Below are positions 1-63,614 of a stretch of 63,614 bases of DNA, piece by piece. Position 1 is the stretch's first letter. Each line of letters starts with the position of its first letter. A model generated the notes under the pieces. That model had not been told where the DNA came from. It saw only the letters and a program-made list of their open reading frames with translations, and made no database searches. Position numbers and translations under genes: made by a program. Source of the stretch: a virus (taxonomy: Duplodnaviria > Caudoviricetes); IMG/VR virus record IMGVR_UViG_3300028027_000062, positions 1 to 63,614 of that record, one strand, 5' to 3'.

Positions 1-195
1 GTCATAGTCCTTAACATCAATCTCAATTGTCTCACCAGCTACAAATTCTTTGTAGGATGTGAAGTAGTAGGTTTTCTGTGTTTGTAGTCCTAAAACTGCA
101 TCTACAAAAATACCTCTGATCTTAACATTAAACTTTGCTACTCCCTGATAATCCTTACCAGGTTTAGCGTGAATGATTTCATACTTTGTTTTCAT
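1..195 (-). CDS. Hypothetical protein, runs off the left edge (MKTKYEIIHAKPGKDYQGVAKFNVKIRG...)
   Basis: Manual translation: ATG at 195-193, open for 65 codons to the window edge. Not in the supplied ORF track. Confidence 0.7.
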   Translation of the reverse strand, partial: MKTKYEIIHAKPGKDYQGVAKFNVKIRGIFVDAVLGLQTQKTYYFTSYKEFVAGETIEIDVKDYD

Positions 196-305
196 GTGTG
201 AACCGGTATAACGGTATAATTAGGAAAGTGGGGGACTTTTGTTGTGGCTATCAAACCCTCATAAACTTTAAAAACTTTAAAATAAAAAATTTTAAAAAAA
301 ATTAT

Positions 306-340
306 AAAAAAATACCTCTCAAGTATGACTTAAGAGGTAT
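306..340 (-). terminator. Intrinsic terminator, minus strand
   Basis: 13-bp inverted repeat at 312-324/328-340. Its single mismatch is a G-U pair only on the minus strand. Followed by a U-run on the minus strand. Confidence 0.7.
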
Positions 341-399
341 CTATGATTAAAAAAACAAAAACATGAAAATCTCCTATTGCTAGGATCATTTATGAAGTG

Positions 400-407
400 C
401 AAAGATA
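400..407 (-). promoter_or_regulatory. Bacteroidota-type -7 promoter element (TATCTTTG)
   Basis: Matches TAnnTTTG in an intergenic region and points toward the terminator at 312-340. Confidence 0.55.
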
Positions 408-446
408 TAAAAGAAAAATACCTATCTTTAACTTTTTAAATAACAA

Positions 447-815
447 ATGGAAAATAAATATTATACACCTACAATAGAAGAGTTTCATGTAGGATTTGAG
501 TATGAAGATAGAGGATTGTATGGAAAAAATGAGTGGACTAAATTGATTGTTAGTACTCAACATTCTTTAGAAGAAACAGAATACATTTTACAAACTAATA
601 GAATAAGAGTTAAATACTTAGATTCCTCAGATATAAAATCTTTAGGATTTACTCAAATAGGCTATGATAGTTATGAAAAGAGTAATTGGTTTATAGATTT
701 AGATGAAAAACAATTAATATTTATCTACTCACAAACAGGTAAAGTTTACTTTCAAGGAAATATTAAAAACATATCTGAGTTAAGAGTTATCCTCAAACAA
801 CTTAATATATCTTAA
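447..815 (+). CDS. Hypothetical phage protein
   Basis: 122-aa ORF with an A-rich leader. The N-terminus KYYTPTIEEFHVGFEYE recalls Bacteroidota phage proteins. Confidence 0.8.
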   Translation: MENKYYTPTIEEFHVGFEYEDRGLYGKNEWTKLIVSTQHSLEETEYILQTNRIRVKYLDSSDIKSLGFTQIGYDSYEKSNWFIDLDEKQLIFIYSQTGKVYFQGNIKNISELRVILKQLNIS

Positions 816-842
816 AAAGAAAAACCCTAGCTTAACTAGGGT
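814..842 (-). terminator. Intrinsic terminator (possibly bidirectional)
   Basis: Hairpin ACCCTAG-cttaa-CTAGGGT at 824-842 with a U-run on the minus strand. Confidence 0.65.
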
Positions 843-932
843 ATCTTGCTCTGTATGTTACAGAGTCAGTCTTAATTCTTAAGAATAGGGATATGCTTAA
901 TACTTAAATTTATAATTAAGTTATTTAATTAA

Positions 933-939
933 TTATACG
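933..939 (-). promoter_or_regulatory. CGTATAA element, minus-strand copy
   Basis: TTATACG on the plus strand; same heptamer found upstream of many late genes. Confidence 0.45.
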
Positions 940-979
940 AGGAATTCTTGACATTAGTTCTACTTTTTAAGAAATATTT

Positions 980-1252
980 TTATTTATTTAATTCTAAACT
1001 ATTATCTTCTTTTTCTAAATTTTTAAAATTACATTCTAATGAAAACTTATTTATTAAATACTTATTTTTTACCAAGGTATAAGAAGCTAAAGTATATTGA
1101 TTTTTTGATATTCCTTGTACAGCCCAATTTCCTTTAATAATACAAAAAATAGTATAACCAGAATAATATTTTTCTACAATTCTATCTTTAATAAATTGAG
1201 TATAATTATCAAATAAAACATCTAATTCTTTTTTTAAGTTTTTATCACTCAT
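980..1252 (-). CDS. Hypothetical protein
   Basis: 90-aa ORF, very AT-rich. Confidence 0.6.
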   Translation of the reverse strand: MSDKNLKKELDVLFDNYTQFIKDRIVEKYYSGYTIFCIIKGNWAVQGISKNQYTLASYTLVKNKYLINKFSLECNFKNLEKEDNSLELNK

Positions 1253-1400
1253 AATCTTCTTTTTTACTTACCTTACTGTAACCTAGAGCTTTATACTTCT
1301 CTTCTTTTATTAAATTTTTTATTTCTTTATGCTCCAATTCTTTCTTGATCTTCTTGGAGAGCTTCTTGTCCTCCTTCCAAGGTCTGTTCTTGTTTCCCAT
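1245..1400 (-). CDS. Small basic hypothetical protein (51 aa, MGNKNRPWKEDKKLSKK...)
   Basis: Manual translation. Fills the gap between ORFs 1327-1551 and 980-1252, and its stop overlaps the next start (ATGAGTGA). Below the ORF-track size cutoff. Confidence 0.4.
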   Translation of the reverse strand: MGNKNRPWKEDKKLSKKIKKELEHKEIKNLIKEEKYKALGYSKVSKKEDYE

Positions 1401-1551
1401 AATGATCTAGTAATGCTTTAATTTTTTGCATAGTTTGTTGTGTTCCCTCTTCTCCCTTAATACTATCTAAGAAAGTTTTATTCTTCTTTAAGAAAAGTTT
1501 ATACTCCTTCTCTCTTTCTTTTTCTAATTTTCTCCTGTATTGTCTATTCAT
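1327..1551 (-). CDS. Hypothetical protein
   Basis: 74-aa ORF. The MNRQYRRK start is typical of small phage proteins. Confidence 0.65.
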   Translation of the reverse strand: MNRQYRRKLEKEREKEYKLFLKKNKTFLDSIKGEEGTQQTMQKIKALLDHYGKQEQTLEGGQEALQEDQERIGA

Positions 1552-1565
1552 AAAATTTATTCTCT

Positions 1566-1573
1566 TATATTTG
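1566..1573 (+). promoter_or_regulatory. Bacteroidota-type -7 promoter element (TATATTTG)
   Basis: TAnnTTTG consensus 18 nt upstream of ATG 1592, at the head of the plus-strand operon. Confidence 0.6.
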
Positions 1574-1591
1574 CAAGTATAATATAATTTT

Positions 1592-2110
1592 ATGAAAGAA
1601 CAAATAAAAAATTTAAGAATTAAGATTGATGCTTTAGCTCAATTAACTAAAGAGTTAAAACCAGTGTCTACTTCAAAATGGGTAAATCCTAATGAGTATT
1701 ATGTTTACATGGATAATTCACAAGAAATTAATAAAGCTGTAGATTCATTATACTTAGCTAAAGCTTGGTTGGGTAAAGTATTAGGAGAATTAGGAAATGA
1801 AAATCCTTATGGCTCAGGATATAAAACTAAAGAAGATATTGTACCTACACAGGATGTAGCTAAAGAAACTACAGATTTTCCATTAGCTCCTGATAATTGG
1901 AGTACAGGAATACTTCAAATATCTCACATTGAGAAGGTAGATTGGTTAAGAACTGAGATTGAAAAACTAGTTAAAGAAGTAATGCTTTTTAAAAGTGAAA
2001 CTCACACTGTTAGTTATATTGCTAGTATTGCTACTACTTCCTCATATAATAACTTATGTGAAGCTAGATTTTGGTTAGGGTTTGAGATGGAAAGAATTAA
2101 AAATAATTAA
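1592..2110 (+). CDS. Hypothetical phage protein with an internal helical duplication
   Basis: 172-aa ORF. LYLAKAWLGKVLGEL is echoed by LCEARFWLGFEMERI. Confidence 0.8.
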   Translation: MKEQIKNLRIKIDALAQLTKELKPVSTSKWVNPNEYYVYMDNSQEINKAVDSLYLAKAWLGKVLGELGNENPYGSGYKTKEDIVPTQDVAKETTDFPLAPDNWSTGILQISHIEKVDWLRTEIEKLVKEVMLFKSETHTVSYIASIATTSSYNNLCEARFWLGFEMERIKNN

Positions 2111-2114
2111 TATT

Positions 2115-2513
2115 ATGAAACAAATAAAATTAAAACTACTTGTATTTGAAGATTCTCTTAAAGATTCTAAAGGCAAAGCTATTACACATGATATTGCTGA
2201 TATGTTGAGAGAGGCTGGAGAAGATGTTATTGAGGGTGAAAGTTTATCTTATAAGGATATAGTATTTGCTTTTAATACCTTACCTCCATTTATTCTTATA
2301 GGAGATCAGTCATCTCCTCTTATTTCTCATAAGTTTACTATTATGCAAGGCTTAACTGAGGATATTATGTTTAACTTCTTAGAAACTCCTGAGGAGATAA
2401 TGCTTCTTATTAATGATGCTGAAGAGAAACAACTTAGTAAAGAACTTAACTCCCTTCAATTAGAAATCCCTTTTAGTAATGGAAAAACAGAGATTAATAG
2501 CAGTGAAGGGTGA
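2115..2513 (+). CDS. Hypothetical protein
   Basis: ORF 2082-2513. ATG 2115, just after the upstream stop, is the more likely start. Confidence 0.75.
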   Translation: MKQIKLKLLVFEDSLKDSKGKAITHDIADMLREAGEDVIEGESLSYKDIVFAFNTLPPFILIGDQSSPLISHKFTIMQGLTEDIMFNFLETPEEIMLLINDAEEKQLSKELNSLQLEIPFSNGKTEINSSEG

Positions 2514-2817
2514 TTCTTATCACAACTATATGAAGGTTATGTCTCTTAATTTTAACCTTACTGAGACAGAGATAAAGGTAGCTGCTGAGTTATTAAGGGA
2601 GTATGAAACCTTTCAGGAACAAAGTACACCTGAGATTGCATGGGAATTACTCAACTCTCCTAAGACTAATAAGAGAATTAAGGATAAACTCTTCTTAAAA
2701 GATGCTTCTTATAATAATATTAAGACTTCTTTGAAAAAGAAAGGACTCCTTACTACTTCTGGCTTTAAGAATGGTATTTACTTAGCAGATATTAAATTTA
2801 TTTTTAGTGAAGCTTAA
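2479..2817 (+). CDS. Putative winged-helix DNA-binding protein
   Basis: Pattern LTETEIKV...IKDKL...ASYNNIKTSLKKKGLL resembles a wHTH. Confidence 0.6.
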   Translation: MEKQRLIAVKGDSYHNYMKVMSLNFNLTETEIKVAAELLREYETFQEQSTPEIAWELLNSPKTNKRIKDKLFLKDASYNNIKTSLKKKGLLTTSGFKNGIYLADIKFIFSEA

Positions 2818-3034
2818 CCTTATTATTAAGGAAGTTGCTGATAATCTACAACTTCCGTACAAGGATGTTAATACTGTGATTAAGTTTGCTTTTTTAGCTA
2901 CCTCTAAACAGATGAAGGATAGAAGTCCTAAGATAACTATAAGATACCTTGGGACTTTTATTAGAAAACTCTCTAAAAGAGACACTTATAAGAAATATTT
3001 ACAACTAAAAGATGAAATTAATAGATATAAATAG
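2807..3034 (+). CDS. HU/IHF-like DNA-binding protein
   Basis: IIKEVADNLQL..KDV..VI and ITIRYLGTF match the HU/IHF fold pattern. Such genes are typical of crAss-like capsid modules. Confidence 0.7.
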   Translation: MKLNLIIKEVADNLQLPYKDVNTVIKFAFLATSKQMKDRSPKITIRYLGTFIRKLSKRDTYKKYLQLKDEINRYK

Positions 3035-3530
3035 TGCTACTGTAACCTTACATGAGGCTTGCCTCTTAGTTCCGGAGTTTAAAGCATTGTATGAGAAGAA
3101 TAAGAAGGATAATGGTATACAAGCCTTTAAGTATGTATATCTTTTTGCTGATTATAACTCTCCTTATAGAGCTTATGATGAGGAACAGAAGATAGCAGCC
3201 TTAAATAAGGATTTAAATATGGCTCTAACTCAAGAACTTAAGGATGCTATTGAGAAATATAAAGATTTGAATTACACTTTTAATATGAGGTATCTACAAG
3301 ATGCTATTCATGCTGCCAATCAGACTAGAGCTTACTTTAGAAATGTAAATTATGCACTCTTAGACGCTAAAGGTAATCCTGTTTATAGAGTTAAGGAGGT
3401 TACTGATGCACTTAAGAATACTTTACAAGTAATTACTACACTAGAAGGCTTAAAAGAGAAGGTAGAATCTGAGAATGTAGCACAAAATAAGGTTAGAGCA
3501 GGAGCAAAAATTAATAAATGGGAACAATAA
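3012..3530 (+). CDS. Conserved protein upstream of terminase (terminase small subunit candidate)
   Basis: 172-aa helical protein with YVYLFADYNSPY motif, positioned ahead of TerL. Confidence 0.55.
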   Translation: MKLIDINSATVTLHEACLLVPEFKALYEKNKKDNGIQAFKYVYLFADYNSPYRAYDEEQKIAALNKDLNMALTQELKDAIEKYKDLNYTFNMRYLQDAIHAANQTRAYFRNVNYALLDAKGNPVYRVKEVTDALKNTLQVITTLEGLKEKVESENVAQNKVRAGAKINKWEQ

Positions 3531-3531
3531 G

Positions 3532-4164
3532 ATGAGGAAAAAAAATATAGGTAATGTAAACAATATTCCTAAAGATTGGACAGGTGTAACTTTAAATAAT
3601 GTTAAAGTTATATCACTACATTCTATTGTAAAAAATTATACAAATAAAGGAAAAACTCAAAATATATATAAATGGAATGCAATTTGTTTAAATTGTAATA
3701 AAGAATTTATTGTACCTAGTAGTTATTTAAATAGTAATGCTAAATCTTGTGGTTGTAAATTAAAAGAACACAGAGAAGAATTTGGTAAAAAATTTGCAGG
3801 GACTAATAAACTTAATGATGGAGAATCTGGTTTTAATATATTATATAATGATTATGTAAGAAGTGCTAATAGACGAAACTTTCAATTTAATATTACTGTA
3901 GAAAAATTTAGAGAATTAACAAAATCAAATTGTCATTATTGTGGTGAAGCTCCTTGTAAAATAAGTTATGATAGTAGTAGTAAAAAAACTACAGGATATA
4001 TATTTAATGGATTAGATAGAAAAGATTCTAAAGTAGGGTATATTGAAAAAAATGTTCTTCCTTGTTGTAGTATTTGTAATTATGCAAAAAGAAGTATGAG
4101 TTATAATGATTATATTAATCATATAAAAAAATCAGCAATTCATTTAATTAAAAATGATAAGTAA
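3532..4164 (+). CDS. HNH-type homing endonuclease
   Basis: Motifs ClnC..KSCGC, CHYCG, NGLDRKDS..GY...NVLPCC..CN. More AT-rich than its neighbours. Confidence 0.85.
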   Translation: MRKKNIGNVNNIPKDWTGVTLNNVKVISLHSIVKNYTNKGKTQNIYKWNAICLNCNKEFIVPSSYLNSNAKSCGCKLKEHREEFGKKFAGTNKLNDGESGFNILYNDYVRSANRRNFQFNITVEKFRELTKSNCHYCGEAPCKISYDSSSKKTTGYIFNGLDRKDSKVGYIEKNVLPCCSICNYAKRSMSYNDYINHIKKSAIHLIKNDK

Positions 4165-6208
4165 CAGTATACGTTCAAAAAATGGTATATGGATAAACAC
4201 TGAACCTTTTAGAGAGGCAGGTAATAACTTTATTACTACTGGTAGATATACTGATGCTCTTCCTGGAACTCTAGAATTTGATAGATTCTGGGATCAGGAA
4301 TATACTAGGTGTATGGAAGGTTATGAAGTCTCTGGTGCTAAGATTACTGGTAAACATTACTTTTATTTAAACTATTGCCTCATTAATAAGGTAAACTTAA
4401 CTGATGATAACAGAGGTAAGAGAAAGGTATCTAAGGGTTTCTTACTTCCTGACTTTTGGGATGGTGATTATGAGTACTTCTGGTTCTTAGAGATAGCAGA
4501 GAATGGTATAGATCCAGCTCTTCTTCCATCTTTGCATCTAAATAATAAAGTACTCTGGACAGAGGGAGGTAAGAGTATGATAGTAGGTAAGGCAAGAAGA
4601 AGAGGTTTTTCTTATAAGAATGCTGCTACTATTGCATGGGAATATACCTTTATTAAGAAATCTCTTACTCTAGTTGCTGCTTATGATAAGAAGTATCTAT
4701 TCTCAGAGATTGGTATCTTTACTAAGGTTATGGATATGCTCAATCACCTCAATACTAATTGTCCTGCTTTTAAGAGAAGCAGGCTTGTTAATAAAGTAGC
4801 TGATGGTAGAATTAAGAGTGGTTATATAGAGTATACTGATGATGGTACAGAGTTAGCTAAAGGGCATCAAAGTTCTATTACTTGTGTATCCTTTATGAAT
4901 AATCCTGATGCTGCAAGGGGTGCTGATGCTAGTAAAATTATTGTAGAAGAAGCTGGTACTTTCATTAATTGGAATGAGAGTTACTATGCTATGGAACCTT
5001 CTATTAAGGCTGGTGATTATTATACAGGTATGATGATTGTCTTTGGTACTGGTGGTGATATGGATGCTGGTACTATTGACTTTGCAGAAATGTATTATAA
5101 TCCTGATAATTATAATATGATGCCCTTTGAGAATGTATGGGATGAGGATGGATTAAGAGATAAGAGTGCAGGTTTCTTCTTTCCTATGTATCAGAACTAT
5201 GAGGGAGCTTATGATAAGAATGGTAACTCAGATATACCTAAAGCTAAAGAACTCTTATCTAAACTTAGGGAGAATAAGAAAGCTAAAGCAAAGAGTCCTG
5301 ATGAGTATTTAAGACATACTACTGAGTATGCTTGGTCACCTTCTGAGGCTTTTCAAATTATCTCTAATAATGTATTTCCTACAGAAGATCTAAGAAGACA
5401 GTTAGGGTTATGTATGACTAAAGATGAGTATAAAGGTATCTGTGGTAGAATGTCTTATGATAGTAATGGTAATCCAGAGTTTGTACCAGATCTCTCCTTA
5501 AGACCACTTGAGTATAGAGATAAGACCTTAGATAAGAGTGGTTGTATACAGATATGGGAGAAACCAACTATAGGTGTCTCGTATAATTTATATACTGGAG
5601 GATTAGATCCATATGCTACTGATGAAGCTAATTATAGTGATTCTTTAGGCTCACTATTTATCTTTAAGAGGTATGCTATAGGTGAGGAAACTCATGATCT
5701 TCCAGTTGCTGAGTATACAGGTAGACCACAGAACTTTAAAGAGTTTTATGATCAATGTATACTCTTAATTGAGTACTATAATGCAAGCTGTCTATATGAA
5801 AATAACATCAACAACTTTAAAACCCACTGTGAGAATAAACATAAATTGCATTTATTGTCCAGAACCCCAAGTATTGTCAAAGCTGCTTCTAACCAACACA
5901 CAAATACCTATGGGATCAGAGTTGTCGGCAATTCGTATTCCTCTGTTAAAAATGAACTTATCACTTATGTAAATAACTGGTTAAGAGAGGAGTATGAAGA
6001 TGGTAAGAGTAATGTTTATAAGATTAAGAGTGTAGGCTTACTACAGGAACTTATAACTTATAATAGTAGAGGTAACTTTGATAGATTTATCTCATTCTCT
6101 CTAGCTCTTATTAGAAGTATAGAATTAACTAGAATACAACCTGCTTTTAAAGACTCGTATAAGAGGAATGGTAGGGATTTCTTCTCATCCAAATTATTTA
6201 GTAACTAA
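4154..6208 (+). CDS. terL: Terminase large subunit
   Basis: ITGKHYFYLN, Walker A-like GKARRRGFS, Walker B IIVEEAG, VFGTGG coupling motif, RNase H-like GLDPY and C-terminal NFDR. Confidence 0.95.
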   Translation: MISNSIRSKNGIWINTEPFREAGNNFITTGRYTDALPGTLEFDRFWDQEYTRCMEGYEVSGAKITGKHYFYLNYCLINKVNLTDDNRGKRKVSKGFLLPDFWDGDYEYFWFLEIAENGIDPALLPSLHLNNKVLWTEGGKSMIVGKARRRGFSYKNAATIAWEYTFIKKSLTLVAAYDKKYLFSEIGIFTKVMDMLNHLNTNCPAFKRSRLVNKVADGRIKSGYIEYTDDGTELAKGHQSSITCVSFMNNPDAARGADASKIIVEEAGTFINWNESYYAMEPSIKAGDYYTGMMIVFGTGGDMDAGTIDFAEMYYNPDNYNMMPFENVWDEDGLRDKSAGFFFPMYQNYEGAYDKNGNSDIPKAKELLSKLRENKKAKAKSPDEYLRHTTEYAWSPSEAFQIISNNVFPTEDLRRQLGLCMTKDEYKGICGRMSYDSNGNPEFVPDLSLRPLEYRDKTLDKSGCIQIWEKPTIGVSYNLYTGGLDPYATDEANYSDSLGSLFIFKRYAIGEETHDLPVAEYTGRPQNFKEFYDQCILLIEYYNASCLYENNINNFKTHCENKHKLHLLSRTPSIVKAASNQHTNTYGIRVVGNSYSSVKNELITYVNNWLREEYEDGKSNVYKIKSVGLLQELITYNSRGNFDRFISFSLALIRSIELTRIQPAFKDSYKRNGRDFFSSKLFSN
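6156..6162 (+). promoter_or_regulatory. CGTATAA element upstream of portal
   Basis: Recurrent heptamer ~45 nt before ATG 6208. Confidence 0.55.
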
Positions 6209-8604
6209 TGATTCCACCTCTTCCAGAACAAAGGGTTCCCCAAGCAACTAAGAATACCTTAGATTGGCAAAAGAAATGTATTATAGCACTTGTAGGTAGA
6301 GCATACTCTAATCTCTCAGGAAGTAGAACTTCTAGAGAAGCTAAACAAATTAACTATGATCTCTTTAACTCAATTGTTAATATTGAAGATTTCTCTTATG
6401 TTACTAAGCCTTATGGTGTTGATATACATGATAGTATTGGGAATCTTCCAGCTAATTTCCAAGATTATAATATTGTGCGCTCTTCTGTTCTACAACTGGT
6501 TGGTGAAGAACTTAAGAGACCTTTTACATACAAAGTGGTCTCTACTGCAGGAGAAGGTTTTAATCAATATCTTAATGAGAAAAAAGAAGCATTAGAGTAT
6601 TCTTATCTTGCTATACTTAAAAATGCTCTTGGAGAAAAAACTGAAGCAGAAACTCCTGAAGAAGTAGAAAAATACTTTACTAATAATTATACTAATAATG
6701 TAGAAATTACTGCTAATAAGATACTTAACCATTTAGAGAAAGCTCTTAAACTTAAGAATCATTTTGTTAGAGGTTTTCAAAATGCACTTACTTGTGCAGA
6801 AGAAGTATATTATGCAGGTATCTTTAATAATGAACCTACCTTAATTCCTTGGAATCCAATACACTTTGAGTGTGATAAAAATCAAGACTCACTCTTTATT
6901 GAGGATTGTGATTGGGCAGTAGGTAGAATGTGGTTAGATAGAGGACAAATACTAGATTGGTTTGGAGACCGTCTTACTGATAAGGATAAGGAGAACTTAA
7001 GGAGTGCAGAAATCTTTAATGCTACTGCTTCTTATGGACAATCTCCAGAAGTTATTACTACTACTTATCCACATTATAACTATACTGGTACTAAAATTCT
7101 TATGCAACTTGTTACATGGAAAAGTGAAAAGAAGATTGGAACTCTTACATATGTTGATGAAAAAGGACAACCACAAACAAAAATAGTTGATGAAAACTTT
7201 AAGATTCCTGCAGACTTAAGGGGGCAAATGAAGGTAGAGTGGAATTGGATTCCTAGAACATGGATTGGAGTACAAATTGGACCAACAATATTCTTTGCTT
7301 ATGAAAGCCCCTATCAGTTTAATACTGTAGATAATCCTTATAAATGTAAACTACCTTTTATTGGTAGAATATTTAATAACATTAATAGTAAGCCTACGTC
7401 TCTTGTAGATCTTATTAAACCTTATCAATACTTATATAACATTATCTGGTACAGACTAGAGTTAGAGTTTGCTAAGGCAAAGGGTAAGAAGTTTGTAATG
7501 GATATTGCTCAGATACCAAAGAGTAAAGGATGGACAGTAGAGCAATGGATGTATTACTTTGATACTCTGGGTATTGCATTTGTAAACTCAGCAGAAGAAG
7601 GTAGAGAAGGAGATCCAAGCTCTGTATCTAAATTTAACCAGTTTACTGGTATAGATATGTCTCTCTCTAACTCTATACAAGGTTACTTCTCAATGCTTAA
7701 TAAAATTGAGGAAGCAGTAGAGAATATTACTGGTATCTCTAGACAAAGAAAGGGACAAATTAATTCTTCTGAGACTGTAGGAGGTGTAGAAAGATCTGTA
7801 GTACAAAGCAATGCCTTAACTGAGATATACTTTCATGAGCACTCTATGGTTAAGGAGAAAGTACTAGAACATCTCTTAGAAATAGCTAAAATAGCTTATG
7901 CTAATAATGAACAAGGCAAGTTAGTGTTTGATGAGTTCTCTAGAACAGTATTAAATACCAAATCATTACTTAATACAGACTTTGGATTATATGTATCTGA
8001 TAGTATTAAAGATAATTCTGTTCTTGAACAACTTAAGGGTCTTGCTAAGGAAGGTATTTCCTCTGGTACTTTACAGTTCTCTAACTTTGTTACTCTACTA
8101 AAATCTAACTCTATCTCTGAAGTAGAATCTTCTATTAAGCAATCTGAGGAAAGAAAGATGAAGATGCAGGAACAACAATCTGCTACTCAACAACAACAGA
8201 TTGAGAGTAATGAAAGAATTGCTAGAGAAAGAATGGATAGAGAAGAAGCTCAAAAACAACTTGATAGAGAAGCTAGACTTAGAGAAGCTGAGATTAGAGC
8301 ACTTGGTAACATTGGTATGAGTAATCCAGACATTAATCAAAATATGATTCCTGATGTAATGGAACAAACTAAAGTTGCCCTACAACAATCTAAACAACAG
8401 TTTGAGCAGGTTGAAAAACAACAAAAAATGGAACTTGAGAAAACTAAGATGCAAGTTCAACAAGAAATGCAAGCTAAGGAGAATGCTCAACAGAATAAAG
8501 TTCATGCTGATAATATGAGGTTAGAACAACAAAAGCTTGCACTTAAGAAAGAAGAGATAGCTATTAAGAAGAAAGCTCTTAAATATAAACCTAAAAGTAA
8601 ATAA
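6208..8604 (+). CDS. Portal protein
   Basis: 798 aa directly after terL. LPEQRVP start, SLVDLIKPYQYLYNII, TGISRQRKG and a C-terminal coiled coil fit crAss-like portals. Confidence 0.92.
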   Translation: MIPPLPEQRVPQATKNTLDWQKKCIIALVGRAYSNLSGSRTSREAKQINYDLFNSIVNIEDFSYVTKPYGVDIHDSIGNLPANFQDYNIVRSSVLQLVGEELKRPFTYKVVSTAGEGFNQYLNEKKEALEYSYLAILKNALGEKTEAETPEEVEKYFTNNYTNNVEITANKILNHLEKALKLKNHFVRGFQNALTCAEEVYYAGIFNNEPTLIPWNPIHFECDKNQDSLFIEDCDWAVGRMWLDRGQILDWFGDRLTDKDKENLRSAEIFNATASYGQSPEVITTTYPHYNYTGTKILMQLVTWKSEKKIGTLTYVDEKGQPQTKIVDENFKIPADLRGQMKVEWNWIPRTWIGVQIGPTIFFAYESPYQFNTVDNPYKCKLPFIGRIFNNINSKPTSLVDLIKPYQYLYNIIWYRLELEFAKAKGKKFVMDIAQIPKSKGWTVEQWMYYFDTLGIAFVNSAEEGREGDPSSVSKFNQFTGIDMSLSNSIQGYFSMLNKIEEAVENITGISRQRKGQINSSETVGGVERSVVQSNALTEIYFHEHSMVKEKVLEHLLEIAKIAYANNEQGKLVFDEFSRTVLNTKSLLNTDFGLYVSDSIKDNSVLEQLKGLAKEGISSGTLQFSNFVTLLKSNSISEVESSIKQSEERKMKMQEQQSATQQQQIESNERIARERMDREEAQKQLDREARLREAEIRALGNIGMSNPDINQNMIPDVMEQTKVALQQSKQQFEQVEKQQKMELEKTKMQVQQEMQAKENAQQNKVHADNMRLEQQKLALKKEEIAIKKKALKYKPKSK

Positions 8605-8611
8605 CGTATAA
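8605..8611 (+). promoter_or_regulatory. CGTATAA element
   Basis: Intergenic, 17 nt before ATG 8629. Confidence 0.6.
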
Positions 8612-8628
8612 AATTAAAAACATAAAAT

Positions 8629-8883
8629 ATGCCTAACTCAGTAAAGAAAGAGGAAGTAGAACAGGTAGTAGAAACTGTAACTCCTGTAGTAGAAGAAGTA
8701 GTACCTGTAGTAGAAATTCCTGTAGAAGTTAAACCTTCTTTTAATAAAGAAGAAATTGTAGCTAAACTTGCAGAGTTAGCTTCTATCTTTAGAACTATGT
8801 ATGGAGAACAATTGAATCCTGTATTTGCAGAGATTCATAAGTCTTTATCTAATGCACAGTATAAAATTATGCAAAACCTTTAA
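8629..8883 (+). CDS. Hypothetical protein with a Glu/Val/Pro-rich N-terminus
   Basis: 84-aa ORF with a good A-rich start context. Confidence 0.75.
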   Translation: MPNSVKKEEVEQVVETVTPVVEEVVPVVEIPVEVKPSFNKEEIVAKLAELASIFRTMYGEQLNPVFAEIHKSLSNAQYKIMQNL

Positions 8884-8888
8884 TAGAT

Positions 8889-10685
8889 ATGAATAAGAAA
8901 GGTATTAAAAAATATCAAGCAGGTGCTGATGCAGTACCTACTACATTTAGTGATAAAGCAAGTGCTTTTATGGGAAGTAATGGAAGTGCAATAACTTCAG
9001 CTGCTGGAAGCTTAATGCCTTTACTTATGAAAAAACCAGACCCTAATGCCAAACCTTATAAGAAAGGTACTAACTTAATTAAGTATCAACAAGGTAATAA
9101 AAAAACTAAAGTTTTACCAGATACAGGATCTTCTTTTGAAATTACAATGGATGATCTTGCAGATTCTACATTAGGTGCTAAAGCTAAAGGACAAAGTGCT
9201 TCTGCAAAATCTAATGAAAATACAAATACTTCTGAAGATAAAAATAAACCAAAACAAACTAAAGGTGTAAGTACAGGTAAACAAGCTGCTGTATCAGGAG
9301 CTGTTGGTGCTTTAGGAGCAGGACTTAGATCTTATGGTGAAAGTGGTCCTGGAAAACTTAAATCAGTTTCTAAAGCTGTAGGTAACTTAATTAAATATGC
9401 ATCTCCTCTTGTATCTGCTACAGAAAGTGTTAGGAAAAATATAGATACTAAAACAGGAGATATTTCTTACGGAAAAGCATTAGGTCAATTTCTTTTAGAT
9501 CAAGCTGCTGGTAAAGCAGGAGGAGCTTCAGTTAGAATTCCATATAAAACAGCATCAAGAACTATGAAACAAGTTGATGATGTTATAGAAGATATGGCTA
9601 AAAGAAAAGAAACTTTAGTGGAATCTAAAAAAGCTAGTAAAGCTTATTATAATGATAAAAAAAGTGCAATAAAAGCTGATGCTGATGCTGATGCAAATAA
9701 TCTTAAAAAATACAAAGAGGATTTTGCTAAGTTTGAAATAAATAAAACTCGTAATAAAAAAGCTAAACCTCCTGTAAAACCTGAACCTAGCACATTTAAT
9801 CAAAAAGAATTTGCTAAAAAAGAAAAACCTTCTTTACAATATGGAGAAAGAGTAAACATTAAATCTATTCCTCAAATTGCTAAAGAAGCTGCTTCTGAAG
9901 AATTTAAAGCTCCGGCATTGCTTAAAAAAATTCAAGAGTATCGTAAAGATATTAATGCTGGTAATCAAAAAACACAACTATCAGATAGGCAAAAAGAAAT
10001 TAATTTAGAAAATAGAAGAACGTTTAGGAAACTTGAGAATACTTTTGGTTTATCTGAAAAAGAGTTTTTAGGAAAACTTAAAAAAAGTGGAAAGTCTATT
10101 GAAGATTTCTATCAAGATTTGATGGAAACATCTAGAAGTAAAGGAATATCAACAGTTGGAGAACAAAGAAGAGCAAGAAAACCTGTTGTAGATTTAACTG
10201 AAAAACTAAAAGAAAAAAGACAACTTCCTGAAAGAAAAAAAGCTGCTCAAGAAAAAGTAATTAATAAAGAAGCAACTAAAAATCAACAAAAACTTATTAC
10301 TTATAAGAATCAAACTGAGGAGCAAAAAGCAACTGCAATACAAAAATTTAAAGAAAACAGAAAAGCTCCTATTACTTTTACACCTGAGAGAACTAGAAGA
10401 CCAGTAGAAGATATTACTCCTACTCCTAGAAAATCTCAACTTTTGCTTCCTGAAAGTCCTGTTACAATAGAAAGAAGAGCTAATAAAAAAGCTAAAGCTA
10501 AAGCTACAAGAGAATCTAATACTCTTAAAAAAGAACAAGAAGCAGCAAGATCAAAAGCAGAAGCAGAAGCATTAGCTGCTAAACAAGCTAAACAAGAAAA
10601 AGCAGCAGCTACTAGAGCAGCTAATAAAGAAAAGCAAATTGATGAAAAAGTTAAAAAAATTAAGTTCTATGGAACTGGAAAATAA
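8889..10685 (+). CDS. Lys/Ala-rich basic protein, putative internal virion cargo
   Basis: 598 aa. Three YxxG motif copies at the N-terminus (YQAGA, YKKGT, YQQGN) are shared with the 21.8-28.6 kb cluster. Confidence 0.75.
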   Translation: MNKKGIKKYQAGADAVPTTFSDKASAFMGSNGSAITSAAGSLMPLLMKKPDPNAKPYKKGTNLIKYQQGNKKTKVLPDTGSSFEITMDDLADSTLGAKAKGQSASAKSNENTNTSEDKNKPKQTKGVSTGKQAAVSGAVGALGAGLRSYGESGPGKLKSVSKAVGNLIKYASPLVSATESVRKNIDTKTGDISYGKALGQFLLDQAAGKAGGASVRIPYKTASRTMKQVDDVIEDMAKRKETLVESKKASKAYYNDKKSAIKADADADANNLKKYKEDFAKFEINKTRNKKAKPPVKPEPSTFNQKEFAKKEKPSLQYGERVNIKSIPQIAKEAASEEFKAPALLKKIQEYRKDINAGNQKTQLSDRQKEINLENRRTFRKLENTFGLSEKEFLGKLKKSGKSIEDFYQDLMETSRSKGISTVGEQRRARKPVVDLTEKLKEKRQLPERKKAAQEKVINKEATKNQQKLITYKNQTEEQKATAIQKFKENRKAPITFTPERTRRPVEDITPTPRKSQLLLPESPVTIERRANKKAKAKATRESNTLKKEQEAARSKAEAEALAAKQAKQEKAAATRAANKEKQIDEKVKKIKFYGTGK

Positions 10686-10723
10686 AAAATCTAATGAAAA
10701 ATATTAGAGAGTATAATAAACAA

Positions 10724-10730
10724 CGTATAA
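10724..10730 (+). promoter_or_regulatory. CGTATAA element
   Basis: Intergenic, 20 nt before ATG 10751. Confidence 0.6.
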
Positions 10731-10750
10731 CAATTTAAAATTAGAACAAC

Positions 10751-11734
10751 ATGTTTGGAGACTTTGTAGAAGAAGAACTAGAAAATGAAAAAACTACAGT
10801 TGAAGAGACACCTGTAGAGGAGGAAAATCTTGAAGAAGACTTTGATGAGGATGAATACTCAGATGAGGATTTTGAAGAGAGTGATGAAGAGGTAGAAGAT
10901 GATGAAAATAAAACTGCTTATCAGATTCTTATGGAGGATCTGGTAGAAAAAGGAGTTTTATTTGCAGATGAGGACAAGGAGTATGATACTAGTGAAGATG
11001 GTATTCAAGAACTCCTTGAAGATACTGTAAATGCAAGACTTGGTTCTCTCTTTGAAGAGAATGAAGACCTTGCTATGCTATATGATGTAGTACAAAACGG
11101 AGGTTCAATCCAAGATGTAATGCAGATTTATGGTGAAGTAAATTACAGTGAGTTAGATATGTCTGATGCAGGTACTCAAGAGCAAGTAGTAATTGATTAC
11201 TATACTGCTAAGGGTCTTTCTGAAGATAGAATTACTCGTCTTATTGAGGGTTCTAAAGATGATGGATCTTTTGGTAATGAAGTACAAGAAGCATACTCTG
11301 CTCTTGTTAATTCTCAAAAAGCTCAGATGCAAGAATATCTTGAGGGCTTGGAACAAAGGAAAGTTGATGAGCAAGAAGCTGCCAGAGAACAAATGGTAAC
11401 TCTTAGACAAACCATCAATAATATTGAAGAGATTCAAGGCTTTAAGATGGATAAAAGAACTAGAGATGATTTCTTTAATTATATGACACAGCCAACTAAA
11501 AATGGTATGACTAGATTACAGGAAGATGCTCAGGATTATGAGAAACAGTTAGTTATGGCTTTTATGTATTACACAAACTTCAATTCTGAAGATTTACAAA
11601 GAAGAGCTACTACTAATGTTGCTGATAAACTCTCTAAAGCTTTGAAGTCCCAGAAGGATAGTAATATTCGTTCAGGTTCCTCAGGTAGTAAGAGAAATAG
11701 TAATATTGATGACTTTGATGACATCATAATTTAA
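10751..11734 (+). CDS. Acidic scaffold-like protein preceding the major capsid gene
   Basis: Asp/Glu-rich N-terminus and helical body, located between portal and MCP as in crAss-like phages. Confidence 0.75.
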   Translation: MFGDFVEEELENEKTTVEETPVEEENLEEDFDEDEYSDEDFEESDEEVEDDENKTAYQILMEDLVEKGVLFADEDKEYDTSEDGIQELLEDTVNARLGSLFEENEDLAMLYDVVQNGGSIQDVMQIYGEVNYSELDMSDAGTQEQVVIDYYTAKGLSEDRITRLIEGSKDDGSFGNEVQEAYSALVNSQKAQMQEYLEGLEQRKVDEQEAAREQMVTLRQTINNIEEIQGFKMDKRTRDDFFNYMTQPTKNGMTRLQEDAQDYEKQLVMAFMYYTNFNSEDLQRRATTNVADKLSKALKSQKDSNIRSGSSGSKRNSNIDDFDDIII

Positions 11735-11769
11735 AAAATGTAAAACCTTTAAAAAAATAAATAAATAAA

Positions 11770-13230
11770 ATGGATGTTAATGTAAATTCCAGTAATCTCC
11801 CTAGACTGATTGATGCTAGGGCGGTCTCAGGTGCACTTACTGACAGTAATAAACTAGATCAGTTGTTACTGCGTAAACCTTTCCAATTTGGACAGGTAGT
11901 ATCTTACCTTTTGGGTAAGCAATATGGTCATTCTCTACAGTGTCTTACTGAGGCTCTTGGTAGAATTGAAGAGAAGGAAATTGATAGCAATATCTATCAG
12001 TGGGATGTAGCATATATGAATGATAGAACTATCAAGATTACTGCTGGTCCTACTTCTACTGTTGCTAATCAAGGTCTTAACTGTACTCCTGTACAATTGA
12101 CTTTGGAAGAGAAATGGTTCTCTGGTATTGATAAAGTAAGAACTGATACAGGTGCTCTTGTAAACATTATTGCTGATCCTATTCAGACTGGTAATGGTTG
12201 GTTGTATACTTTCCAATTCTCTGATCCTGCTCAATACTTTGATCCTAATGATATTGTTGTAGGTGCTAAATTGAGTAGAGCTTATTCTCCAGTATCTGAG
12301 ATGTCAGATAGAGGTGGATGGGTAGATTTCTTCTCACCTGCTAAATTTGAGAACTACTTCACTACTCACAGAATTGAGCATGCTATCTCTGCTGAAGCTA
12401 TGAAACAAAAGATTGCTATTGAGTTGACTAAATCTGATGGAAGCAAAACCTTCTCTTGGATTGAGAAAGCTAAATGGGAAGCTATGGCACAACTCTTGAA
12501 GAGAGAAGAGATTGCACTTATGTATGGTACTATGTCTAAAGGCAATGTACTAGGACCTAATGGTAGACCTATCATTGAAGGAGCTGGTTTGAGACAACAA
12601 ATCTCTAACAGAAACAAACAAACTTACAACAGACTTTCTTATGATATGTTGCAAGATTACTTAATGAACCTTTCTTGGATTGCCAATGGTCAATCTGGTG
12701 GTGACTTTAAGTTTGTAATGATGACTGGTAGACAAGGTATGATTGAGTTTGATAGAGCAATTCAAGAGAAAGTAAGAAATCTCTCTATCAAAGTTTACGA
12801 AGGTGGTCAGTTTGTATCAGGTTCTGGTATGAATATGAGCTTTGGTTCTCAATTCAAAACTTGTATTTTCCCTAATGCACTGGAAGTAACTGTAGTACAT
12901 TGTCCTCTATATGATGATATTGTTCTTAACAGACAACTTGACCCTGCTACTGGATATCCTTTGGAATCCTCTCGTTTTACTATCTTCAACATTGGTAACA
13001 ATGCTAATGGTGCTAACCTTGTTAAAGTAACCTTGAAAGGTGCTCAAATGGGTTCAATCCAGATTGAAGGTATGACTGATATCAATGGTAACTACAAGCA
13101 AGGATTTGCTCCTTCTAGCTCTGCTCTTGATGGTGCACAAATTCACATGATTAGAAGGTCTGGTATCCTGTTGAAAGATCCTCTTTCTGCCGGTGAATTG
13201 GTTCCTGCTAAGATTGGTAAATTCGTCTAA
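11770..13230 (+). CDS. Major capsid protein
   Basis: 486 aa in the canonical position. IIEGAGLRQQI, MTGRQGMIEF, VVHCPLYDD and DPATGYPLES recall crAss-like MCPs. Followed by a strong hairpin. Confidence 0.92.
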   Translation: MDVNVNSSNLPRLIDARAVSGALTDSNKLDQLLLRKPFQFGQVVSYLLGKQYGHSLQCLTEALGRIEEKEIDSNIYQWDVAYMNDRTIKITAGPTSTVANQGLNCTPVQLTLEEKWFSGIDKVRTDTGALVNIIADPIQTGNGWLYTFQFSDPAQYFDPNDIVVGAKLSRAYSPVSEMSDRGGWVDFFSPAKFENYFTTHRIEHAISAEAMKQKIAIELTKSDGSKTFSWIEKAKWEAMAQLLKREEIALMYGTMSKGNVLGPNGRPIIEGAGLRQQISNRNKQTYNRLSYDMLQDYLMNLSWIANGQSGGDFKFVMMTGRQGMIEFDRAIQEKVRNLSIKVYEGGQFVSGSGMNMSFGSQFKTCIFPNALEVTVVHCPLYDDIVLNRQLDPATGYPLESSRFTIFNIGNNANGANLVKVTLKGAQMGSIQIEGMTDINGNYKQGFAPSSSALDGAQIHMIRRSGILLKDPLSAGELVPAKIGKFV

Positions 13231-13247
13231 TTTTTCTCATGTTGTTG

Positions 13248-13285
13248 TAGGATAGGGGCAGAAACTTTTTCTGTTCCCTATCTTA
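13248..13285 (+). terminator. Strong hairpin after MCP (terminator or processing site)
   Basis: taggataggggcagaaa pairs with tttctgttccctatctta; U-tail is weak. Confidence 0.6.
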
Positions 13286-13293
13286 TTCCAACA

Positions 13294-13301
13294 TATATTT
13301 G
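13294..13301 (+). promoter_or_regulatory. Bacteroidota-type -7 promoter element (TATATTTG)
   Basis: Consensus match in intergenic DNA, 24 nt before ATG 13326. Confidence 0.6.
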
Positions 13302-13325
13302 CAACAACAAAAGATTTAAAACATT

Positions 13326-14186
13326 ATGAAATATAGATTAAAAAGTTCTCCTAAAAGCTCATGGGGTTTTGTTAAAGGAGGTAAGAAGTATACACAGTTT
13401 GATAAAACTAAATATAGAGTAGTAGCATATAAAGATATGTCTAATAACTTTATTACAGGTTTATCTAAAGACGATGAAAAGTATTTTGAAGAAAAACTAG
13501 GTAAACCTATGGGTTACTTTTCTGCTAGAAGTAATTTTTGGTATGATAGTCCTATTGAGTGCTTTGGTGAAATGCACCCAGGATTTTGGTTTGATTATGA
13601 GGTAAACTTAGATGCTGAAGGAAAAGATCAAGGTAAGATTATTGAGACAGGAGAAGCTGATATTGATGAGGTGTGGAATGAGTTAAGAATTAAGTTCTTG
13701 ATGGTTAATCCTTCTGTAGCTTATAATAACTCTAACAATGCACAAGCTATGTTAGAACTATCTTCTCTTGCAGAAGTATCTAAACAAAAAGTTGAGAATA
13801 GAAGACATAAAGCTGAAGCTTATGCTAAGTATCTCACCCTTACTCCGGAAGATAAGAGAAAATACTTTACAGTTATTACTGGTAAGAGTTCTGCTAATCT
13901 ACTAGACAATGCTATTGATGAAAGACTTACAGATTATATTGAGGGGTCTCCTGCACAGGCAGATACTTTAGTATCACTTATTAATGATCCTTCTGTAGAT
14001 GAGAAATATAAGTATAACCAACTATTCCTTGCAGGAAACATTATTAAAGATGCTAATGGTTATAAGTTTAATGGTATTCAATTAGGCTTTACATTTGATG
14101 AGATTTACAAGTTCTTAAAAGATAAGAAAAATCAAGAACTTAAAGATCTTGTTAATAAAGCGTATGATAAGATGTTAACAGTATAA
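13326..14186 (+). CDS. Conserved capsid-module protein (crAss gene-75-like)
   Basis: Position after MCP; ITGLS..DE..FEE.LG and C-terminal LG...E...FL...KNQE patterns. Confidence 0.7.
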   Translation: MKYRLKSSPKSSWGFVKGGKKYTQFDKTKYRVVAYKDMSNNFITGLSKDDEKYFEEKLGKPMGYFSARSNFWYDSPIECFGEMHPGFWFDYEVNLDAEGKDQGKIIETGEADIDEVWNELRIKFLMVNPSVAYNNSNNAQAMLELSSLAEVSKQKVENRRHKAEAYAKYLTLTPEDKRKYFTVITGKSSANLLDNAIDERLTDYIEGSPAQADTLVSLINDPSVDEKYKYNQLFLAGNIIKDANGYKFNGIQLGFTFDEIYKFLKDKKNQELKDLVNKAYDKMLTV

Positions 14187-14189
14187 GGT

Positions 14190-14864
14190 ATGAATATTAT
14201 AGAATGGCATCAAGCATTTAAGGTACAACTAGATACTCTAGATACACAGAGTGCTTTACGTTTACAACCTGAAGTGGTTGATGTCTTTCTAAATAAAGCC
14301 ATTAATAAGATAATGATAGAGCTTTATGATTCTTATGAAGAGTCTCAAGAACTATCAGATGCAATGTCTTCACAGATAATAATTCAATCTATACCTTCTA
14401 CTAATCCTGTATTAACTATAACTCCTACAAGTTTTCCTAATCAATGGAAAGTAAGTATTCCTAGTAATTATTATCACCACCTGCAATCTTATGCAACTTT
14501 ACAAATTGGTAATACTAAAGGAGTAGTAAGAACAGTTAAACAACTACTTGATACTGAGAACAAAGTATTAAGTAATCCTTTTGAGAGAGCAGATGATACA
14601 GAAGTTCCTATCTTCTTTAAAGATGGTGGGATATATGTATACACACCTGATGGGTATACTTTAGATAGTTTTAATATAACTTATCTTAAAAATCCTATAC
14701 AAGTCTCGTATAAAGGTAATAGTAGCAACGGCTTTCAGCCTATTAGTTCTGATATAGATGAATATCTACATGAAAGGATTATTAACCTAGCTGTTATCTA
14801 CGCACTTGAAACATATGGTTCTGAGAGGACACCAGTTAAAGTGCAAATTAAAGATGTAAATTAA
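14190..14864 (+). CDS. Tail ring/adaptor protein
   Basis: PEVVDVFLNKA, ITYLKNP and LHERIINLAV fit the crAss ring-protein pattern. Confidence 0.75.
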   Translation: MNIIEWHQAFKVQLDTLDTQSALRLQPEVVDVFLNKAINKIMIELYDSYEESQELSDAMSSQIIIQSIPSTNPVLTITPTSFPNQWKVSIPSNYYHHLQSYATLQIGNTKGVVRTVKQLLDTENKVLSNPFERADDTEVPIFFKDGGIYVYTPDGYTLDSFNITYLKNPIQVSYKGNSSNGFQPISSDIDEYLHERIINLAVIYALETYGSERTPVKVQIKDVN

Positions 14865-14898
14865 ATAAATTTTATAAACTAAAAAACAAATTAAAAAA

Positions 14899-16149
14899 AT
14901 GGACTTGTTAAAAGTTTTCGTAGGTGATGCTTCTGGTGTTGCCACAAGTGTTTCAGCAATGGTTCCTGGAGATCTTCTTCTTCTTGATGCTGCTACATTT
15001 ACTCCACTAGCAGCAAACACTGCTAACATTACTACTAAAGATGTAGTTATTGCTTCTTGTATTAGCAAGAATGGTGTAAACACTCCTGTGTTTTCTACAC
15101 CAATTAAAAGATCTAATATTAAGTATATTACTGCAGTAAATGATAATGAAGCTTCATTTACTGAAACTTCTGCTACTGCTGTTGTTAGTATGACAAATGT
15201 AGTTGCAGGAGGAACTTATTCTCTTGGTATTCAAATCAAAGAAGATTTGAGGATGGGTACTTACAACAAGAATACAGAAGTTATTGCTTCTCATGTATGC
15301 CCTAGTGTTGCATCTGATATTCATGAACTAACCTCTAATCTTGCTAAAGGATTTTCTGCAAATCCTCTTACTTCTGCTGGTAGTCCTTCTCAACTTGTTA
15401 AAATTCAAAGAACTGCTACTGGTTCTATTGTAAGTGCTGGTACTGCTACTGTTGCTCCTGGAGCAAGACAAGTAACTTTTGGTTCTGCTCATGGTAAAGT
15501 AGCTGGAGATTATGTTGGTCTTGGTGGAGGTGTTTATCAAATTGAAAAAGTTCTTTCTACTACTTCTGTGGTTCTAGATACAGCTTATCAAGGTGCTGGA
15601 ATTTCTCTTACTGGAGGTACTACACAAGGAGCTACTGCTGCTGGTACTTTTGCTGCAAAACCAACTGCCATTACTTTTTCATTTACTGGAATTGCTCAAA
15701 CTCAACAAAACAGATATGATCAGTTTAGAGTAGTAGATTTTGATGTAATTACTCCTAAAGGTAATGACCCTGCAGTTTTTACTATTGCAAAAACTGCTCC
15801 TATCTATCCAGTTGGTTCTTATCGTCAAATTAGAGATCTTGAAGAAAAAGCTTACACTAACTCTAATCCTTTGATTAATTACAGAGAATTTCCTTTTGAA
15901 ACATTTCCTTTGAATGCTAATCCTGGAACTTTTTATTGTATTGTTACTGTGTCTTATGTTTCTGGATGGGGATATAATATGATGCAATCTAGTCAACCAG
16001 AGTTTTTACAAACTGCTGTAATTGCTGCTCCTTTTCAAATAGGTGGACAATTTGATGATGTTGCAACTGCCCCTAATACAGGTTCATTTCTTGAAACTTG
16101 GAATGCTTGGGCTCCAGCACCAAATTCAGGTTCTTATGCATTCTCTTAA
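14899..16149 (+). CDS. Abundant structural protein (auxiliary capsid protein candidate)
   Basis: 416 aa, Ala/Thr/Gly-rich and beta-rich, strong A-rich leader, followed by a terminator. Confidence 0.7.
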   Translation: MDLLKVFVGDASGVATSVSAMVPGDLLLLDAATFTPLAANTANITTKDVVIASCISKNGVNTPVFSTPIKRSNIKYITAVNDNEASFTETSATAVVSMTNVVAGGTYSLGIQIKEDLRMGTYNKNTEVIASHVCPSVASDIHELTSNLAKGFSANPLTSAGSPSQLVKIQRTATGSIVSAGTATVAPGARQVTFGSAHGKVAGDYVGLGGGVYQIEKVLSTTSVVLDTAYQGAGISLTGGTTQGATAAGTFAAKPTAITFSFTGIAQTQQNRYDQFRVVDFDVITPKGNDPAVFTIAKTAPIYPVGSYRQIRDLEEKAYTNSNPLINYREFPFETFPLNANPGTFYCIVTVSYVSGWGYNMMQSSQPEFLQTAVIAAPFQIGGQFDDVATAPNTGSFLETWNAWAPAPNSGSYAFS

Positions 16150-16172
16150 GGTATAACTTAAACTCAAAATTT

Positions 16173-16205
16173 AAGAGGGAGGAGAAATCTTCCCTCTTTC
16201 TTTTT
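16173..16205 (+). terminator. Intrinsic terminator
   Basis: aagagggagga-GAAA-tcttccctctt stem with a GNRA loop, then a T-run. Confidence 0.85.
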
Positions 16206-16214
16206 ATATACTTT

Positions 16215-16221
16215 CGTATAA
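16215..16221 (+). promoter_or_regulatory. CGTATAA element
   Basis: Directly after a terminator and 6 nt before ATG 16228, where re-initiation would be needed. Confidence 0.65.
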
Positions 16222-16227
16222 AAACAT

Positions 16228-16884
16228 ATGTTACTATCTAAGATAATATATACCATTCAAGAACTTAGAAGCAAGTTCTCTCAATCAGATGATAACCCAC
16301 TCTCTGATAGACAAGTACTATTTATCTTGAATTACTATAGGTCCTTTCTTATTAGACAGGATATGGAAAAGGGTAGACCTTTATCTCCATTTATTATACA
16401 AGAGTTAACTTTAGATTTAGAGAAAGTTGATAAGGGTATTGGCTTTGTTACTAAGGATATGATTCTTAGAACTAAGATTACTATACCTAAACCTATAGAA
16501 GGGCATATGCATGATTACTTAACTTATGTAGGTAGAGCAGACTTTGAGGATAGATGGACACAATTAGATTTACAGTCTCTTAAATCAGTAAGCTATACTA
16601 GACACGCAGGTAGGTTTCCTAGATGGTTTGCTAGAGAGAACTTTATATATGTTAAGTTTCCTCCTACATGTACAACTAGTAAAGTATTGATTAGAGGAGT
16701 ATTTGAGGAGCCGGAATTAGTTGCAAAGTTAGCAGGTAAGATACTTCCTTTTACAGGTCAAGAGTGGGATTATCCTATCTCTAATAATATGTTATCAACT
16801 ATCATTAGAATGCTTGAGGAATCAGAGTTTAAGTTTACCTTTGCTATTCCTAAAGACCATGAAAATGATGGAAGTCAACAGTAA
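16228..16884 (+). CDS. Tail ring protein
   Basis: SDDNPLSDRQV, YRSFLIRQ, IRGVFEEP and DYPI patterns; synteny. Confidence 0.75.
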   Translation: MLLSKIIYTIQELRSKFSQSDDNPLSDRQVLFILNYYRSFLIRQDMEKGRPLSPFIIQELTLDLEKVDKGIGFVTKDMILRTKITIPKPIEGHMHDYLTYVGRADFEDRWTQLDLQSLKSVSYTRHAGRFPRWFARENFIYVKFPPTCTTSKVLIRGVFEEPELVAKLAGKILPFTGQEWDYPISNNMLSTIIRMLEESEFKFTFAIPKDHENDGSQQ

Positions 16885-17326
16885 GGGAAATTTCCTTGCT
16901 GCACACCCTAACCTAAAAGATCTGCCTTATGATAAAATCATTAAGGAGTTTCAGAAAGTACTATACTCTCACCTATTTAAAGGTAAGACTATAGAAACTT
17001 ATATAGGTACTTTTGAGGTAATAAGGTTTAAACCTAGAAGAGAGTTTAAGAAGAAACCTATAGACTTTAAAGCAACTAGAGAAGAAGGGTTTACTATTAG
17101 ACACTTAAATGAGCATACTAATGGTTATGCTTGTATGGTAAACTTTACTCCTAAACCTTTCTTTAGTAGATATAAGTTTAAGACAGTTAGAGTCTTAGCT
17201 AGGTCTCTTGCAGCTTACATACTTCAGAATACAGAAGCGTATAAGTTATATTATGAAGTTAGCAAATATAAACACAGTAATATACAGGCTGGAACAACTG
17301 GTAGTGGAGCCACTCCCAATAGCTGA
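16868..17326 (+). CDS. IHF/HU-like protein
   Basis: LFKGKTIET.IGTFEV, KPIDFKAT and HLNEHTNGY. ATG 16868 is the likely start (track gives 16814). Confidence 0.7.
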   Translation: MEVNSKGNFLAAHPNLKDLPYDKIIKEFQKVLYSHLFKGKTIETYIGTFEVIRFKPRREFKKKPIDFKATREEGFTIRHLNEHTNGYACMVNFTPKPFFSRYKFKTVRVLARSLAAYILQNTEAYKLYYEVSKYKHSNIQAGTTGSGATPNS

Positions 17327-18062
17327 TTGTTATGAATGGATAGCTGCTGCATTACAGCATATTGGTGGAGATTATCCACAAGTATTAAAAGATAAAACTC
17401 TTGATATAGAGAACTATAGAGCAGAACTTCCTTGTGATATGGTTAACTTCTTAAGACTATTAAAGGTGGAAACTCCTGATGGTCAAGAAGAAACTTTTGT
17501 AGAGGAAACTAGGCTTCCTAATTATCTGGAGACTTCTTATATCTATGCTAATAGAAGAGTAAACTTTTATGATCCTACACAACAGTATAATCCTTTTAAT
17601 AACTCTATTAGACACTCAGTTAATAACTGGTTAACTCCTGAGAATGATTTGACTTGGAACTCAGTTCTTGATTATAGAATAGAGAATAACCACTTCCTCT
17701 TTAATCTTGAGAAAGGAACTATTAATATACAGTATTGGGCAGTTCCTACAGATGAAAATGAGTTACCAATGATTCCAGATACAGAAGCTTTTATAGAAGC
17801 TTTAATGTGGTATTGTTGTAAACAATTATCCTATCAAGGATATAAGTTTAAGAACCCAGAGTTTAAGATGATGTTCTTTGAACAGAAGTGGAATAGGTAT
17901 TGCTTACAAGCTAGAACAGAAGGTAGAATGCCAGACATTCACATGTTACAAAGACTTTCTAATGAGAACATGAGGTTACTACCTATTACTAATCATTACT
18001 ATACCTCATTCAGGTACTTGGGAATTATGCAACAACAAAATAGACATGGTAGATTTAGATAA
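17253..18062 (+). CDS. Tail tubular/ring protein
   Basis: EWIAAALQHIG, IENYRAELPCD and Y.AVPTDENELPMIPD. ATG 17253 follows CGTATAA at 17238-17244. Confidence 0.8.
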   Translation: MKLANINTVIYRLEQLVVEPLPIADCYEWIAAALQHIGGDYPQVLKDKTLDIENYRAELPCDMVNFLRLLKVETPDGQEETFVEETRLPNYLETSYIYANRRVNFYDPTQQYNPFNNSIRHSVNNWLTPENDLTWNSVLDYRIENNHFLFNLEKGTINIQYWAVPTDENELPMIPDTEAFIEALMWYCCKQLSYQGYKFKNPEFKMMFFEQKWNRYCLQARTEGRMPDIHMLQRLSNENMRLLPITNHYYTSFRYLGIMQQQNRHGRFR

Positions 18063-18065
18063 GAT

Positions 18066-21000
18066 ATGGAAGGAGTAAATAGTTTTGAGAAAGGGTTACA
18101 TAGGACTAATAGTCCTGTAGAACAACCAGAAGGTAGCTATGTAGATGCCCTTAACTGGATTAGAAATGATAGTGGTAGATTAGTTAATGAAGAAATGGAA
18201 GAATATTTATTAAATCTTCCTGGTTATACCTTATTAGGAAATACTCCTGTTAATGATTTATTTATATGTTTCTTTAAAACTCCATTAGGCTCAGAAATAG
18301 GTACTTTTAAAAAAGGTAATTATCTTAGTGTTTATAAAGACTCTGACTATAATTTACAATTAAACTTTAAAAATGAAATAGATTGTGTAGCTAGAGTAAA
18401 TAGTAAAGGAGAAATTATAGTATACTTTGTAGAAGAAGATAATCCTATTAGAAGATTTAATTTAAATACTCCAACAGAATATACTACATTAGATGATTTT
18501 GAGTTACAACTTAGTTTTGATATTCCTATAATAAGACCAGTTGATGTAAGTATTGATAATGATGGTAACTTACCTACAGGAGTTTATTCCATAGTTCTTA
18601 GATATAGAACTTCTCAAAACAATGCTTCTGCTTTTGGTATACCTACTAGATTTTATTCTATTGCTAAAGGAGCTAATGTAATTAAAGATAACTATGAAGG
18701 AGGAGATCCCCAATCACCTTCTTCTAAATCTATTAAGTTTACACCTACTCATTTAGATCCTAACTATCCATATATTGAACCAGTTATAATTACTTATGAA
18801 GGAATTACTAGTGTACTTGTTGCAAGAAGTTTAGGAGTTTATTCTAATACTTCAAAACAAATAGTATTTTCTGATGTATCTCAATATCAAGATGTAGTTG
18901 ATATAAGTTTAATATCTCAAAATCCTCTTTTTTATACTAGTGCTAAAAGCATAGAACAAAAAGATAATATACTTGTTCTTTCTAATCTTACTACTAAAAA
19001 GTATGATAGAGAGTTTCAACAAATAGCTAATAATATTGATGTATCTGTTTATGCAATTAATTATGCACAAACATTTGATTTTACCTTATCTGATTCTGTT
19101 CCTTTTAACGAGACTGAACTTAATAAAACAATTAATGTAGATATAACTTCACAAGAAACCGACTCTCCTTATAGAAATACATTAATAAAAAAAGGATTTA
19201 AAAGAGGAGAAAGATATTCTTTATCTATTACTCCAATATACAAAGACGGTAGTATAGGATTTGCTTACCACATTCCAGCAAAAAACAATCCTAGCAAACC
19301 AGATTTAACTACTGCATGGATTTCACAACAAAAATATCCTGATTATTTATTAAATGATTCAACTTTTCCTTATAATACTATTAATGATAATAGTGTAGAT
19401 GCAGGTAAAATAAGACATCACCAAATACCTGATGTAGATACTTATCCTTTATATAGTATTAATAGACAAGTTGATTTAGTTGTTCTTCAATTAGAACTTA
19501 CTAACATTAATTTTGGAAATCAAGCTCAATTTATACAAGGTTATATTATAGGGTTTCAACCTAGAAATAACTCTGCTAATACTCACATTGTTACAGAAGG
19601 TATTAATAGACCTTATATGCATAATGGTAATTTTAAAAAATTACCATTTTTTAATGGAGCTTGTAAATTTATATTTGAGGGTGGAGCAATAATGAAAATT
19701 GATGCTCAACCTCCAACAAATACTAATGATAACCCTAATGATAATGACCGTGATGGTAAAATAGGTTTTAATTTTTTTTCACCAGATTTTATTCATGGTA
19801 AAACTCCATATGGTAATAAATTTCAAAAACTTGGGTATTATAACGGAGATTATTTTTTTACATACACTAGGTTTAGTAGCGATGGAGATTCAAGACTTGC
19901 TGGTGCACATATAGCAGCTGCCCCATTTAATTTTATTTATCAAGGAACTCCTACTGTAGGTATTTCTAATATAATTGAAGTACCTCAAACATCACCTTCT
20001 TCTTTTGTTAGTACTAAATATGAAGTAACTGGTACAAAAGGATATACTCATATTGAATTACAAGATGGGATATATGGTAATTTTTCTGAATTTGAAGACG
20101 TCCCCAATGATTATAATCTTTTTTCTTTTGAGGGAGATTCAGATCCCAATACTGGGTTATATCAAAAACCTTCTAAATTAAATTTATCTATATGCAGATT
20201 AATAAATTCTGCTGAATTTCAGTATGGTAGATTAGAAAATGCAGATTATGTAATCTCAGAAACTAGTGTAAATCCTAATCAAACTTCAATTGTTATTGAA
20301 GGAGATACTTATGTTCAAAGATACTTCTATGATATATATGATAGAATTAATAATAATTTTACTGGTACAGGATTAAGTTCAGGTGCAGAAGTTCCATATG
20401 AATTTAGAATGTTAGCAGGTGTACTTATAGAATCTACTAATAATTATACTTTAAAACATAATAATGAAGATGAAGTACCATACTATCCTAAAGAAAAAGC
20501 TCTTTATAGAACAAGTGTACCACCATTAGGACTCTTTAATATAGATTATACTAAAGGTTATTCTAATGGATATAATAAACAATACTCTGCTATTAATAAC
20601 ACTAAAGTTACTGTATCTACACCTTTGTTATTTGAGGAGACTACTCAGTTTCCTAATAGAAGTGTATACTCAGAACAATCTTTTGAGAGTGAGTTAACAG
20701 ATCAGTATAGAATAATACCTCCTAATAACTTTCATGATATTCCTAAAGATAGAGGCCCTATTACAGATACTTTTGTATTTGGTAATAACTTCTTTCATCA
20801 TACAGAGTTTTGTTTATGGCAATCATACTTTAATCCTAATACTATTCAAAGTACTTCTCAAGGAGATGTAGTACTTGGTAATGCAGGAGTATTTAGAATA
20901 CCTTCTAAACCTATTATAGATATTAAAGGAGGTTACATGGGGACATTTGATAAAAGTGGAACTAATACCCCATTTGGTAGAGTATTCTTAGATCATCATC

Positions 21001-21797
21001 AAGGTAAAGTATTCTTATTTGCAGGTGAAGCTCCAGTAGAAATATCAGATTTAGGACTCTTTCCATTCTTTAGAGAGTTTGTAAATACTATTGATAAATA
21101 TTCTATGGGATATGATTGGGCTAATAAGAGATTATTAATTTCAAGAATTGGTAATAAAGCTATCTCCTTTTACCCTAAAACTCAAACATGGACATCATTA
21201 CATTCTTTTGCTCCTACAGCTTACTTAAGTTTAAATAGAGAAACTTATGCTTGGCAAGATACTCAGAACTCTTTCTACAACTTAACTAATCCAACTGGAA
21301 CTAGAAAGAATTCTTATATAACTTTTGTAGAGAATACTCAACCTGATGCATTTAAAAGGTTTGATAGAATAGAGATAAATACTATGTCAGGTGGTAATAC
21401 TCAAGGTATCTTTGATCCAGGTTCTATTGCTAATGCAGCTAATTATGATTTTAAAAATCAATCTTTTAGTAAAATTCATTGTTGGACAGATAGACAAAAC
21501 AGTACTGAGTTAGTATTTGCTTATCCTACTGATTTTAATACTAACTTTTTAAGTAATTATGATCCTACTAAAGTAACTGTTAATTATTATAAAGGTTCTT
21601 TTCATGCTGAACTTCCATTAGATGCAGTTATAGATCCCTATGCTAATATATTTGATACTATTAATAATACAGACATTACTGCAAGTTTTAGAGCACATAT
21701 GAAGGCTAAGTTTCTATATACCAAGCTGTCGTATAATGATACTGATCCTTTAGTATTAAACTATGTTAAAACTTACTTTAAACCTACTGTAGCATAA
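18066..21797 (+). CDS. Tail stabilization / muzzle protein
   Basis: 1243 aa. NSFEKGL..., YVDALN, KDNILVLSNL, GFKRGERY and WTSLHSF; follows the tail tube gene. Confidence 0.85.
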   Translation: MEGVNSFEKGLHRTNSPVEQPEGSYVDALNWIRNDSGRLVNEEMEEYLLNLPGYTLLGNTPVNDLFICFFKTPLGSEIGTFKKGNYLSVYKDSDYNLQLNFKNEIDCVARVNSKGEIIVYFVEEDNPIRRFNLNTPTEYTTLDDFELQLSFDIPIIRPVDVSIDNDGNLPTGVYSIVLRYRTSQNNASAFGIPTRFYSIAKGANVIKDNYEGGDPQSPSSKSIKFTPTHLDPNYPYIEPVIITYEGITSVLVARSLGVYSNTSKQIVFSDVSQYQDVVDISLISQNPLFYTSAKSIEQKDNILVLSNLTTKKYDREFQQIANNIDVSVYAINYAQTFDFTLSDSVPFNETELNKTINVDITSQETDSPYRNTLIKKGFKRGERYSLSITPIYKDGSIGFAYHIPAKNNPSKPDLTTAWISQQKYPDYLLNDSTFPYNTINDNSVDAGKIRHHQIPDVDTYPLYSINRQVDLVVLQLELTNINFGNQAQFIQGYIIGFQPRNNSANTHIVTEGINRPYMHNGNFKKLPFFNGACKFIFEGGAIMKIDAQPPTNTNDNPNDNDRDGKIGFNFFSPDFIHGKTPYGNKFQKLGYYNGDYFFTYTRFSSDGDSRLAGAHIAAAPFNFIYQGTPTVGISNIIEVPQTSPSSFVSTKYEVTGTKGYTHIELQDGIYGNFSEFEDVPNDYNLFSFEGDSDPNTGLYQKPSKLNLSICRLINSAEFQYGRLENADYVISETSVNPNQTSIVIEGDTYVQRYFYDIYDRINNNFTGTGLSSGAEVPYEFRMLAGVLIESTNNYTLKHNNEDEVPYYPKEKALYRTSVPPLGLFNIDYTKGYSNGYNKQYSAINNTKVTVSTPLLFEETTQFPNRSVYSEQSFESELTDQYRIIPPNNFHDIPKDRGPITDTFVFGNNFFHHTEFCLWQSYFNPNTIQSTSQGDVVLGNAGVFRIPSKPIIDIKGGYMGTFDKSGTNTPFGRVFLDHHQGKVFLFAGEAPVEISDLGLFPFFREFVNTIDKYSMGYDWANKRLLISRIGNKAISFYPKTQTWTSLHSFAPTAYLSLNRETYAWQDTQNSFYNLTNPTGTRKNSYITFVENTQPDAFKRFDRIEINTMSGGNTQGIFDPGSIANAANYDFKNQSFSKIHCWTDRQNSTELVFAYPTDFNTNFLSNYDPTKVTVNYYKGSFHAELPLDAVIDPYANIFDTINNTDITASFRAHMKAKFLYTKLSYNDTDPLVLNYVKTYFKPTVA
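21730..21736 (+). promoter_or_regulatory. CGTATAA element
   Basis: 60 nt before ATG 21797. Confidence 0.55.
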
Positions 21798-23611
21798 TGA
21801 AAAATAAAAGAAAATATAAATTCAATAGTGGTATTCAAAGAATAGAAATGGATACTCCAGACTACAGTAAAGCTTATAATTTACAAGCTGAGCAGAATGC
21901 TAAAAGACAAGGTATAACTCAAGCTGCAGGATCATTCTCAGGAGCATACAAGCCTATTGCTGATGTTGGTAGTATGGCAGGTAATGTTATTAGAAGTAAT
22001 AACAAGAGTCAAGGAGGAGCTGTTGCAGGAGGTGCTGTAGAGATGGGAGCAACTGGTGCTGCATTAGGTATGCAAGTAGGAGGTCCAATAGGAGCTGCTA
22101 TAGGTGCAGGAGCAGGAGCAATTTATGGAGGTGTTGCAGGAAGTAGAGAATATAAGAAAGGTAAGTTATTACAAGAGCAAGCTGAGAGAGATACAGCCTT
22201 AGTTAATGCTAATAAGAAGTTTAAAGAAACTTCTAATACATCTGCTCAATCTTACTTAGCTAAGAAAGGTAAGTATAAACTTAGAACTGGAACTTCTACA
22301 ATTAAACAACCTAGAATGATTGAAACTGAAGGTAGAGAACCTATCTTTTCTCCTGAGAAAGCTGATGGTACTAGAGATCTTCTTTACTATAATCCTGATG
22401 ACCCTACTCATGCAGAAGGTGGAGTGAAAGCTATGGTTATGCCTAAAGCTCAACTTGGTAAAAAAAGTACTATGGCGCAGTCTGCATCAACCTCTGTTGC
22501 AAGACCTATTGCTCCAAAAATTAGTACAAAGTTTAAACCAATTCTTAAAGCAGAAAATAAAGCTTTAGAACAAGATATTACTAATAAAGATAGATCTTTA
22601 AAAAATTATAAAAAAGTTTTAACAAAAAGACAAAACTTTTTAAATGCTGACAAAGAACAAAATAATTTGCGTTCTGAGTTAGATGATTATAAAAAAGGAA
22701 TGTCTCCATTTAAAAAATGGGAAGGTTTAAATTTTAACTCTATTAATGATTTTTTAGAAACAGCAGTTGGAAGAGAAAAAGATATGAAACCAGTTGAGAG
22801 ACAGAATATAACAAGAAAGTCTCTTGAAGAGTGGAAGAAAAAAAACTTACAAGAAGATCCTTTAGAAGATGTTGTAGAAATATTTGATAGATATGGTGTT
22901 AGTTCATGGGATGATGTTAGAAGAAGTCAAATAGAGCAGGAAAGAAAAATAAAAGAAAATCCTAATGTAAAACCTGATGTATTAAACAATTTGCTTGAAG
23001 TAGCAACAGCTTTACCAGGAGGTAGATATATTCCTTTTAAAGGAACAACTAATGTATTAAAAAAAATTTTAGGTAAAAGTAAAAAAGCTTTAGATATAGG
23101 GGAAAAAGTATTTACTCCTACAATTGGAACTTTAAATAAAGTTAAAAAATATGGTAAAAAGTATTCTCAAAAAGCGTTAAATGCTATTGATGAATTTTCT
23201 GATTATGGTACTTTAGCACAAATGTATGACAAGTTTATAGCAGGAGATAAAAAATCTAATAGATCTATTAAAGATCTTATACAAGAAAAAGCTTATGGAG
23301 CTAAACAACTAAAAGTTAATACTCTTAATAATGCTGCATTATCTAGTAATATTACTGGCATGCCTGCTGCTAATGCTGCTAATAAGTTTATACAACCTAT
23401 GGCTGGTATATCTCAAGTAGCTAGAAATATTCCGGAGGTAAGAAAAAAAGAAAAAATTAATACTTCTAGATCTCATAAAAAAACTGTAGGTCCTGTTAAA
23501 ACAGTTGAACCTCCTATGTTGTATGAGATGAAACCTCCTCCACCTAAGAGTACTTACAATACTAAGAATGATTTTAATAAAGGCTCTAAAAAAGTTAAAG
23601 TATATAAATGA
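21797..23611 (+). CDS. Cargo/ejection protein with a glycine zipper plus accessory modules
   Basis: GAALGMQVGGPIGAAIGAGAGAIYGG zipper, ETEGRE...THAEGGV segment, SSWDD module, several xxG motif copies. Confidence 0.75.
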   Translation: MKNKRKYKFNSGIQRIEMDTPDYSKAYNLQAEQNAKRQGITQAAGSFSGAYKPIADVGSMAGNVIRSNNKSQGGAVAGGAVEMGATGAALGMQVGGPIGAAIGAGAGAIYGGVAGSREYKKGKLLQEQAERDTALVNANKKFKETSNTSAQSYLAKKGKYKLRTGTSTIKQPRMIETEGREPIFSPEKADGTRDLLYYNPDDPTHAEGGVKAMVMPKAQLGKKSTMAQSASTSVARPIAPKISTKFKPILKAENKALEQDITNKDRSLKNYKKVLTKRQNFLNADKEQNNLRSELDDYKKGMSPFKKWEGLNFNSINDFLETAVGREKDMKPVERQNITRKSLEEWKKKNLQEDPLEDVVEIFDRYGVSSWDDVRRSQIEQERKIKENPNVKPDVLNNLLEVATALPGGRYIPFKGTTNVLKKILGKSKKALDIGEKVFTPTIGTLNKVKKYGKKYSQKALNAIDEFSDYGTLAQMYDKFIAGDKKSNRSIKDLIQEKAYGAKQLKVNTLNNAALSSNITGMPAANAANKFIQPMAGISQVARNIPEVRKKEKINTSRSHKKTVGPVKTVEPPMLYEMKPPPPKSTYNTKNDFNKGSKKVKVYK

Positions 23612-25944
23612 AACTAGTAAATAAAACAGGATACTTAAAAGGAGCTAAGACTGCTAAAAATCCAGTCAACATTATTCCTTCTAGCCTTATTACTACACAA
23701 GGTATGGCATTTCCTATTAAGGCTAATGGTAAAACTTTATATCCTAATACTGGTCAATATAAGTTTCCTTCATCTCCTGTAATTGAGACTCCTCTTAAAA
23801 AGAAAAATCAATTAGATACTTCAAATATAGGACCTACTATTGATAAAGCTAATTTATTAAAAAGTAAGACTAATAATAACTCTCCTAAACTTGGAAATGC
23901 TTTTTTTGCTAAACCAAAACCTTTTACATGGAAACCTCCAAAAAATGTAGCAGAATTTGAAAAAAATAAAAGAATAGATTCTAATAAAGCAGCATCAAAT
24001 AGATTTAGGAAAAAAGATACATTAGAAGATAATATTGCAGAACTTTTAGATATTACTGGAGCTTCATCTTGGGATGATATACAAAGAAACATTGAAAAAG
24101 AAGGATTTACTCCAGAAACATATTTAGAAATAGCAGGTGCTATACCATTACTTGGAAGAATACCTAAATTAATTAAAGGGAAAAAACTTATTAGTCAAAT
24201 AGCAAGAACTGCTATAAAAGGAACAGAAATGCTTGAAAAGGGTTCAAATGCTCCTGAGCTATATGAATCCTATCAAGATGGTACTAATGAGTTAGTACCT
24301 AATAAAATGAGCAAAACATCTCTTTCTAAAGCTCAAGAGGTTGCATATCAAAGATGGATGAAGTCTAAAGGTTACAATGAATCTGATGATTATGATATGA
24401 GAGGATATTGGAAAAAACAAGGATTTAAAAATCTTGGTTCACCAAAAGGAGGTGAACATTTTACTGATGAATTTAAAAGGCTTGCACCATTCTCAGAAGG
24501 AGATAATTATCCTACACTTTCTGATGAAAGTAATAAAGCTTCTAAGTTTGATAAAAGAGGTCAAGGTACTTGGGTAGGAGAAGGTGATAATGCTAAATAT
24601 GTTAATTATCAAAAAGGTACTAATAAATTAATAGGAAAATTAGAAGCTATCAAAAAAGTTTATAATAAAGTTGAACCTTATGTATCTAAAACATATGATA
24701 AAGGTTTTAATTTTTTAAAAGAAAATATTCCATTTGTTGATAAATTTTTACCTTCTAAAAAACCTGTTTTAAAAAAACCAAAACCTAGTAATACTTTTAA
24801 AAGAACTGGTTCTGAAACTAATGAACAATTAGCAAGGTTTATTGCCAATAAAGTTGATGTACCTCAATCAGTAAATAAAGCTGATCTAGAAAGTCTTATA
24901 AAAAAACAATTAGATAGAGTTGATGGAGAAGAGTATGTTTCTAGAAGAATGGCTACAACTAAAGAAACAAAAGAAGAAATTGCATCTACTGTAAAAACTT
25001 GGAAAGATAATTTAGCAGATAAAACAAATTATAATACATATTCTGATATTAAAACTCCAGGAGAATATACCAAATGGAAAAATAAAGATTATGTTAATGT
25101 TAGTGGAGATGTTTTTGATAAAGAACCTGATAAATTTTTAGATGTATTTGAACATGAATTTTTACATGGTTTATCTCCAACTTTAAAACAAGAAAAGCTT
25201 TATAGAAATTATCCTAAATTAAATGTAACTCCAGAAAGAACTATAAAACAAAAAACAAAAGATTTATTTAGTGGTAAACAAAAAAAATTAAATTATTTTA
25301 ATGATGTATCAGAACAGCAAGTTAGAGCTGTTAGAATGAATGATAAAATAAAAAAAGATTTACAGATTGATAATCAAAATAAATTATCTAAAGATAATTT
25401 AGATAAATGGTTTGATGAACATTACAATACAAATTCAGAAACTTTAGATAAAACCGGATTTGTAGATGTTACTAATCTATTAGATTATAATGCAGCAGCT
25501 CAAAAATCAAGAGGTGTGTTAGCTCCTAATGGTAGACCTGAAGTTTTAGATTGGCTTAATAAAGCATGGATGATTCCTGCTGTTGGTGCAACTGGAACTG
25601 CAGCAGTTAATTCTACTACACAAGAAAAAAAGAATGGTGTTAAAACTCTTAAATATAAAAAAGGCAGTAAAGGAGTATCCTTAGCTTTTAGTAGAGGAGA
25701 GAAAGATCCTAAAGGTGGACTTACTCAGAAAGGTGTAGACAAGTATAATAGAGCTACTGGTGGTAACTTAAAGATGGCTGTTACTACACCTCCTTCTAAA
25801 CTTAAAGCAGGTAGTAAAGCTGCTAATAGAAGGAAATCCTTCTGTAGTCGAATGAAAGGTATGAAATCTAAATTAACTTCTGCTAAAACTGCAAATGATC
25901 CTAATAGTAGAATTAATAAAAGCTTAAGGAAATGGAATTGCTAA
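23608..25944 (+). CDS. Mosaic multi-module protein (SSWDD module, DYDMRG module, HEXXH zincin, DUF6321-like C-terminus)
   Basis: Modules are separated by YQDGT, YQKGT and YKKGS. HEFLH at 25153. C-terminus GGLTQKG...RRKSFCSRM...LRKWNC. Confidence 0.75.
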   Translation: MKLVNKTGYLKGAKTAKNPVNIIPSSLITTQGMAFPIKANGKTLYPNTGQYKFPSSPVIETPLKKKNQLDTSNIGPTIDKANLLKSKTNNNSPKLGNAFFAKPKPFTWKPPKNVAEFEKNKRIDSNKAASNRFRKKDTLEDNIAELLDITGASSWDDIQRNIEKEGFTPETYLEIAGAIPLLGRIPKLIKGKKLISQIARTAIKGTEMLEKGSNAPELYESYQDGTNELVPNKMSKTSLSKAQEVAYQRWMKSKGYNESDDYDMRGYWKKQGFKNLGSPKGGEHFTDEFKRLAPFSEGDNYPTLSDESNKASKFDKRGQGTWVGEGDNAKYVNYQKGTNKLIGKLEAIKKVYNKVEPYVSKTYDKGFNFLKENIPFVDKFLPSKKPVLKKPKPSNTFKRTGSETNEQLARFIANKVDVPQSVNKADLESLIKKQLDRVDGEEYVSRRMATTKETKEEIASTVKTWKDNLADKTNYNTYSDIKTPGEYTKWKNKDYVNVSGDVFDKEPDKFLDVFEHEFLHGLSPTLKQEKLYRNYPKLNVTPERTIKQKTKDLFSGKQKKLNYFNDVSEQQVRAVRMNDKIKKDLQIDNQNKLSKDNLDKWFDEHYNTNSETLDKTGFVDVTNLLDYNAAAQKSRGVLAPNGRPEVLDWLNKAWMIPAVGATGTAAVNSTTQEKKNGVKTLKYKKGSKGVSLAFSRGEKDPKGGLTQKGVDKYNRATGGNLKMAVTTPPSKLKAGSKAANRRKSFCSRMKGMKSKLTSAKTANDPNSRINKSLRKWNC

Positions 25945-25949
25945 ATTTG
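25942..25949 (+). promoter_or_regulatory. Possible -7 promoter element (TAAATTTG) for the HNH gene
   Basis: TAnnTTTG 5 nt before ATG 25955. Confidence 0.4.
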
Positions 25950-25954
25950 CAAAT

Positions 25955-26563
25955 ATGGAATATACACTTAAGCATTGTACTCTTTGTGATTTAGATATAA
26001 CTGAAGATTTTGTAAAATCTTTTAAACCAAAAGATTATGGAAGTCTTCATGGTTTTTGTAGAAGTTGTAGAAAGAAATTAAGAAATCTACAATTAAAAGT
26101 AGGAGGTAAAGTTTGTTCTAAATGTTCAGTAGATAAACCATTTGGGGACTTTCCTGTGCATAAAAAAACTTATGATGGTTTTGATAGTTGGTGTAAACAA
26201 TGTAGAAAAGAATATAGCTATGAAGTTAATCAATCGTTAGATACACATTTAAGAAAAAAATTAGCTTCTATAAAAGAAGATAGAAGAAAAATATTTTCAG
26301 ATTTAACTCTTGAACAGTTAGTTAGTTTATGGAATAAACAGGAGGGTAAATGTGCTATAAGTGGTGTAGAAATGTCTTATCAAAGAAATAAAAGACAACA
26401 TAATATGAATAATTGTAGTGTAGATAGAATTGATAGTTCTGGTAATTATACTATAGACAATATACAACTTGTATGTTGGATTGTTAATAGAATGAAAGGT
26501 GAAAATACTACAGAAGATTTAATTCAATGGTGTAATCATATAATAAATAAACAAAACTTTTAA
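25955..26563 (+). CDS. HNH-type homing endonuclease with CxxC zinc-finger repeats
   Basis: Two CxxC...CxxC repeats, then Q.GKCAISG, SVDRIDSSGNYTIDNIQLVC..VN.MK. Confidence 0.85.
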   Translation: MEYTLKHCTLCDLDITEDFVKSFKPKDYGSLHGFCRSCRKKLRNLQLKVGGKVCSKCSVDKPFGDFPVHKKTYDGFDSWCKQCRKEYSYEVNQSLDTHLRKKLASIKEDRRKIFSDLTLEQLVSLWNKQEGKCAISGVEMSYQRNKRQHNMNNCSVDRIDSSGNYTIDNIQLVCWIVNRMKGENTTEDLIQWCNHIINKQNF

Positions 26564-26579
26564 AACGTAAAATAAAGAT

Positions 26580-26984
26580 ATGAAATTTAAAATGGGTGGT
26601 TCTGGTATACACATTAAGCCAGAGAATAAAGGAAAGTTTACAGCTACTAAAAAAGCTACTGGTAAGACTACTGAGGAACTAACTCATAGTAAGAATCCAG
26701 TTACTAAGAAGAGAGCTATCTTTGCTCAAAATGCTGCTAAGTGGAAACATGAAGATGGGAATAAATCTATAAAAGTAGATAAAAAGATGTGTGGTTCTAA
26801 AGGTATGAAGTATGCTGAGGGGACTAAGAGTATTAAGTTTAAAAAGAAAGAGATGATTAAGAGAGCTGATGGTTCTACTTCTCAAAGAGGTTTATGGGAT
26901 AACATTAGAGCTAATAAAGGTTCTGGTAAAAAACCTACTCCTGAGATGCTTAAACAAGAAAGAAAAATTAAAGCAGGTAAGTAA
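26580..26984 (+). CDS. Small basic two-module protein
   Basis: GIHIKPENKGKFT...FAQNAAKWKH module and MIKRADGS..RGLWDNIR module, linked by xxG motifs. Preceded by CGTAAAA at 26566. Confidence 0.8.
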   Translation: MKFKMGGSGIHIKPENKGKFTATKKATGKTTEELTHSKNPVTKKRAIFAQNAAKWKHEDGNKSIKVDKKMCGSKGMKYAEGTKSIKFKKKEMIKRADGSTSQRGLWDNIRANKGSGKKPTPEMLKQERKIKAGK

Positions 26985-28573
26985 TGAAATATGTATCTGG
27001 TGCTAAAAGCGTAAAACAATATAGAGGGGATGAGAATCTTCCAGAAGCTAAAAATGGTATGAAAAACTGTGGATGTAAACACCCTAAAAGTAAATATAGA
27101 TATGGTACTAATGCATTAGCTATTCCAGAAGGTTCTGCTATTGTTACTGCTAATGATGGTAAAAATATACAAGCTCTTAAAGCTTATAAGAAAGGTAACT
27201 ATAAACTTTTAAATAAGATTATAGATGATATGCCTGAAGATAATGTTGATAATAAAGCTCAAGATGGTAAAAGAGCTACTAAAGGTAAAAAAATTACAGG
27301 CAAAATTCAAGATAAACAAGTTGCTCCTAATGAAACTTTTAGCGAAGAATCTGCACTTGGGTATGATCCAAGTTATGGTCAAGAAATGAATGAAGATAAA
27401 GCTAAAGAACTTTATGGTTTAAGTTTGTCAGATTTAATTAAAAAAAGAAATACAGGGCAACTTCCTAAAGTTAGTTTTGATTTAGAAGTAGAAAGAAGAA
27501 ATGCTGTAGCTAATAATCAAGAAGAATTTACATATAAAGGTAAACTTTATCTTTCTGGATTAAAAAAACAAAATACTAAAGGTGGTACTACCCCTACACC
27601 AAATACAGTACCGATACCCCCTGCTAAAACTCCTCCAGAAGATGAATATGAGGATGTTGATACAGATACTATTAAAGCTGAAAAGCCTATAATGTCAACT
27701 GGTGAAACTAATGCTATTGGAGGAGTAATTGGACAAGGAGTTCCTAAAGGACCAAGAGAATCTTATCTAAAGTTAGATAGATATAATTATGCTTCTCAAC
27801 TTCCTAAAACTTTACAAGAAATTGCTCTTGCTGAACAGGGAGGTAAAAATACTGCTAGAGATATTGTAGGAGGAGATGCTGGTAGATATCTTGCACAAGC
27901 AGGTTCTTTATCTGGTGCTAGAATGAAAGCTAATAATGAAGCTGTTATTAATGATACTCTTGCTAGACAAGATATTCTTAATAAGAATGTGGATCTTTCT
28001 AATACTGAAGCAACTACTAATAGAAGTCTTAAAGATTATTATGATGATATTAAAAGACAAAATGTTAATGACTATAATGCACTTTTAGTTAAGGGAGGAC
28101 AATCATTTGATGAAAGTTTTGATAACTATCAAAAAATGAAAAGTGAAAATGAATTAAAAGCTCAAGAACTTCAGTTACTTAAAGAAGCTAGTCCTAACTA
28201 TACTATGGTTAAAGATCCTAAAACAGGAGTAATGAAATCTGTTTATAGGTATAAAAAAGTAAATAAAACTCCAGGAGCAACAACAACTGGAACAACAGCA
28301 CCAGCAACTACTGGAGCATCTTCTGCTAGTGCAGGTGCAACTCCTGTTGCTCCAACAAATTCTAGTGTAACTCCTGTTAATCCTAATGCAGCTCCAAGTA
28401 CTAACTCATTTAATACACAATTACAAAATTATGGAACTGAGGCTGGAAAATTACAAGAAAAACTAACACCTAAAGGTACTAAGTTTCAAAGCTTTTTTAA
28501 TAAATTAGAATTAGATCCTTTTGGTAGTAAAAAAGTAGGAACTAAAAAACTTAAAACATACAAGAGAAAATAA
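26984..28573 (+). CDS. Cargo/ejection protein
   Basis: 529 aa. Motif copies YVSGA, AKNGM, YRYGT, AQDGK and terminal KKVGT; helical Ala/Asn/Gln-rich core; Thr/Ala/Pro linker. Confidence 0.75.
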   Translation: MKYVSGAKSVKQYRGDENLPEAKNGMKNCGCKHPKSKYRYGTNALAIPEGSAIVTANDGKNIQALKAYKKGNYKLLNKIIDDMPEDNVDNKAQDGKRATKGKKITGKIQDKQVAPNETFSEESALGYDPSYGQEMNEDKAKELYGLSLSDLIKKRNTGQLPKVSFDLEVERRNAVANNQEEFTYKGKLYLSGLKKQNTKGGTTPTPNTVPIPPAKTPPEDEYEDVDTDTIKAEKPIMSTGETNAIGGVIGQGVPKGPRESYLKLDRYNYASQLPKTLQEIALAEQGGKNTARDIVGGDAGRYLAQAGSLSGARMKANNEAVINDTLARQDILNKNVDLSNTEATTNRSLKDYYDDIKRQNVNDYNALLVKGGQSFDESFDNYQKMKSENELKAQELQLLKEASPNYTMVKDPKTGVMKSVYRYKKVNKTPGATTTGTTAPATTGASSASAGATPVAPTNSSVTPVNPNAAPSTNSFNTQLQNYGTEAGKLQEKLTPKGTKFQSFFNKLELDPFGSKKVGTKKLKTYKRK

Positions 28574-28574
28574 T

Positions 28575-30221
28575 ATGGCAACTAATCCAGTATTGAATAT
28601 TCCAATTAGGCAAAGACAAAGTACTAATGTACCATTGCCTTTTGCAGAAATGTATGCTGTTCTTCAAGATAAACAGAAAAGGTATGATGATGCTGAAAAG
28701 TATGAAAGAGAACAGAAATTACAAATTTCTAAATTATCTTCTCCAATTGTAGGTTATAATAATTATTTAACTCAAAAGAAACAACAGTTTTTAGATGATG
28801 CTTTAAAACTACACTCTAGTGTACCTGACAAAGGAACTTCAGAATATCAAAGAAAATTAAATAACCTTATAGATGGATGGAGTATGGACCCTAATATCCA
28901 AACTATTGATAAATCCAATCAACAATGGTCTGAAAGATTAGACATAATGAAACAATTAATTACTACTGGTAAATATTCTGCTAATCAAGATATAGATAAA
29001 GATTTTACAGGAGTAGATGCAAATGGTAATATTATGCAGTATACCTTTTTAGGTGTAAAACCTAAACCAGATTATATGGCTGCACTTAAGAATTCTGCAG
29101 AACTTGTTCTACCAGACAATAGAGTAAGCTCATATGTTGATAGAAAAAAAAATAAAAAAATTACTACAACATATACAGGTAAAGACCCTTCCAAAATAGA
29201 AAATGAAATAAAAGCAGCAATAACTCCTGAGATGAAGAGTGAAATTATGTATGATCATAAACTTCCAAATGATAAAGCTTATGATATGTGGATAAAAGCA
29301 CAAGCTAATGGTTTATCTAATCCTAATGTTTCTAAAGTAGAAGAAGAAGACTTTACTGCGGCAACTTTTGATTTACATAGACAACAACTAGAATTACAAA
29401 AACAAGAACTTGCTTTAGAAAAACAAAAAGCTGCAGCTGCTGCCGGTGGTGTTTTTTCAGGTACAGAAACATCCTCTGTTAATGTCCCAAGTACTGGATG
29501 GACTGAGAGTGCAGCTAGTAGTATTAATGATGATGGTACTATTAACCCTGGGTTTTGGGGTAATGAAGAAAGTGTTAAAGAAGATAATCCTATTCTAGTG
29601 GATATTGCAAAAAATAATATTCTTACTAATGCTTGGAGAAAGAAGAATGGTCTTGCACTAATACCTTTAGAAGAAATGTATAAGAGGTATAAAAATTCTG
29701 CATATCAAGCTGTAGCTAAAACTTATGTTAATACTAATAGTAAAGATATTGATGATGCTTATGATCTTCTTATGACAAGAAAAGGAGATGCAGAAATATG
29801 GGATATTACTAGTGGACAAGCTAATAAACTTGTAGAAGAAGATGATAGAAAAGCAGCTCTTATTGCATTTGATAATCCAGATAAAAAAGTTGGTAAATCA
29901 TCTTTCTCAGGAAAATTTGATCCTGCTAATCCTTATGGTCCTAGAGCATATGAGGTAACTGTTGGTGATAAAAAATATGTACTCTCAATTCCAACAACTG
30001 CAGATTATCAAGGAGCAATGGCTTCACAAGAAAATAAAGTATATAAAGGTTTTAGTAATTACAGTCCTGTAACTTTTAATCCTGGAGAATATCAAGAAGT
30101 AATTAGAACAAGTACTGGTGAGTTAAAACCAGGAAAAAGATATGATGTTCCTGTAGATGTTTACTTTCCTGATCCAGATAATATGTATAATAGAATAGTA
30201 GTTACTAAAAAGAAGAAATAA
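28575..30221 (+). CDS. Internal virion (cargo/ejection) protein
   Basis: PLPFAEM...QKRYD N-terminus; directly upstream of the giant RNAP gene. Confidence 0.7.
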   Translation: MATNPVLNIPIRQRQSTNVPLPFAEMYAVLQDKQKRYDDAEKYEREQKLQISKLSSPIVGYNNYLTQKKQQFLDDALKLHSSVPDKGTSEYQRKLNNLIDGWSMDPNIQTIDKSNQQWSERLDIMKQLITTGKYSANQDIDKDFTGVDANGNIMQYTFLGVKPKPDYMAALKNSAELVLPDNRVSSYVDRKKNKKITTTYTGKDPSKIENEIKAAITPEMKSEIMYDHKLPNDKAYDMWIKAQANGLSNPNVSKVEEEDFTAATFDLHRQQLELQKQELALEKQKAAAAAGGVFSGTETSSVNVPSTGWTESAASSINDDGTINPGFWGNEESVKEDNPILVDIAKNNILTNAWRKKNGLALIPLEEMYKRYKNSAYQAVAKTYVNTNSKDIDDAYDLLMTRKGDAEIWDITSGQANKLVEEDDRKAALIAFDNPDKKVGKSSFSGKFDPANPYGPRAYEVTVGDKKYVLSIPTTADYQGAMASQENKVYKGFSNYSPVTFNPGEYQEVIRTSTGELKPGKRYDVPVDVYFPDPDNMYNRIVVTKKKK

Positions 30222-30226
30222 AAAAT

Positions 30227-30234
30227 TATATTTG
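30227..30234 (+). promoter_or_regulatory. Bacteroidota-type -7 element (TATATTTG) just before the RNAP gene
   Basis: Consensus match in a 17-nt intergenic gap. It would give a near-leaderless mRNA. Confidence 0.5.
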
Positions 30235-30238
30235 CTAA

Positions 30239-33200
30239 ATGAAAAAAATAGAAGAAAACACTCCAAATATTATGTTTGGAAGTACTCCCGTTAGAAGTAC
30301 TCCAGTAAACCCTATTGGATTTGGTTCTTCAAGATCCAAATATGATTTTAACTTAAATAGTAATCTTGAAGAACAAAGAGCTGCTAATCAAGGTTTTTGG
30401 GATTCTGCAGGAAATATAACTCTTAGATTAGTAGGAAGAGCAGGTATGTCTGCTTTAGAGACTGGAGCAATGCTTGGTTATGGATTACCTAAGGCTATTG
30501 TAACAGGAGATTTAAATTCTGTTTTTGATAATGAATTAACTGATGGCTTTAAAAAATTAGATAAAGTTCTTACTGATAATTCTCCATTTTATCAAAGTGA
30601 AGCTGAAAGAAAAGCTCCTTTATTTTCAAAAACATATCTTACTTCTACAAACTTTTGGGGTAACTTGATTGGTGAAGGTGGTGGATTTGTTGCAGGTGCA
30701 ATGCTTGGTGGAGGAATGATTGGTAAAACAATGGGAACTGCTAATAGATTAGCTAAATCTGCAGGAATTATTGCTAGTGATGGTGAGAAAATAGCTGAAG
30801 TAGCTAGTGCAATTAAAAGTCAAGGAAATATTCTTGATAAATTCTTAAACCTTGCTAAAAGTACTTCTGCTAAAAATGCCTCTCAATATTATACTCAAAA
30901 AATTGGAGGAAATATGTATGAAGCTGGTGTAGAAGCTAGAGGTATTAAAGATGAAATTATTAGACAAAAAGAAGAAAAATTTAGAAAAGACAATCCTGAT
31001 GTAATTATTCCTGAGTATTTAAAAGCTGAGTGGGAAAATATGGCATCTACCTATGCTAATGTAGGGTTTGGATTAAATATGGCTCTTCTTATGATTGATG
31101 GTTTCAATATGAGTAAATTCTTTAAAGGATATACTTCTACAAATAGAACTGTTAATGCTTTAAAAAAAGGAGGACAATATATTGAGAAAGGTAAATATGG
31201 AAGATTTGCTGATGCAACAAAAGCTTTCTTAGGAGGTCCTCTCTCAGAAGCAGCACAGGAAGGTGGACAGTTTCTTACTGAAAAAACTCTTTCTGATATT
31301 GCATCAAAAGATACTCAAAATTCTAAACAAAGTTTTAATGATTATTTCATGTCTACTATGAAAGGTCTTGAGGAAACTTTTGGTAGTAAAGAAGGTCAGG
31401 AGTCTATGCTTGCAGGGTTTTTATTAGGAGCTCCTTTTAATATTAGACAAGCTATTGAGACAGGAAAACTTGATAGAGAAGGTATTAATGCTTTACAAAA
31501 GTTTTCTGGGAATACTGTGTTTAAGAATACTCTTAAACTTAATATGGAAGCCTATGATAAAAATGTAGGTGCTGAAAAAGATGAAGCAGCTTTAAATAAT
31601 TCTAAACTTCTTCATGAAAATATTAAAAGAAGTGAGTGGTTTGCATATGTTAAAAATAGAGATGATGCTGGTAGATTTGATGATGTACTAGATGATATTT
31701 ATAGAGAAAAAACTATGCCTCTTGATGTATTTAAACAAGTACATGGGGATCATTTTACAGAAGAAAAAAGACAACTTACTCTTAATGAACTTGAGAAACA
31801 AGCTAAATATTATAAAACTGTAAGTGATACAGTTAATAGTTCTTTTACCTCACACCCTAATAAAGATGCTTTAATTCAAACTTCTGTAAATATTAATAAC
31901 TACTCAGAAAGAATTGCTGAACTACAAGGAAAATTAACTAATACAAAACTTCCTTCAATTGTTAGAGATCAACTTAAAACAGATTTAGAAACTTTATTGC
32001 AAACAAGAGCTGCAGAAGAAATTAAACTTTCTAATTATCTTACAATGAAAGAAATGCAATCTTCTGAAGCTATTCCTCAAGATAAAAATACTAGTATTGA
32101 AAAAGTTTCAGTTGATGGTATTGAAGGAGTTATTGAAAGAAGAAATGAGAGTACTGAAGACAATCCTGAACCTTCTCTTGTAATTAGTACCTCAGCTGGA
32201 CAAATAACTGTTCCTGAGAAAGATTTAGATAATAATCTTTCTGATGAAGAAAATAATTTTGAAGAATCTGAGTATGATGATTTTGGAGGAGATATAACAC
32301 CTGATGTTGCTAAGAGTGAAGGTAAAGGTGCTAAATGGATGGTTCTTAATCCTAATGACCCTGAAGCAAACTGGATGAACTTTGGAGACATGGGTCTTAA
32401 AGATTATAGAGAACAAGCTAATAATATTTCTGAGAAAAATAAAGGTTCTGAGTTGCATAAATCTTTAATTCTAAATGCTGATAAAGCAGATGCTATTAAA
32501 GATGATATTATTGATAACAATACTGCTTATGATTTTATTTATAAAAAACAAATTATAAATGGAAAAACTCAATATAACATTTTTGCTAAAAAAGGTAATA
32601 CAGAAACTAAGATTGGTTATATATTAAATTTTGATACTACAAAAGCATCAATGAGTGATATGAGTATCAATGATTATTTGGATACTTATATGAAGGGGAC
32701 AACTCCTAATGTTGAGCAGAAAAAAGGAGTAATATCAAGAATTAGAAGTGCTGATCAAAAACTAAAATCTTCTAATACTGAGAATGTAAATAATGCTGTT
32801 ACCCTTGGAACTAGAATTAAAAATTCTGGAATTCCATCTACTCTTGCAAACGTACTTAGTAGTCCATTTAAGAACAGATGGATGGTTAATGGAGAACTTG
32901 TAATAGTTAAATATCAAAAAGGTAATTATGTACCTATTACTAAACTCTCAGATGAGAATAAAAAACTCCTTCTTGAGCAACTACAAAAACCATCTAATGC
33001 TGCTTTTCTTGGTAGTCAATATGCAGTCTTAGTTAAGAGACCTAGTAAAGATGAAAACCAATATTCTTTTATTGGATTTAGAGGTACAGAAATAAGTAAA
33101 TCAGAAAAAAATTCATTCATTAAAAAAATGAATGATCCTAATGTAGATAAGCAAACTCTTGTTAAAGAAATGAATGAGAGAATGTTTATTACCAGTAATA

Positions 33201-36200
33201 AAACATTTAGTGTTTATGATTCTAATGGTCAAAGAGTAGCTGATACACACTTATTTTTTGATACTGATTTTAAAGGTAATGTAGTTATTAGAAGAGAACC
33301 TAAACTAATTGATGGTGTAAAAAATCCTACTCAATTAGCAAGAAGACAAAGTAAAGCAATTACAGATCCAGATAGAATTGCATCTTATATTAATATGCAT
33401 GGTTATGAAAGAATTTCTGGAGAGAATGCTAATAGTATAGATTATGTAAGTGATAGAGTTCAAACTTTAGCAGATCCTTCTATATGGAGATCTTTCTTTA
33501 AATTTTCTCACAATATTTATGGAGAAAAACCAAAAAGTGTAAATAATACTTTTCCTTCTAATACTCCAACACAAGATGAAGAAACTGAAAAAGCTGCACA
33601 AGTTTATACTAAAAATGGAATAACTGCTAAAATTTATTCTAAATACACAGTTGAGGAAAAAGGTACTGAAGATAATAAATTTAATTTAGGATCAGTATCT
33701 TTTACAGCTACTCGCTCAGATAAACCTGATAATATTTTAGAAGGAGATTCTATAGGATATGTTTATGATGATGAGAGAGGAAACTATCTTAATAACTTTG
33801 TTGCAGATTATGATAAACTTCTTGAGGATGTTGTTGATGAACTCAATACTTCTGATAATAATATAAATTTAAATAAACTAACTGAGATAAGAGTTATAAG
33901 AGAATTTGGATATTTTAGCACTTCAGAAAATAAAAACATTCAGTATATTGATGTTGTTATAAGCGATAGTGATGGTAAATCAATAAAAGGTGCAGTCTCA
34001 ATTGAGAAAAGAAAGTTTCTTCCTTCAAGTATCTCACTTCCAAATACTACCAAATTTTCTCCAGCTATACAAAATAAAATTGATGAGATTAAAAAGAATG
34101 CATCTTTTATTGTCTTAGATAAAAGTAAAAAGTTTTATACAAATACTAAAACTGGAAAACAACTTAGAAGAGTTACAGATTTTATCTCTGATGAAGAAGA
34201 GTCTTCTGATTGGTTTGAGAGTGCTAGTACTATAGGTACAAAAAGTGATTTACTTGTAAGAGACTTTTTTGATAATAATCTTAGACCTCTCTCTAATTAT
34301 GATGTAGCTCCTGATAAAGAAATAAATACTTTTCTTTCTCAACTGGATACTTTAAGAAAATTTTTTGAGAAGAGTAATGAAACTGTTATTGCTAATGATA
34401 TTGTTCTTTATGATGAGAAGCTTGGAGTTGCTGGAACAGTAGATTTGCTTACTGTAGATTCTAATGGAAACTTTAGAATTTATGATATGAAGACAATGAG
34501 AGGAGATAATTTTATGACTCAAATTGTACCATATACTACTACAGATAAACAATTAAGTCCGGTAAGTAAGTATGAGTTTAAGGGTTATTATGATCAAGAT
34601 AAAGCTCAGTATATAAGAGATTTAAGTAAAGACTCTAAACTTGAGAAACATCAAAAACAACTATCTATGTATAGATTGTTATTGAATAATACTCATGGTA
34701 TACTTGCTAAAAGAATTGCTGTAATTCCTATTGAGGTTGATTATAATAAAGGAGATAGAAGTACTAAGAAACTTAATTTGTTACCTTTAAAAGATTTAGC
34801 TCCTATTGATAATATTAAGGATGCTGTTCTTACTCAACAAATTACTCCTTCTACTTCTCAAGAACTTCCTGTTAATCCTACACAAGGTACTGCTCCAGCA
34901 ACTGATTTTTTTAATAATCTTCCTTCTGATCCAGATACTCAAGTAAATCCATCTAGTGGATTTAAGCCAGGAGATGTTGATGATTATTTAGTAGATACTT
35001 ACTTTGAGGAAGTTAATAAAGAAATTAAACAAATTATTAATGTTGAAGTAAAACTTGAGGATATGAGGGATTCTATGGGAAGACCTCTAAACTATGGAAG
35101 ATTTGAGAATGCAGTAGTATATCTTGCTTCTAAAGCTCCTAAAGGTACATTATGGCATGAAGGATTTCACGCAGTATTTAGTATTCTTCCAGAGAATGAG
35201 AAGAGTAGAGTACTTAAGATTGCATTTGATAAGTTAGGTGTAACAGATCTTGATGTTCAAAATCTTAGAAAAATCTATGAAGAAAGGGGTTACCCAAATC
35301 TTACAGAAAAGTTTCTTGTAGAGAAAGCTCTTGAGGAAAAAATAGCAGATTTGTTTCAAGAACATATGAATGGTAGACCTACAACTATTCTTGGAAGATT
35401 CTTTAAAATGCTTGAAGATTTAATTAATTATCTTTTTGGTAAAACTAATGATCCTGTATTTAAAGCTTTCTTTAAAGAAATTGAGGGAGGTAAGTATAGA
35501 CATGTTAGTCCAACAGGAGAAGTCGTCTCATTTAAAACAATTCCTTATGCTACAAGTATTGAGAGTGATAAACTTATGAATTTACTTACAGCTCAATATT
35601 TAAATAGAAAATCTACAGATCCAGATTCTCTTTATGATTTTATTCAATCTAGATTAGATGATATTAGAAGAGGATATAATGTAAAAATTAGAAATGAGTA
35701 TGCAGATAAACTTTCTAATATTGAACAACAAAAAGAAAACAACTTTCTTTCTCAAGAAGATTATAATTCTGAAATTGGAAGATTACAATCAGAAATTAAT
35801 TCAAAGTACATTAATAAAGATGGATTAGTATATCCTAAATTTCTTGCTGAAAAATATGAGAAAAACATCATCAATCAAACTATTCAATATGCTGACTTTA
35901 AGAAAATTTATGAGGAGGGTAATGAGGATGATCAGGATGAAAGAACAAAAAGTTTCTCTGAGAGTGAGTTTGATAAAGCTGTACATGCTACTCCTGCTGG
36001 ACAAGCAGTTAAAGCAAAGTTTAAAACTATTATGATTGATGATCCCTATTTTAGGGAAATACCAATTAATACTTATGGTATTTTTAATAATCTTCTTTTT
36101 AACTTAAATGGAGTTAGTAAAGATGATATTGAGAGTAAACTTCAAAGTTTAGTATCTAATAGTGTTTTTGGTAGAAGTATAAAAGCTATTCTTGCAGAAT

Positions 36201-39200
36201 ATAAAACTGATGAAACTTTTAGAGCACAAATGCAAACAGCATTTGATAGAATATATGCTAATGCTTATAAGGTAGTAAGTACTCAAGATACTGTTAAAAA
36301 TCAAAATTTTGCAAAACTAGAAAATGGTGATGACCATATTAAACAGCAAATGGAAGATTGGAAAGGAGAAAATCTTGCTAATAGAAAACCAACTATTAAG
36401 ATTGTGGATAGTAACTCATTGCTTGAGAATCTTGGTATTACAATTACTGAAGATGCTATGAAGAATGAAGAAGTAGCTAAAGATCTCAGTGATCTTGCTG
36501 ACTATCTAATGTTTAATGTTAGTGGAAGTATTAATCCATTCTCTGATGAAAGAGCTAAAACTTTAATGCAAAAAATTGCCAACATTAATATACAAACAAG
36601 AGATGATTTAGGAGAACTAAACTTTAAGAATGCTGAAGGTAAACCACAAAGTTCTATCATTAACTCTTCTTATATTTTTAGACAACTAGATGTAGTAAAT
36701 AATAAATACCTTGGTAAAATGAAAGGACAATGGGGTATTTATGTTGGTAGTAAATTTGGTTCTAAGACTACTGATTATAATCATATAGATCCTAAAACTT
36801 ACTTCATCTCAAACCTTGCTCTTTATAGAGATATTAAAGGTCCTATGTTTGTACTTCAACAACCCTCAGATAAGAGTACTATTCCACTTGTAAGAGGTAA
36901 GAAGTTTAGTATTGAAGAAGTTCCTTCTATTATGATTGAGGAAAAAGTAAGACAAGATGCTCTCATTCAAAAAAACTATCAAGATATTCTTGATGCTCTT
37001 TCTAAAGATGAAAGTGCTCTTAAGAACTTAATTAAGGATTATCATTATGTTTCTGTTAATGGAGAAAATATTAGAACTAGTGTTCAAAAAGCTAAAAAAG
37101 CTTATGAAGAAGTATTATCTGGAAAAGTAACAAGAGCAGATAAAAATGTTCCAAGAGGTTTTAGATATTACAATTTACCTAATGCCAATGAGATAAAAGG
37201 TGACTATACTTTAAATATGGCTGAAGAGTACTTAGGTAAAATGCTTGAGAATGATTTAAGACTTACTAAAAAATTAATGAGTACTTATGGTTTATCTGAG
37301 GGAGATATTAAAAGAATTGGAGTTAAGAATACTAAAACATTTTTAGATGAGTTTCTCTTAAATCAATATGTTAATAGAATGATTTTGCTTTCTGAGATTT
37401 CTCCAGATCTTGGTCAATTTAAAAACTTTACAGATATTACTAAAAGAGGAGCTGGATTGATGGCATCAGGACCTAATTATTATAGTCCTGGAAAAAATAA
37501 TGAATTTAAGTTTTCTATTATTCCTGATAGAAAGAAAACATTTACTTCTTCTGTAAAAGTAGATGATGATGCTGAAACACTTGATGCTCAAGGATTTGAG
37601 TTAGCTGAGGAGCGTTTAAATAGACTTGAGAGACATGGTAGAGTTAGTAAAACTTCATCTCTTAACAATGATATTTATGATCAACTTTATCAAGATTATA
37701 TTACTATTCAAGCATTTATTGATGATGATAGAGAACTCATCAGAGATCTTGAGAATAAGAATGCTCCTTTGAATGTTGATAAGACTGTAGGTTATGGTAA
37801 AGATTACTACATTAAGACTTCTGTTAAAGTATTAACAAGATATTTTTCTTCTGATGTTGTTTCTCAAGGAGCTACAAGGGTTATTAATAAAGTTAAATAT
37901 ACTGCTCAGCAAGATACTAATAATGGTAAATGGTATCTTCCAATACATGGTAGAGAGTTTGAGTGGAATCTTATTAATGAGATGCAACAAAAAGGTATCT
38001 CAGCAGCTTTTGCAGAATCTGCAGTTAAGAAAGGTGTTAGGAATGTAGCTGATTATAATCAAGGAGATAATCCTGGAACTCTATCTTTAATTGGAAATAG
38101 TATGAGTTATATGGATTATCGTCTACAACAAGAAAATAAATCTAGTAAAGAAAAAGTAGTTGATGGTTCTCAGAGTATTCAATTGATTGATAGTAACTTA
38201 CCATTAGATACAAAATTACCAGATGGTAGAACAGTAAAAAAAGTTAGAGAAGAAAATGATATACTTATTTCTAAAATTAAAGACTATCAAAAGAATGTAT
38301 ACTTAAATGGTATGGATAACTTTAAAGTTGGAGATAAGAAGTATTCAGCATTTGTTAATTATATTACTTCATCTTTAAGTACTTCTGGTTCTACAGATAG
38401 AATTCTTGAGTTTTTTGAGGGAGATGGTGAAGGAGGATTTAGATTCTCATCTTCATTACCTATGATTGAGGAGAAATTTGAGGAACTTTTAATGGCATAC
38501 TTTAATAATAACATTGCTAAACATAAAGTTCCTGGAGATAAGTTTACTCTTTCTTCTTCAGAGTTTTATAGAAAAATTACTGATAAAGATGGTAATGTTC
38601 TTACAACTTATGAATATAATGATCTTACTGAAAAAGAAAAATCAGAACTTGTAGTTAGTGATCTTTCTGCACCTAATAAAACTTCTACTTATGCAGAGAT
38701 TGTTGTAAGTGAGCAATATCTTGATCAACTTGGAATTACTATTGAAGACTGGATAAGAATGAAAAAAGCTGATTCTGAATCTAGAGAAGGTCAAATATTT
38801 GAGAAGATATCTACCTTTATGGGTTACAGGATTCCTACACAAGCTCACCACTCTATGCTTCCTTGTAAAATTGTAGACTTTATGCCTAGAGAATTTGGAA
38901 GTACTATTGTACTTCCTGCAGAAGTAACAAAGTTATCTGGAGCTGATTATGACGTGGATAGTTTGTTTGTACATAGATATTCTGTTTATAAAGATTCTGA
39001 GGGCAACTTACAACTAGAAGATGATAGTATTGAAGCTATTGATAATTCTGCACTTAAGAATCCTCTTGTTAAAGAACTTCTCAAAGTTTATAAAGAAGAA
39101 GAGAAAAGAGCTATTAGAAAAGAAATTAATAAAGCTTATAGAAAAATAGGAGAGCTTAAGGAGGAAAGAGCTTCTGGTAAAAATATTGGTGGACAACTTA

Positions 39201-42200
39201 GAATTGCTAAGGATAATATCTTTAAACTTGAAGAAAGAGAAGCTTCTATTGATAGAGAATCTCTTTCTGAGATTAAGAAATTTCTTGGTATTACTAATAA
39301 TATTAACCCAAATAAAGTATTTAATGATTTACTTGATAATAGAATGCAAGTACTTACTTCTGAAGAAGGTAGGTTCATGATTAATTATCCTGCAGAAGAT
39401 CATTTTAAAGGATTACATAAAAATATTTTTTCTAAACATCCAAACTTTAAAGAACAAGATGAATACTCAACATATGCAAACTATAGTACATTCTTTAATG
39501 AGTTTGCTAAAGTATTCTCAGGTGGTAAAGCAATTGGTGGAGCAGCTAATATTAATAAAGTATTTGCATTCTTAATTAAGAATGCAGCTGTCTTAAGAAA
39601 AGATAATACAAGAATCTATGAGTTCTTTAATCATGAATTTAATATAAATGAGATTAATGAAGTCGATAGAAAAATTATTTTTGAGAATGGAGAATTTAAA
39701 TTTACTGATGAAGTTATAAGACCTAAATCAGATACTCTATCTAACAATGTATCTATTACTGTAGATAATGCTAAAGATCAAACTCTTGTTAAATTTAATC
39801 TTACTGATAAAAACATCTCTGAAGCATCTGTTCTTGCAGGACTTGGTTTTGGTAGAAACAGAATAGGAGCATTTTTTCTTAATCCTATGATTAAGCTTAT
39901 CTCAGATAATCTTACTATTAGTGATAGTATTTTAAATGATACTTATCAAAGTAAAGAAAAACAAATAGATAATCTTTTAAATAAGTATACTGATGTTGTT
40001 CCTGTTAAAACTATTACTGATGATGAGTTACTAAAAAGTTTATCTTTAGATTATGATAAAGTATATTCTTTACTTTCTTTAAATAAAAAATATGAAGAAC
40101 TAACTGAGGATGAACAAGAAATTGTAACCATTCAAGTTAATTTGGGTAGAATGTATAAAGAAGTTATTGCTATTACATCAGATTGTTTTACAGTAAATAC
40201 AGTAATTAATTACAATAAAGAAGTAGGTAGATACTTGTATGAGATGGATAAAATTTTAGGATCTGTTACTAAAATTCAAAGAAGTGAAAGTTTCTCAATT
40301 AGTGGTATTCAAGAGAATGAAATTATTTCTAATATTTATGATAACATTCTCTCAATGAAACCAGAAGGACAAAAAAGACTTCTTTCTTATAATGAGAATG
40401 CTAGTATATTTCTCTCAGATGTTATTGATGGAACTAAAAAAGATGGGTTTACATCTTCTGATCAAGAGTTTCAATCTAATATGAGAAAAGAATTTGTAAG
40501 ATATCTTGCAATGAAAACACTAGGATATTATGAAGGTAATGCTACTATTAATCCAAAAACTTTTCCAATTAAAGATCCTAGAGTAATTACAGGTGAAAGA
40601 GTTATAGCTGCTTTTGAGAAAGCAAAACCTTTACTTTCCAAGTCTCCTTTAGGTTCTCAATTACAAATTGTTAATCCTAGTTCAAGGTATCCTTTTCCAA
40701 GAGTAGGAGCAGAATCATTTAGTAATATTGATGGAGAACTTAAACAACTTCTTATTAATAGTTTTGATGATTTCTTAAAAGACTCTAATAAAGATATACA
40801 ACAATTAGGTCTTGAGTTACTCTATCACATTGCTGCACATGATAACTTTAAGTATGTATCTAATTCTGTAATTGGACACATATCACCAGAATACTTTAGT
40901 CTTTTAAATAGAATTTATAAAGGTGTTCCTGAAGTTCAAGGACTTGAGAAACTATTCAATACATCTCAAAATTATGGAGAATTTAAACAATCTCTTTATG
41001 ATTTACTTAGAGGTCAAACTGAGAATGAGAAATCTCTCTCAGTAAATGGATTTATAAATGAATTAAAGAAAGATTTTGTGAAACATTTCTTTATTGATTC
41101 TAGAAATTCAATGCATGTTGAAACTAATAAATCTTTAAATAAGAAAAATAAATTTTATGGTATTGTAAATAACCAAAAAGTTCCTGGAGAAGTAACTTGG
41201 GTAAAAAGTGCTACAGATAAAAATGGAGGTGTCTTTACTGTTAATTTAGCAGGATCTCCAAGATTTCCATTTGTAATGAAAACTTATCAAGAACTTCCAG
41301 ATGGTACTGTTTTAACAGATACATACTCAGTAAATAAGATTTATACTATTAGAAACCCTAATCCTGCTGAAGCTCCTTTTACTCAAATTGAGTATGCAGT
41401 ACATGAGAAACCTAATAGAAAAGTAGAATTTAATACAAGATTTTATCAATTACCATTTAATGCTAATATTAATCTTTTTAACGCTGCTTTAGAATTAAAT
41501 TCTACTATTCCAAGTTCTAGTAGAGAAGATCAATACAATGAGAATCAAGGATATATTCCTCCAAGATTTGATGGAGATTATGATCAAAATGGACAAGATC
41601 CTAATCCTGTTACTACTACTGCTTCTCAAATAGCTGAGATGGAATTAAAAGTACCATCAGATAAAAGATTACCTGAGTATTGGGTTGAGAGAGACTTGCT
41701 GAAAAATGGAAATATGCTTGCAAGATCATTATCTGATAAAACAGATCCAAATAAAAAATATATTGTTGTAGCAAAAGGAGTTACACCAGAGATTTTTTAT
41801 AATTACTTAACTGGTAATGATAACTCAAATACTTCTTTACAGAAAAAAGAAGTTCTTAAATATATGGAAGCTGATGGTTGGCCTTTAAGTAGAATTCAAT
41901 CTCTATTAAATTCACCAAAGAAAATATATGAGTTTCTTATTTTACATGAGCATGATCATATTGTAAATAATGATGATAAAGTTTACTGGAAAAATGGTAG
42001 AGACTTAATGACTCTTGATAAAATTGAGATTGAAGCTAGAGCAAGTGTTAATGCTCTTGAGAAGATTGAATCTTATACAGAACCTATTGCAAGTGTAAGT
42101 GGGAAATTTCCAGAAGTAAAACCTGTTATTGTTCCTACATCTGCAAATCCTGTTACAACTAATCCAGTAGAAACAGATAATAATAAATCTAGAACATTAG

Positions 42201-42448
42201 ATTTAGGACTTATGCAACCTGATAATCCAGCTACTTGGGATACAAATGTTGCAGATAGTAAAGATAGAAAAGTTCCACCAAGTATGAAACCAATTCCTGC
42301 AACAAATGCTGCAATTACAAAAATTTCTAATAACTTTGAAACTTATAAACCTATACTTGCTAACTTTAATATATTATCCGTAGAAGACTTAATGAATCTT
42401 CCACCAGATGAGAAAAATTCCCTAGTACAAAGAATATGTAACTCGTAA
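30239..42448 (+). CDS. Giant virion-packaged DNA-dependent RNA polymerase polyprotein (crAss/phi14:2 gp66-like)
   Basis: GYRIPTQ and catalytic GADYDVD (DxDxD, nt 38945-38959). Also a PD-(D/E)xK domain (GTVDLL...IYDMKT), two HEXXH motifs and an N-terminal Gly-rich hydrophobic region. Confidence 0.92.
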   Translation: MKKIEENTPNIMFGSTPVRSTPVNPIGFGSSRSKYDFNLNSNLEEQRAANQGFWDSAGNITLRLVGRAGMSALETGAMLGYGLPKAIVTGDLNSVFDNELTDGFKKLDKVLTDNSPFYQSEAERKAPLFSKTYLTSTNFWGNLIGEGGGFVAGAMLGGGMIGKTMGTANRLAKSAGIIASDGEKIAEVASAIKSQGNILDKFLNLAKSTSAKNASQYYTQKIGGNMYEAGVEARGIKDEIIRQKEEKFRKDNPDVIIPEYLKAEWENMASTYANVGFGLNMALLMIDGFNMSKFFKGYTSTNRTVNALKKGGQYIEKGKYGRFADATKAFLGGPLSEAAQEGGQFLTEKTLSDIASKDTQNSKQSFNDYFMSTMKGLEETFGSKEGQESMLAGFLLGAPFNIRQAIETGKLDREGINALQKFSGNTVFKNTLKLNMEAYDKNVGAEKDEAALNNSKLLHENIKRSEWFAYVKNRDDAGRFDDVLDDIYREKTMPLDVFKQVHGDHFTEEKRQLTLNELEKQAKYYKTVSDTVNSSFTSHPNKDALIQTSVNINNYSERIAELQGKLTNTKLPSIVRDQLKTDLETLLQTRAAEEIKLSNYLTMKEMQSSEAIPQDKNTSIEKVSVDGIEGVIERRNESTEDNPEPSLVISTSAGQITVPEKDLDNNLSDEENNFEESEYDDFGGDITPDVAKSEGKGAKWMVLNPNDPEANWMNFGDMGLKDYREQANNISEKNKGSELHKSLILNADKADAIKDDIIDNNTAYDFIYKKQIINGKTQYNIFAKKGNTETKIGYILNFDTTKASMSDMSINDYLDTYMKGTTPNVEQKKGVISRIRSADQKLKSSNTENVNNAVTLGTRIKNSGIPSTLANVLSSPFKNRWMVNGELVIVKYQKGNYVPITKLSDENKKLLLEQLQKPSNAAFLGSQYAVLVKRPSKDENQYSFIGFRGTEISKSEKNSFIKKMNDPNVDKQTLVKEMNERMFITSNKTFSVYDSNGQRVADTHLFFDTDFKGNVVIRREPKLIDGVKNPTQLARRQSKAITDPDRIASYINMHGYERISGENANSIDYVSDRVQTLADPSIWRSFFKFSHNIYGEKPKSVNNTFPSNTPTQDEETEKAAQVYTKNGITAKIYSKYTVEEKGTEDNKFNLGSVSFTATRSDKPDNILEGDSIGYVYDDERGNYLNNFVADYDKLLEDVVDELNTSDNNINLNKLTEIRVIREFGYFSTSENKNIQYIDVVISDSDGKSIKGAVSIEKRKFLPSSISLPNTTKFSPAIQNKIDEIKKNASFIVLDKSKKFYTNTKTGKQLRRVTDFISDEEESSDWFESASTIGTKSDLLVRDFFDNNLRPLSNYDVAPDKEINTFLSQLDTLRKFFEKSNETVIANDIVLYDEKLGVAGTVDLLTVDSNGNFRIYDMKTMRGDNFMTQIVPYTTTDKQLSPVSKYEFKGYYDQDKAQYIRDLSKDSKLEKHQKQLSMYRLLLNNTHGILAKRIAVIPIEVDYNKGDRSTKKLNLLPLKDLAPIDNIKDAVLTQQITPSTSQELPVNPTQGTAPATDFFNNLPSDPDTQVNPSSGFKPGDVDDYLVDTYFEEVNKEIKQIINVEVKLEDMRDSMGRPLNYGRFENAVVYLASKAPKGTLWHEGFHAVFSILPENEKSRVLKIAFDKLGVTDLDVQNLRKIYEERGYPNLTEKFLVEKALEEKIADLFQEHMNGRPTTILGRFFKMLEDLINYLFGKTNDPVFKAFFKEIEGGKYRHVSPTGEVVSFKTIPYATSIESDKLMNLLTAQYLNRKSTDPDSLYDFIQSRLDDIRRGYNVKIRNEYADKLSNIEQQKENNFLSQEDYNSEIGRLQSEINSKYINKDGLVYPKFLAEKYEKNIINQTIQYADFKKIYEEGNEDDQDERTKSFSESEFDKAVHATPAGQAVKAKFKTIMIDDPYFREIPINTYGIFNNLLFNLNGVSKDDIESKLQSLVSNSVFGRSIKAILAEYKTDETFRAQMQTAFDRIYANAYKVVSTQDTVKNQNFAKLENGDDHIKQQMEDWKGENLANRKPTIKIVDSNSLLENLGITITEDAMKNEEVAKDLSDLADYLMFNVSGSINPFSDERAKTLMQKIANINIQTRDDLGELNFKNAEGKPQSSIINSSYIFRQLDVVNNKYLGKMKGQWGIYVGSKFGSKTTDYNHIDPKTYFISNLALYRDIKGPMFVLQQPSDKSTIPLVRGKKFSIEEVPSIMIEEKVRQDALIQKNYQDILDALSKDESALKNLIKDYHYVSVNGENIRTSVQKAKKAYEEVLSGKVTRADKNVPRGFRYYNLPNANEIKGDYTLNMAEEYLGKMLENDLRLTKKLMSTYGLSEGDIKRIGVKNTKTFLDEFLLNQYVNRMILLSEISPDLGQFKNFTDITKRGAGLMASGPNYYSPGKNNEFKFSIIPDRKKTFTSSVKVDDDAETLDAQGFELAEERLNRLERHGRVSKTSSLNNDIYDQLYQDYITIQAFIDDDRELIRDLENKNAPLNVDKTVGYGKDYYIKTSVKVLTRYFSSDVVSQGATRVINKVKYTAQQDTNNGKWYLPIHGREFEWNLINEMQQKGISAAFAESAVKKGVRNVADYNQGDNPGTLSLIGNSMSYMDYRLQQENKSSKEKVVDGSQSIQLIDSNLPLDTKLPDGRTVKKVREENDILISKIKDYQKNVYLNGMDNFKVGDKKYSAFVNYITSSLSTSGSTDRILEFFEGDGEGGFRFSSSLPMIEEKFEELLMAYFNNNIAKHKVPGDKFTLSSSEFYRKITDKDGNVLTTYEYNDLTEKEKSELVVSDLSAPNKTSTYAEIVVSEQYLDQLGITIEDWIRMKKADSESREGQIFEKISTFMGYRIPTQAHHSMLPCKIVDFMPREFGSTIVLPAEVTKLSGADYDVDSLFVHRYSVYKDSEGNLQLEDDSIEAIDNSALKNPLVKELLKVYKEEEKRAIRKEINKAYRKIGELKEERASGKNIGGQLRIAKDNIFKLEEREASIDRESLSEIKKFLGITNNINPNKVFNDLLDNRMQVLTSEEGRFMINYPAEDHFKGLHKNIFSKHPNFKEQDEYSTYANYSTFFNEFAKVFSGGKAIGGAANINKVFAFLIKNAAVLRKDNTRIYEFFNHEFNINEINEVDRKIIFENGEFKFTDEVIRPKSDTLSNNVSITVDNAKDQTLVKFNLTDKNISEASVLAGLGFGRNRIGAFFLNPMIKLISDNLTISDSILNDTYQSKEKQIDNLLNKYTDVVPVKTITDDELLKSLSLDYDKVYSLLSLNKKYEELTEDEQEIVTIQVNLGRMYKEVIAITSDCFTVNTVINYNKEVGRYLYEMDKILGSVTKIQRSESFSISGIQENEIISNIYDNILSMKPEGQKRLLSYNENASIFLSDVIDGTKKDGFTSSDQEFQSNMRKEFVRYLAMKTLGYYEGNATINPKTFPIKDPRVITGERVIAAFEKAKPLLSKSPLGSQLQIVNPSSRYPFPRVGAESFSNIDGELKQLLINSFDDFLKDSNKDIQQLGLELLYHIAAHDNFKYVSNSVIGHISPEYFSLLNRIYKGVPEVQGLEKLFNTSQNYGEFKQSLYDLLRGQTENEKSLSVNGFINELKKDFVKHFFIDSRNSMHVETNKSLNKKNKFYGIVNNQKVPGEVTWVKSATDKNGGVFTVNLAGSPRFPFVMKTYQELPDGTVLTDTYSVNKIYTIRNPNPAEAPFTQIEYAVHEKPNRKVEFNTRFYQLPFNANINLFNAALELNSTIPSSSREDQYNENQGYIPPRFDGDYDQNGQDPNPVTTTASQIAEMELKVPSDKRLPEYWVERDLLKNGNMLARSLSDKTDPNKKYIVVAKGVTPEIFYNYLTGNDNSNTSLQKKEVLKYMEADGWPLSRIQSLLNSPKKIYEFLILHEHDHIVNNDDKVYWKNGRDLMTLDKIEIEARASVNALEKIESYTEPIASVSGKFPEVKPVIVPTSANPVTTNPVETDNNKSRTLDLGLMQPDNPATWDTNVADSKDRKVPPSMKPIPATNAAITKISNNFETYKPILANFNILSVEDLMNLPPDEKNSLVQRICNS

Positions 42449-42452
42449 AATT

Positions 42453-42944
42453 ATGAAATTAAATAAAAAAATTATAGAGCTCTTAAATTATAGAATTCAA
42501 CAAGAAGAAGCATCAGCTAGAGTTTATGAACAATTTGCTTTATGGTTAGATAATAAAGGATTTAAGAACTTTGCAGCATTATATTACAAGTATGCCCATG
42601 AAGAACTTGGGCATGCTAAGTTTGCTAAAGATCACCTTCTTGCTTTTGGTGAACAACCAGAGTTAACTAAGTTACCTGCTCCTGATTATGAGTTTAACTC
42701 TCTTAAAGATATACTAGAGCTGACTCTTGAGCATGAACAAGAAATTACTAGACAATGTAATGAGTTAACTAAGACTGCTGCTGCCTTAGATGATTTTCCA
42801 ACTATGACTCTTGGTATGAAGTATTGTGCTGAGCAAGTAGAAGAACTTGATAAGGCTCAAACTTTTGTAGATCAAATGGAAACTTTTGGTGACTCTAAGG
42901 AAGTTATGATTACTCTTGAGCATAATGTAAAAGATCTACTATGA
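42453..42944 (+). CDS. ftnA: Non-heme ferritin
   Basis: 163-aa four-helix bundle with ferroxidase ligand pattern QQEE..Y, HEELGH, LEHEQEIT, EQVEE. Confidence 0.88.
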   Translation: MKLNKKIIELLNYRIQQEEASARVYEQFALWLDNKGFKNFAALYYKYAHEELGHAKFAKDHLLAFGEQPELTKLPAPDYEFNSLKDILELTLEHEQEITRQCNELTKTAAALDDFPTMTLGMKYCAEQVEELDKAQTFVDQMETFGDSKEVMITLEHNVKDLL

Positions 42945-45900
42945 TTTGTCCACCTAAGAAAAGTAAACTTTGGAATAATTTTGTAAAAAAAGTAGGCAGT
43001 GAAAGTATTGCCTACAATATCTTTTTCTTAAAAGATGGTGATATTGAAAGTATTACTGATGAAGAAATTGCAAGTTATTTAAATTTTGAAGAAAACATTC
43101 CTTCTTTTAAACCTATAAGTATAACAACTTTATCCCCTTTAAAACAAATTGATTTTAGAGAAAGCTTAAAGGTAGGTAATAAGTTAACTTTCAACTATTG
43201 GGATGAGAGTGCTCAAACTGAGAAGATTGAGGAAGACTTTGTAGTAGAAAAGATAGATAGAAATAATTTTACAGGTACTTCTGCTAATGGTACTAATACT
43301 ATTAATTACTCTGATGTTGTTGATAATAGTATAGATAAAACTCTTACTTTTAAAGACAGAAGAATATTTTTTGATAATCTCTCAGTTGGAAAGTTTGTAA
43401 AAATAAATACTGTATATGGACCTATTGAAGGTGTAGTATCTAACTTTGATAGTGAAACTTTTACAGTAGGAGAAAATATTATTAAGTACTCAGAGATTTA
43501 TAAATCTAATGAGATTATAGACTTTGAGATGAAGTTGCAAGAGTTAAGAAGAACTCTTAACAATCAATTACTTGTAACTAAAAACATTAAGACTGCTGAA
43601 CAGAAAAGAAGGGTAGATAGTTTAAGAGATGCACTTGATAACTTAAATAGATATGGTGGAGATCTTGAAGATTTGCATGGTTTATTTGTAACAATGAAGG
43701 AAAACTTTGATAGAGTTAAAGCTACAATTAAGAACATCTCTGATCCTGCTAAACAAATGACACCTGAGAGATTGTTGTATACAATCTCATATGCTAAAAA
43801 TTACATTGATTCTTTTACAGGTTTACGCTCAATTAATACTTCTATTCAAAACTTTGAAGGTTCAACAGAACTTAAAGCAGCATCAAACTCACTAGTAGCT
43901 ACTCTTACAAATGTTCAAGATGAGTATTTTGAGATTGCTATTCCTAAATTAGCAGAAGTACTTTGGAAACAATTTAATCCTAGTATAAATAAAGACCTTT
44001 TAAGACTTGAAAAAGAGCCTTGGACTTTAGAAAGACTTATTCAAGAACTTAGAAATCCTACAAGAGATATTGATGCTCTAAATACATACTTTGTAGCTCC
44101 TACCAATGCTAATGATATTATTGTTGCTCTTTTTACTAAAACTTTAAAAGCAGCTAGAGAAGCATCAAGGGCTTTGGATGAGAAACTTTTAAGAAATATC
44201 ACTCCTCTTATTGATAGAGTTAAGAGTAAAATGGATATTGATCAAGCTATGAAATCTTTTTATACTGAGGTAGATATGCAGGTTATAGAAGATGGAGAAG
44301 AAAAAACTATTAAAGTTAGAAAGTTTATAGATAAACATAATGTTGATGATTGGTATAGTACTACTAATCTTATTTATCAAGAAAGGCAACTTCTTTATGA
44401 TCAACTTGCTGTAGCTAAATTAGAGAATAATATAGCAGAGTCCCAAAAGCTTTCTGCATTAATAAGAGGATTGAATAGAAGGCTTCAAATGTTTAGAGAA
44501 ACTAAAGGTATTCAAATTACAGGTGACAAGTTTAAAATTGAAATGGAGAGATATAAGGAATTTGATGAACCAAAGTTTTGGAAATTTCTTGATAGTTATT
44601 ATAAAAGAGTAGAATTGGATAAAACTAACTCTTCTACAGTTAGTGTAGTTAATGAGGAAACTGGAGAGACTGAGTATTATAATTATAGTGGTAATAGATG
44701 GATTCCTAACATGGAGTTATATCTTACTAAAGAATATGAAGCTCTTGAGAAAGGAGATAACGATGTATTTAATTTGTACAAATTTATTAAAGGTGAGTAT
44801 GATAAAGCAAACTATAAGATTCCTATGTCTTATAGATTAAATAATGTAGTACCATCTATGTATGAAAAAAACTTTTTAGATAGTATTCAAAAGTCTGCAC
44901 AAAACTTCTTTGAGGATAACAATAAACAATATCTTGTAAGAATGGATGGTAGAGCTTATAAAGAAATTCCTATTGGTTTTACTAAGATTATGGATATATC
45001 TAAGAGTGATGATAATATTCTTAGAAGTACTTTAATGTTTATTACAGAAGCTAATAACTATGCTACTATGAATGAACAATATGGTTCTGTAGATGCTATA
45101 ACTCAAGTACTTGCAAATAATAATCCTCTTGATGAGACTCAAAAAAGAAGAATGATTTCTGATATTAATAATAGAAAAGAAGCCATTAAGAAAATTATTA
45201 AGCAAACATATTATGGTGAGAAAAATACTACTCATGGTATGGCAGGTAAAACTATTGATGCTCTTAGTAAATTTACTGCTTTAACAAGACTTGCACTCAA
45301 ACCTCTTAACTGGGCATCTAACTTTTTAAGAGGTAATTTTGAAAATATGTCTGAGGCTATTGGTGCAAGACATTATACTTTTGATGATTTAAAGTGGGCT
45401 AATAAAGAGTTTATGAAGTTACAAGCAAGAAATCCTAAAAAACTTGCTAACATGATTAGAAGTCTTGATGCTGTTCAAGGTAGATTTATGAAAAGTTTTG
45501 GAGATGAGTTTCTCTCATTTAAGGAAAAGTATGCATCTACTGAAGTTTTATTTTTAGGACAAGATTTAGGAGAAGTACAAATTCAAGGTACTGCTATGCT
45601 TGCTCTTCTTAAAGCTAAAAATATACAAATACCGGAAGATGGTAACTTTGATATGGATAATCTTCCAGAATATTTTGTTGATACTCTTCATGCAATTAAT
45701 AAACATAATCATGGTGTGTATAATGATTTTGATAGATTGTATGCCCAAGATAATGCACTCTTTAGATTGTTCTTACAATTTAGAAAATATATTATTCCTA
45801 CTTTTAGAAGTAGGTATTCTGGAATATTTTCTGGTGAATATAGAATTGATTATGAAGCAGGTACAGTAGAAAGAGGATATTACAGAGAGTTTGGAGAGTA

Positions 45901-46441
45901 TATTCACAACTCTTTTAAAAATTTTGAAAGTTTACCAAATATGATTGCTTCTTTTAAAACACTAAATCCTGTACAACAAGAAGGTGTTAAAAGAACTATG
46001 GTAGATTTAGTAGGATTTTTTGGATTTATGGTAATGTCTTCTTTATTTAAACCAGGTGATGATGAGGAAGATGAAGATGATATAGTATCTAATATCAGAT
46101 GGCATATTGCATATCAATTTGCCAGATTAAAAGGAGATTTAGGTACATACATTCCTATATTTGGAACTAAAGATCAACTTAGAATTATTAATAATCCATT
46201 TGCTGCAGTACCTGTTATTAGTGATGTATTTAGTCTTTTTTCTGCACTAGGAGATATTTCTCCAGATAAGAATGGAAATTGGTGGCTTGCTAAAGAATAT
46301 CTTAGAAATACTGCTACAAGGCAAAAAGGAGAACTTAAAATATTTGGAACTTTATCCAAATTAAATCCTCTTGATAATGTTCTTGAGACATTTTTTCCAG
46401 AAGAAATGTATGATAAATTTGATAAAGCATCGCAAAGATAA
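42941..46441 (+). CDS. Large internal virion/ejection protein
   Basis: 1166 aa, helical. HGVYN.FD...LFLQFRKYI.P and a hydrophobic segment LVGFFGFMVMSSLF near the C-terminus; adjacent to the RNAP gene. Confidence 0.8.
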   Translation: MICPPKKSKLWNNFVKKVGSESIAYNIFFLKDGDIESITDEEIASYLNFEENIPSFKPISITTLSPLKQIDFRESLKVGNKLTFNYWDESAQTEKIEEDFVVEKIDRNNFTGTSANGTNTINYSDVVDNSIDKTLTFKDRRIFFDNLSVGKFVKINTVYGPIEGVVSNFDSETFTVGENIIKYSEIYKSNEIIDFEMKLQELRRTLNNQLLVTKNIKTAEQKRRVDSLRDALDNLNRYGGDLEDLHGLFVTMKENFDRVKATIKNISDPAKQMTPERLLYTISYAKNYIDSFTGLRSINTSIQNFEGSTELKAASNSLVATLTNVQDEYFEIAIPKLAEVLWKQFNPSINKDLLRLEKEPWTLERLIQELRNPTRDIDALNTYFVAPTNANDIIVALFTKTLKAAREASRALDEKLLRNITPLIDRVKSKMDIDQAMKSFYTEVDMQVIEDGEEKTIKVRKFIDKHNVDDWYSTTNLIYQERQLLYDQLAVAKLENNIAESQKLSALIRGLNRRLQMFRETKGIQITGDKFKIEMERYKEFDEPKFWKFLDSYYKRVELDKTNSSTVSVVNEETGETEYYNYSGNRWIPNMELYLTKEYEALEKGDNDVFNLYKFIKGEYDKANYKIPMSYRLNNVVPSMYEKNFLDSIQKSAQNFFEDNNKQYLVRMDGRAYKEIPIGFTKIMDISKSDDNILRSTLMFITEANNYATMNEQYGSVDAITQVLANNNPLDETQKRRMISDINNRKEAIKKIIKQTYYGEKNTTHGMAGKTIDALSKFTALTRLALKPLNWASNFLRGNFENMSEAIGARHYTFDDLKWANKEFMKLQARNPKKLANMIRSLDAVQGRFMKSFGDEFLSFKEKYASTEVLFLGQDLGEVQIQGTAMLALLKAKNIQIPEDGNFDMDNLPEYFVDTLHAINKHNHGVYNDFDRLYAQDNALFRLFLQFRKYIIPTFRSRYSGIFSGEYRIDYEAGTVERGYYREFGEYIHNSFKNFESLPNMIASFKTLNPVQQEGVKRTMVDLVGFFGFMVMSSLFKPGDDEEDEDDIVSNIRWHIAYQFARLKGDLGTYIPIFGTKDQLRIINNPFAAVPVISDVFSLFSALGDISPDKNGNWWLAKEYLRNTATRQKGELKIFGTLSKLNPLDNVLETFFPEEMYDKFDKASQR

Positions 46442-46453
46442 AATATAAATATT

Positions 46454-46912
46454 ATGAATGGTACAAAAGTAGTAGAGATTGCAGAACAAGAAGTAGGATA
46501 TCAAGAATCTCCTAAAGGTTCTAATAAAACTAAGTATGGAGAATGGTTTGGTATGGATGGTGTAGCTTGGTGTGGAATATTTGTAAGTTGGTGTTATGAT
46601 AAAGCAGGTTTCCCCTTAGGTAATATTGGATTTACTAAAGGGTTTGCTGGTACACAATATGCATTAGCTCACTTTAGAGAAACTAGAAGAACTACTTTTG
46701 TTCCTGCTATTGGAGATTTAGTATTCTTTGATTGGAATCTAGATGGTAGAGTAGATCATGTAGGTATATTTGTCAAGTGGTTAGATAATGATTACTTTGA
46801 GAGTATAGAAGGTAATACCGGTACTACCTCACAATCTAATGGAGGAGAGGTAATGATTAAGAAAAGACATAAAAAGTTTGCCAAGTTTGTACATCCTAAA
46901 TCATTAGATTAA
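46454..46912 (+). CDS. CHAP-domain endolysin
   Basis: AWCGIFVSWC (Cys), GDLVFFDW, DHVGI (His), IEGNT. Confidence 0.9.
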   Translation: MNGTKVVEIAEQEVGYQESPKGSNKTKYGEWFGMDGVAWCGIFVSWCYDKAGFPLGNIGFTKGFAGTQYALAHFRETRRTTFVPAIGDLVFFDWNLDGRVDHVGIFVKWLDNDYFESIEGNTGTTSQSNGGEVMIKKRHKKFAKFVHPKSLD

Positions 46913-47478
46913 TGAGTCAGATAAAAAAAATAACACGGGTACTCCTTTTTATCTATCTTACTTCTTGTAGGATGTTAAGAAGTGATGAGCAAAATGCTAT
47001 ACATGATGTGGATAGATATCAAAGAAAACTTAATAAAATTTATGCTGAGTTTCCTAAATTTAAGAAAGATACTATTAAAGGTGAAGTAGTTATACAAGTA
47101 CCTATTAGAGTAGTAGATACTGTAGTACAGTATAAAGACTCTATTACTCAAAGAATTATCTATAAAAAGATTATAGAGAAATGTAAAGACTCTATTCTTG
47201 CTAAAGAGATTATTAAGAAACTGGACAGGTACAAGTGTATTAAGGACAGCATTGTTGTTAGGGATAGCTTATTTAAAGCAGTTATTACTCAAGATAGTCT
47301 TGGTATCCACGTCAACATAATTCCAAGGGACACAGTTCTGAAAGCCAAATATGCAGTTGCCTGTCCACCAATTATTTGTAAGGATGATATGTTCTGGGAA
47401 CATTCAGAGTTCTGGTTTGTAAGTGGATTATTCTTAGTAATGGTATTAGGAATACTAATACACTTAAAGCTTAGTTAA
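46912..47478 (+). CDS. Unimolecular-spanin-like lipoprotein
   Basis: N-terminal signal peptide with lipobox LTS-C, C-terminal transmembrane helix, located between endolysin and holin. Confidence 0.7.
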   Translation: MSQIKKITRVLLFIYLTSCRMLRSDEQNAIHDVDRYQRKLNKIYAEFPKFKKDTIKGEVVIQVPIRVVDTVVQYKDSITQRIIYKKIIEKCKDSILAKEIIKKLDRYKCIKDSIVVRDSLFKAVITQDSLGIHVNIIPRDTVLKAKYAVACPPIICKDDMFWEHSEFWFVSGLFLVMVLGILIHLKLS

Positions 47479-47485
47479 CGTATAA
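47479..47485 (+). promoter_or_regulatory. CGTATAA element
   Basis: Intergenic, 6 nt before ATG 47492. Confidence 0.6.
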
Positions 47486-47491
47486 ACAAAT

Positions 47492-47773
47492 ATGTTAGAT
47501 CTAGATAAAGTATCTCTTAAACAAATGTTAAATAATTCTCAAGGAAAGAGTTCCTTAGGATTACTTATGGCTTTGCTTTGGGGAATTACTGGAGGTCTAA
47601 TGATGATTACAGCAGTTGTAAGCGCTTTCTTTGGTATGAATTTCTACTCAGAAGTATTTACTTATGGAGGACTACTAGTAGGTGCATCTGCATCCTTACT
47701 AGGAGTACGTCGTTTAACTGCTGATAAACAGATAATTACAATAGATAAAGAAGATAAACAAGAAGTAATTTAA
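47492..47773 (+). CDS. Holin candidate (2 TM)
   Basis: Two hydrophobic helices and a charged C-terminus, inside the lysis cassette. Confidence 0.7.
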   Translation: MLDLDKVSLKQMLNNSQGKSSLGLLMALLWGITGGLMMITAVVSAFFGMNFYSEVFTYGGLLVGASASLLGVRRLTADKQIITIDKEDKQEVI

Positions 47774-48903
47774 TGGCAACTATATCAGCATCTCAACAAC
47801 CGGCTAGTTATACTATTGACTTTGTAGTAACAAGTGAGGAATGGCCAGGTTCACCAGTATTTGTTAATATTTATAAGAATGAAGTTTTATATCATACTTA
47901 TACAGGTGTAGAAGGTGTTACATATTCTTACACTTTTAATGAGATTACTCTTGAAGGTAGTGTAGAATATACTGTAGATGGTTTAGCTAATTCTGAAAGT
48001 GAGGAGGATTATGATAGTATAAATTTAACATCATTTGAGGTTAAAGAATACAAACCCACATTTACTCTTCCTACAATAACTTGTTTAGAATTAAATCAAA
48101 GTCATAATTTTTACCCTTCTGCATGGAATCAAAATGAAAATAGTCTTTGTCCTGCTTCACCCTTACCTCAACAAATTAAATATGAGAGGTATGAGTTTAA
48201 TATGGATACAGCTTCTTATGTTTTTATAGATGATGAAATTTCTAATGTTTCAGAGGATGGAGCAGTAGATGGAACTGATTATATGTATACATGGATTCCA
48301 AATAAACTTACAATGGTTAAATTTGTAGTTACAGTTCAAAATTGTAGTACACCTGTACAAAAAAGTACTGTATTTCCTATATGTGGTACTTGGAAAATAA
48401 GAAGACTTGCTTGTGGTAATTACAGAATTTATAATTACAAGAATACTAATCTTTCTTATAGTCTTTATAAAGGTGTAGACCCTACAACTCTTCTTAAAAC
48501 AGAAATAATTCCTGCATTCTCTTATGTTGAGGTTAATCTTACAGAAGACGGTATTTATAGAGTAGTTGCCGATACTATTACACAATACATATTTAACTAC
48601 TGTGCTATTGAGGCTTGTATGTTAGATTTACATAAAAGAGTACTCTTAGATGATAGCTTATGTGATGAGTGTAAACTAGATAAGGTACTTTACCAAAAAG
48701 CACTTAGACTCCTACCTACTTATGAAACTTGGAAAAAGTTACTAGATAAAGATTGGGTATATGATATGCAGTATAAAAGCACTGATATTTCTGGAGAATT
48801 AGCTAGAATTTATGATGCTCAAGAGTTATATTTGGAGCTAATAAAATTATGTGATGAGTGCTCAACAAGTACAAAAGGATGTGGATGTGGATGTGGTTGT
48901 TAA
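47773..48903 (+). CDS. Structural protein (tail hub-like) with a Cys-rich C-terminus
   Basis: Beta-rich N-terminus, helical C-terminal domain with CDEC twice, terminal GCGCGCGC. Confidence 0.65.
   Translation: MATISASQQPASYTIDFVVTSEEWPGSPVFVNIYKNEVLYHTYTGVEGVTYSYTFNEITLEGSVEYTVDGLANSESEEDYDSINLTSFEVKEYKPTFTLPTITCLELNQSHNFYPSAWNQNENSLCPASPLPQQIKYERYEFNMDTASYVFIDDEISNVSEDGAVDGTDYMYTWIPNKLTMVKFVVTVQNCSTPVQKSTVFPICGTWKIRRLACGNYRIYNYKNTNLSYSLYKGVDPTTLLKTEIIPAFSYVEVNLTEDGIYRVVADTITQYIFNYCAIEACMLDLHKRVLLDDSLCDECKLDKVLYQKALRLLPTYETWKKLLDKDWVYDMQYKSTDISGELARIYDAQELYLELIKLCDECSTSTKGCGCGCGC
48877..48900 (+). repeat. (GGATGT)3-GGTTGT hexamer repeat encoding (GC)4
   Basis: Seen directly in the sequence. 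Confidence 0.9.
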
Positions 48904-49627
48904 CTATACCTACTATTTAGCAGATGGTAAAGAATTTTCAGAACTAGAAGAACTTATATTTAAGTATTCTTTTGTTAAGAATAAGGAATATGGGTTTATA
49001 GTTAATATTCATTGTAATGAGAATTTTAAAAAACTCTGCAATAAGTTAGAGATTGTTCCTGATAACTTTATACCCTTAGAAGAAGATCCAACTATTGATT
49101 TTAAAACTTTCTGGGCATACCATAAGATTAAGGTATATGATAAGTGTCCTGTAGGAGAATGGCATTTAGATGTAGATGCTGTATTTAAAGAGCCTCCATC
49201 TTTTAAAGATTGTGCTTTTCAAGTAGCTTACTTTGATGAGCCTCCTATTTCTAATTTTAGTATCTGTATTCCTCCAGATTATAAGTTTCCAGTATTCGCT
49301 TCCCCTTCATTTAAAGGATTTAATATGAGTGCTTTATGCTTTCATAATCAAAATCTTAAAGATATTTATTGTAAAAATGCTATACTATTTATGCAAAACA
49401 ATAAAGATGTTATTAATGATGCTGGATGGCAGCACATGGTGTATGCTGAGCAAGCTTTTATATTACAAATATGTGAGTACTATAATTACTCGTATAAGTT
49501 TATTATTGATGATACAGATTACTATCATCTAGGAGAATTTAAAAAATTCCAAACAGAAGAAGAAAAAAATAAAACTATAAACAAAATTAAGAATTTATTA
49601 TGCCAACTTTTAATACAGACTCAATAA
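48893..49627 (+). CDS. GT-A glycosyltransferase-like protein (DUF6734-like)
   Basis: FWAYHKI, HLDVDAVF (DxD), FNMS, AEQ and YYHLG. Start uncertain (GTG 48893 versus 48851 in the track). Confidence 0.65.
   Translation: MVVNYTYYLADGKEFSELEELIFKYSFVKNKEYGFIVNIHCNENFKKLCNKLEIVPDNFIPLEEDPTIDFKTFWAYHKIKVYDKCPVGEWHLDVDAVFKEPPSFKDCAFQVAYFDEPPISNFSICIPPDYKFPVFASPSFKGFNMSALCFHNQNLKDIYCKNAILFMQNNKDVINDAGWQHMVYAEQAFILQICEYYNYSYKFIIDDTDYYHLGEFKKFQTEEEKNKTINKIKNLLCQLLIQTQ
49491..49497 (+). promoter_or_regulatory. CGTATAA element
   Basis: ~100 nt before ATG 49600. Confidence 0.5.
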
Positions 49628-50502
49628 GGATCTTTAAAGATGATTCTTCTAAAACAGTAGAAACTGCTCTTACTAAAACTTTTTATGGTGTAGGTGCTGT
49701 AGGCCAAGATGAAGCTAATGGTTATCCAAGTGATAATCTTAGTAACCTTCCTTTTACATTAGCCAGTTATGAAATTACTGTACCAGTAACTTTATCACAA
49801 ACTGCAGCAATTACTAGTGGTACTAAAATTGTTGATACAACAGGTACTCCATTTACATCAACTGAAGTTGATGCAGGTAAATTTTTATGGGATGCTACTG
49901 ATGCAACAGCTCTTAAACTTATTGGTAAAATTGCTACAGTTACTGATAGTAATACTGTTGTTCTTGAGGATAATTATGTTGGAACTAACTTAACTGTTGC
50001 TCCTTGTTACATTTCAACTTCTACTAATAATAATGTAAATTTTAATACCTCAGGTGAATTTTTTATACTTGTTAAAGTAGGAGCTGGTAGTACTTCAGAG
50101 TTTAAACGCATTCCAAATACTTCAGTAGCAGGAACATCAGGAGGTTTAAATGTTACACCTACTCTTAATTCAGAGTACAATGTTAATGGTTCTTTAAATA
50201 ATACTTATGTTAGTTTAAAAAGAATATCTGTTAAAGGTACAAAAGGAACTTATACAGCAGCTGTAGATGTACCAGCTATTATTACTAGAATTAATAGTTA
50301 TGTTGTAGATGGTGTTGATACTTTTAGATTTACTTCAGATATTCCTTTATGGGTAGCTTATAAAATTAATCCTTTTGGTTCAAATTCTGTAAATTTTAGT
50401 AAAAATACAGTATACTCATTAGAAGTTAATGAAACTCTTCCATATTATGCAGAAGTAAGTGCTTATAGTAAAACAGCCTCAGCTGCTGCTGGACATTTTT
50501 AA
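49600..50502 (+). CDS. Putative virion structural protein
   Basis: 300 aa, Thr/Ser/Gly-rich beta protein in the tail region. Confidence 0.65.
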   Translation: MPTFNTDSIRIFKDDSSKTVETALTKTFYGVGAVGQDEANGYPSDNLSNLPFTLASYEITVPVTLSQTAAITSGTKIVDTTGTPFTSTEVDAGKFLWDATDATALKLIGKIATVTDSNTVVLEDNYVGTNLTVAPCYISTSTNNNVNFNTSGEFFILVKVGAGSTSEFKRIPNTSVAGTSGGLNVTPTLNSEYNVNGSLNNTYVSLKRISVKGTKGTYTAAVDVPAIITRINSYVVDGVDTFRFTSDIPLWVAYKINPFGSNSVNFSKNTVYSLEVNETLPYYAEVSAYSKTASAAAGHF

Positions 50503-50505
50503 TAT

Positions 50506-51468
50506 ATGGCAAAGATATATCTAACTTCTTCAAATTCAGCAAGGGTTTTTCTTGTATCTGAAGAACCTAGCGTTATAAGAACTTATCTTGTTACAGATGG
50601 GGCTAAGAAGTTATATATTACTAGTAAAGAATTTGAACCTGTTAGAGTATATTTTAGTACACCTTCTTCTGTAAAGGTGTACTTTAATACTGCAAATCCA
50701 CCAAATCCTGGTGCATATGTAGTAACTGTTAATTCTAATAAAGTATACTTTAATACCGAACCTTTAGATGCATCTTCTTATACTAATATCTGTTACTATC
50801 CTAAAAAGTTAGATATTATTAGACAGAAAGCTACTCTCTTAATTTGGGATATAATAAAAAAAAAATTATACTCTTCTTTAACTTATGAAGGTTGGGGAAA
50901 AATAAATACAAGAGGTTACTTCTCAGCAGGTAATGTAAGATTGCTTCTTGATTATCTATCTTCTATATGGTTAGAGAGAGATAATGATAGCAGATCTGGA
51001 CTAGTTAGAACTTCTGATTACTACTATACTAAGTATAAGATTAATGATATTATAGTAAACTTTAGAAACTGTGATATTAATATAAAACCAATAGTAGCTC
51101 TCTTTGATCTAAATTCGTATAGTGTTATAGATGGGAATTGGCCTAATTATTTTATTATAAATAATATACTTAATCCTCCTACTGAAGAAGCTCTTAAAAC
51201 ATTGAAACAGTATACAGACATATTTACTTTAGATGGAGATATAGTTGCAGATAGCAATCAGAGTAAGTATACTTTATCTAATGCACAGACTAACTTTCCA
51301 TTAACTAAGACTCTTAAGTATCTCACTAACTTTAGTATTAATGGTAGTGATTATATTGGGTATGTAGATTATAACTACACTACAGTAACTTACTCACCTT
51401 CAGTATTAAATGGCTATACTATCACAAGTTCTGATACTGTAACTATAACATACTGGTATGAAGAGTAA
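50506..51468 (+). CDS. Putative tail-associated structural protein with N-terminal short repeats
   Basis: About seven [KR]x[YF] strand repeats; the C-terminus ends DTVTITYWY. Confidence 0.6.
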   Translation: MAKIYLTSSNSARVFLVSEEPSVIRTYLVTDGAKKLYITSKEFEPVRVYFSTPSSVKVYFNTANPPNPGAYVVTVNSNKVYFNTEPLDASSYTNICYYPKKLDIIRQKATLLIWDIIKKKLYSSLTYEGWGKINTRGYFSAGNVRLLLDYLSSIWLERDNDSRSGLVRTSDYYYTKYKINDIIVNFRNCDINIKPIVALFDLNSYSVIDGNWPNYFIINNILNPPTEEALKTLKQYTDIFTLDGDIVADSNQSKYTLSNAQTNFPLTKTLKYLTNFSINGSDYIGYVDYNYTTVTYSPSVLNGYTITSSDTVTITYWYEE

Positions 51469-54262
51469 ACAGATATTTTTTGAGAACTTAATTGCAGACT
51501 ATACAGTTGGTGGTATAGATCAAGGTACTAACTTAGCTAATAAGACTTTATATGAGATTATAGAATTACTCCTTAGTGCTGAAGCTGGAGGAGGTAGTGG
51601 TCTTTTATATGGAAATGCTACCAATGGTGGAAGTGGTAATAATTATACTACTACTATAGATACAGTTACTTCTTATAATCAAGGAGATTCTTATTTAATT
51701 AAGTTTGATGCTAATAATACTGGTAATACTGAAATAGATATTAATTCTATTGGAGATGCAAGAATATATAAAGACGGTTCAAATACTCCATTAGAAGCCG
51801 ATGATATTATTGCTGATAAAATTTATATTATTGCTTATGATGGTGAAAATTTTCAATTAGTAACTCTTGGAGGTGGAAGTACTGTAAATACTGGTAATAT
51901 TAGATTTAATGAAAGCCAAATATATAGTACTGAAAATTTTGTAGATATACATACTGATGATGAGTATGTACAATTTAGTTATACTAATACTGCATTTGAT
52001 AATAGCCCTTTACAAGTTAACCAAAATTGGTTTTGGTTAGATAACTCTGGAGTTAATATTGAAGTTAGTGGTAATGATGGAGAGGGTAATCCATATAATT
52101 ATATATGGAACTTTTCCTCAACTACTGGAATATTAAGTGTTCCAGGAAGAATATCATTTGGTAATATAAACTATCAAAGTATTGGTGTAGGTAATGTAGC
52201 TGCTCATGCAGGTTATTATGGTATATCTTTATATTGCTCAGTAGGTTATGAGTTAAATTGGCAAGAAGGCTATCTTGCTGCTAGAAATCCTAATGCTCCT
52301 TATGATTTAAGACCTATATACTTAGACTCTTTACTTAAGTATACAACTCCAGAAGATTATCCTACATTCTATGCAACATTTGATGCTGATACTTTAATTA
52401 CTCAAGGTTATTTAGATGCACAAGGTTATCTTATTTCTTTTACAGAAACAGATCCTATTTACACAGATTCTTCTTGGTATAGCACTACTAACAACTCAGG
52501 TAATTGGGATACTGCTTATGGATGGGGTAATCATGCAAGTGCTGGTTATCTTACTGATGCTCCTAGTGACACTAAAACTTATGGTAGAAAAGATGGTGCA
52601 TGGTCAGAGGTAACTTCTGGAGGAGGTTCTGGAGATATGCTTAAATCTACATATGATGTAGATAATGATGGAATTGTAGATAAGGCTGAGAGAATAGAAA
52701 TTATAGTTAGAAACAGTACAGGTTCTACCTTAACAAAAGGTCAAATTGTATACTTAAGTGGAGCTACTGGTAATAGACCTAATGCTGTACTGGCAGACGC
52801 TAGTGATGAGGCAACTTCTTCCAAAACTATTGGAATGGTTGTAGCTGATATTTTAAATAATGCTGATGGTAATGTTGCTGTAAATGGAACTTTGCATGAT
52901 TTAAATACTAACTCTTTTGCAGATGGAGATACTCTTTGGTTAAGTACAACTGCAGGAGAAATGGTAACTAATACTCCTCCTGCAGAGCCTAATCATACAG
53001 TATTTATTGGATATGTAGCAAGAGCTCATCCTACTCAAGGAAGAATAGTATTAGCTATTCAAAATGGGTATGAGTTAAATGAGTTACATGGAGTAGATTT
53101 AGTTACTAGTGCTCCTGTAGATGGAGATGTGCTTGCTTTTGTGGGAAGTCCTACAAACTTATGGAGAAATATTTCATCTACCTCCCTCAGTCTAAGTGCT
53201 TCTAATCTTAATACTGGTACAGTTCCTCTTGATAGGTTGGGTACTAATTCTCCTACAACTAACACATATTTAGCATGGGATAATACTTGGAGAACAGCAA
53301 CAGCTTCTGGAACTATTGCTTCCGGCACAGCAAGAAGACTTGCTATATACACAAGTACTACAGGATTAGATGATACTTTAGATGCTGGTAATACTGCTAT
53401 TGTAGTTGCAGCACATGCTACAGGTAGAGTTTATACTATACCTGATTCTGGTGCAGCAGCTTCATTTGTAATGACTGAAGGTACTCAAAATATTGTAGGA
53501 ACAAAATCATTTACTGGTAGTGCAGGTCCTTTACAATTTACTCAAATAGGAGCTGGTACATTTACTGGACCAACTACTGGAGCAACTCCATCACTAGGAA
53601 CAAGAATTGTTATAGCTCCAGGTGCAGTAGGACAAACTCCTCTTTCATTAGGTTGGAGTAATTCTTATGAGTTTTGGATAGCAGGAAGACATTTTATATC
53701 TTTTTATCCAAGAAATCAAACTTCATCTGTAGGTGCTTTTGAGTATGTTCTTAGTACAGCAGGTACAACAGGTCTTACTCTTACTACTACATATGGTGTT
53801 GCTCCAGCATTGAGAACACTTGGTTGGTTACATGTAGCAGGAGCAACTACTGGAGCTGTACCTACTCTTACAACTGCAAGAAGTGTTGGTACTAAAATTG
53901 TTTTAAGAGATTCTTTCCTTGCTTCTACTAATTTAGATGCTGCTATAGGTACAGTTGATGAGCAAGTTGGATCAAGTTTTGCTACATTATGGTTTACTGC
54001 TCCAAGAGATATTACTTTTTATACAAACAGTGGTACAACAGAAAGATTTAGAATTAATAGTACAGGTTTAAGTTATAATGCAACAAAAATTCTAGGTTCT
54101 AGAATTACAGGTTGGGGAACTCCATCAGGTACATTAACAAGAGCTACTATAGCTGCTGATGCTGCATTAGCTACACCTACACAAGCTGAATTTAATGCTT
54201 TAGCTCAAAATGTTAGAGCTTTAATAACAGATTTAAGAACTCACGGTTTAATAGGAACATAA
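51458..54262 (+). CDS. Tail fibre / receptor-binding protein
   Basis: 934 aa, Gly/Thr/Ser-rich. Fibre-type motifs FTETDP, NWDTAYGWGNHASAGYL, DAPSD...YGRKDGAW, GDMLKSTYD, C-terminal ALITDLRTHGLI. Confidence 0.85.
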   Translation: MKSKQIFFENLIADYTVGGIDQGTNLANKTLYEIIELLLSAEAGGGSGLLYGNATNGGSGNNYTTTIDTVTSYNQGDSYLIKFDANNTGNTEIDINSIGDARIYKDGSNTPLEADDIIADKIYIIAYDGENFQLVTLGGGSTVNTGNIRFNESQIYSTENFVDIHTDDEYVQFSYTNTAFDNSPLQVNQNWFWLDNSGVNIEVSGNDGEGNPYNYIWNFSSTTGILSVPGRISFGNINYQSIGVGNVAAHAGYYGISLYCSVGYELNWQEGYLAARNPNAPYDLRPIYLDSLLKYTTPEDYPTFYATFDADTLITQGYLDAQGYLISFTETDPIYTDSSWYSTTNNSGNWDTAYGWGNHASAGYLTDAPSDTKTYGRKDGAWSEVTSGGGSGDMLKSTYDVDNDGIVDKAERIEIIVRNSTGSTLTKGQIVYLSGATGNRPNAVLADASDEATSSKTIGMVVADILNNADGNVAVNGTLHDLNTNSFADGDTLWLSTTAGEMVTNTPPAEPNHTVFIGYVARAHPTQGRIVLAIQNGYELNELHGVDLVTSAPVDGDVLAFVGSPTNLWRNISSTSLSLSASNLNTGTVPLDRLGTNSPTTNTYLAWDNTWRTATASGTIASGTARRLAIYTSTTGLDDTLDAGNTAIVVAAHATGRVYTIPDSGAAASFVMTEGTQNIVGTKSFTGSAGPLQFTQIGAGTFTGPTTGATPSLGTRIVIAPGAVGQTPLSLGWSNSYEFWIAGRHFISFYPRNQTSSVGAFEYVLSTAGTTGLTLTTTYGVAPALRTLGWLHVAGATTGAVPTLTTARSVGTKIVLRDSFLASTNLDAAIGTVDEQVGSSFATLWFTAPRDITFYTNSGTTERFRINSTGLSYNATKILGSRITGWGTPSGTLTRATIAADAALATPTQAEFNALAQNVRALITDLRTHGLIGT

Positions 54263-54266
54263 AATT

Positions 54267-54626
54267 ATGATATACAATATAAGTGATGAGCCTACATATG
54301 GCTTTAAAAGAAAAGTAGAATTATCTCAAATATATATAGGGTTTCAAGATTTTGTAGATAAATCTGTTAGTCTAGCTTTTGTGGTAAATTATTATGAAGA
54401 AAATGGGACTACCCTTATTACTCTTATTCCTAAAAAACAAGTAATTCTTAGAGCAGATGAAAGTACTTGGGTAGATCAAAATGGAACTATTGTACCAGAA
54501 GGAGATCCTACTGCAGTAATGACTGAGTATGATTTCTTTATAATGTTAATGAATGTACCTATAGTAATCTCTGATATTGTAGAAGCTAAGGTAGCTTGGG
54601 CAGATAATTTAGGTAGATTTGATTAG
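54267..54626 (+). CDS. Hypothetical protein (tail fibre assembly candidate)
   Basis: Acidic 119-aa ORF right after the fibre gene. Confidence 0.6.
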   Translation: MIYNISDEPTYGFKRKVELSQIYIGFQDFVDKSVSLAFVVNYYEENGTTLITLIPKKQVILRADESTWVDQNGTIVPEGDPTAVMTEYDFFIMLMNVPIVISDIVEAKVAWADNLGRFD

Positions 54627-54627
54627 T

Positions 54628-55095
54628 ATGAAAGATTGGAGCATTATATTAGTTAAGAATACTAAAGGTAATATACTACAAGTAATATACTGGTGGCTTA
54701 TAAGAGTTTGTACAGGAGCTAATTATAATCATGCTCAATTAGTTAGAAAACTTAATGGTAGATTATATATCTGTGAGAGTGAGGTAAGTGGATTTAGAGT
54801 AACTAAACCTCTTGAGCAATGGTACTTAGAACAAGAAACTAAACAAAGAGTTTACTTAGTTATAGATCTACCAAACCCATCAATTACTAGATTTAATGAG
54901 GTACTTGGTAATAAGTATGATTTAGGTTATTGGATATATCTTACAAAAAGATTCTCAGATATGAAGAGTAGTAATTGTTTTCAAAGTATTTCTTATATTT
55001 TTGGGCTCAAAAAGTATTGGTTAGCAACAGCTAATACTCTATTAGACTCGTATAATAATTTAAATAATGTACAACATGACAACAAAGATATTTGA
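54628..55095 (+). CDS. Permuted papain-like (YiiX/NlpC-P60) protein
   Basis: His precedes Cys: YNHAQL...LGNKYD...NCFQSI. ATG 54628 is the likely start. Confidence 0.65.
   Translation: MKDWSIILVKNTKGNILQVIYWWLIRVCTGANYNHAQLVRKLNGRLYICESEVSGFRVTKPLEQWYLEQETKQRVYLVIDLPNPSITRFNEVLGNKYDLGYWIYLTKRFSDMKSSNCFQSISYIFGLKKYWLATANTLLDSYNNLNNVQHDNKDI
55049..55055 (+). promoter_or_regulatory. CGTATAA element
   Basis: 11-20 nt before the ATGs at 55067 and 55076. Confidence 0.55.
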
Positions 55096-55384
55096 TTTAA
55101 CTAAGGGTGAAGCTTACATCCTGTTTACTGCAGTAATGGGAATTTCTGCTAGAAACAAACAAGAAAGTTTTCTAAACTATGATTTGAGTGTAAAGTTCCT
55201 CTCTATTAAGAAAGCTTTACAACTTACTATGGATGCTCTAGAGGAAGCTAAGGTTACAGTTAATGAAGTATTTTCTGATGAGGCACTTACAGAGTATACT
55301 CTACCTACATTCTCTGAAGATGAATTGAAAGTCTTTATCAAAGGGCCAGATGAGTTGGAAGCATTTGAGAAATTAGTCAGTTAA
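55067..55384 (+). CDS. Hypothetical protein
   Basis: 105-aa helical acidic ORF. Confidence 0.7.
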   Translation: MYNMTTKIFDLTKGEAYILFTAVMGISARNKQESFLNYDLSVKFLSIKKALQLTMDALEEAKVTVNEVFSDEALTEYTLPTFSEDELKVFIKGPDELEAFEKLVS

Positions 55385-55400
55385 AAAAAACTCCACGTCT

Positions 55401-55823
55401 ATGCAACTATTCCAAGATAATGATTTAGGACCTCTAGCTATACTAGCAACTACTTTAGTTTCTCTTGGAATAGTTACTAGTATATTCTTATCCCCTGTTG
55501 GACAAAAGGTTTACATTGATAAGAATCTAAATATCTCTAAAGATACTATAGTACAAGAGAGTAGTAGATGGTATTATACTTCTGATTCTAGTAATAAAGA
55601 GATTAAAATTAGTGTATATAAAGATAAGACAGGTACTCCTTATGAGGAGGTGTATATACAACCTGATGATTATGTAGATTTACATCTAAAAAATGGTGTA
55701 AATATTATGCATATAAGAACTTTAGGTAGCTATCCATTCGTATATAAGAGGTATAAAATCCTTCAATATAAAGAAGAAAAAGTACCCAATTCTTATAAAT
55801 TAAAACACATAATAGACAAATGA
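55401..55823 (+). CDS. Membrane-anchored hypothetical protein
   Basis: N-terminal hydrophobic helix followed by a beta-rich domain. Confidence 0.7.
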   Translation: MQLFQDNDLGPLAILATTLVSLGIVTSIFLSPVGQKVYIDKNLNISKDTIVQESSRWYYTSDSSNKEIKISVYKDKTGTPYEEVYIQPDDYVDLHLKNGVNIMHIRTLGSYPFVYKRYKILQYKEEKVPNSYKLKHIIDK

Positions 55824-56182
55824 CTGGTTTAGAAACATTAGTATTAATTGGTAAAATAATTACTCCACTTATAGTACTAGGACTTAGTACAGCTATTAAA
55901 TTCCTCTGGGATATTAAAGTAAACTCTAAACAAGTACAAGAAGAATTTCATAACTTTAAGATACAATTTACATCAGAGATATCTTCTATTAAGAATAAGA
56001 TTGATGTGCTAGATAGTAAGACAAGAGATTCTTATACCAAATCAGATAGTGATAACAGATTACTTATATTAGAGAATAAGTTGATGAAGGATATGACAGA
56101 TCAATTTACCAAGCTTAGAGATTTGATTTATTCTACAGTAAATAGAAGTAAACAAATCTCCAAACCTGATAAGGGTGATTAG
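55820..56182 (+). CDS. Single-TM coiled-coil protein (holin/antiholin-like)
   Basis: N-terminal TM helix plus coiled coil. CGTATAT at 55739 upstream. Confidence 0.6.
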   Translation: MTGLETLVLIGKIITPLIVLGLSTAIKFLWDIKVNSKQVQEEFHNFKIQFTSEISSIKNKIDVLDSKTRDSYTKSDSDNRLLILENKLMKDMTDQFTKLRDLIYSTVNRSKQISKPDKGD

Positions 56183-56871
56183 TTATTCCAAGCTTCTAAA
56201 GTATATTTAAAAGGATTACCTTCAATAGACTTTACTATTTCTAACATTCCTTGTGCTATATCTCTAATTTCTACTTGTGCATGCTCACTATTCCTAAGTT
56301 TAAGAAAGTTAGCAAAGCTACGCATATTAAACATTACATCAGCTTGTATCTGAGAGTTATAAGTTTTAAAATATCTAGCAGATTCTTTAGCTCTCTTTCT
56401 ACCAATAATTGGAGTAAGATCTTCTAATGCTTTATGATATAAAGAATTACCAATTCTAGTATAGTTATCTAGTAACTCCATCCAACTAACACTTCCCCAA
56501 TTAGCATCTACTTGAGTACCAATATAATTCATATTATGATGTTTTTCATCTACAAGAACATCTTTCCAATCTTCAGGTAAATAATACTTATCTTCCTTCA
56601 ACTCTTTATACCTAGCACTTTCAGCATTAATAGAAGCTATTCTATGCTTTAATAAATGTATGTGAGAAGCAATATCACAATCTACTAAGAAATGCACTGT
56701 AGCCTTCTCAAATGGAGTCTCATGACCATTACTCCACAGTGAGTTAATTAATGCTGGTATTCTAGCTTTCTTATCTTCTGTAAGTTCTCTACTAGTACTT
56801 GTCCAAGCTGAGCAGGCTATAACCTCATCTGAACCATAATATCCTAGTAACTCTACTTTATTTCTCATCAT
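56179..56871 (-). CDS. thyX: Flavin-dependent thymidylate synthase
   Basis: GHETPFE, KHRIASINAESARY (RHRxxS..SxR variant), KESARY, LRNSEHAQVEIR. Likely start is ATG 56871 or 56868. Confidence 0.92.
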   Translation of the reverse strand: MMRNKVELLGYYGSDEVIACSAWTSTSRELTEDKKARIPALINSLWSNGHETPFEKATVHFLVDCDIASHIHLLKHRIASINAESARYKELKEDKYYLPEDWKDVLVDEKHHNMNYIGTQVDANWGSVSWMELLDNYTRIGNSLYHKALEDLTPIIGRKRAKESARYFKTYNSQIQADVMFNMRSFANFLKLRNSEHAQVEIRDIAQGMLEIVKSIEGNPFKYTLEAWNN

Positions 56872-57181
56872 CTTTATAATTACAATAAGCCAACTTACTA
56901 TACCCAATTAAGTCTACAAAACTATCTTCTATACTCTCATTATTAGGTACTTTATTATTATTAATCAAGTTAGTAAGACGAGCTATCTTAAGTACACACA
57001 TAAATAGTGCATAGTTAGTAGGATTACCTACATCAATATTAAGTGCCTTAGCAGCACTACTAACTTGTTTAAAGTTAGATAATACATCTTCAGTAGCATA
57101 GTCCTCACCTTTACTCTCAAGAACTTCAAATAGTTTATAATCTAAAGACTCTATTAAATCTCTCTGTTCAAATATCTGCAT
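56858..57181 (-). CDS. Nucleotide-modification-associated helical protein (DUF1599/Nmad1-like)
   Basis: K..DY...SNF...KIARL...ESIEDSFVDLIGY. Confidence 0.65.
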   Translation of the reverse strand: MQIFEQRDLIESLDYKLFEVLESKGEDYATEDVLSNFKQVSSAAKALNIDVGNPTNYALFMCVLKIARLTNLINNNKVPNNESIEDSFVDLIGYSKLAYCNYKDDEK

Positions 57182-57419
57182 CTAATTTTTCAATTTTATA
57201 AGTACTATAAGTAGTCTTAAATATACCTTCTTCATTTAAAGGTTCTGTAACTATAGATGTATGTAGATAATCCCACATCTTTCTACCTTTAATAAGAAAT
57301 CTTTCTCCTACTGTTGGAGGAGTATCATACTCTCCTATAATAGAGTAGCCTTCATCAATACCATTAGGATGATTACCATCAAAAGCATCATCCTTTAACT
57401 TAGTTACTTTAACTCTCAT
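57168..57419 (-). CDS. Hypothetical protein
   Basis: 83-aa ORF with HPNGI.EG, P.VGERF and FKT..STY. Confidence 0.75.
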   Translation of the reverse strand: MRVKVTKLKDDAFDGNHPNGIDEGYSIIGEYDTPPTVGERFLIKGRKMWDYLHTSIVTEPLNEEGIFKTTYSTYKIEKLDADI

Positions 57420-57422
57420 AAT

Positions 57423-57908
57423 TTATTTAAGATCTGACCAATCTGGTTCAAAGAAGTTAATACCTTTAAGAACTTTATTATCTACAGTTCTCTTAATAAT
57501 AAACTTACCATCAGGTAACTGAGTATAGTAAGTAGATATTTCTTTATCTGTATAAGCTTTAACACTCCTTACAGCTTCTTCTTCAGTAAGACAAAGTTTA
57601 CTCATATTACTTTTATAAACTCTATCAATAAGCATCTCAGGATCTAATCCATGAATCATAGCTGCTTGAGTAACTACAAAGTATAAATCTCCAATAGCAT
57701 CTGCTATCTTTGCAAGATTAGGTTTATAATTAAACCAATTGCTGTGTGGATCTGAATCTGGATATATTGCTGTGTTTAATTCTAATAATTCTTCTTTAAT
57801 AAGATTATAAGCTAAAATAGCTTCCTTTTCAGTAGTTACTTGTGGAGTATCTCTATTTGGTAATCCAAATGTTTCTCTCCAATGTTTTATCTTATTTATT
57901 CCAGTCAT
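57423..57908 (-). CDS. MazG-like NTP pyrophosphohydrolase
   Basis: LIKEELLE, IADAIGDLYFV, V..SNMSK, KVLKG.NFFEP. Confidence 0.85.
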   Translation of the reverse strand: MTGINKIKHWRETFGLPNRDTPQVTTEKEAILAYNLIKEELLELNTAIYPDSDPHSNWFNYKPNLAKIADAIGDLYFVVTQAAMIHGLDPEMLIDRVYKSNMSKLCLTEEEAVRSVKAYTDKEISTYYTQLPDGKFIIKRTVDNKVLKGINFFEPDWSDLK

Positions 57909-58302
57909 TTTTTAATCTGTTTTCTAATTCATAAATAAATATTAAATGATAAGCTACCCATTGATTACTTGCAGTAGCTTTATTCTCTGCAAGATTTTCA
58001 GTAAAGTATCTAAGGATACCTGCAATGTGAGGAGTACTAAGATCTTTAAGAGGCTTATAAATAGTCTCAGGAAGCTTATTATTAAACTCATCATAGTTCT
58101 GTCCCCATATAAAGACTTCTCTTATCTCAGGCATCAAATCATAAATAGTACTCTCCTTTAAGTTACCTACAACTCTAGTATAATAATGAAAGCCACCATC
58201 TATTAAGATAAAGTTACCTTCATCATCAGTATCTTCCTTAAAATCATGTCTATGGAAAGAAAATAACTTTCCATTTTTATTCTCTACATATCTTATTCTC
58301 AT
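57892..58302 (-). CDS. Hypothetical protein
   Basis: 136-aa ORF in the operon; IDGG..Y.R and LKDLSTPHI motifs. Confidence 0.75.
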   Translation of the reverse strand: MRIRYVENKNGKLFSFHRHDFKEDTDDEGNFILIDGGFHYYTRVVGNLKESTIYDLMPEIREVFIWGQNYDEFNNKLPETIYKPLKDLSTPHIAGILRYFTENLAENKATASNQWVAYHLIFIYELENRLKNDWNK

Positions 58303-58321
58303 TTTGTTATTATTTTATAAG

Positions 58322-58356
58322 GTGGAGAAAGTGGATAGAACATCCACTTTAACCAC
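58322..58356 (-). terminator. Hairpin downstream of nrdJ
   Basis: aaagtggat-agaac-atccacttt at 58328-58350, with an outer gtgg/ccac extension. Confidence 0.55.
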
Positions 58357-58368
58357 ATAATTTCATCA

Positions 58369-60219
58369 CTAGACAATTTGGCAACCATCAGCTCCACAAG
58401 CTACCTCACCTTTTAGATCTGTAGTATCTTCCATCTCTATTACCTTAGAAAGATCTATAGAGTGTAGATGTTTTACCATCTCCTCATACTGCTCTTCAGT
58501 AATATCCTCAAAAGGAGCTTGGCTATAAGTACCTCCAAAGAAAGGTAGTACAGACAAACCATTATAAGATTCTTTATTATCCCACATCCATTCTCCAACA
58601 GATTTCCACTCATTCTCTTGAATGGTAATAGTTGCAGATACATTATGAGTATTATCTCCTGATCTATGACCAGCTCTAACCCACTCATTAGAAATCTTTT
58701 TTACTCTCTCAAGTAATTCCAGAGCACTCTCATGTCTAGTAACTGCACCTTCAGGAGCTTTAATAGGAATCTCTACTACTGCAGAGTTTGGAAGTAATAG
58801 ATGATCTGCAATAAGTTCTGGATGATTAATCTTTAAGTAAGTATAAAGAGCCTCATTCTTAGTCATCTGCATCCTTCTAATATAATAATCATTATGCCAA
58901 GCATGTATACCAGAGCTTGTACCAAGTACACAAGATGTAGTACCAGATGGTTTAACACAAGTAGTTCTAGCTGCTTTATTAATACCTATAATCTTAGATA
59001 TATACTCATTAGTATCTTTAACTAGAGCAGCAACTTCTTCCATATTATATCTCATAACTTCCATAGAAGCTATACCAGTCATACCTACACCAATTAGTGC
59101 ATCTTTCTCAGTAGTCTTCTTCCAGATAGGTCTGAGATAATGAAAGTCTGTAAATCCTGCTTGTAAGGTTCCAAAGAATGAAGCTACAATAGCTCTATCT
59201 TTAAAATCATCCTCAGAGGATACATCAGATACATTAACCTCACATAGATTACAGAACTGATAAGGTCTTAGTGCAATCTCACAACAAGGATTAGTTCCCC
59301 AATCAGGATTATTACTAAAGTAAAATCCAGGTTCACCACTACCAGATAGTTCTATCTTCTTCCAAAGATCTAAGAAGAACTCCTTAGTAATCTTATGTCT
59401 AATAAGAACTGCAGAGTTATTAGCTCTACCTCTTTGTGGATTAGTTTCCCACCAACTACCAAACTTACAAGTAAGCATATCCTCATCATCAGCAGAGAAC
59501 AAACTTATTAAAGCTGCTCTGCGAATTCCACCTGCTAGAACTGAGTCTGCAATATGACAGATAATATCATGTACTTCTAAGGAAGTAAGTTTATCACCAT
59601 TGTTCTTTCTATCTAAGATTTGTCCAATCTTAAATAAACACTCCTTAAGTGGCTCAGGACCAGGAGCTTTACCACCAGCAGTAATAAGACGAGTTCCCTT
59701 AGCTCTAATATCTGAGAAATCAAATACAGGCATAGTAGTTCTCTCTCCCATATAAGCAGCTACAAGATGTCTTACTGCATCAGCCCATCCCTCAATACTA
59801 TCTCCAACAAGATACTTTTGAAACTTAGTAGGTTTATGAATCTCAGGAAGCTTCTCAATATGGGCTTTCTGTACAGAGTAACCTACTCCAGTTCCTCCAA
59901 GAAGAAGAAACATAGTCTCAGAGAATGCTCTATAATCATCAATAGGTAAATAGCAACAATTATAAATCCTTGCTTCATTCTTCTTAATAGCTTCACCAGC
60001 AAACTGTAAAGCTCTCATAGAAGGAAGTACTTTCTTCTCATAAAGATATACTGCATTATCATCAATATCTTTAATTAAAGAAGGATACTTTTCCTTCATC
60101 ATACTTACATATCTCTGTATAATCTCAGGATATGTTTCCCTTCTATTCTCAGAAGGCAGATACTTAGCATATTTATTGAATACTACAATATCTGATAATA
60201 TTTCTAAACCAATATTCAT
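58369..60219 (-). CDS. nrdJ: Class II (adenosylcobalamin-dependent) ribonucleotide reductase
   Basis: LPSMRAL, YNCC, GTGVGYSV, GGIRRAA, TNPCCEI, TTCVKPSGT and C-terminal CxxxxC. No small subunit gene adjacent. Confidence 0.92.
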   Translation of the reverse strand: MNIGLEILSDIVVFNKYAKYLPSENRRETYPEIIQRYVSMMKEKYPSLIKDIDDNAVYLYEKKVLPSMRALQFAGEAIKKNEARIYNCCYLPIDDYRAFSETMFLLLGGTGVGYSVQKAHIEKLPEIHKPTKFQKYLVGDSIEGWADAVRHLVAAYMGERTTMPVFDFSDIRAKGTRLITAGGKAPGPEPLKECLFKIGQILDRKNNGDKLTSLEVHDIICHIADSVLAGGIRRAALISLFSADDEDMLTCKFGSWWETNPQRGRANNSAVLIRHKITKEFFLDLWKKIELSGSGEPGFYFSNNPDWGTNPCCEIALRPYQFCNLCEVNVSDVSSEDDFKDRAIVASFFGTLQAGFTDFHYLRPIWKKTTEKDALIGVGMTGIASMEVMRYNMEEVAALVKDTNEYISKIIGINKAARTTCVKPSGTTSCVLGTSSGIHAWHNDYYIRRMQMTKNEALYTYLKINHPELIADHLLLPNSAVVEIPIKAPEGAVTRHESALELLERVKKISNEWVRAGHRSGDNTHNVSATITIQENEWKSVGEWMWDNKESYNGLSVLPFFGGTYSQAPFEDITEEQYEEMVKHLHSIDLSKVIEMEDTTDLKGEVACGADGCQIV

Positions 60220-60221
60220 TC

Positions 60222-60449
60222 TTAACTTATTAAACTTTCAAAACTTAAATCATGCTTCTCCAAGAGATCATTAAACTCTCTTCTAAGGTCTTCTATACTA
60301 ATATCAGGATTCTCAGAGTATGCATCTTTATTTCTTATAAATCTGTCCAAATCCCATAAACATAAAGCCATATCTAAAGCTTTAACGCATCTAAAATGAG
60401 CCTGAATATCATCAGGCTCATCTAGATTAAACTTTAATTCTGCTGTCAT
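60222..60449 (-). CDS. Hypothetical phage protein
   Basis: MTAELKFNL...KALDMALCLW; ATG 60449 is the likely start. Confidence 0.75.
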   Translation of the reverse strand: MTAELKFNLDEPDDIQAHFRCVKALDMALCLWDLDRFIRNKDAYSENPDISIEDLRREFNDLLEKHDLSFESLIS

Positions 60450-60450
60450 A

Positions 60451-60780
60451 TTAAAATATCCACTTCTTAAACCAAGTAGCAAAGAATCCTGGAGTTTTAG
60501 TAGGTGTTTCTTCTTTTACTTCTTGTTCAGCAGTAGGTATATAATACTCTTCTAAAGCCTTCTCAAAAGCTGCTACTTTTTCTTTGTAAGTATCAACATC
60601 AAAATCTGCTCCTACCTCAACTACTTCTGTAACTACCTGTTCTTGTGGAGCATTAAGTTCTGCAGTTTGAGTATGCTTCCTTCTTCTACTGTTATTCATA
60701 ATTATCTTATTTTCTTTAGGCTGCAAAGATAACCATTCCTCTTTAGAAATAAATTTTCCTTTAGAATTTCTGTAACTCAT
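60451..60780 (-). CDS. Hypothetical protein
   Basis: 109 aa; starts RNSKGKF and ends in an amphipathic GFFATWFKKWIF tail. Confidence 0.7.
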   Translation of the reverse strand: MSYRNSKGKFISKEEWLSLQPKENKIIMNNSRRRKHTQTAELNAPQEQVVTEVVEVGADFDVDTYKEKVAAFEKALEEYYIPTAEQEVKEETPTKTPGFFATWFKKWIF

Positions 60781-61190
60781 TCTACAGTGTATTTAGTGTT
60801 GTTAACAATTAAATATTGTATTTTCCTATTATTAACATTCTTGATAGTCTTACTATCTAAATCAAATACTTTAGAGTATCCAAACTCCTCATCAGCAGAT
60901 ACAAAGAAACCTCTGATAGTTCTTTCTTCTTTATCAATCTTTAGAAAATTAACCTCAAATACACTCTTAGTACGCTGTAATGTATGAATTATAGCACCTA
61001 AAGCTGTCTTTACTTCTTGATTAAAAGTACTAGAGTTAGTACAGTAATTTGTAAACATAGAAGAGTCCTCTATATAGAACTCCCTACCCTCCATATCTAT
61101 ACACTTAAATACTTCTACATCTTCCTTCTTTTGCTTAGCAATAACTTTAAATAAAAGTCTACTGCTATGCCATCCATTCATGCTAATCAT
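60777..61190 (-). CDS. Hypothetical protein (possible Sm/WYL-like C-terminal domain)
   Basis: FEVNFLKIDKEERTIRG...VFDLD pattern. Confidence 0.65.
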   Translation of the reverse strand: MISMNGWHSSRLLFKVIAKQKKEDVEVFKCIDMEGREFYIEDSSMFTNYCTNSSTFNQEVKTALGAIIHTLQRTKSVFEVNFLKIDKEERTIRGFFVSADEEFGYSKVFDLDSKTIKNVNNRKIQYLIVNNTKYTVE

Positions 61191-61414
61191 AATTTCTCAA
61201 TTTCTTGTTTGACTTCTTCCCAATGCTCTATAATGCCTATGTATTGCATTCCATAGCCCTCAGTAGGCAAGTGGTTTAATTGTTCAAGTAGCTTATTAAC
61301 AGCTATTAATGCACATTGCTTGGCGTTTTCTTCAGAATTACATTCTCTACAAGTAAATGTAAAATCCTCTACCAATTCTTTTGCTTTCTCTTTAGGACTA
61401 ATCTCCATACTCAT
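61187..61414 (-). CDS. Small conserved phage protein
   Basis: PKEKAKELV...AKQCALIAV...WEEVKQEIEKL recalls Flavobacteriia phage proteins. Confidence 0.75.
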   Translation of the reverse strand: MSMEISPKEKAKELVEDFTFTCRECNSEENAKQCALIAVNKLLEQLNHLPTEGYGMQYIGIIEHWEEVKQEIEKL

Positions 61415-62048
61415 TAGCTAAAATTTTACCTACCAAATCACTTCTGTGGTTATGTTTAAGTTTTATCCACTCTATACCCTCTATACTCTTAGATAACTCA
61501 ATAGCATAAGATAAACCATTAAATGTTTCTCTGATATCTTGTTGCTCAAGGTCTCCATTAATGATAATCTTACCTGTCTTACCAAGTCTAGTAAGAATAG
61601 CAAGCATCTCATGTTTATTTAAGTTTTGAGCTTCCTCAACAACAAGTACATCATCAATAGTTTTACCTCTAATAAATTGTACAGGATAAGCTGTAATCTT
61701 CTTATCCTTAACCAACTCACTAATCTTTAGTTTATCATAACACTTCTCTAAGTTTTCTCTGAAAGCTTCCAAATAGGGATTGAATTTCTCTTCTAAATCT
61801 CCAGGAAGAAATCCTAATGAATTTCCTACCTCAACTGCTGCTCTAGTAACAAATATATGAGAGCATTGTTTCTTCATTAAGAAGTCTAATGCTACTTGTG
61901 CACATATTAGAGACTTACCACTACCTGCTCTACCTGTTACTATAACAATTTGATTGTTGATAATAAGTTGTTTAGCAATCTTTTGTTCTTCATTAAGAGT
62001 TACATTATACTTAATGTCATTCTTTCTTTCCCTATTTGGTTCTTTCAT
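61398..62048 (-). CDS. phoH: PhoH-family ATPase
   Basis: GRAGSGKS, LGFLPG, FIRG.T, EEAQN, LTRLG, GD..Q.D, HRS.LV. Confidence 0.93.
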   Translation of the reverse strand: MKEPNRERKNDIKYNVTLNEEQKIAKQLIINNQIVIVTGRAGSGKSLICAQVALDFLMKKQCSHIFVTRAAVEVGNSLGFLPGDLEEKFNPYLEAFRENLEKCYDKLKISELVKDKKITAYPVQFIRGKTIDDVLVVEEAQNLNKHEMLAILTRLGKTGKIIINGDLEQQDIRETFNGLSYAIELSKSIEGIEWIKLKHNHRSDLVGKILANEYGD

Positions 62049-62054
62049 ATTTTT

Positions 62055-62993
62055 TTAAATATTAATTAAATAACTATTATTATACTCCTCAAGAGTATAA
62101 TTCCACTCATTTTTCTCCATATGCCACTTAATTCTTTTTAAAAGATTGTTATACTCTATCTCTCCTCTATCAATTTGAGTATCAGAAATCTTATAACAAT
62201 GTCTTGTAAAGAATTGAGTATCAACTACCGGCATATAACAAGAGAAAGAATAATCTGGAAATACTGTAGATAATGCAAGTTTATAGAAAGCCATCTGTCT
62301 GTAGTACTTCCAGAACTCAAAACTCTCTGGAAAGAACTGTGCTCTCTTAGATGTAGTCTTTAAATCTACAAGTACACAATACTTCTCCTTATGGTTTATA
62401 ATAACTCTATCAAGTCTACTTTTACAAGGTATATCTAAGTACTCAAAGTATATCTCATACTCATTAAATATCTCACAATTATTCCAGTCTTGAAAGAGAT
62501 ACTTAGTACAAGCAGCATGAGATCTAAGAGCATTAACACATCCTTCTATAACTCCTTTCTGCTCTCTAGTCATAAACTGCTTACCTTGATTAAGTTCCAG
62601 TTCTGCTATATACTCATAAATAGTACTTTTCTTAAGTGTATTTAGAAGAGTCTCATCTTTATAGTTATTATAATAAGATGCTAATCTTGCAGCCTTAATA
62701 AGAACTTCATCCTGAGTTTCAACAAGATGAGAATCCTTAATCTGAAAGTATTGTGTAACTACATTACACAAACTCTCATTAGGTTTAGCTACCTCTGATA
62801 CTACAAACTTTTCAGGACTCTCACAATACAGGTGTAGCAGACTTCCGTTTTCTAGACTTGGACTTGGAGCTAGTTTCTGTATTGTTCCCTCCAGATACAT
62901 CTGAAATAACTTTGGACTTCCTCCTTGCTCTGGGTTTATCAGGGATAGAGTGCTGTTGGCTATCTCCCTCCTCTCGTAATAATTGGTTTCCAT
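62055..62993 (-). CDS. PD-(D/E)xK exonuclease (RecE/ExoVIII-like)
   Basis: S.LS, GSLLH, E.EIYF, CKSRLD, VDLKTT, YYRQMAFY. Confidence 0.88.
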   Translation of the reverse strand: METNYYERREIANSTLSLINPEQGGSPKLFQMYLEGTIQKLAPSPSLENGSLLHLYCESPEKFVVSEVAKPNESLCNVVTQYFQIKDSHLVETQDEVLIKAARLASYYNNYKDETLLNTLKKSTIYEYIAELELNQGKQFMTREQKGVIEGCVNALRSHAACTKYLFQDWNNCEIFNEYEIYFEYLDIPCKSRLDRVIINHKEKYCVLVDLKTTSKRAQFFPESFEFWKYYRQMAFYKLALSTVFPDYSFSCYMPVVDTQFFTRHCYKISDTQIDRGEIEYNNLLKRIKWHMEKNEWNYTLEEYNNSYLINI

Positions 62994-63614
62994 ATATTTT
63001 TTTAATTACTATTTTAGAATAACATTCATGTTTACCATGAAAAGTTAATTTTGGTAAATATTTATTTTGTTTATTCTCTTTTTGCAACTGTTTTTCAAGA
63101 GTACATATTTCAAAACACTCTCCTTTAATAATTTTTATAACTTTCCATTGATAGGGCATTATTAAATTATTAGTCTTAATATTTCTAAATCTGTTTTCAA
63201 CAGTTAAAAAAGTTCTACCAATTTTATAAAATTTTTCAGTTGTTTTTTCATCCCAACATTCAATTATATATACTTTAAAACTATCAAAATTTTTGCTAAT
63301 ATCTGCTTTCTTTTTCCAATCTCCCCATTTCCAACCTCCATTATTTTGCATTTTAAAGTCATGAACACATTTTTTACATCCTGCACCTTGTAAATGATTG
63401 GAAGGAATAGCTTCAAATTCTCCGTGTATAGGACAAATAACTTTTATTTTATTTTTATCACCTTGATAATAAGTTAAAGAATAATTATATTTATTTTTAT
63501 GTACACTTGAAGCATGTTTTATAAAATATTCTGTTTTATTTATTGCAGTTTTTATACTAGGAGCAAACCCACGAATTAAACTTTCAGCTATTACATTACA
63601 AATACCATATTTAG
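62821..63614 (-). CDS. Homing endonuclease-like protein (DUF723-like zinc ribbon plus GIY-YIG-like domain), 5' end outside the window
   Basis: The frame stays open upstream of 63351 to the edge (KYNYS...ICPIHGEF...NHLQGAGCKKC), then VYII...FYKIGRT...RF...LE. Confidence 0.75.
   Translation of the reverse strand, partial: KYGICNVIAESLIRGFAPSIKTAINKTEYFIKHASSVHKNKYNYSLTYYQGDKNKIKVICPIHGEFEAIPSNHLQGAGCKKCVHDFKMQNNGGWKWGDWKKKADISKNFDSFKVYIIECWDEKTTEKFYKIGRTFLTVENRFRNIKTNNLIMPYQWKVIKIIKGECFEICTLEKQLQKENKQNKYLPKLTFHGKHECYSKIVIKKIYGNQLLREEGDSQQHSIPDKPRARRKSKVISDVSGGNNTETSSKSKSRKRKSATPVL

Follow-up and report, generated by a model that had tools for sequence, protein, structure and literature searches.

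Crassviruses are among the most abundant phages of both gut and sea. The closest described counterpart of the locus considered here is the cargo protein C1 of crAss001 (gp45; Bayfield et al. 2023, PMC10172136), whose gene directly follows that of the muzzle and precedes those of C2 and the polymerase; C1 itself is a virion protein located partly within the tail barrel, where it binds the portal. In the available parts of that paper and of a review (PMC10136315), C1 is viewed as a single chain spanning tail and capsid, with segments 214-245 and 425-552 resolved by cryo-EM (PMC10172136). Related in design are the polyvalent proteins of phages and plasmids (Iyer et al. 2017, PMC5512222), which, according to the part of that paper at hand, string 2 to 15 distinct domains on one polypeptide; these many unrelated small domains are probably delivered with DNA, evolve as mosaics, and often include a zincin-like HExxH domain for which processing is predicted. 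The same part contains neither the word 'linker' nor 'crAss', and describes no conserved joint peptide. Finally, cyanophages and pelagiphages encode multi-module basic proteins with a C-terminal DUF6321 in their structural region (e.g. Synechococcus phage Bellamy gp123).

How does the present locus compare? The window analysed here, 63,614 nucleotides in length, stems from an uncultured, metagenomic phage contig and covers ~48% of the genome. The original prediction had placed in a crassvirus cargo locus five Lys-rich proteins whose unrelated small domains are strung on a recurring YxxG[TS] peptide, here referred to as the joint. The locus assignment is supported on both sides: upstream, a muzzle gene (18066-21797; like all features below on the plus strand) confirmed by Pfam (PF25731 crAss_MUZ, E = 3.3e-36) starts the cargo block, and downstream a 4,069-aa ORF (gp30239, 30239-42448), with neither a strict joint nor a Pfam hit, sits, by gene order, where the virion RNA polymerase polyprotein is expected. 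Between the two, gp28575 (28575-30221), again by gene order, holds the position of cargo protein C2; it lacks the joint motif, and its direct BLAST comparison with crAss001 gp46 was not significant. The order muzzle, C1-type string, C2, virion RNA polymerase is thus the same in the window and in crAss001.

Judging from this order and from shared modules, the most fitting reading of 21797-28573 is an expanded ejection protein of C1 type, split over four genes. The link is transitive and positional, since direct BLAST of gp21797 (E = 0.20) and gp26984 (E = 0.26) to gp45 was not significant. By phmmer, gp21797 aa 45-259 correspond to residues 927-1139 of protein P0099, a region that gp45 103-189 also matches, and aa 159-220 to residues 294-356 of protein P0052; gp26984 aa 18-119 and 287-418 correspond to P0052 337-439 and 526-653, so that pieces of the two window proteins adjoin within one protein. 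In total, gp45 has modules in common with 71 of 152 proteins, and a homolog of the gp26580 N-module is found both in gp45 (~aa 372-425) and in IAS virus gp060. Like the window string, gp45 further has a Gly-rich hydrophobic N-terminal part, a basic tail preceded by GG, and enriched joints, here of aromatic-GG type: among 29 crAss001 structural and cargo CDS, it alone is enriched (8 versus 3.6 expected; 3/300 shuffles). Its GG pairs at 209-210, 427-428 and 562-563 bracket the two segments resolved by cryo-EM (PMC10172136, as far as available). Unlike gp45, the window string comprises four genes and an inserted homing endonuclease, is ~2.4 times longer (2,045 versus 842 aa), has a G-[TSNA]-K instead of a G-G joint, and includes modules, among them DUF6321 and HEXXH, that are missing from gp45.

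As to the other systems, gp23608, with five modules whose limits come from relatives, lies within the domain number of polyvalent proteins. However, Pfam found none of the named polyvalent domains in the string apart from DUF6321, itself a domain of unknown function; in all five motif proteins (E <= 0.1), DUF6321 was the sole hit, with no named effector or LPD domain. The cyanophage and pelagiphage DUF6321 proteins have AWQRKEGK or AAWTKKAGK rather than a YxxG[TS] joint before the domain, whose identity among pelagiphage, P-TIM68 and marine-virus matches is 57-73%.

Every peptide listed in the original prediction is present at the position given. The strict form of the motif, [YF]..G[TSAN][KN].[LIVM], occurs 8 times in the five proteins (2,643 aa) and not once in the other 48 ORFs of the window (17,943 aa). 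The five proteins are rich in Lys (12-24%) and Gly (6-10%), and a repeated Lys/Gly motif might simply reflect such composition, chance or duplicated segments. Yet composition-preserving shuffles yielded a strict-form mean of 0.14 and a maximum of 2, with 0/2,000 reaching 8, and the regex of the original prediction, with 10 copies in the five proteins and 1 elsewhere in the window, had a shuffled mean of 0.57, with 10 likewise reached in 0/2,000; the predicted enrichment over composition-matched shuffles therefore holds. The core motif and its positions are real, but the number of roughly 20 copies was too high, and AKKGK, AQLGK, AQDGK and AKNGMK match only a pattern loose enough for chance. 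In an unbiased scan of all three-residue gapped patterns, Y.KG came out on top in the five proteins (8 observed, 0.94 expected), its p = 6.5e-6 not passing the Bonferroni limit of 6e-7, and Y..GT, Y..G.N, YQ.G and GT..L were among the top 20. As the motif also borders modules without detectable mutual homology and is seen again both in relatives and in a wider protein family, an origin by chance or composition is refuted by our data, and we give it next to no credence.

Where do the joints lie? The N-terminal piece of the string, gp21797 (21797-23611; placed by phmmer and alignment with relatives), begins with a basic N-terminus containing the degenerate joint KYKFNSG, followed by a Gly-rich hydrophobic stretch, an ETEGREPIFSP...PTHAEGGVKAMV segment, an SSWDD-type module and, directly before the stop codon, the C-terminal joint FNKGSKKVKVYK, with FNKGSKKV at aa 593-600 (23573-23596). 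The predicted module map of gp23608 (23608-25944) was borne out by tblastn and BLAST comparison with relatives: an N-module (23608-23805) and an SSWDD module (23806-24270), the latter bounded on its right by YQDGTNEL (aa 222-229; 24271-24294), are followed by a DYDMRG module (24295-24606), YQKGTNKL (aa 334-341; 24607-24630), a HEXXH module (24790-25635), YKKGSKGV (aa 683-690; 25654-25677) with the half-joint KKNGVKTL just before it, and DUF6321 (25678-25941). The latter (PF19846, aa 698-776) was assigned by Pfam (E = 1.8e-21; 77 bits versus a gathering cut-off of 28.5). The HEXXH module, with HEFLH at aa 516, has no Pfam peptidase hit and resembles zincins only weakly in its predicted structure: in a model with a mean pLDDT of 45.7, aa 389-658 matched PPEP-2 (Z 4.5, rmsd 3.7, 128 aligned), PPEP-3 (Z 4.2, rmsd 4.8, 145 aligned), PepO (Z 4.1, rmsd 4.7, 162 aligned) and anthrax lethal factor (Z 4.1, rmsd 4.8, 157 aligned) in VIA-align, all below its trust level of Z 8.

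Downstream, an HNH/endonuclease VII-type homing endonuclease (25955-26563; PHROG 1035, E = 2.5e-28) is inserted in the cassette outside the string. Next, gp26580 (26580-26984), without a Pfam family, consists of a helical N-module (~aa 9-56), a joint stretch predicted to be disordered (aa 57-85), with HEDGNKSI, MCGSKGM and YAEGTKSI (the last at aa 78-85; 26811-26834), and a C-module (~aa 88-132); AlphaFold2 assigned pLDDT 75-88 to aa 11-50 and <50 to 60-82. The C-terminal piece, gp26984 (26984-28573; placed by motif, relatives and phmmer), contains the joints YVSGAKSV (26990-27013) and YRYGTNAL (27095-27118), an IPEGSAIVTAN segment, a C-terminal domain and the tail KKVGTKKLKTYKRK at its very end. 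The fifth protein, the Lys-rich gp8889 (8889-10685), is encoded after the portal gene; with joints at aa 9, 57 (9057-9080) and 66 and the C-terminus KFYGTGK, its link to the string is the motif only, and phmmer against the C1-type set gave 0 hits.

In three close relatives (G001-G003; portal identity 91-97%), the strict form occurs 16 times in 7,381 aa of cargo protein versus 3 times in 67,938 other aa. Y..GT ranked first (15 observed, 1.66 expected, p = 3e-10) and KY..G second (20 observed, 3.5 expected) in the pattern scan of these cargo proteins, counts that are inflated by shared ancestry because the proteins are mutually homologous. The predicted position of the motif at module boundaries, and the gain, loss and swapping of modules there, holds across the relatives. 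Relative to gp23608, G003 lacks the SSWDD module, reading PLKKKGT/DELVPNK at that point, and its homology stops at YQKGTNKL, after which a different module follows; this indel and the swap of the HEXXH module are both bounded by joints, the left edge of the HEXXH module being without one. In G002, the N-part of gp21797 is fused in frame to DUF6321, with the junction at a joint (...KVY/AEGSKGV), and YKKGSKGV forms the left edge of DUF6321 in 10/10 close gp23608-family members (the distant P0011 left out). All three insertions in the gp26580 family, one of them at YAEGTKSI in G003, have joints on both sides, and all three events in the gp26984 family have one at a boundary. The homing endonuclease is present in G002 and absent from the same place in G001 and G003. 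Overall, 21 of 78 BLAST breakpoints lie within 8 aa of a joint versus 7.9 expected, with the other 57 not at joints. Related phages thus differ largely through modules added, lost or swapped at joints, and it is at the joint that homology breaks off and that indels, swaps, fusions and fissions are located, though not every breakpoint lies there.

Is this joint confined to the clade? The gp26580 protein matches 3,312 cluster representatives at E <= 1e-3, from which we took the best-scoring 150; chosen by homology to the two joint-flanked gp26580 modules, this set is not a random sample. In these best 150 of 3,312, [YFMWH]..GG occurs 987 times versus 134 expected, in 143/150 proteins, and 41% of HSP ends are no more than 6 aa away from a joint, versus 13-14% at random (23.7% versus 8.8% with the query's own modules masked). 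Internal N-modules have an upstream joint in 84/106 cases, and a downstream joint follows the N-module in 114/131 when at least 25 aa follow, as opposed to 1/11 at the protein end. The joint separates non-homologous modules and is present after a module only when another segment follows. In the same set, the median joint spacing is 47 aa. The residue after G in the joint behind the N-module is G in 115/119 other proteins and in 0/8 of this clade, and joint types number 12 GG and 54 G[TS] in this clade versus 754 and 124 in the others. By comparison of these sequences, YxxG[TS][KN]x[LIV] is the form that a widespread joint, aromatic-x-x-G-G, takes in this clade; across many crass-like phages, this joint appears to separate the mini-modules of C1-type strings. 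Of the 844 joint spacings in the best 150 of 3,312, 113 measure 6-9 aa, and a simple hinge offers no explanation for such tandem joints.

Does selection act on the peptide or on the DNA? Four joints had been noted to share the nucleotide word TAT-N6-GGTACTAA, and indeed it occurs exactly 4 times (9057, 24271, 24607, 27095) versus 0.05 expected from DNA shuffles. Together with breakpoints located at joints, and with homing endonuclease genes within the cassette that could supply double-strand breaks, this would suit a recombination joint at the DNA level, the shared word being microhomology that drives module exchange, as has been proposed for boundary sequences in lambdoid phages. However, codon choice at 45 joints is the same as genome usage (Gly: GGT 24, GGA 14, GGG 4, GGC 3; genome-wide GGT 0.52); Ser is encoded by TCT as well as by AGT and AGC, codon families that are not interconvertible, and Lys by AAA 16 and AAG 11 times. 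Moreover, the two sides of the gp23608/G003 swap are unlike at several bases inside the joint, and the joint of the wider family is definable only as a peptide. The four-fold word hence follows from peptide plus codon bias; selection on the joint is, as far as these codons tell, at the level of the peptide and not the DNA, and we consider a DNA-level joint highly improbable. The AAA-heavy, lower-GC codons of the original prediction remain a suggestive trend in four of the five genes (GC3 0.07-0.13, AAA share 0.81-0.92, versus means of 0.183 and 0.65 in 32 other genes; Mann-Whitney p = 0.07 and 0.09), the trend in gp26580 being opposite.

If the joint is read as a peptide, what does it do? Each copy could serve as a capsid-loading tag that works like the T4 capsid targeting sequence and sends the protein or module bearing it into the procapsid. 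In line with this, motif copies lie close to the N-termini of 5/5 proteins and to three C-termini, and in 45 of the best 150 of 3,312 proteins a joint is found no more than 30 aa from the N-terminus. The T4-type sequence, however, is a single N-terminal tag, and one tag per polypeptide would be enough, yet most window copies of the motif are internal, and joints return at nearly every module boundary. In the best 150 of 3,312, 20/41 N-terminal N-modules begin without a joint and the terminal N-module is followed by one in 1/11 only. Nor do the expected cargoes carry it: the polymerase polyprotein, the main one, has no strict copy, gp28575 has none at all, and in crAss001 the enrichment is restricted to C1, with 0 sites in C2 and gp49 and no enrichment in gp47. 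A general capsid-loading tag is thus disfavoured, and we deem it very unlikely. In sum, what endures of the original interpretation is the cargo locus, the boundary motif and the module turnover, but neither the DNA joint nor the general tag.

Maturation cleavage deserves more weight. Internal head proteins are cut at short motifs by T4 gp21 (L/I-x-E) and phiKZ gp175 (S/A/G-x-E), a precedent that counts for cleavage at the joint, and virion core proteins mature at (M/I/L)xGG↓x in adenovirus and AG↓x in vaccinia. As with these, one short motif recurs in several internal virion proteins, with a small residue after Gly. The strings might then be polyproteins cut at G↓[GTS] by a phage or host protease, each mini-module being freed as a separate virion or injected protein, and gene fusion or fission at joints, both of which are seen, would be neutral. 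Such a reading would fit joints that lie between modules and are missing after the terminal one, a gp26580-type module found both as a stand-alone protein of 63-88 aa and inside proteins of >1,500 aa, the short unconserved leader plus joint kept by 21/41 N-terminal N-modules (best 150 of 3,312), and the clade-wide joint change, which suggests one reader. The candidate protease would be the zincin-like HExxH domain of the giant polymerase polyprotein (WHE[AG]FH at aa 1640 of gp30239, conserved in 4/4 genomes). Zincin peptidases are predicted to process polyvalent proteins (PMC5512222), and cleavage of crAss-like polymerase polyproteins is likewise considered likely, as a prediction (bioRxiv 10.1101/2020.03.07.982082), in the parts of these sources available; both count in favour.

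Unlike the motifs of those four viruses, the joint is absent from the capsid protein and the polymerase cargo, and the protease is a candidate only: Pfam found no protease gene in the 18 of 53 ORFs scanned in a window of ~48% of the genome, and the gp23608 HEXXH module is missing on the contigs of all three relatives. Joints 6-9 aa apart would release octapeptides. In crAss001, the portal-bound C1 segment is modelled from A425 and includes the F-G-G joint (PMC10172136), so that at least one joint is intact in the structure; as the segment starts at A425-F-G-G, this is a weak argument against a cut at that joint. Its authors take C1 as one chain through tail and capsid (PMC10172136, PMC10136315), and the available parts of PMC10172136 contain no word with the stem 'cleav'. 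On balance, cleavage strikes us as unlikely, if well worth considering.

We give about even credence to the reading that the locus encodes a split, enlarged C1 string whose joint is a disordered inter-module element read by a putative common factor. Here, the string would be divided among four genes that abut translationally, with additional mini-modules enlarging it. The joints lie in stretches predicted to be disordered (pLDDT <50 in both structure models, values that the shallow alignments of 11 and 38 rows may explain), and each could act as an uncleaved hinge or docking element for a reader, possibly the portal or tail channel, so that the chain could be kept in an extended form and leave one module after another. 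In-frame recombinants with breaks at joints would survive, since joints resemble each other and have no fixed structure, and the string would become a plug-in scaffold. The change from G-G to G-[TSNA]-K across the clade would point to co-evolution with the reader. A bolder, and to us rather doubtful, extension holds that aromatic-x-x-G-G is a universal 'grammar' of crassvirus ejection strings, in which a single trans-acting reader, whether a protease or a groove for docking on the portal, the tail rings or the muzzle, would serve every joint and co-evolve with it, this marine clade having switched nearly all joints from G-G to G-[TS]-K. Any joint-flanked mini-module would then be accepted and delivered into the host, and injected functions might be exchanged as plug-in cassettes across post-portal and post-muzzle loci and crassvirus families.

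For crassvirus biology, these joints would have several consequences. If they were cut, the cargo of crassviruses would be organised as a polyprotein system, of which we found no report in the literature searched. The module-boundary rule could allow annotation of C1-type genes even if split or highly divergent, accounts for the edges of the gp45 segments resolved by cryo-EM, and predicts sites where foreign modules can go in. The clade-wide joint change, in turn, provides a handle for finding the reader: a virion protein or protease that co-varies with joint type.

What connects the modules of these cargo candidates? The joint, a short aromatic-x-x-G peptide, has a genuine core: in its strict form, [YF]..G[TSAN][KN].[LIVM], we find eight copies in the window, all within five Lys-rich proteins (gp8889, gp21797, gp23608, gp26580 and gp26984, named by ORF start; 2,643 aa), and none in the remaining 48 ORFs (17,943 aa). 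When their residues were shuffled, the five proteins gave a mean of 0.14 copies and a maximum of two, and 0 of 2,000 shuffles reached eight. The looser pattern of the original prediction yields ten copies in the five proteins and one elsewhere; of the "about 20 copies" it had claimed, the core ones stand, while some listed entries match a chance-level pattern only. Guarding against post hoc pattern choice, we enumerated all three-residue gapped patterns, and Y.KG ranked top in the five proteins (8 observed versus 0.94 expected). Three related contigs (G001–G003) have cargo proteins in which Y..GT ranks first (15 versus 1.66 expected) and KY..G second (20 versus 3.5), counts that are not independent, as the relatives are mutually homologous. 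Strict copies number 5, 6 and 5 in the cargo genes of G001, G002 and G003, and 1, 2 and 0 in all their other ORFs. Literature searches yielded no description of the joint motif or of cargo processing.

The contig (63,614 bases, estimated 48% complete) carries Pfam-named genes for the crassvirus major capsid protein (gp11770, E = 1.2e-96), tail ring proteins 1, 2 and 3/4 (gp17208, gp16228 and gp14190, respectively) and the muzzle protein (gp18066, E = 3.3e-36). Downstream (3′) of the muzzle gene follow gp21797 (604 aa), gp23608 (778 aa), an HNH/endonuclease VII gene (PHROG 1035, E = 2.5e-28), gp26580 (134 aa), gp26984 (529 aa), gp28575 (548 aa) and a 4,069-aa ORF. In crAss001, the counterpart region (PMC10172136) codes for two cargo proteins, C1 (gp45) and C2 (gp46), as well as for the virion RNA polymerase; the capsid, ring and muzzle genes therefore put the cassette at this place. 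Base 21797 belongs both to the muzzle stop and to the gp21797 start, gp21797 and gp23608 overlap by four bases (23608–23611), and gp26580 and gp26984 by one (26984). Such abutting or 1–4-base overlaps suggest coupled translation of the pieces. The 4,069-aa ORF (gp30239; 30239–42448), at the polymerase position, lacks a Pfam match at E ≤ 0.01 and contains two HExxH sites, one of which, WHEGFH at aa 1640, is kept in the 3,903–4,712-aa orthologs of all three relatives.

With the muzzle protein as query, six related loci were retrieved, three of them (G001–G003) with the downstream region; searching viral contigs with gp23608 found no related locus, and tblastn of gp26984 against phage records no match. 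Although the portals of G001–G003 are 91–97% identical to that of the window, the cargo genes are mosaic, and module gains, losses and swaps in the gp26580, gp26984 and gp23608 families are mostly bounded by joints, much as had been proposed. All three insertions observed in the gp26580 family are joint-flanked on both sides: a module following HDEGTKKL, an EF-hand-like FPDL[NT].DG..T.ADIL module with G[ST]KSM at its end, and a module preceded by YQNGGKDL and followed by FKEGTKSI. Three gp26984-family events each have a joint at a boundary: the N-terminus is extended by 257 aa, 217 aa are inserted between KYKYQ.G and YKYGTGAL, and the window has a C-terminal insertion that ends in KKVGTKKL. 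In G002, the N-terminal part of gp21797 is fused directly to DUF6321 at ...YVKVY|AEGSKGVSLAF; G003 lacks the SSWDD module of gp23608 (there PLKKKGT|DELVPNK) and, after YVNYQEGT, has another module where the window has the HEXXH module. Six gp23608-family proteins from a large protein database (P0005–P0010) follow the same pattern, with boundaries at PLKQ.G[TSA], KKQ.GT and QEKKNGSKL.KYK.GSKSV. A cruder BLAST breakpoint count is less striking (21 of 78 within eight residues of a joint versus 7.9 expected), and some module boundaries have no joint, among them the one on the left of the gp23608 HEXXH module.

The post-portal protein gp8889 (8889–10685) and its orthologs in G001–G003 vary in length, from 496 to 1,032 aa, among phages with portals 91–97% identical, and all retain a double joint, KPYKKGTNLIKYQQGN, near the N-terminus. 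The motif is the only feature that ties gp8889, which has no phmmer match in the C1-type set, to the system; it is a candidate scaffold-like or cargo protein.

Among the modules, DUF6321 is the sole one with a family name (Pfam, five proteins); we found no paper on it in a literature search. Proteins of pelagiphages, of cyanophage P-TIM68 and of marine viruses share it at 57–73% identity; they are likewise multi-modular but lack the joint. Several small basic modules of very high conservation, such as ACYHKVKSRY..WPSAYASG, one with CVSS.KRASM, and DUF6321, are also strung together in marine cyanophage and single-cell virus proteins at L002 1058–2914 (Synechococcus phage Bellamy gp123) and L004 1242–4504, where no YxxG[TS] joint occurs. 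The modelled HEXXH module of gp23608 weakly resembles zincin peptidases (PPEP-2: Z 4.5, rmsd 3.7, 128 aligned, below the tool's trust level); the full-length model is poor (mean pLDDT 45.7), which leaves its fold matches weak. For the gp26580 model, a Foldseek search of the PDB had no hit at E ≤ 0.001 (best E = 3.9). The EF-hand-like mini-module, which resembles the canonical calcium loop (FPDLNKDGEITKADILKGRGVI), is found at L005 16613–17131 and L010 17972–18907 and in P0013–P0015, P0030 and P0034, and is missing from gp26580 of the window. In phage cr109_1 (L029 4257–6169), annotated post-portal genes have in-frame stops when read with table 11, as would be expected if this gut crassvirus recodes stop codons. 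Among their products are a small 'zincin superfamily protease', a protein in which a YADGGKI joint occurs together with HEMTH, and a stand-alone protein of the N-module, the helical N-terminal module of gp26580.

How widespread is the joint? The two modules of gp26580, neither of which has a Pfam family, recur in 3,312 cluster representatives at E ≤ 1e-3 (1,590 at E ≤ 1e-10), in proteins of 63 to 1,865 aa and at any position. In the best 150 of these 3,312 proteins, [YFMWH]..GG occurs 987 times versus 134 in shuffles and in 143 of the 150, while the window's form, [YF]..G[TS], shows no enrichment (113 versus 93). Within the same 150, homology segments end within six residues of a joint in 41% of cases versus 13–14% at random (23.7% versus 8.8% with the query's own modules masked), and joint-to-joint spacing has a median of 47 residues, plus a side peak at 6–9. 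A joint stands just upstream of 84 of 106 internal N-modules in this set and just downstream of 114 of the 131 with at least 25 residues after them, versus 1 of 11 at a protein end. Judged from these positions, the joint behaves as a connector. Among the matches listed, another Gly comes after the Gly of the joint that follows the N-module in 115 of 119 proteins from outside the window's clade, whereas the homologous joint has N, S, T or A in 8 of 8 window-clade proteins; overall, the window clade has 12 GG and 54 G[TS] joints, versus 754 and 124 elsewhere. On sequence grounds, GG to G[TS] is a concerted change at non-homologous positions, and the window motif a local dialect of a much wider joint. 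AT-driven drift is an unlikely cause: Gly to Thr requires two base changes, and gut crassviruses of probably similar G+C retain GG joints. At the nucleotide level, a 155-base stretch of the gp26580 N-module (window 26597–26754) has 70–81% identity with crassviruses from the human gut that belong to at least two families (IAS virus, 80.6%); other parts of the 6.8-kb query had no matches in phage records save DUF6321 (marine phages).

Could the joint be a DNA signal? The proposed element, TAT-N6-GGTACTAA, does have its four matches exactly at the positions given for it (9057, 24271, 24607 and 27095), owing to the peptide plus codon bias. Gly codons at 45 joints of the four genomes (GGT 24, GGA 14, GGG 4, GGC 3) compare with genome-wide shares of 0.52, 0.39, 0.05 and 0.04, and Ser at these joints is encoded by TCT, AGT and AGC. 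Given this codon usage, a recombination joint acting at the DNA level seems unlikely. Homing-type endonuclease genes lie within the cargo cassette (window 25955–26563; L006 9893–10501; L010 18910–19533); the HNH/EndoVII gene is nearly identical in the window and G002, G003 has a GIY-YIG-like ORF at a different junction, and G001 has no such gene. These genes may add to local recombination, gene conversion and mosaicism.

The N-module also leads to C1: it is contained in crAss001 gp45 and in IAS virus gp060 (904 aa, directly after the muzzle gene), and in cr109_1 it stands alone after the portal gene with KYKDGG in front. Modules are common to gp45 and 71 of the 152 proteins of the C1-type set; direct BLAST of gp21797, gp26984 and gp28575 to crAss001 gp45 and gp46 was not significant. 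In one database protein, P0052 (667 aa), gp21797 aa 159–220 adjoins gp26984 aa 18–119 and 287–418 in one chain, so that separate genes of the window are pieces of one protein elsewhere; the span from PTHAEGGVKAMV (gp21797) to IPEGSAIVTAN (gp26984) corresponds there to a single joint. Co-folding, with our own alignments, lends weak support to a predicted pairing of these pieces (score 0.36, best of three controls 0.00; contacts agreeing at least 71% between runs, partner pLDDT at least 56). Of 80 solved complexes, 58 attained this mark, only 7 of them with a score of 0.60 or under; of 110 mismatched pairs, 2 attained it, both in that lower range. Among 29 crAss001 structural and cargo CDS, gp45 alone is enriched in aromatic-GG sites (8 versus 3.6 expected; 3 of 300 shuffles). 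Its joints fall at GG 209–210, 263–264, 332–333, 427–428 and 562–563; the pairs at 209–210, 427–428 and 562–563 have between them the segments 214–245 and 425–552, the two that PMC10172136 gives as resolved by cryo-EM.

What, then, does the joint do? A capsid-loading tag, as originally proposed, is unlikely to be its general role: the polymerase polyprotein has no strict copy, gp28575 has none at all, and the joint disappears where nothing follows a module. Cleavage at the joint is possible and would agree with the gene fusions and fissions, with stand-alone modules carrying a leader plus joint, with an HExxH of the polymerase polyprotein conserved in all four genomes, and with published predictions (PMC5512222; bioRxiv 2020.03.07.982082). 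However, the portal-bound gp45 segment of crAss001 begins A425-F-G-G, leaving a joint seen intact, and both PMC10172136 and a review (PMC10136315) depict C1 as a single stretched chain; our preferred reading is therefore a flexible joint that stays uncleaved and is recognised by a shared putative partner. As for a dedicated joint protease, the gp23608 HEXXH module is an improbable candidate, being missing from the contigs (33–65% complete) of all three joint-keeping relatives. In the AlphaFold models of gp23608 and gp26580, joints fall in low-confidence coil (gp26580 aa 60–82, pLDDT < 50; helical N-module, 75–88), which, coming from shallow alignments, is weak evidence for disorder. If the joint is indeed uniform and unstructured, in-frame recombinants would survive there.
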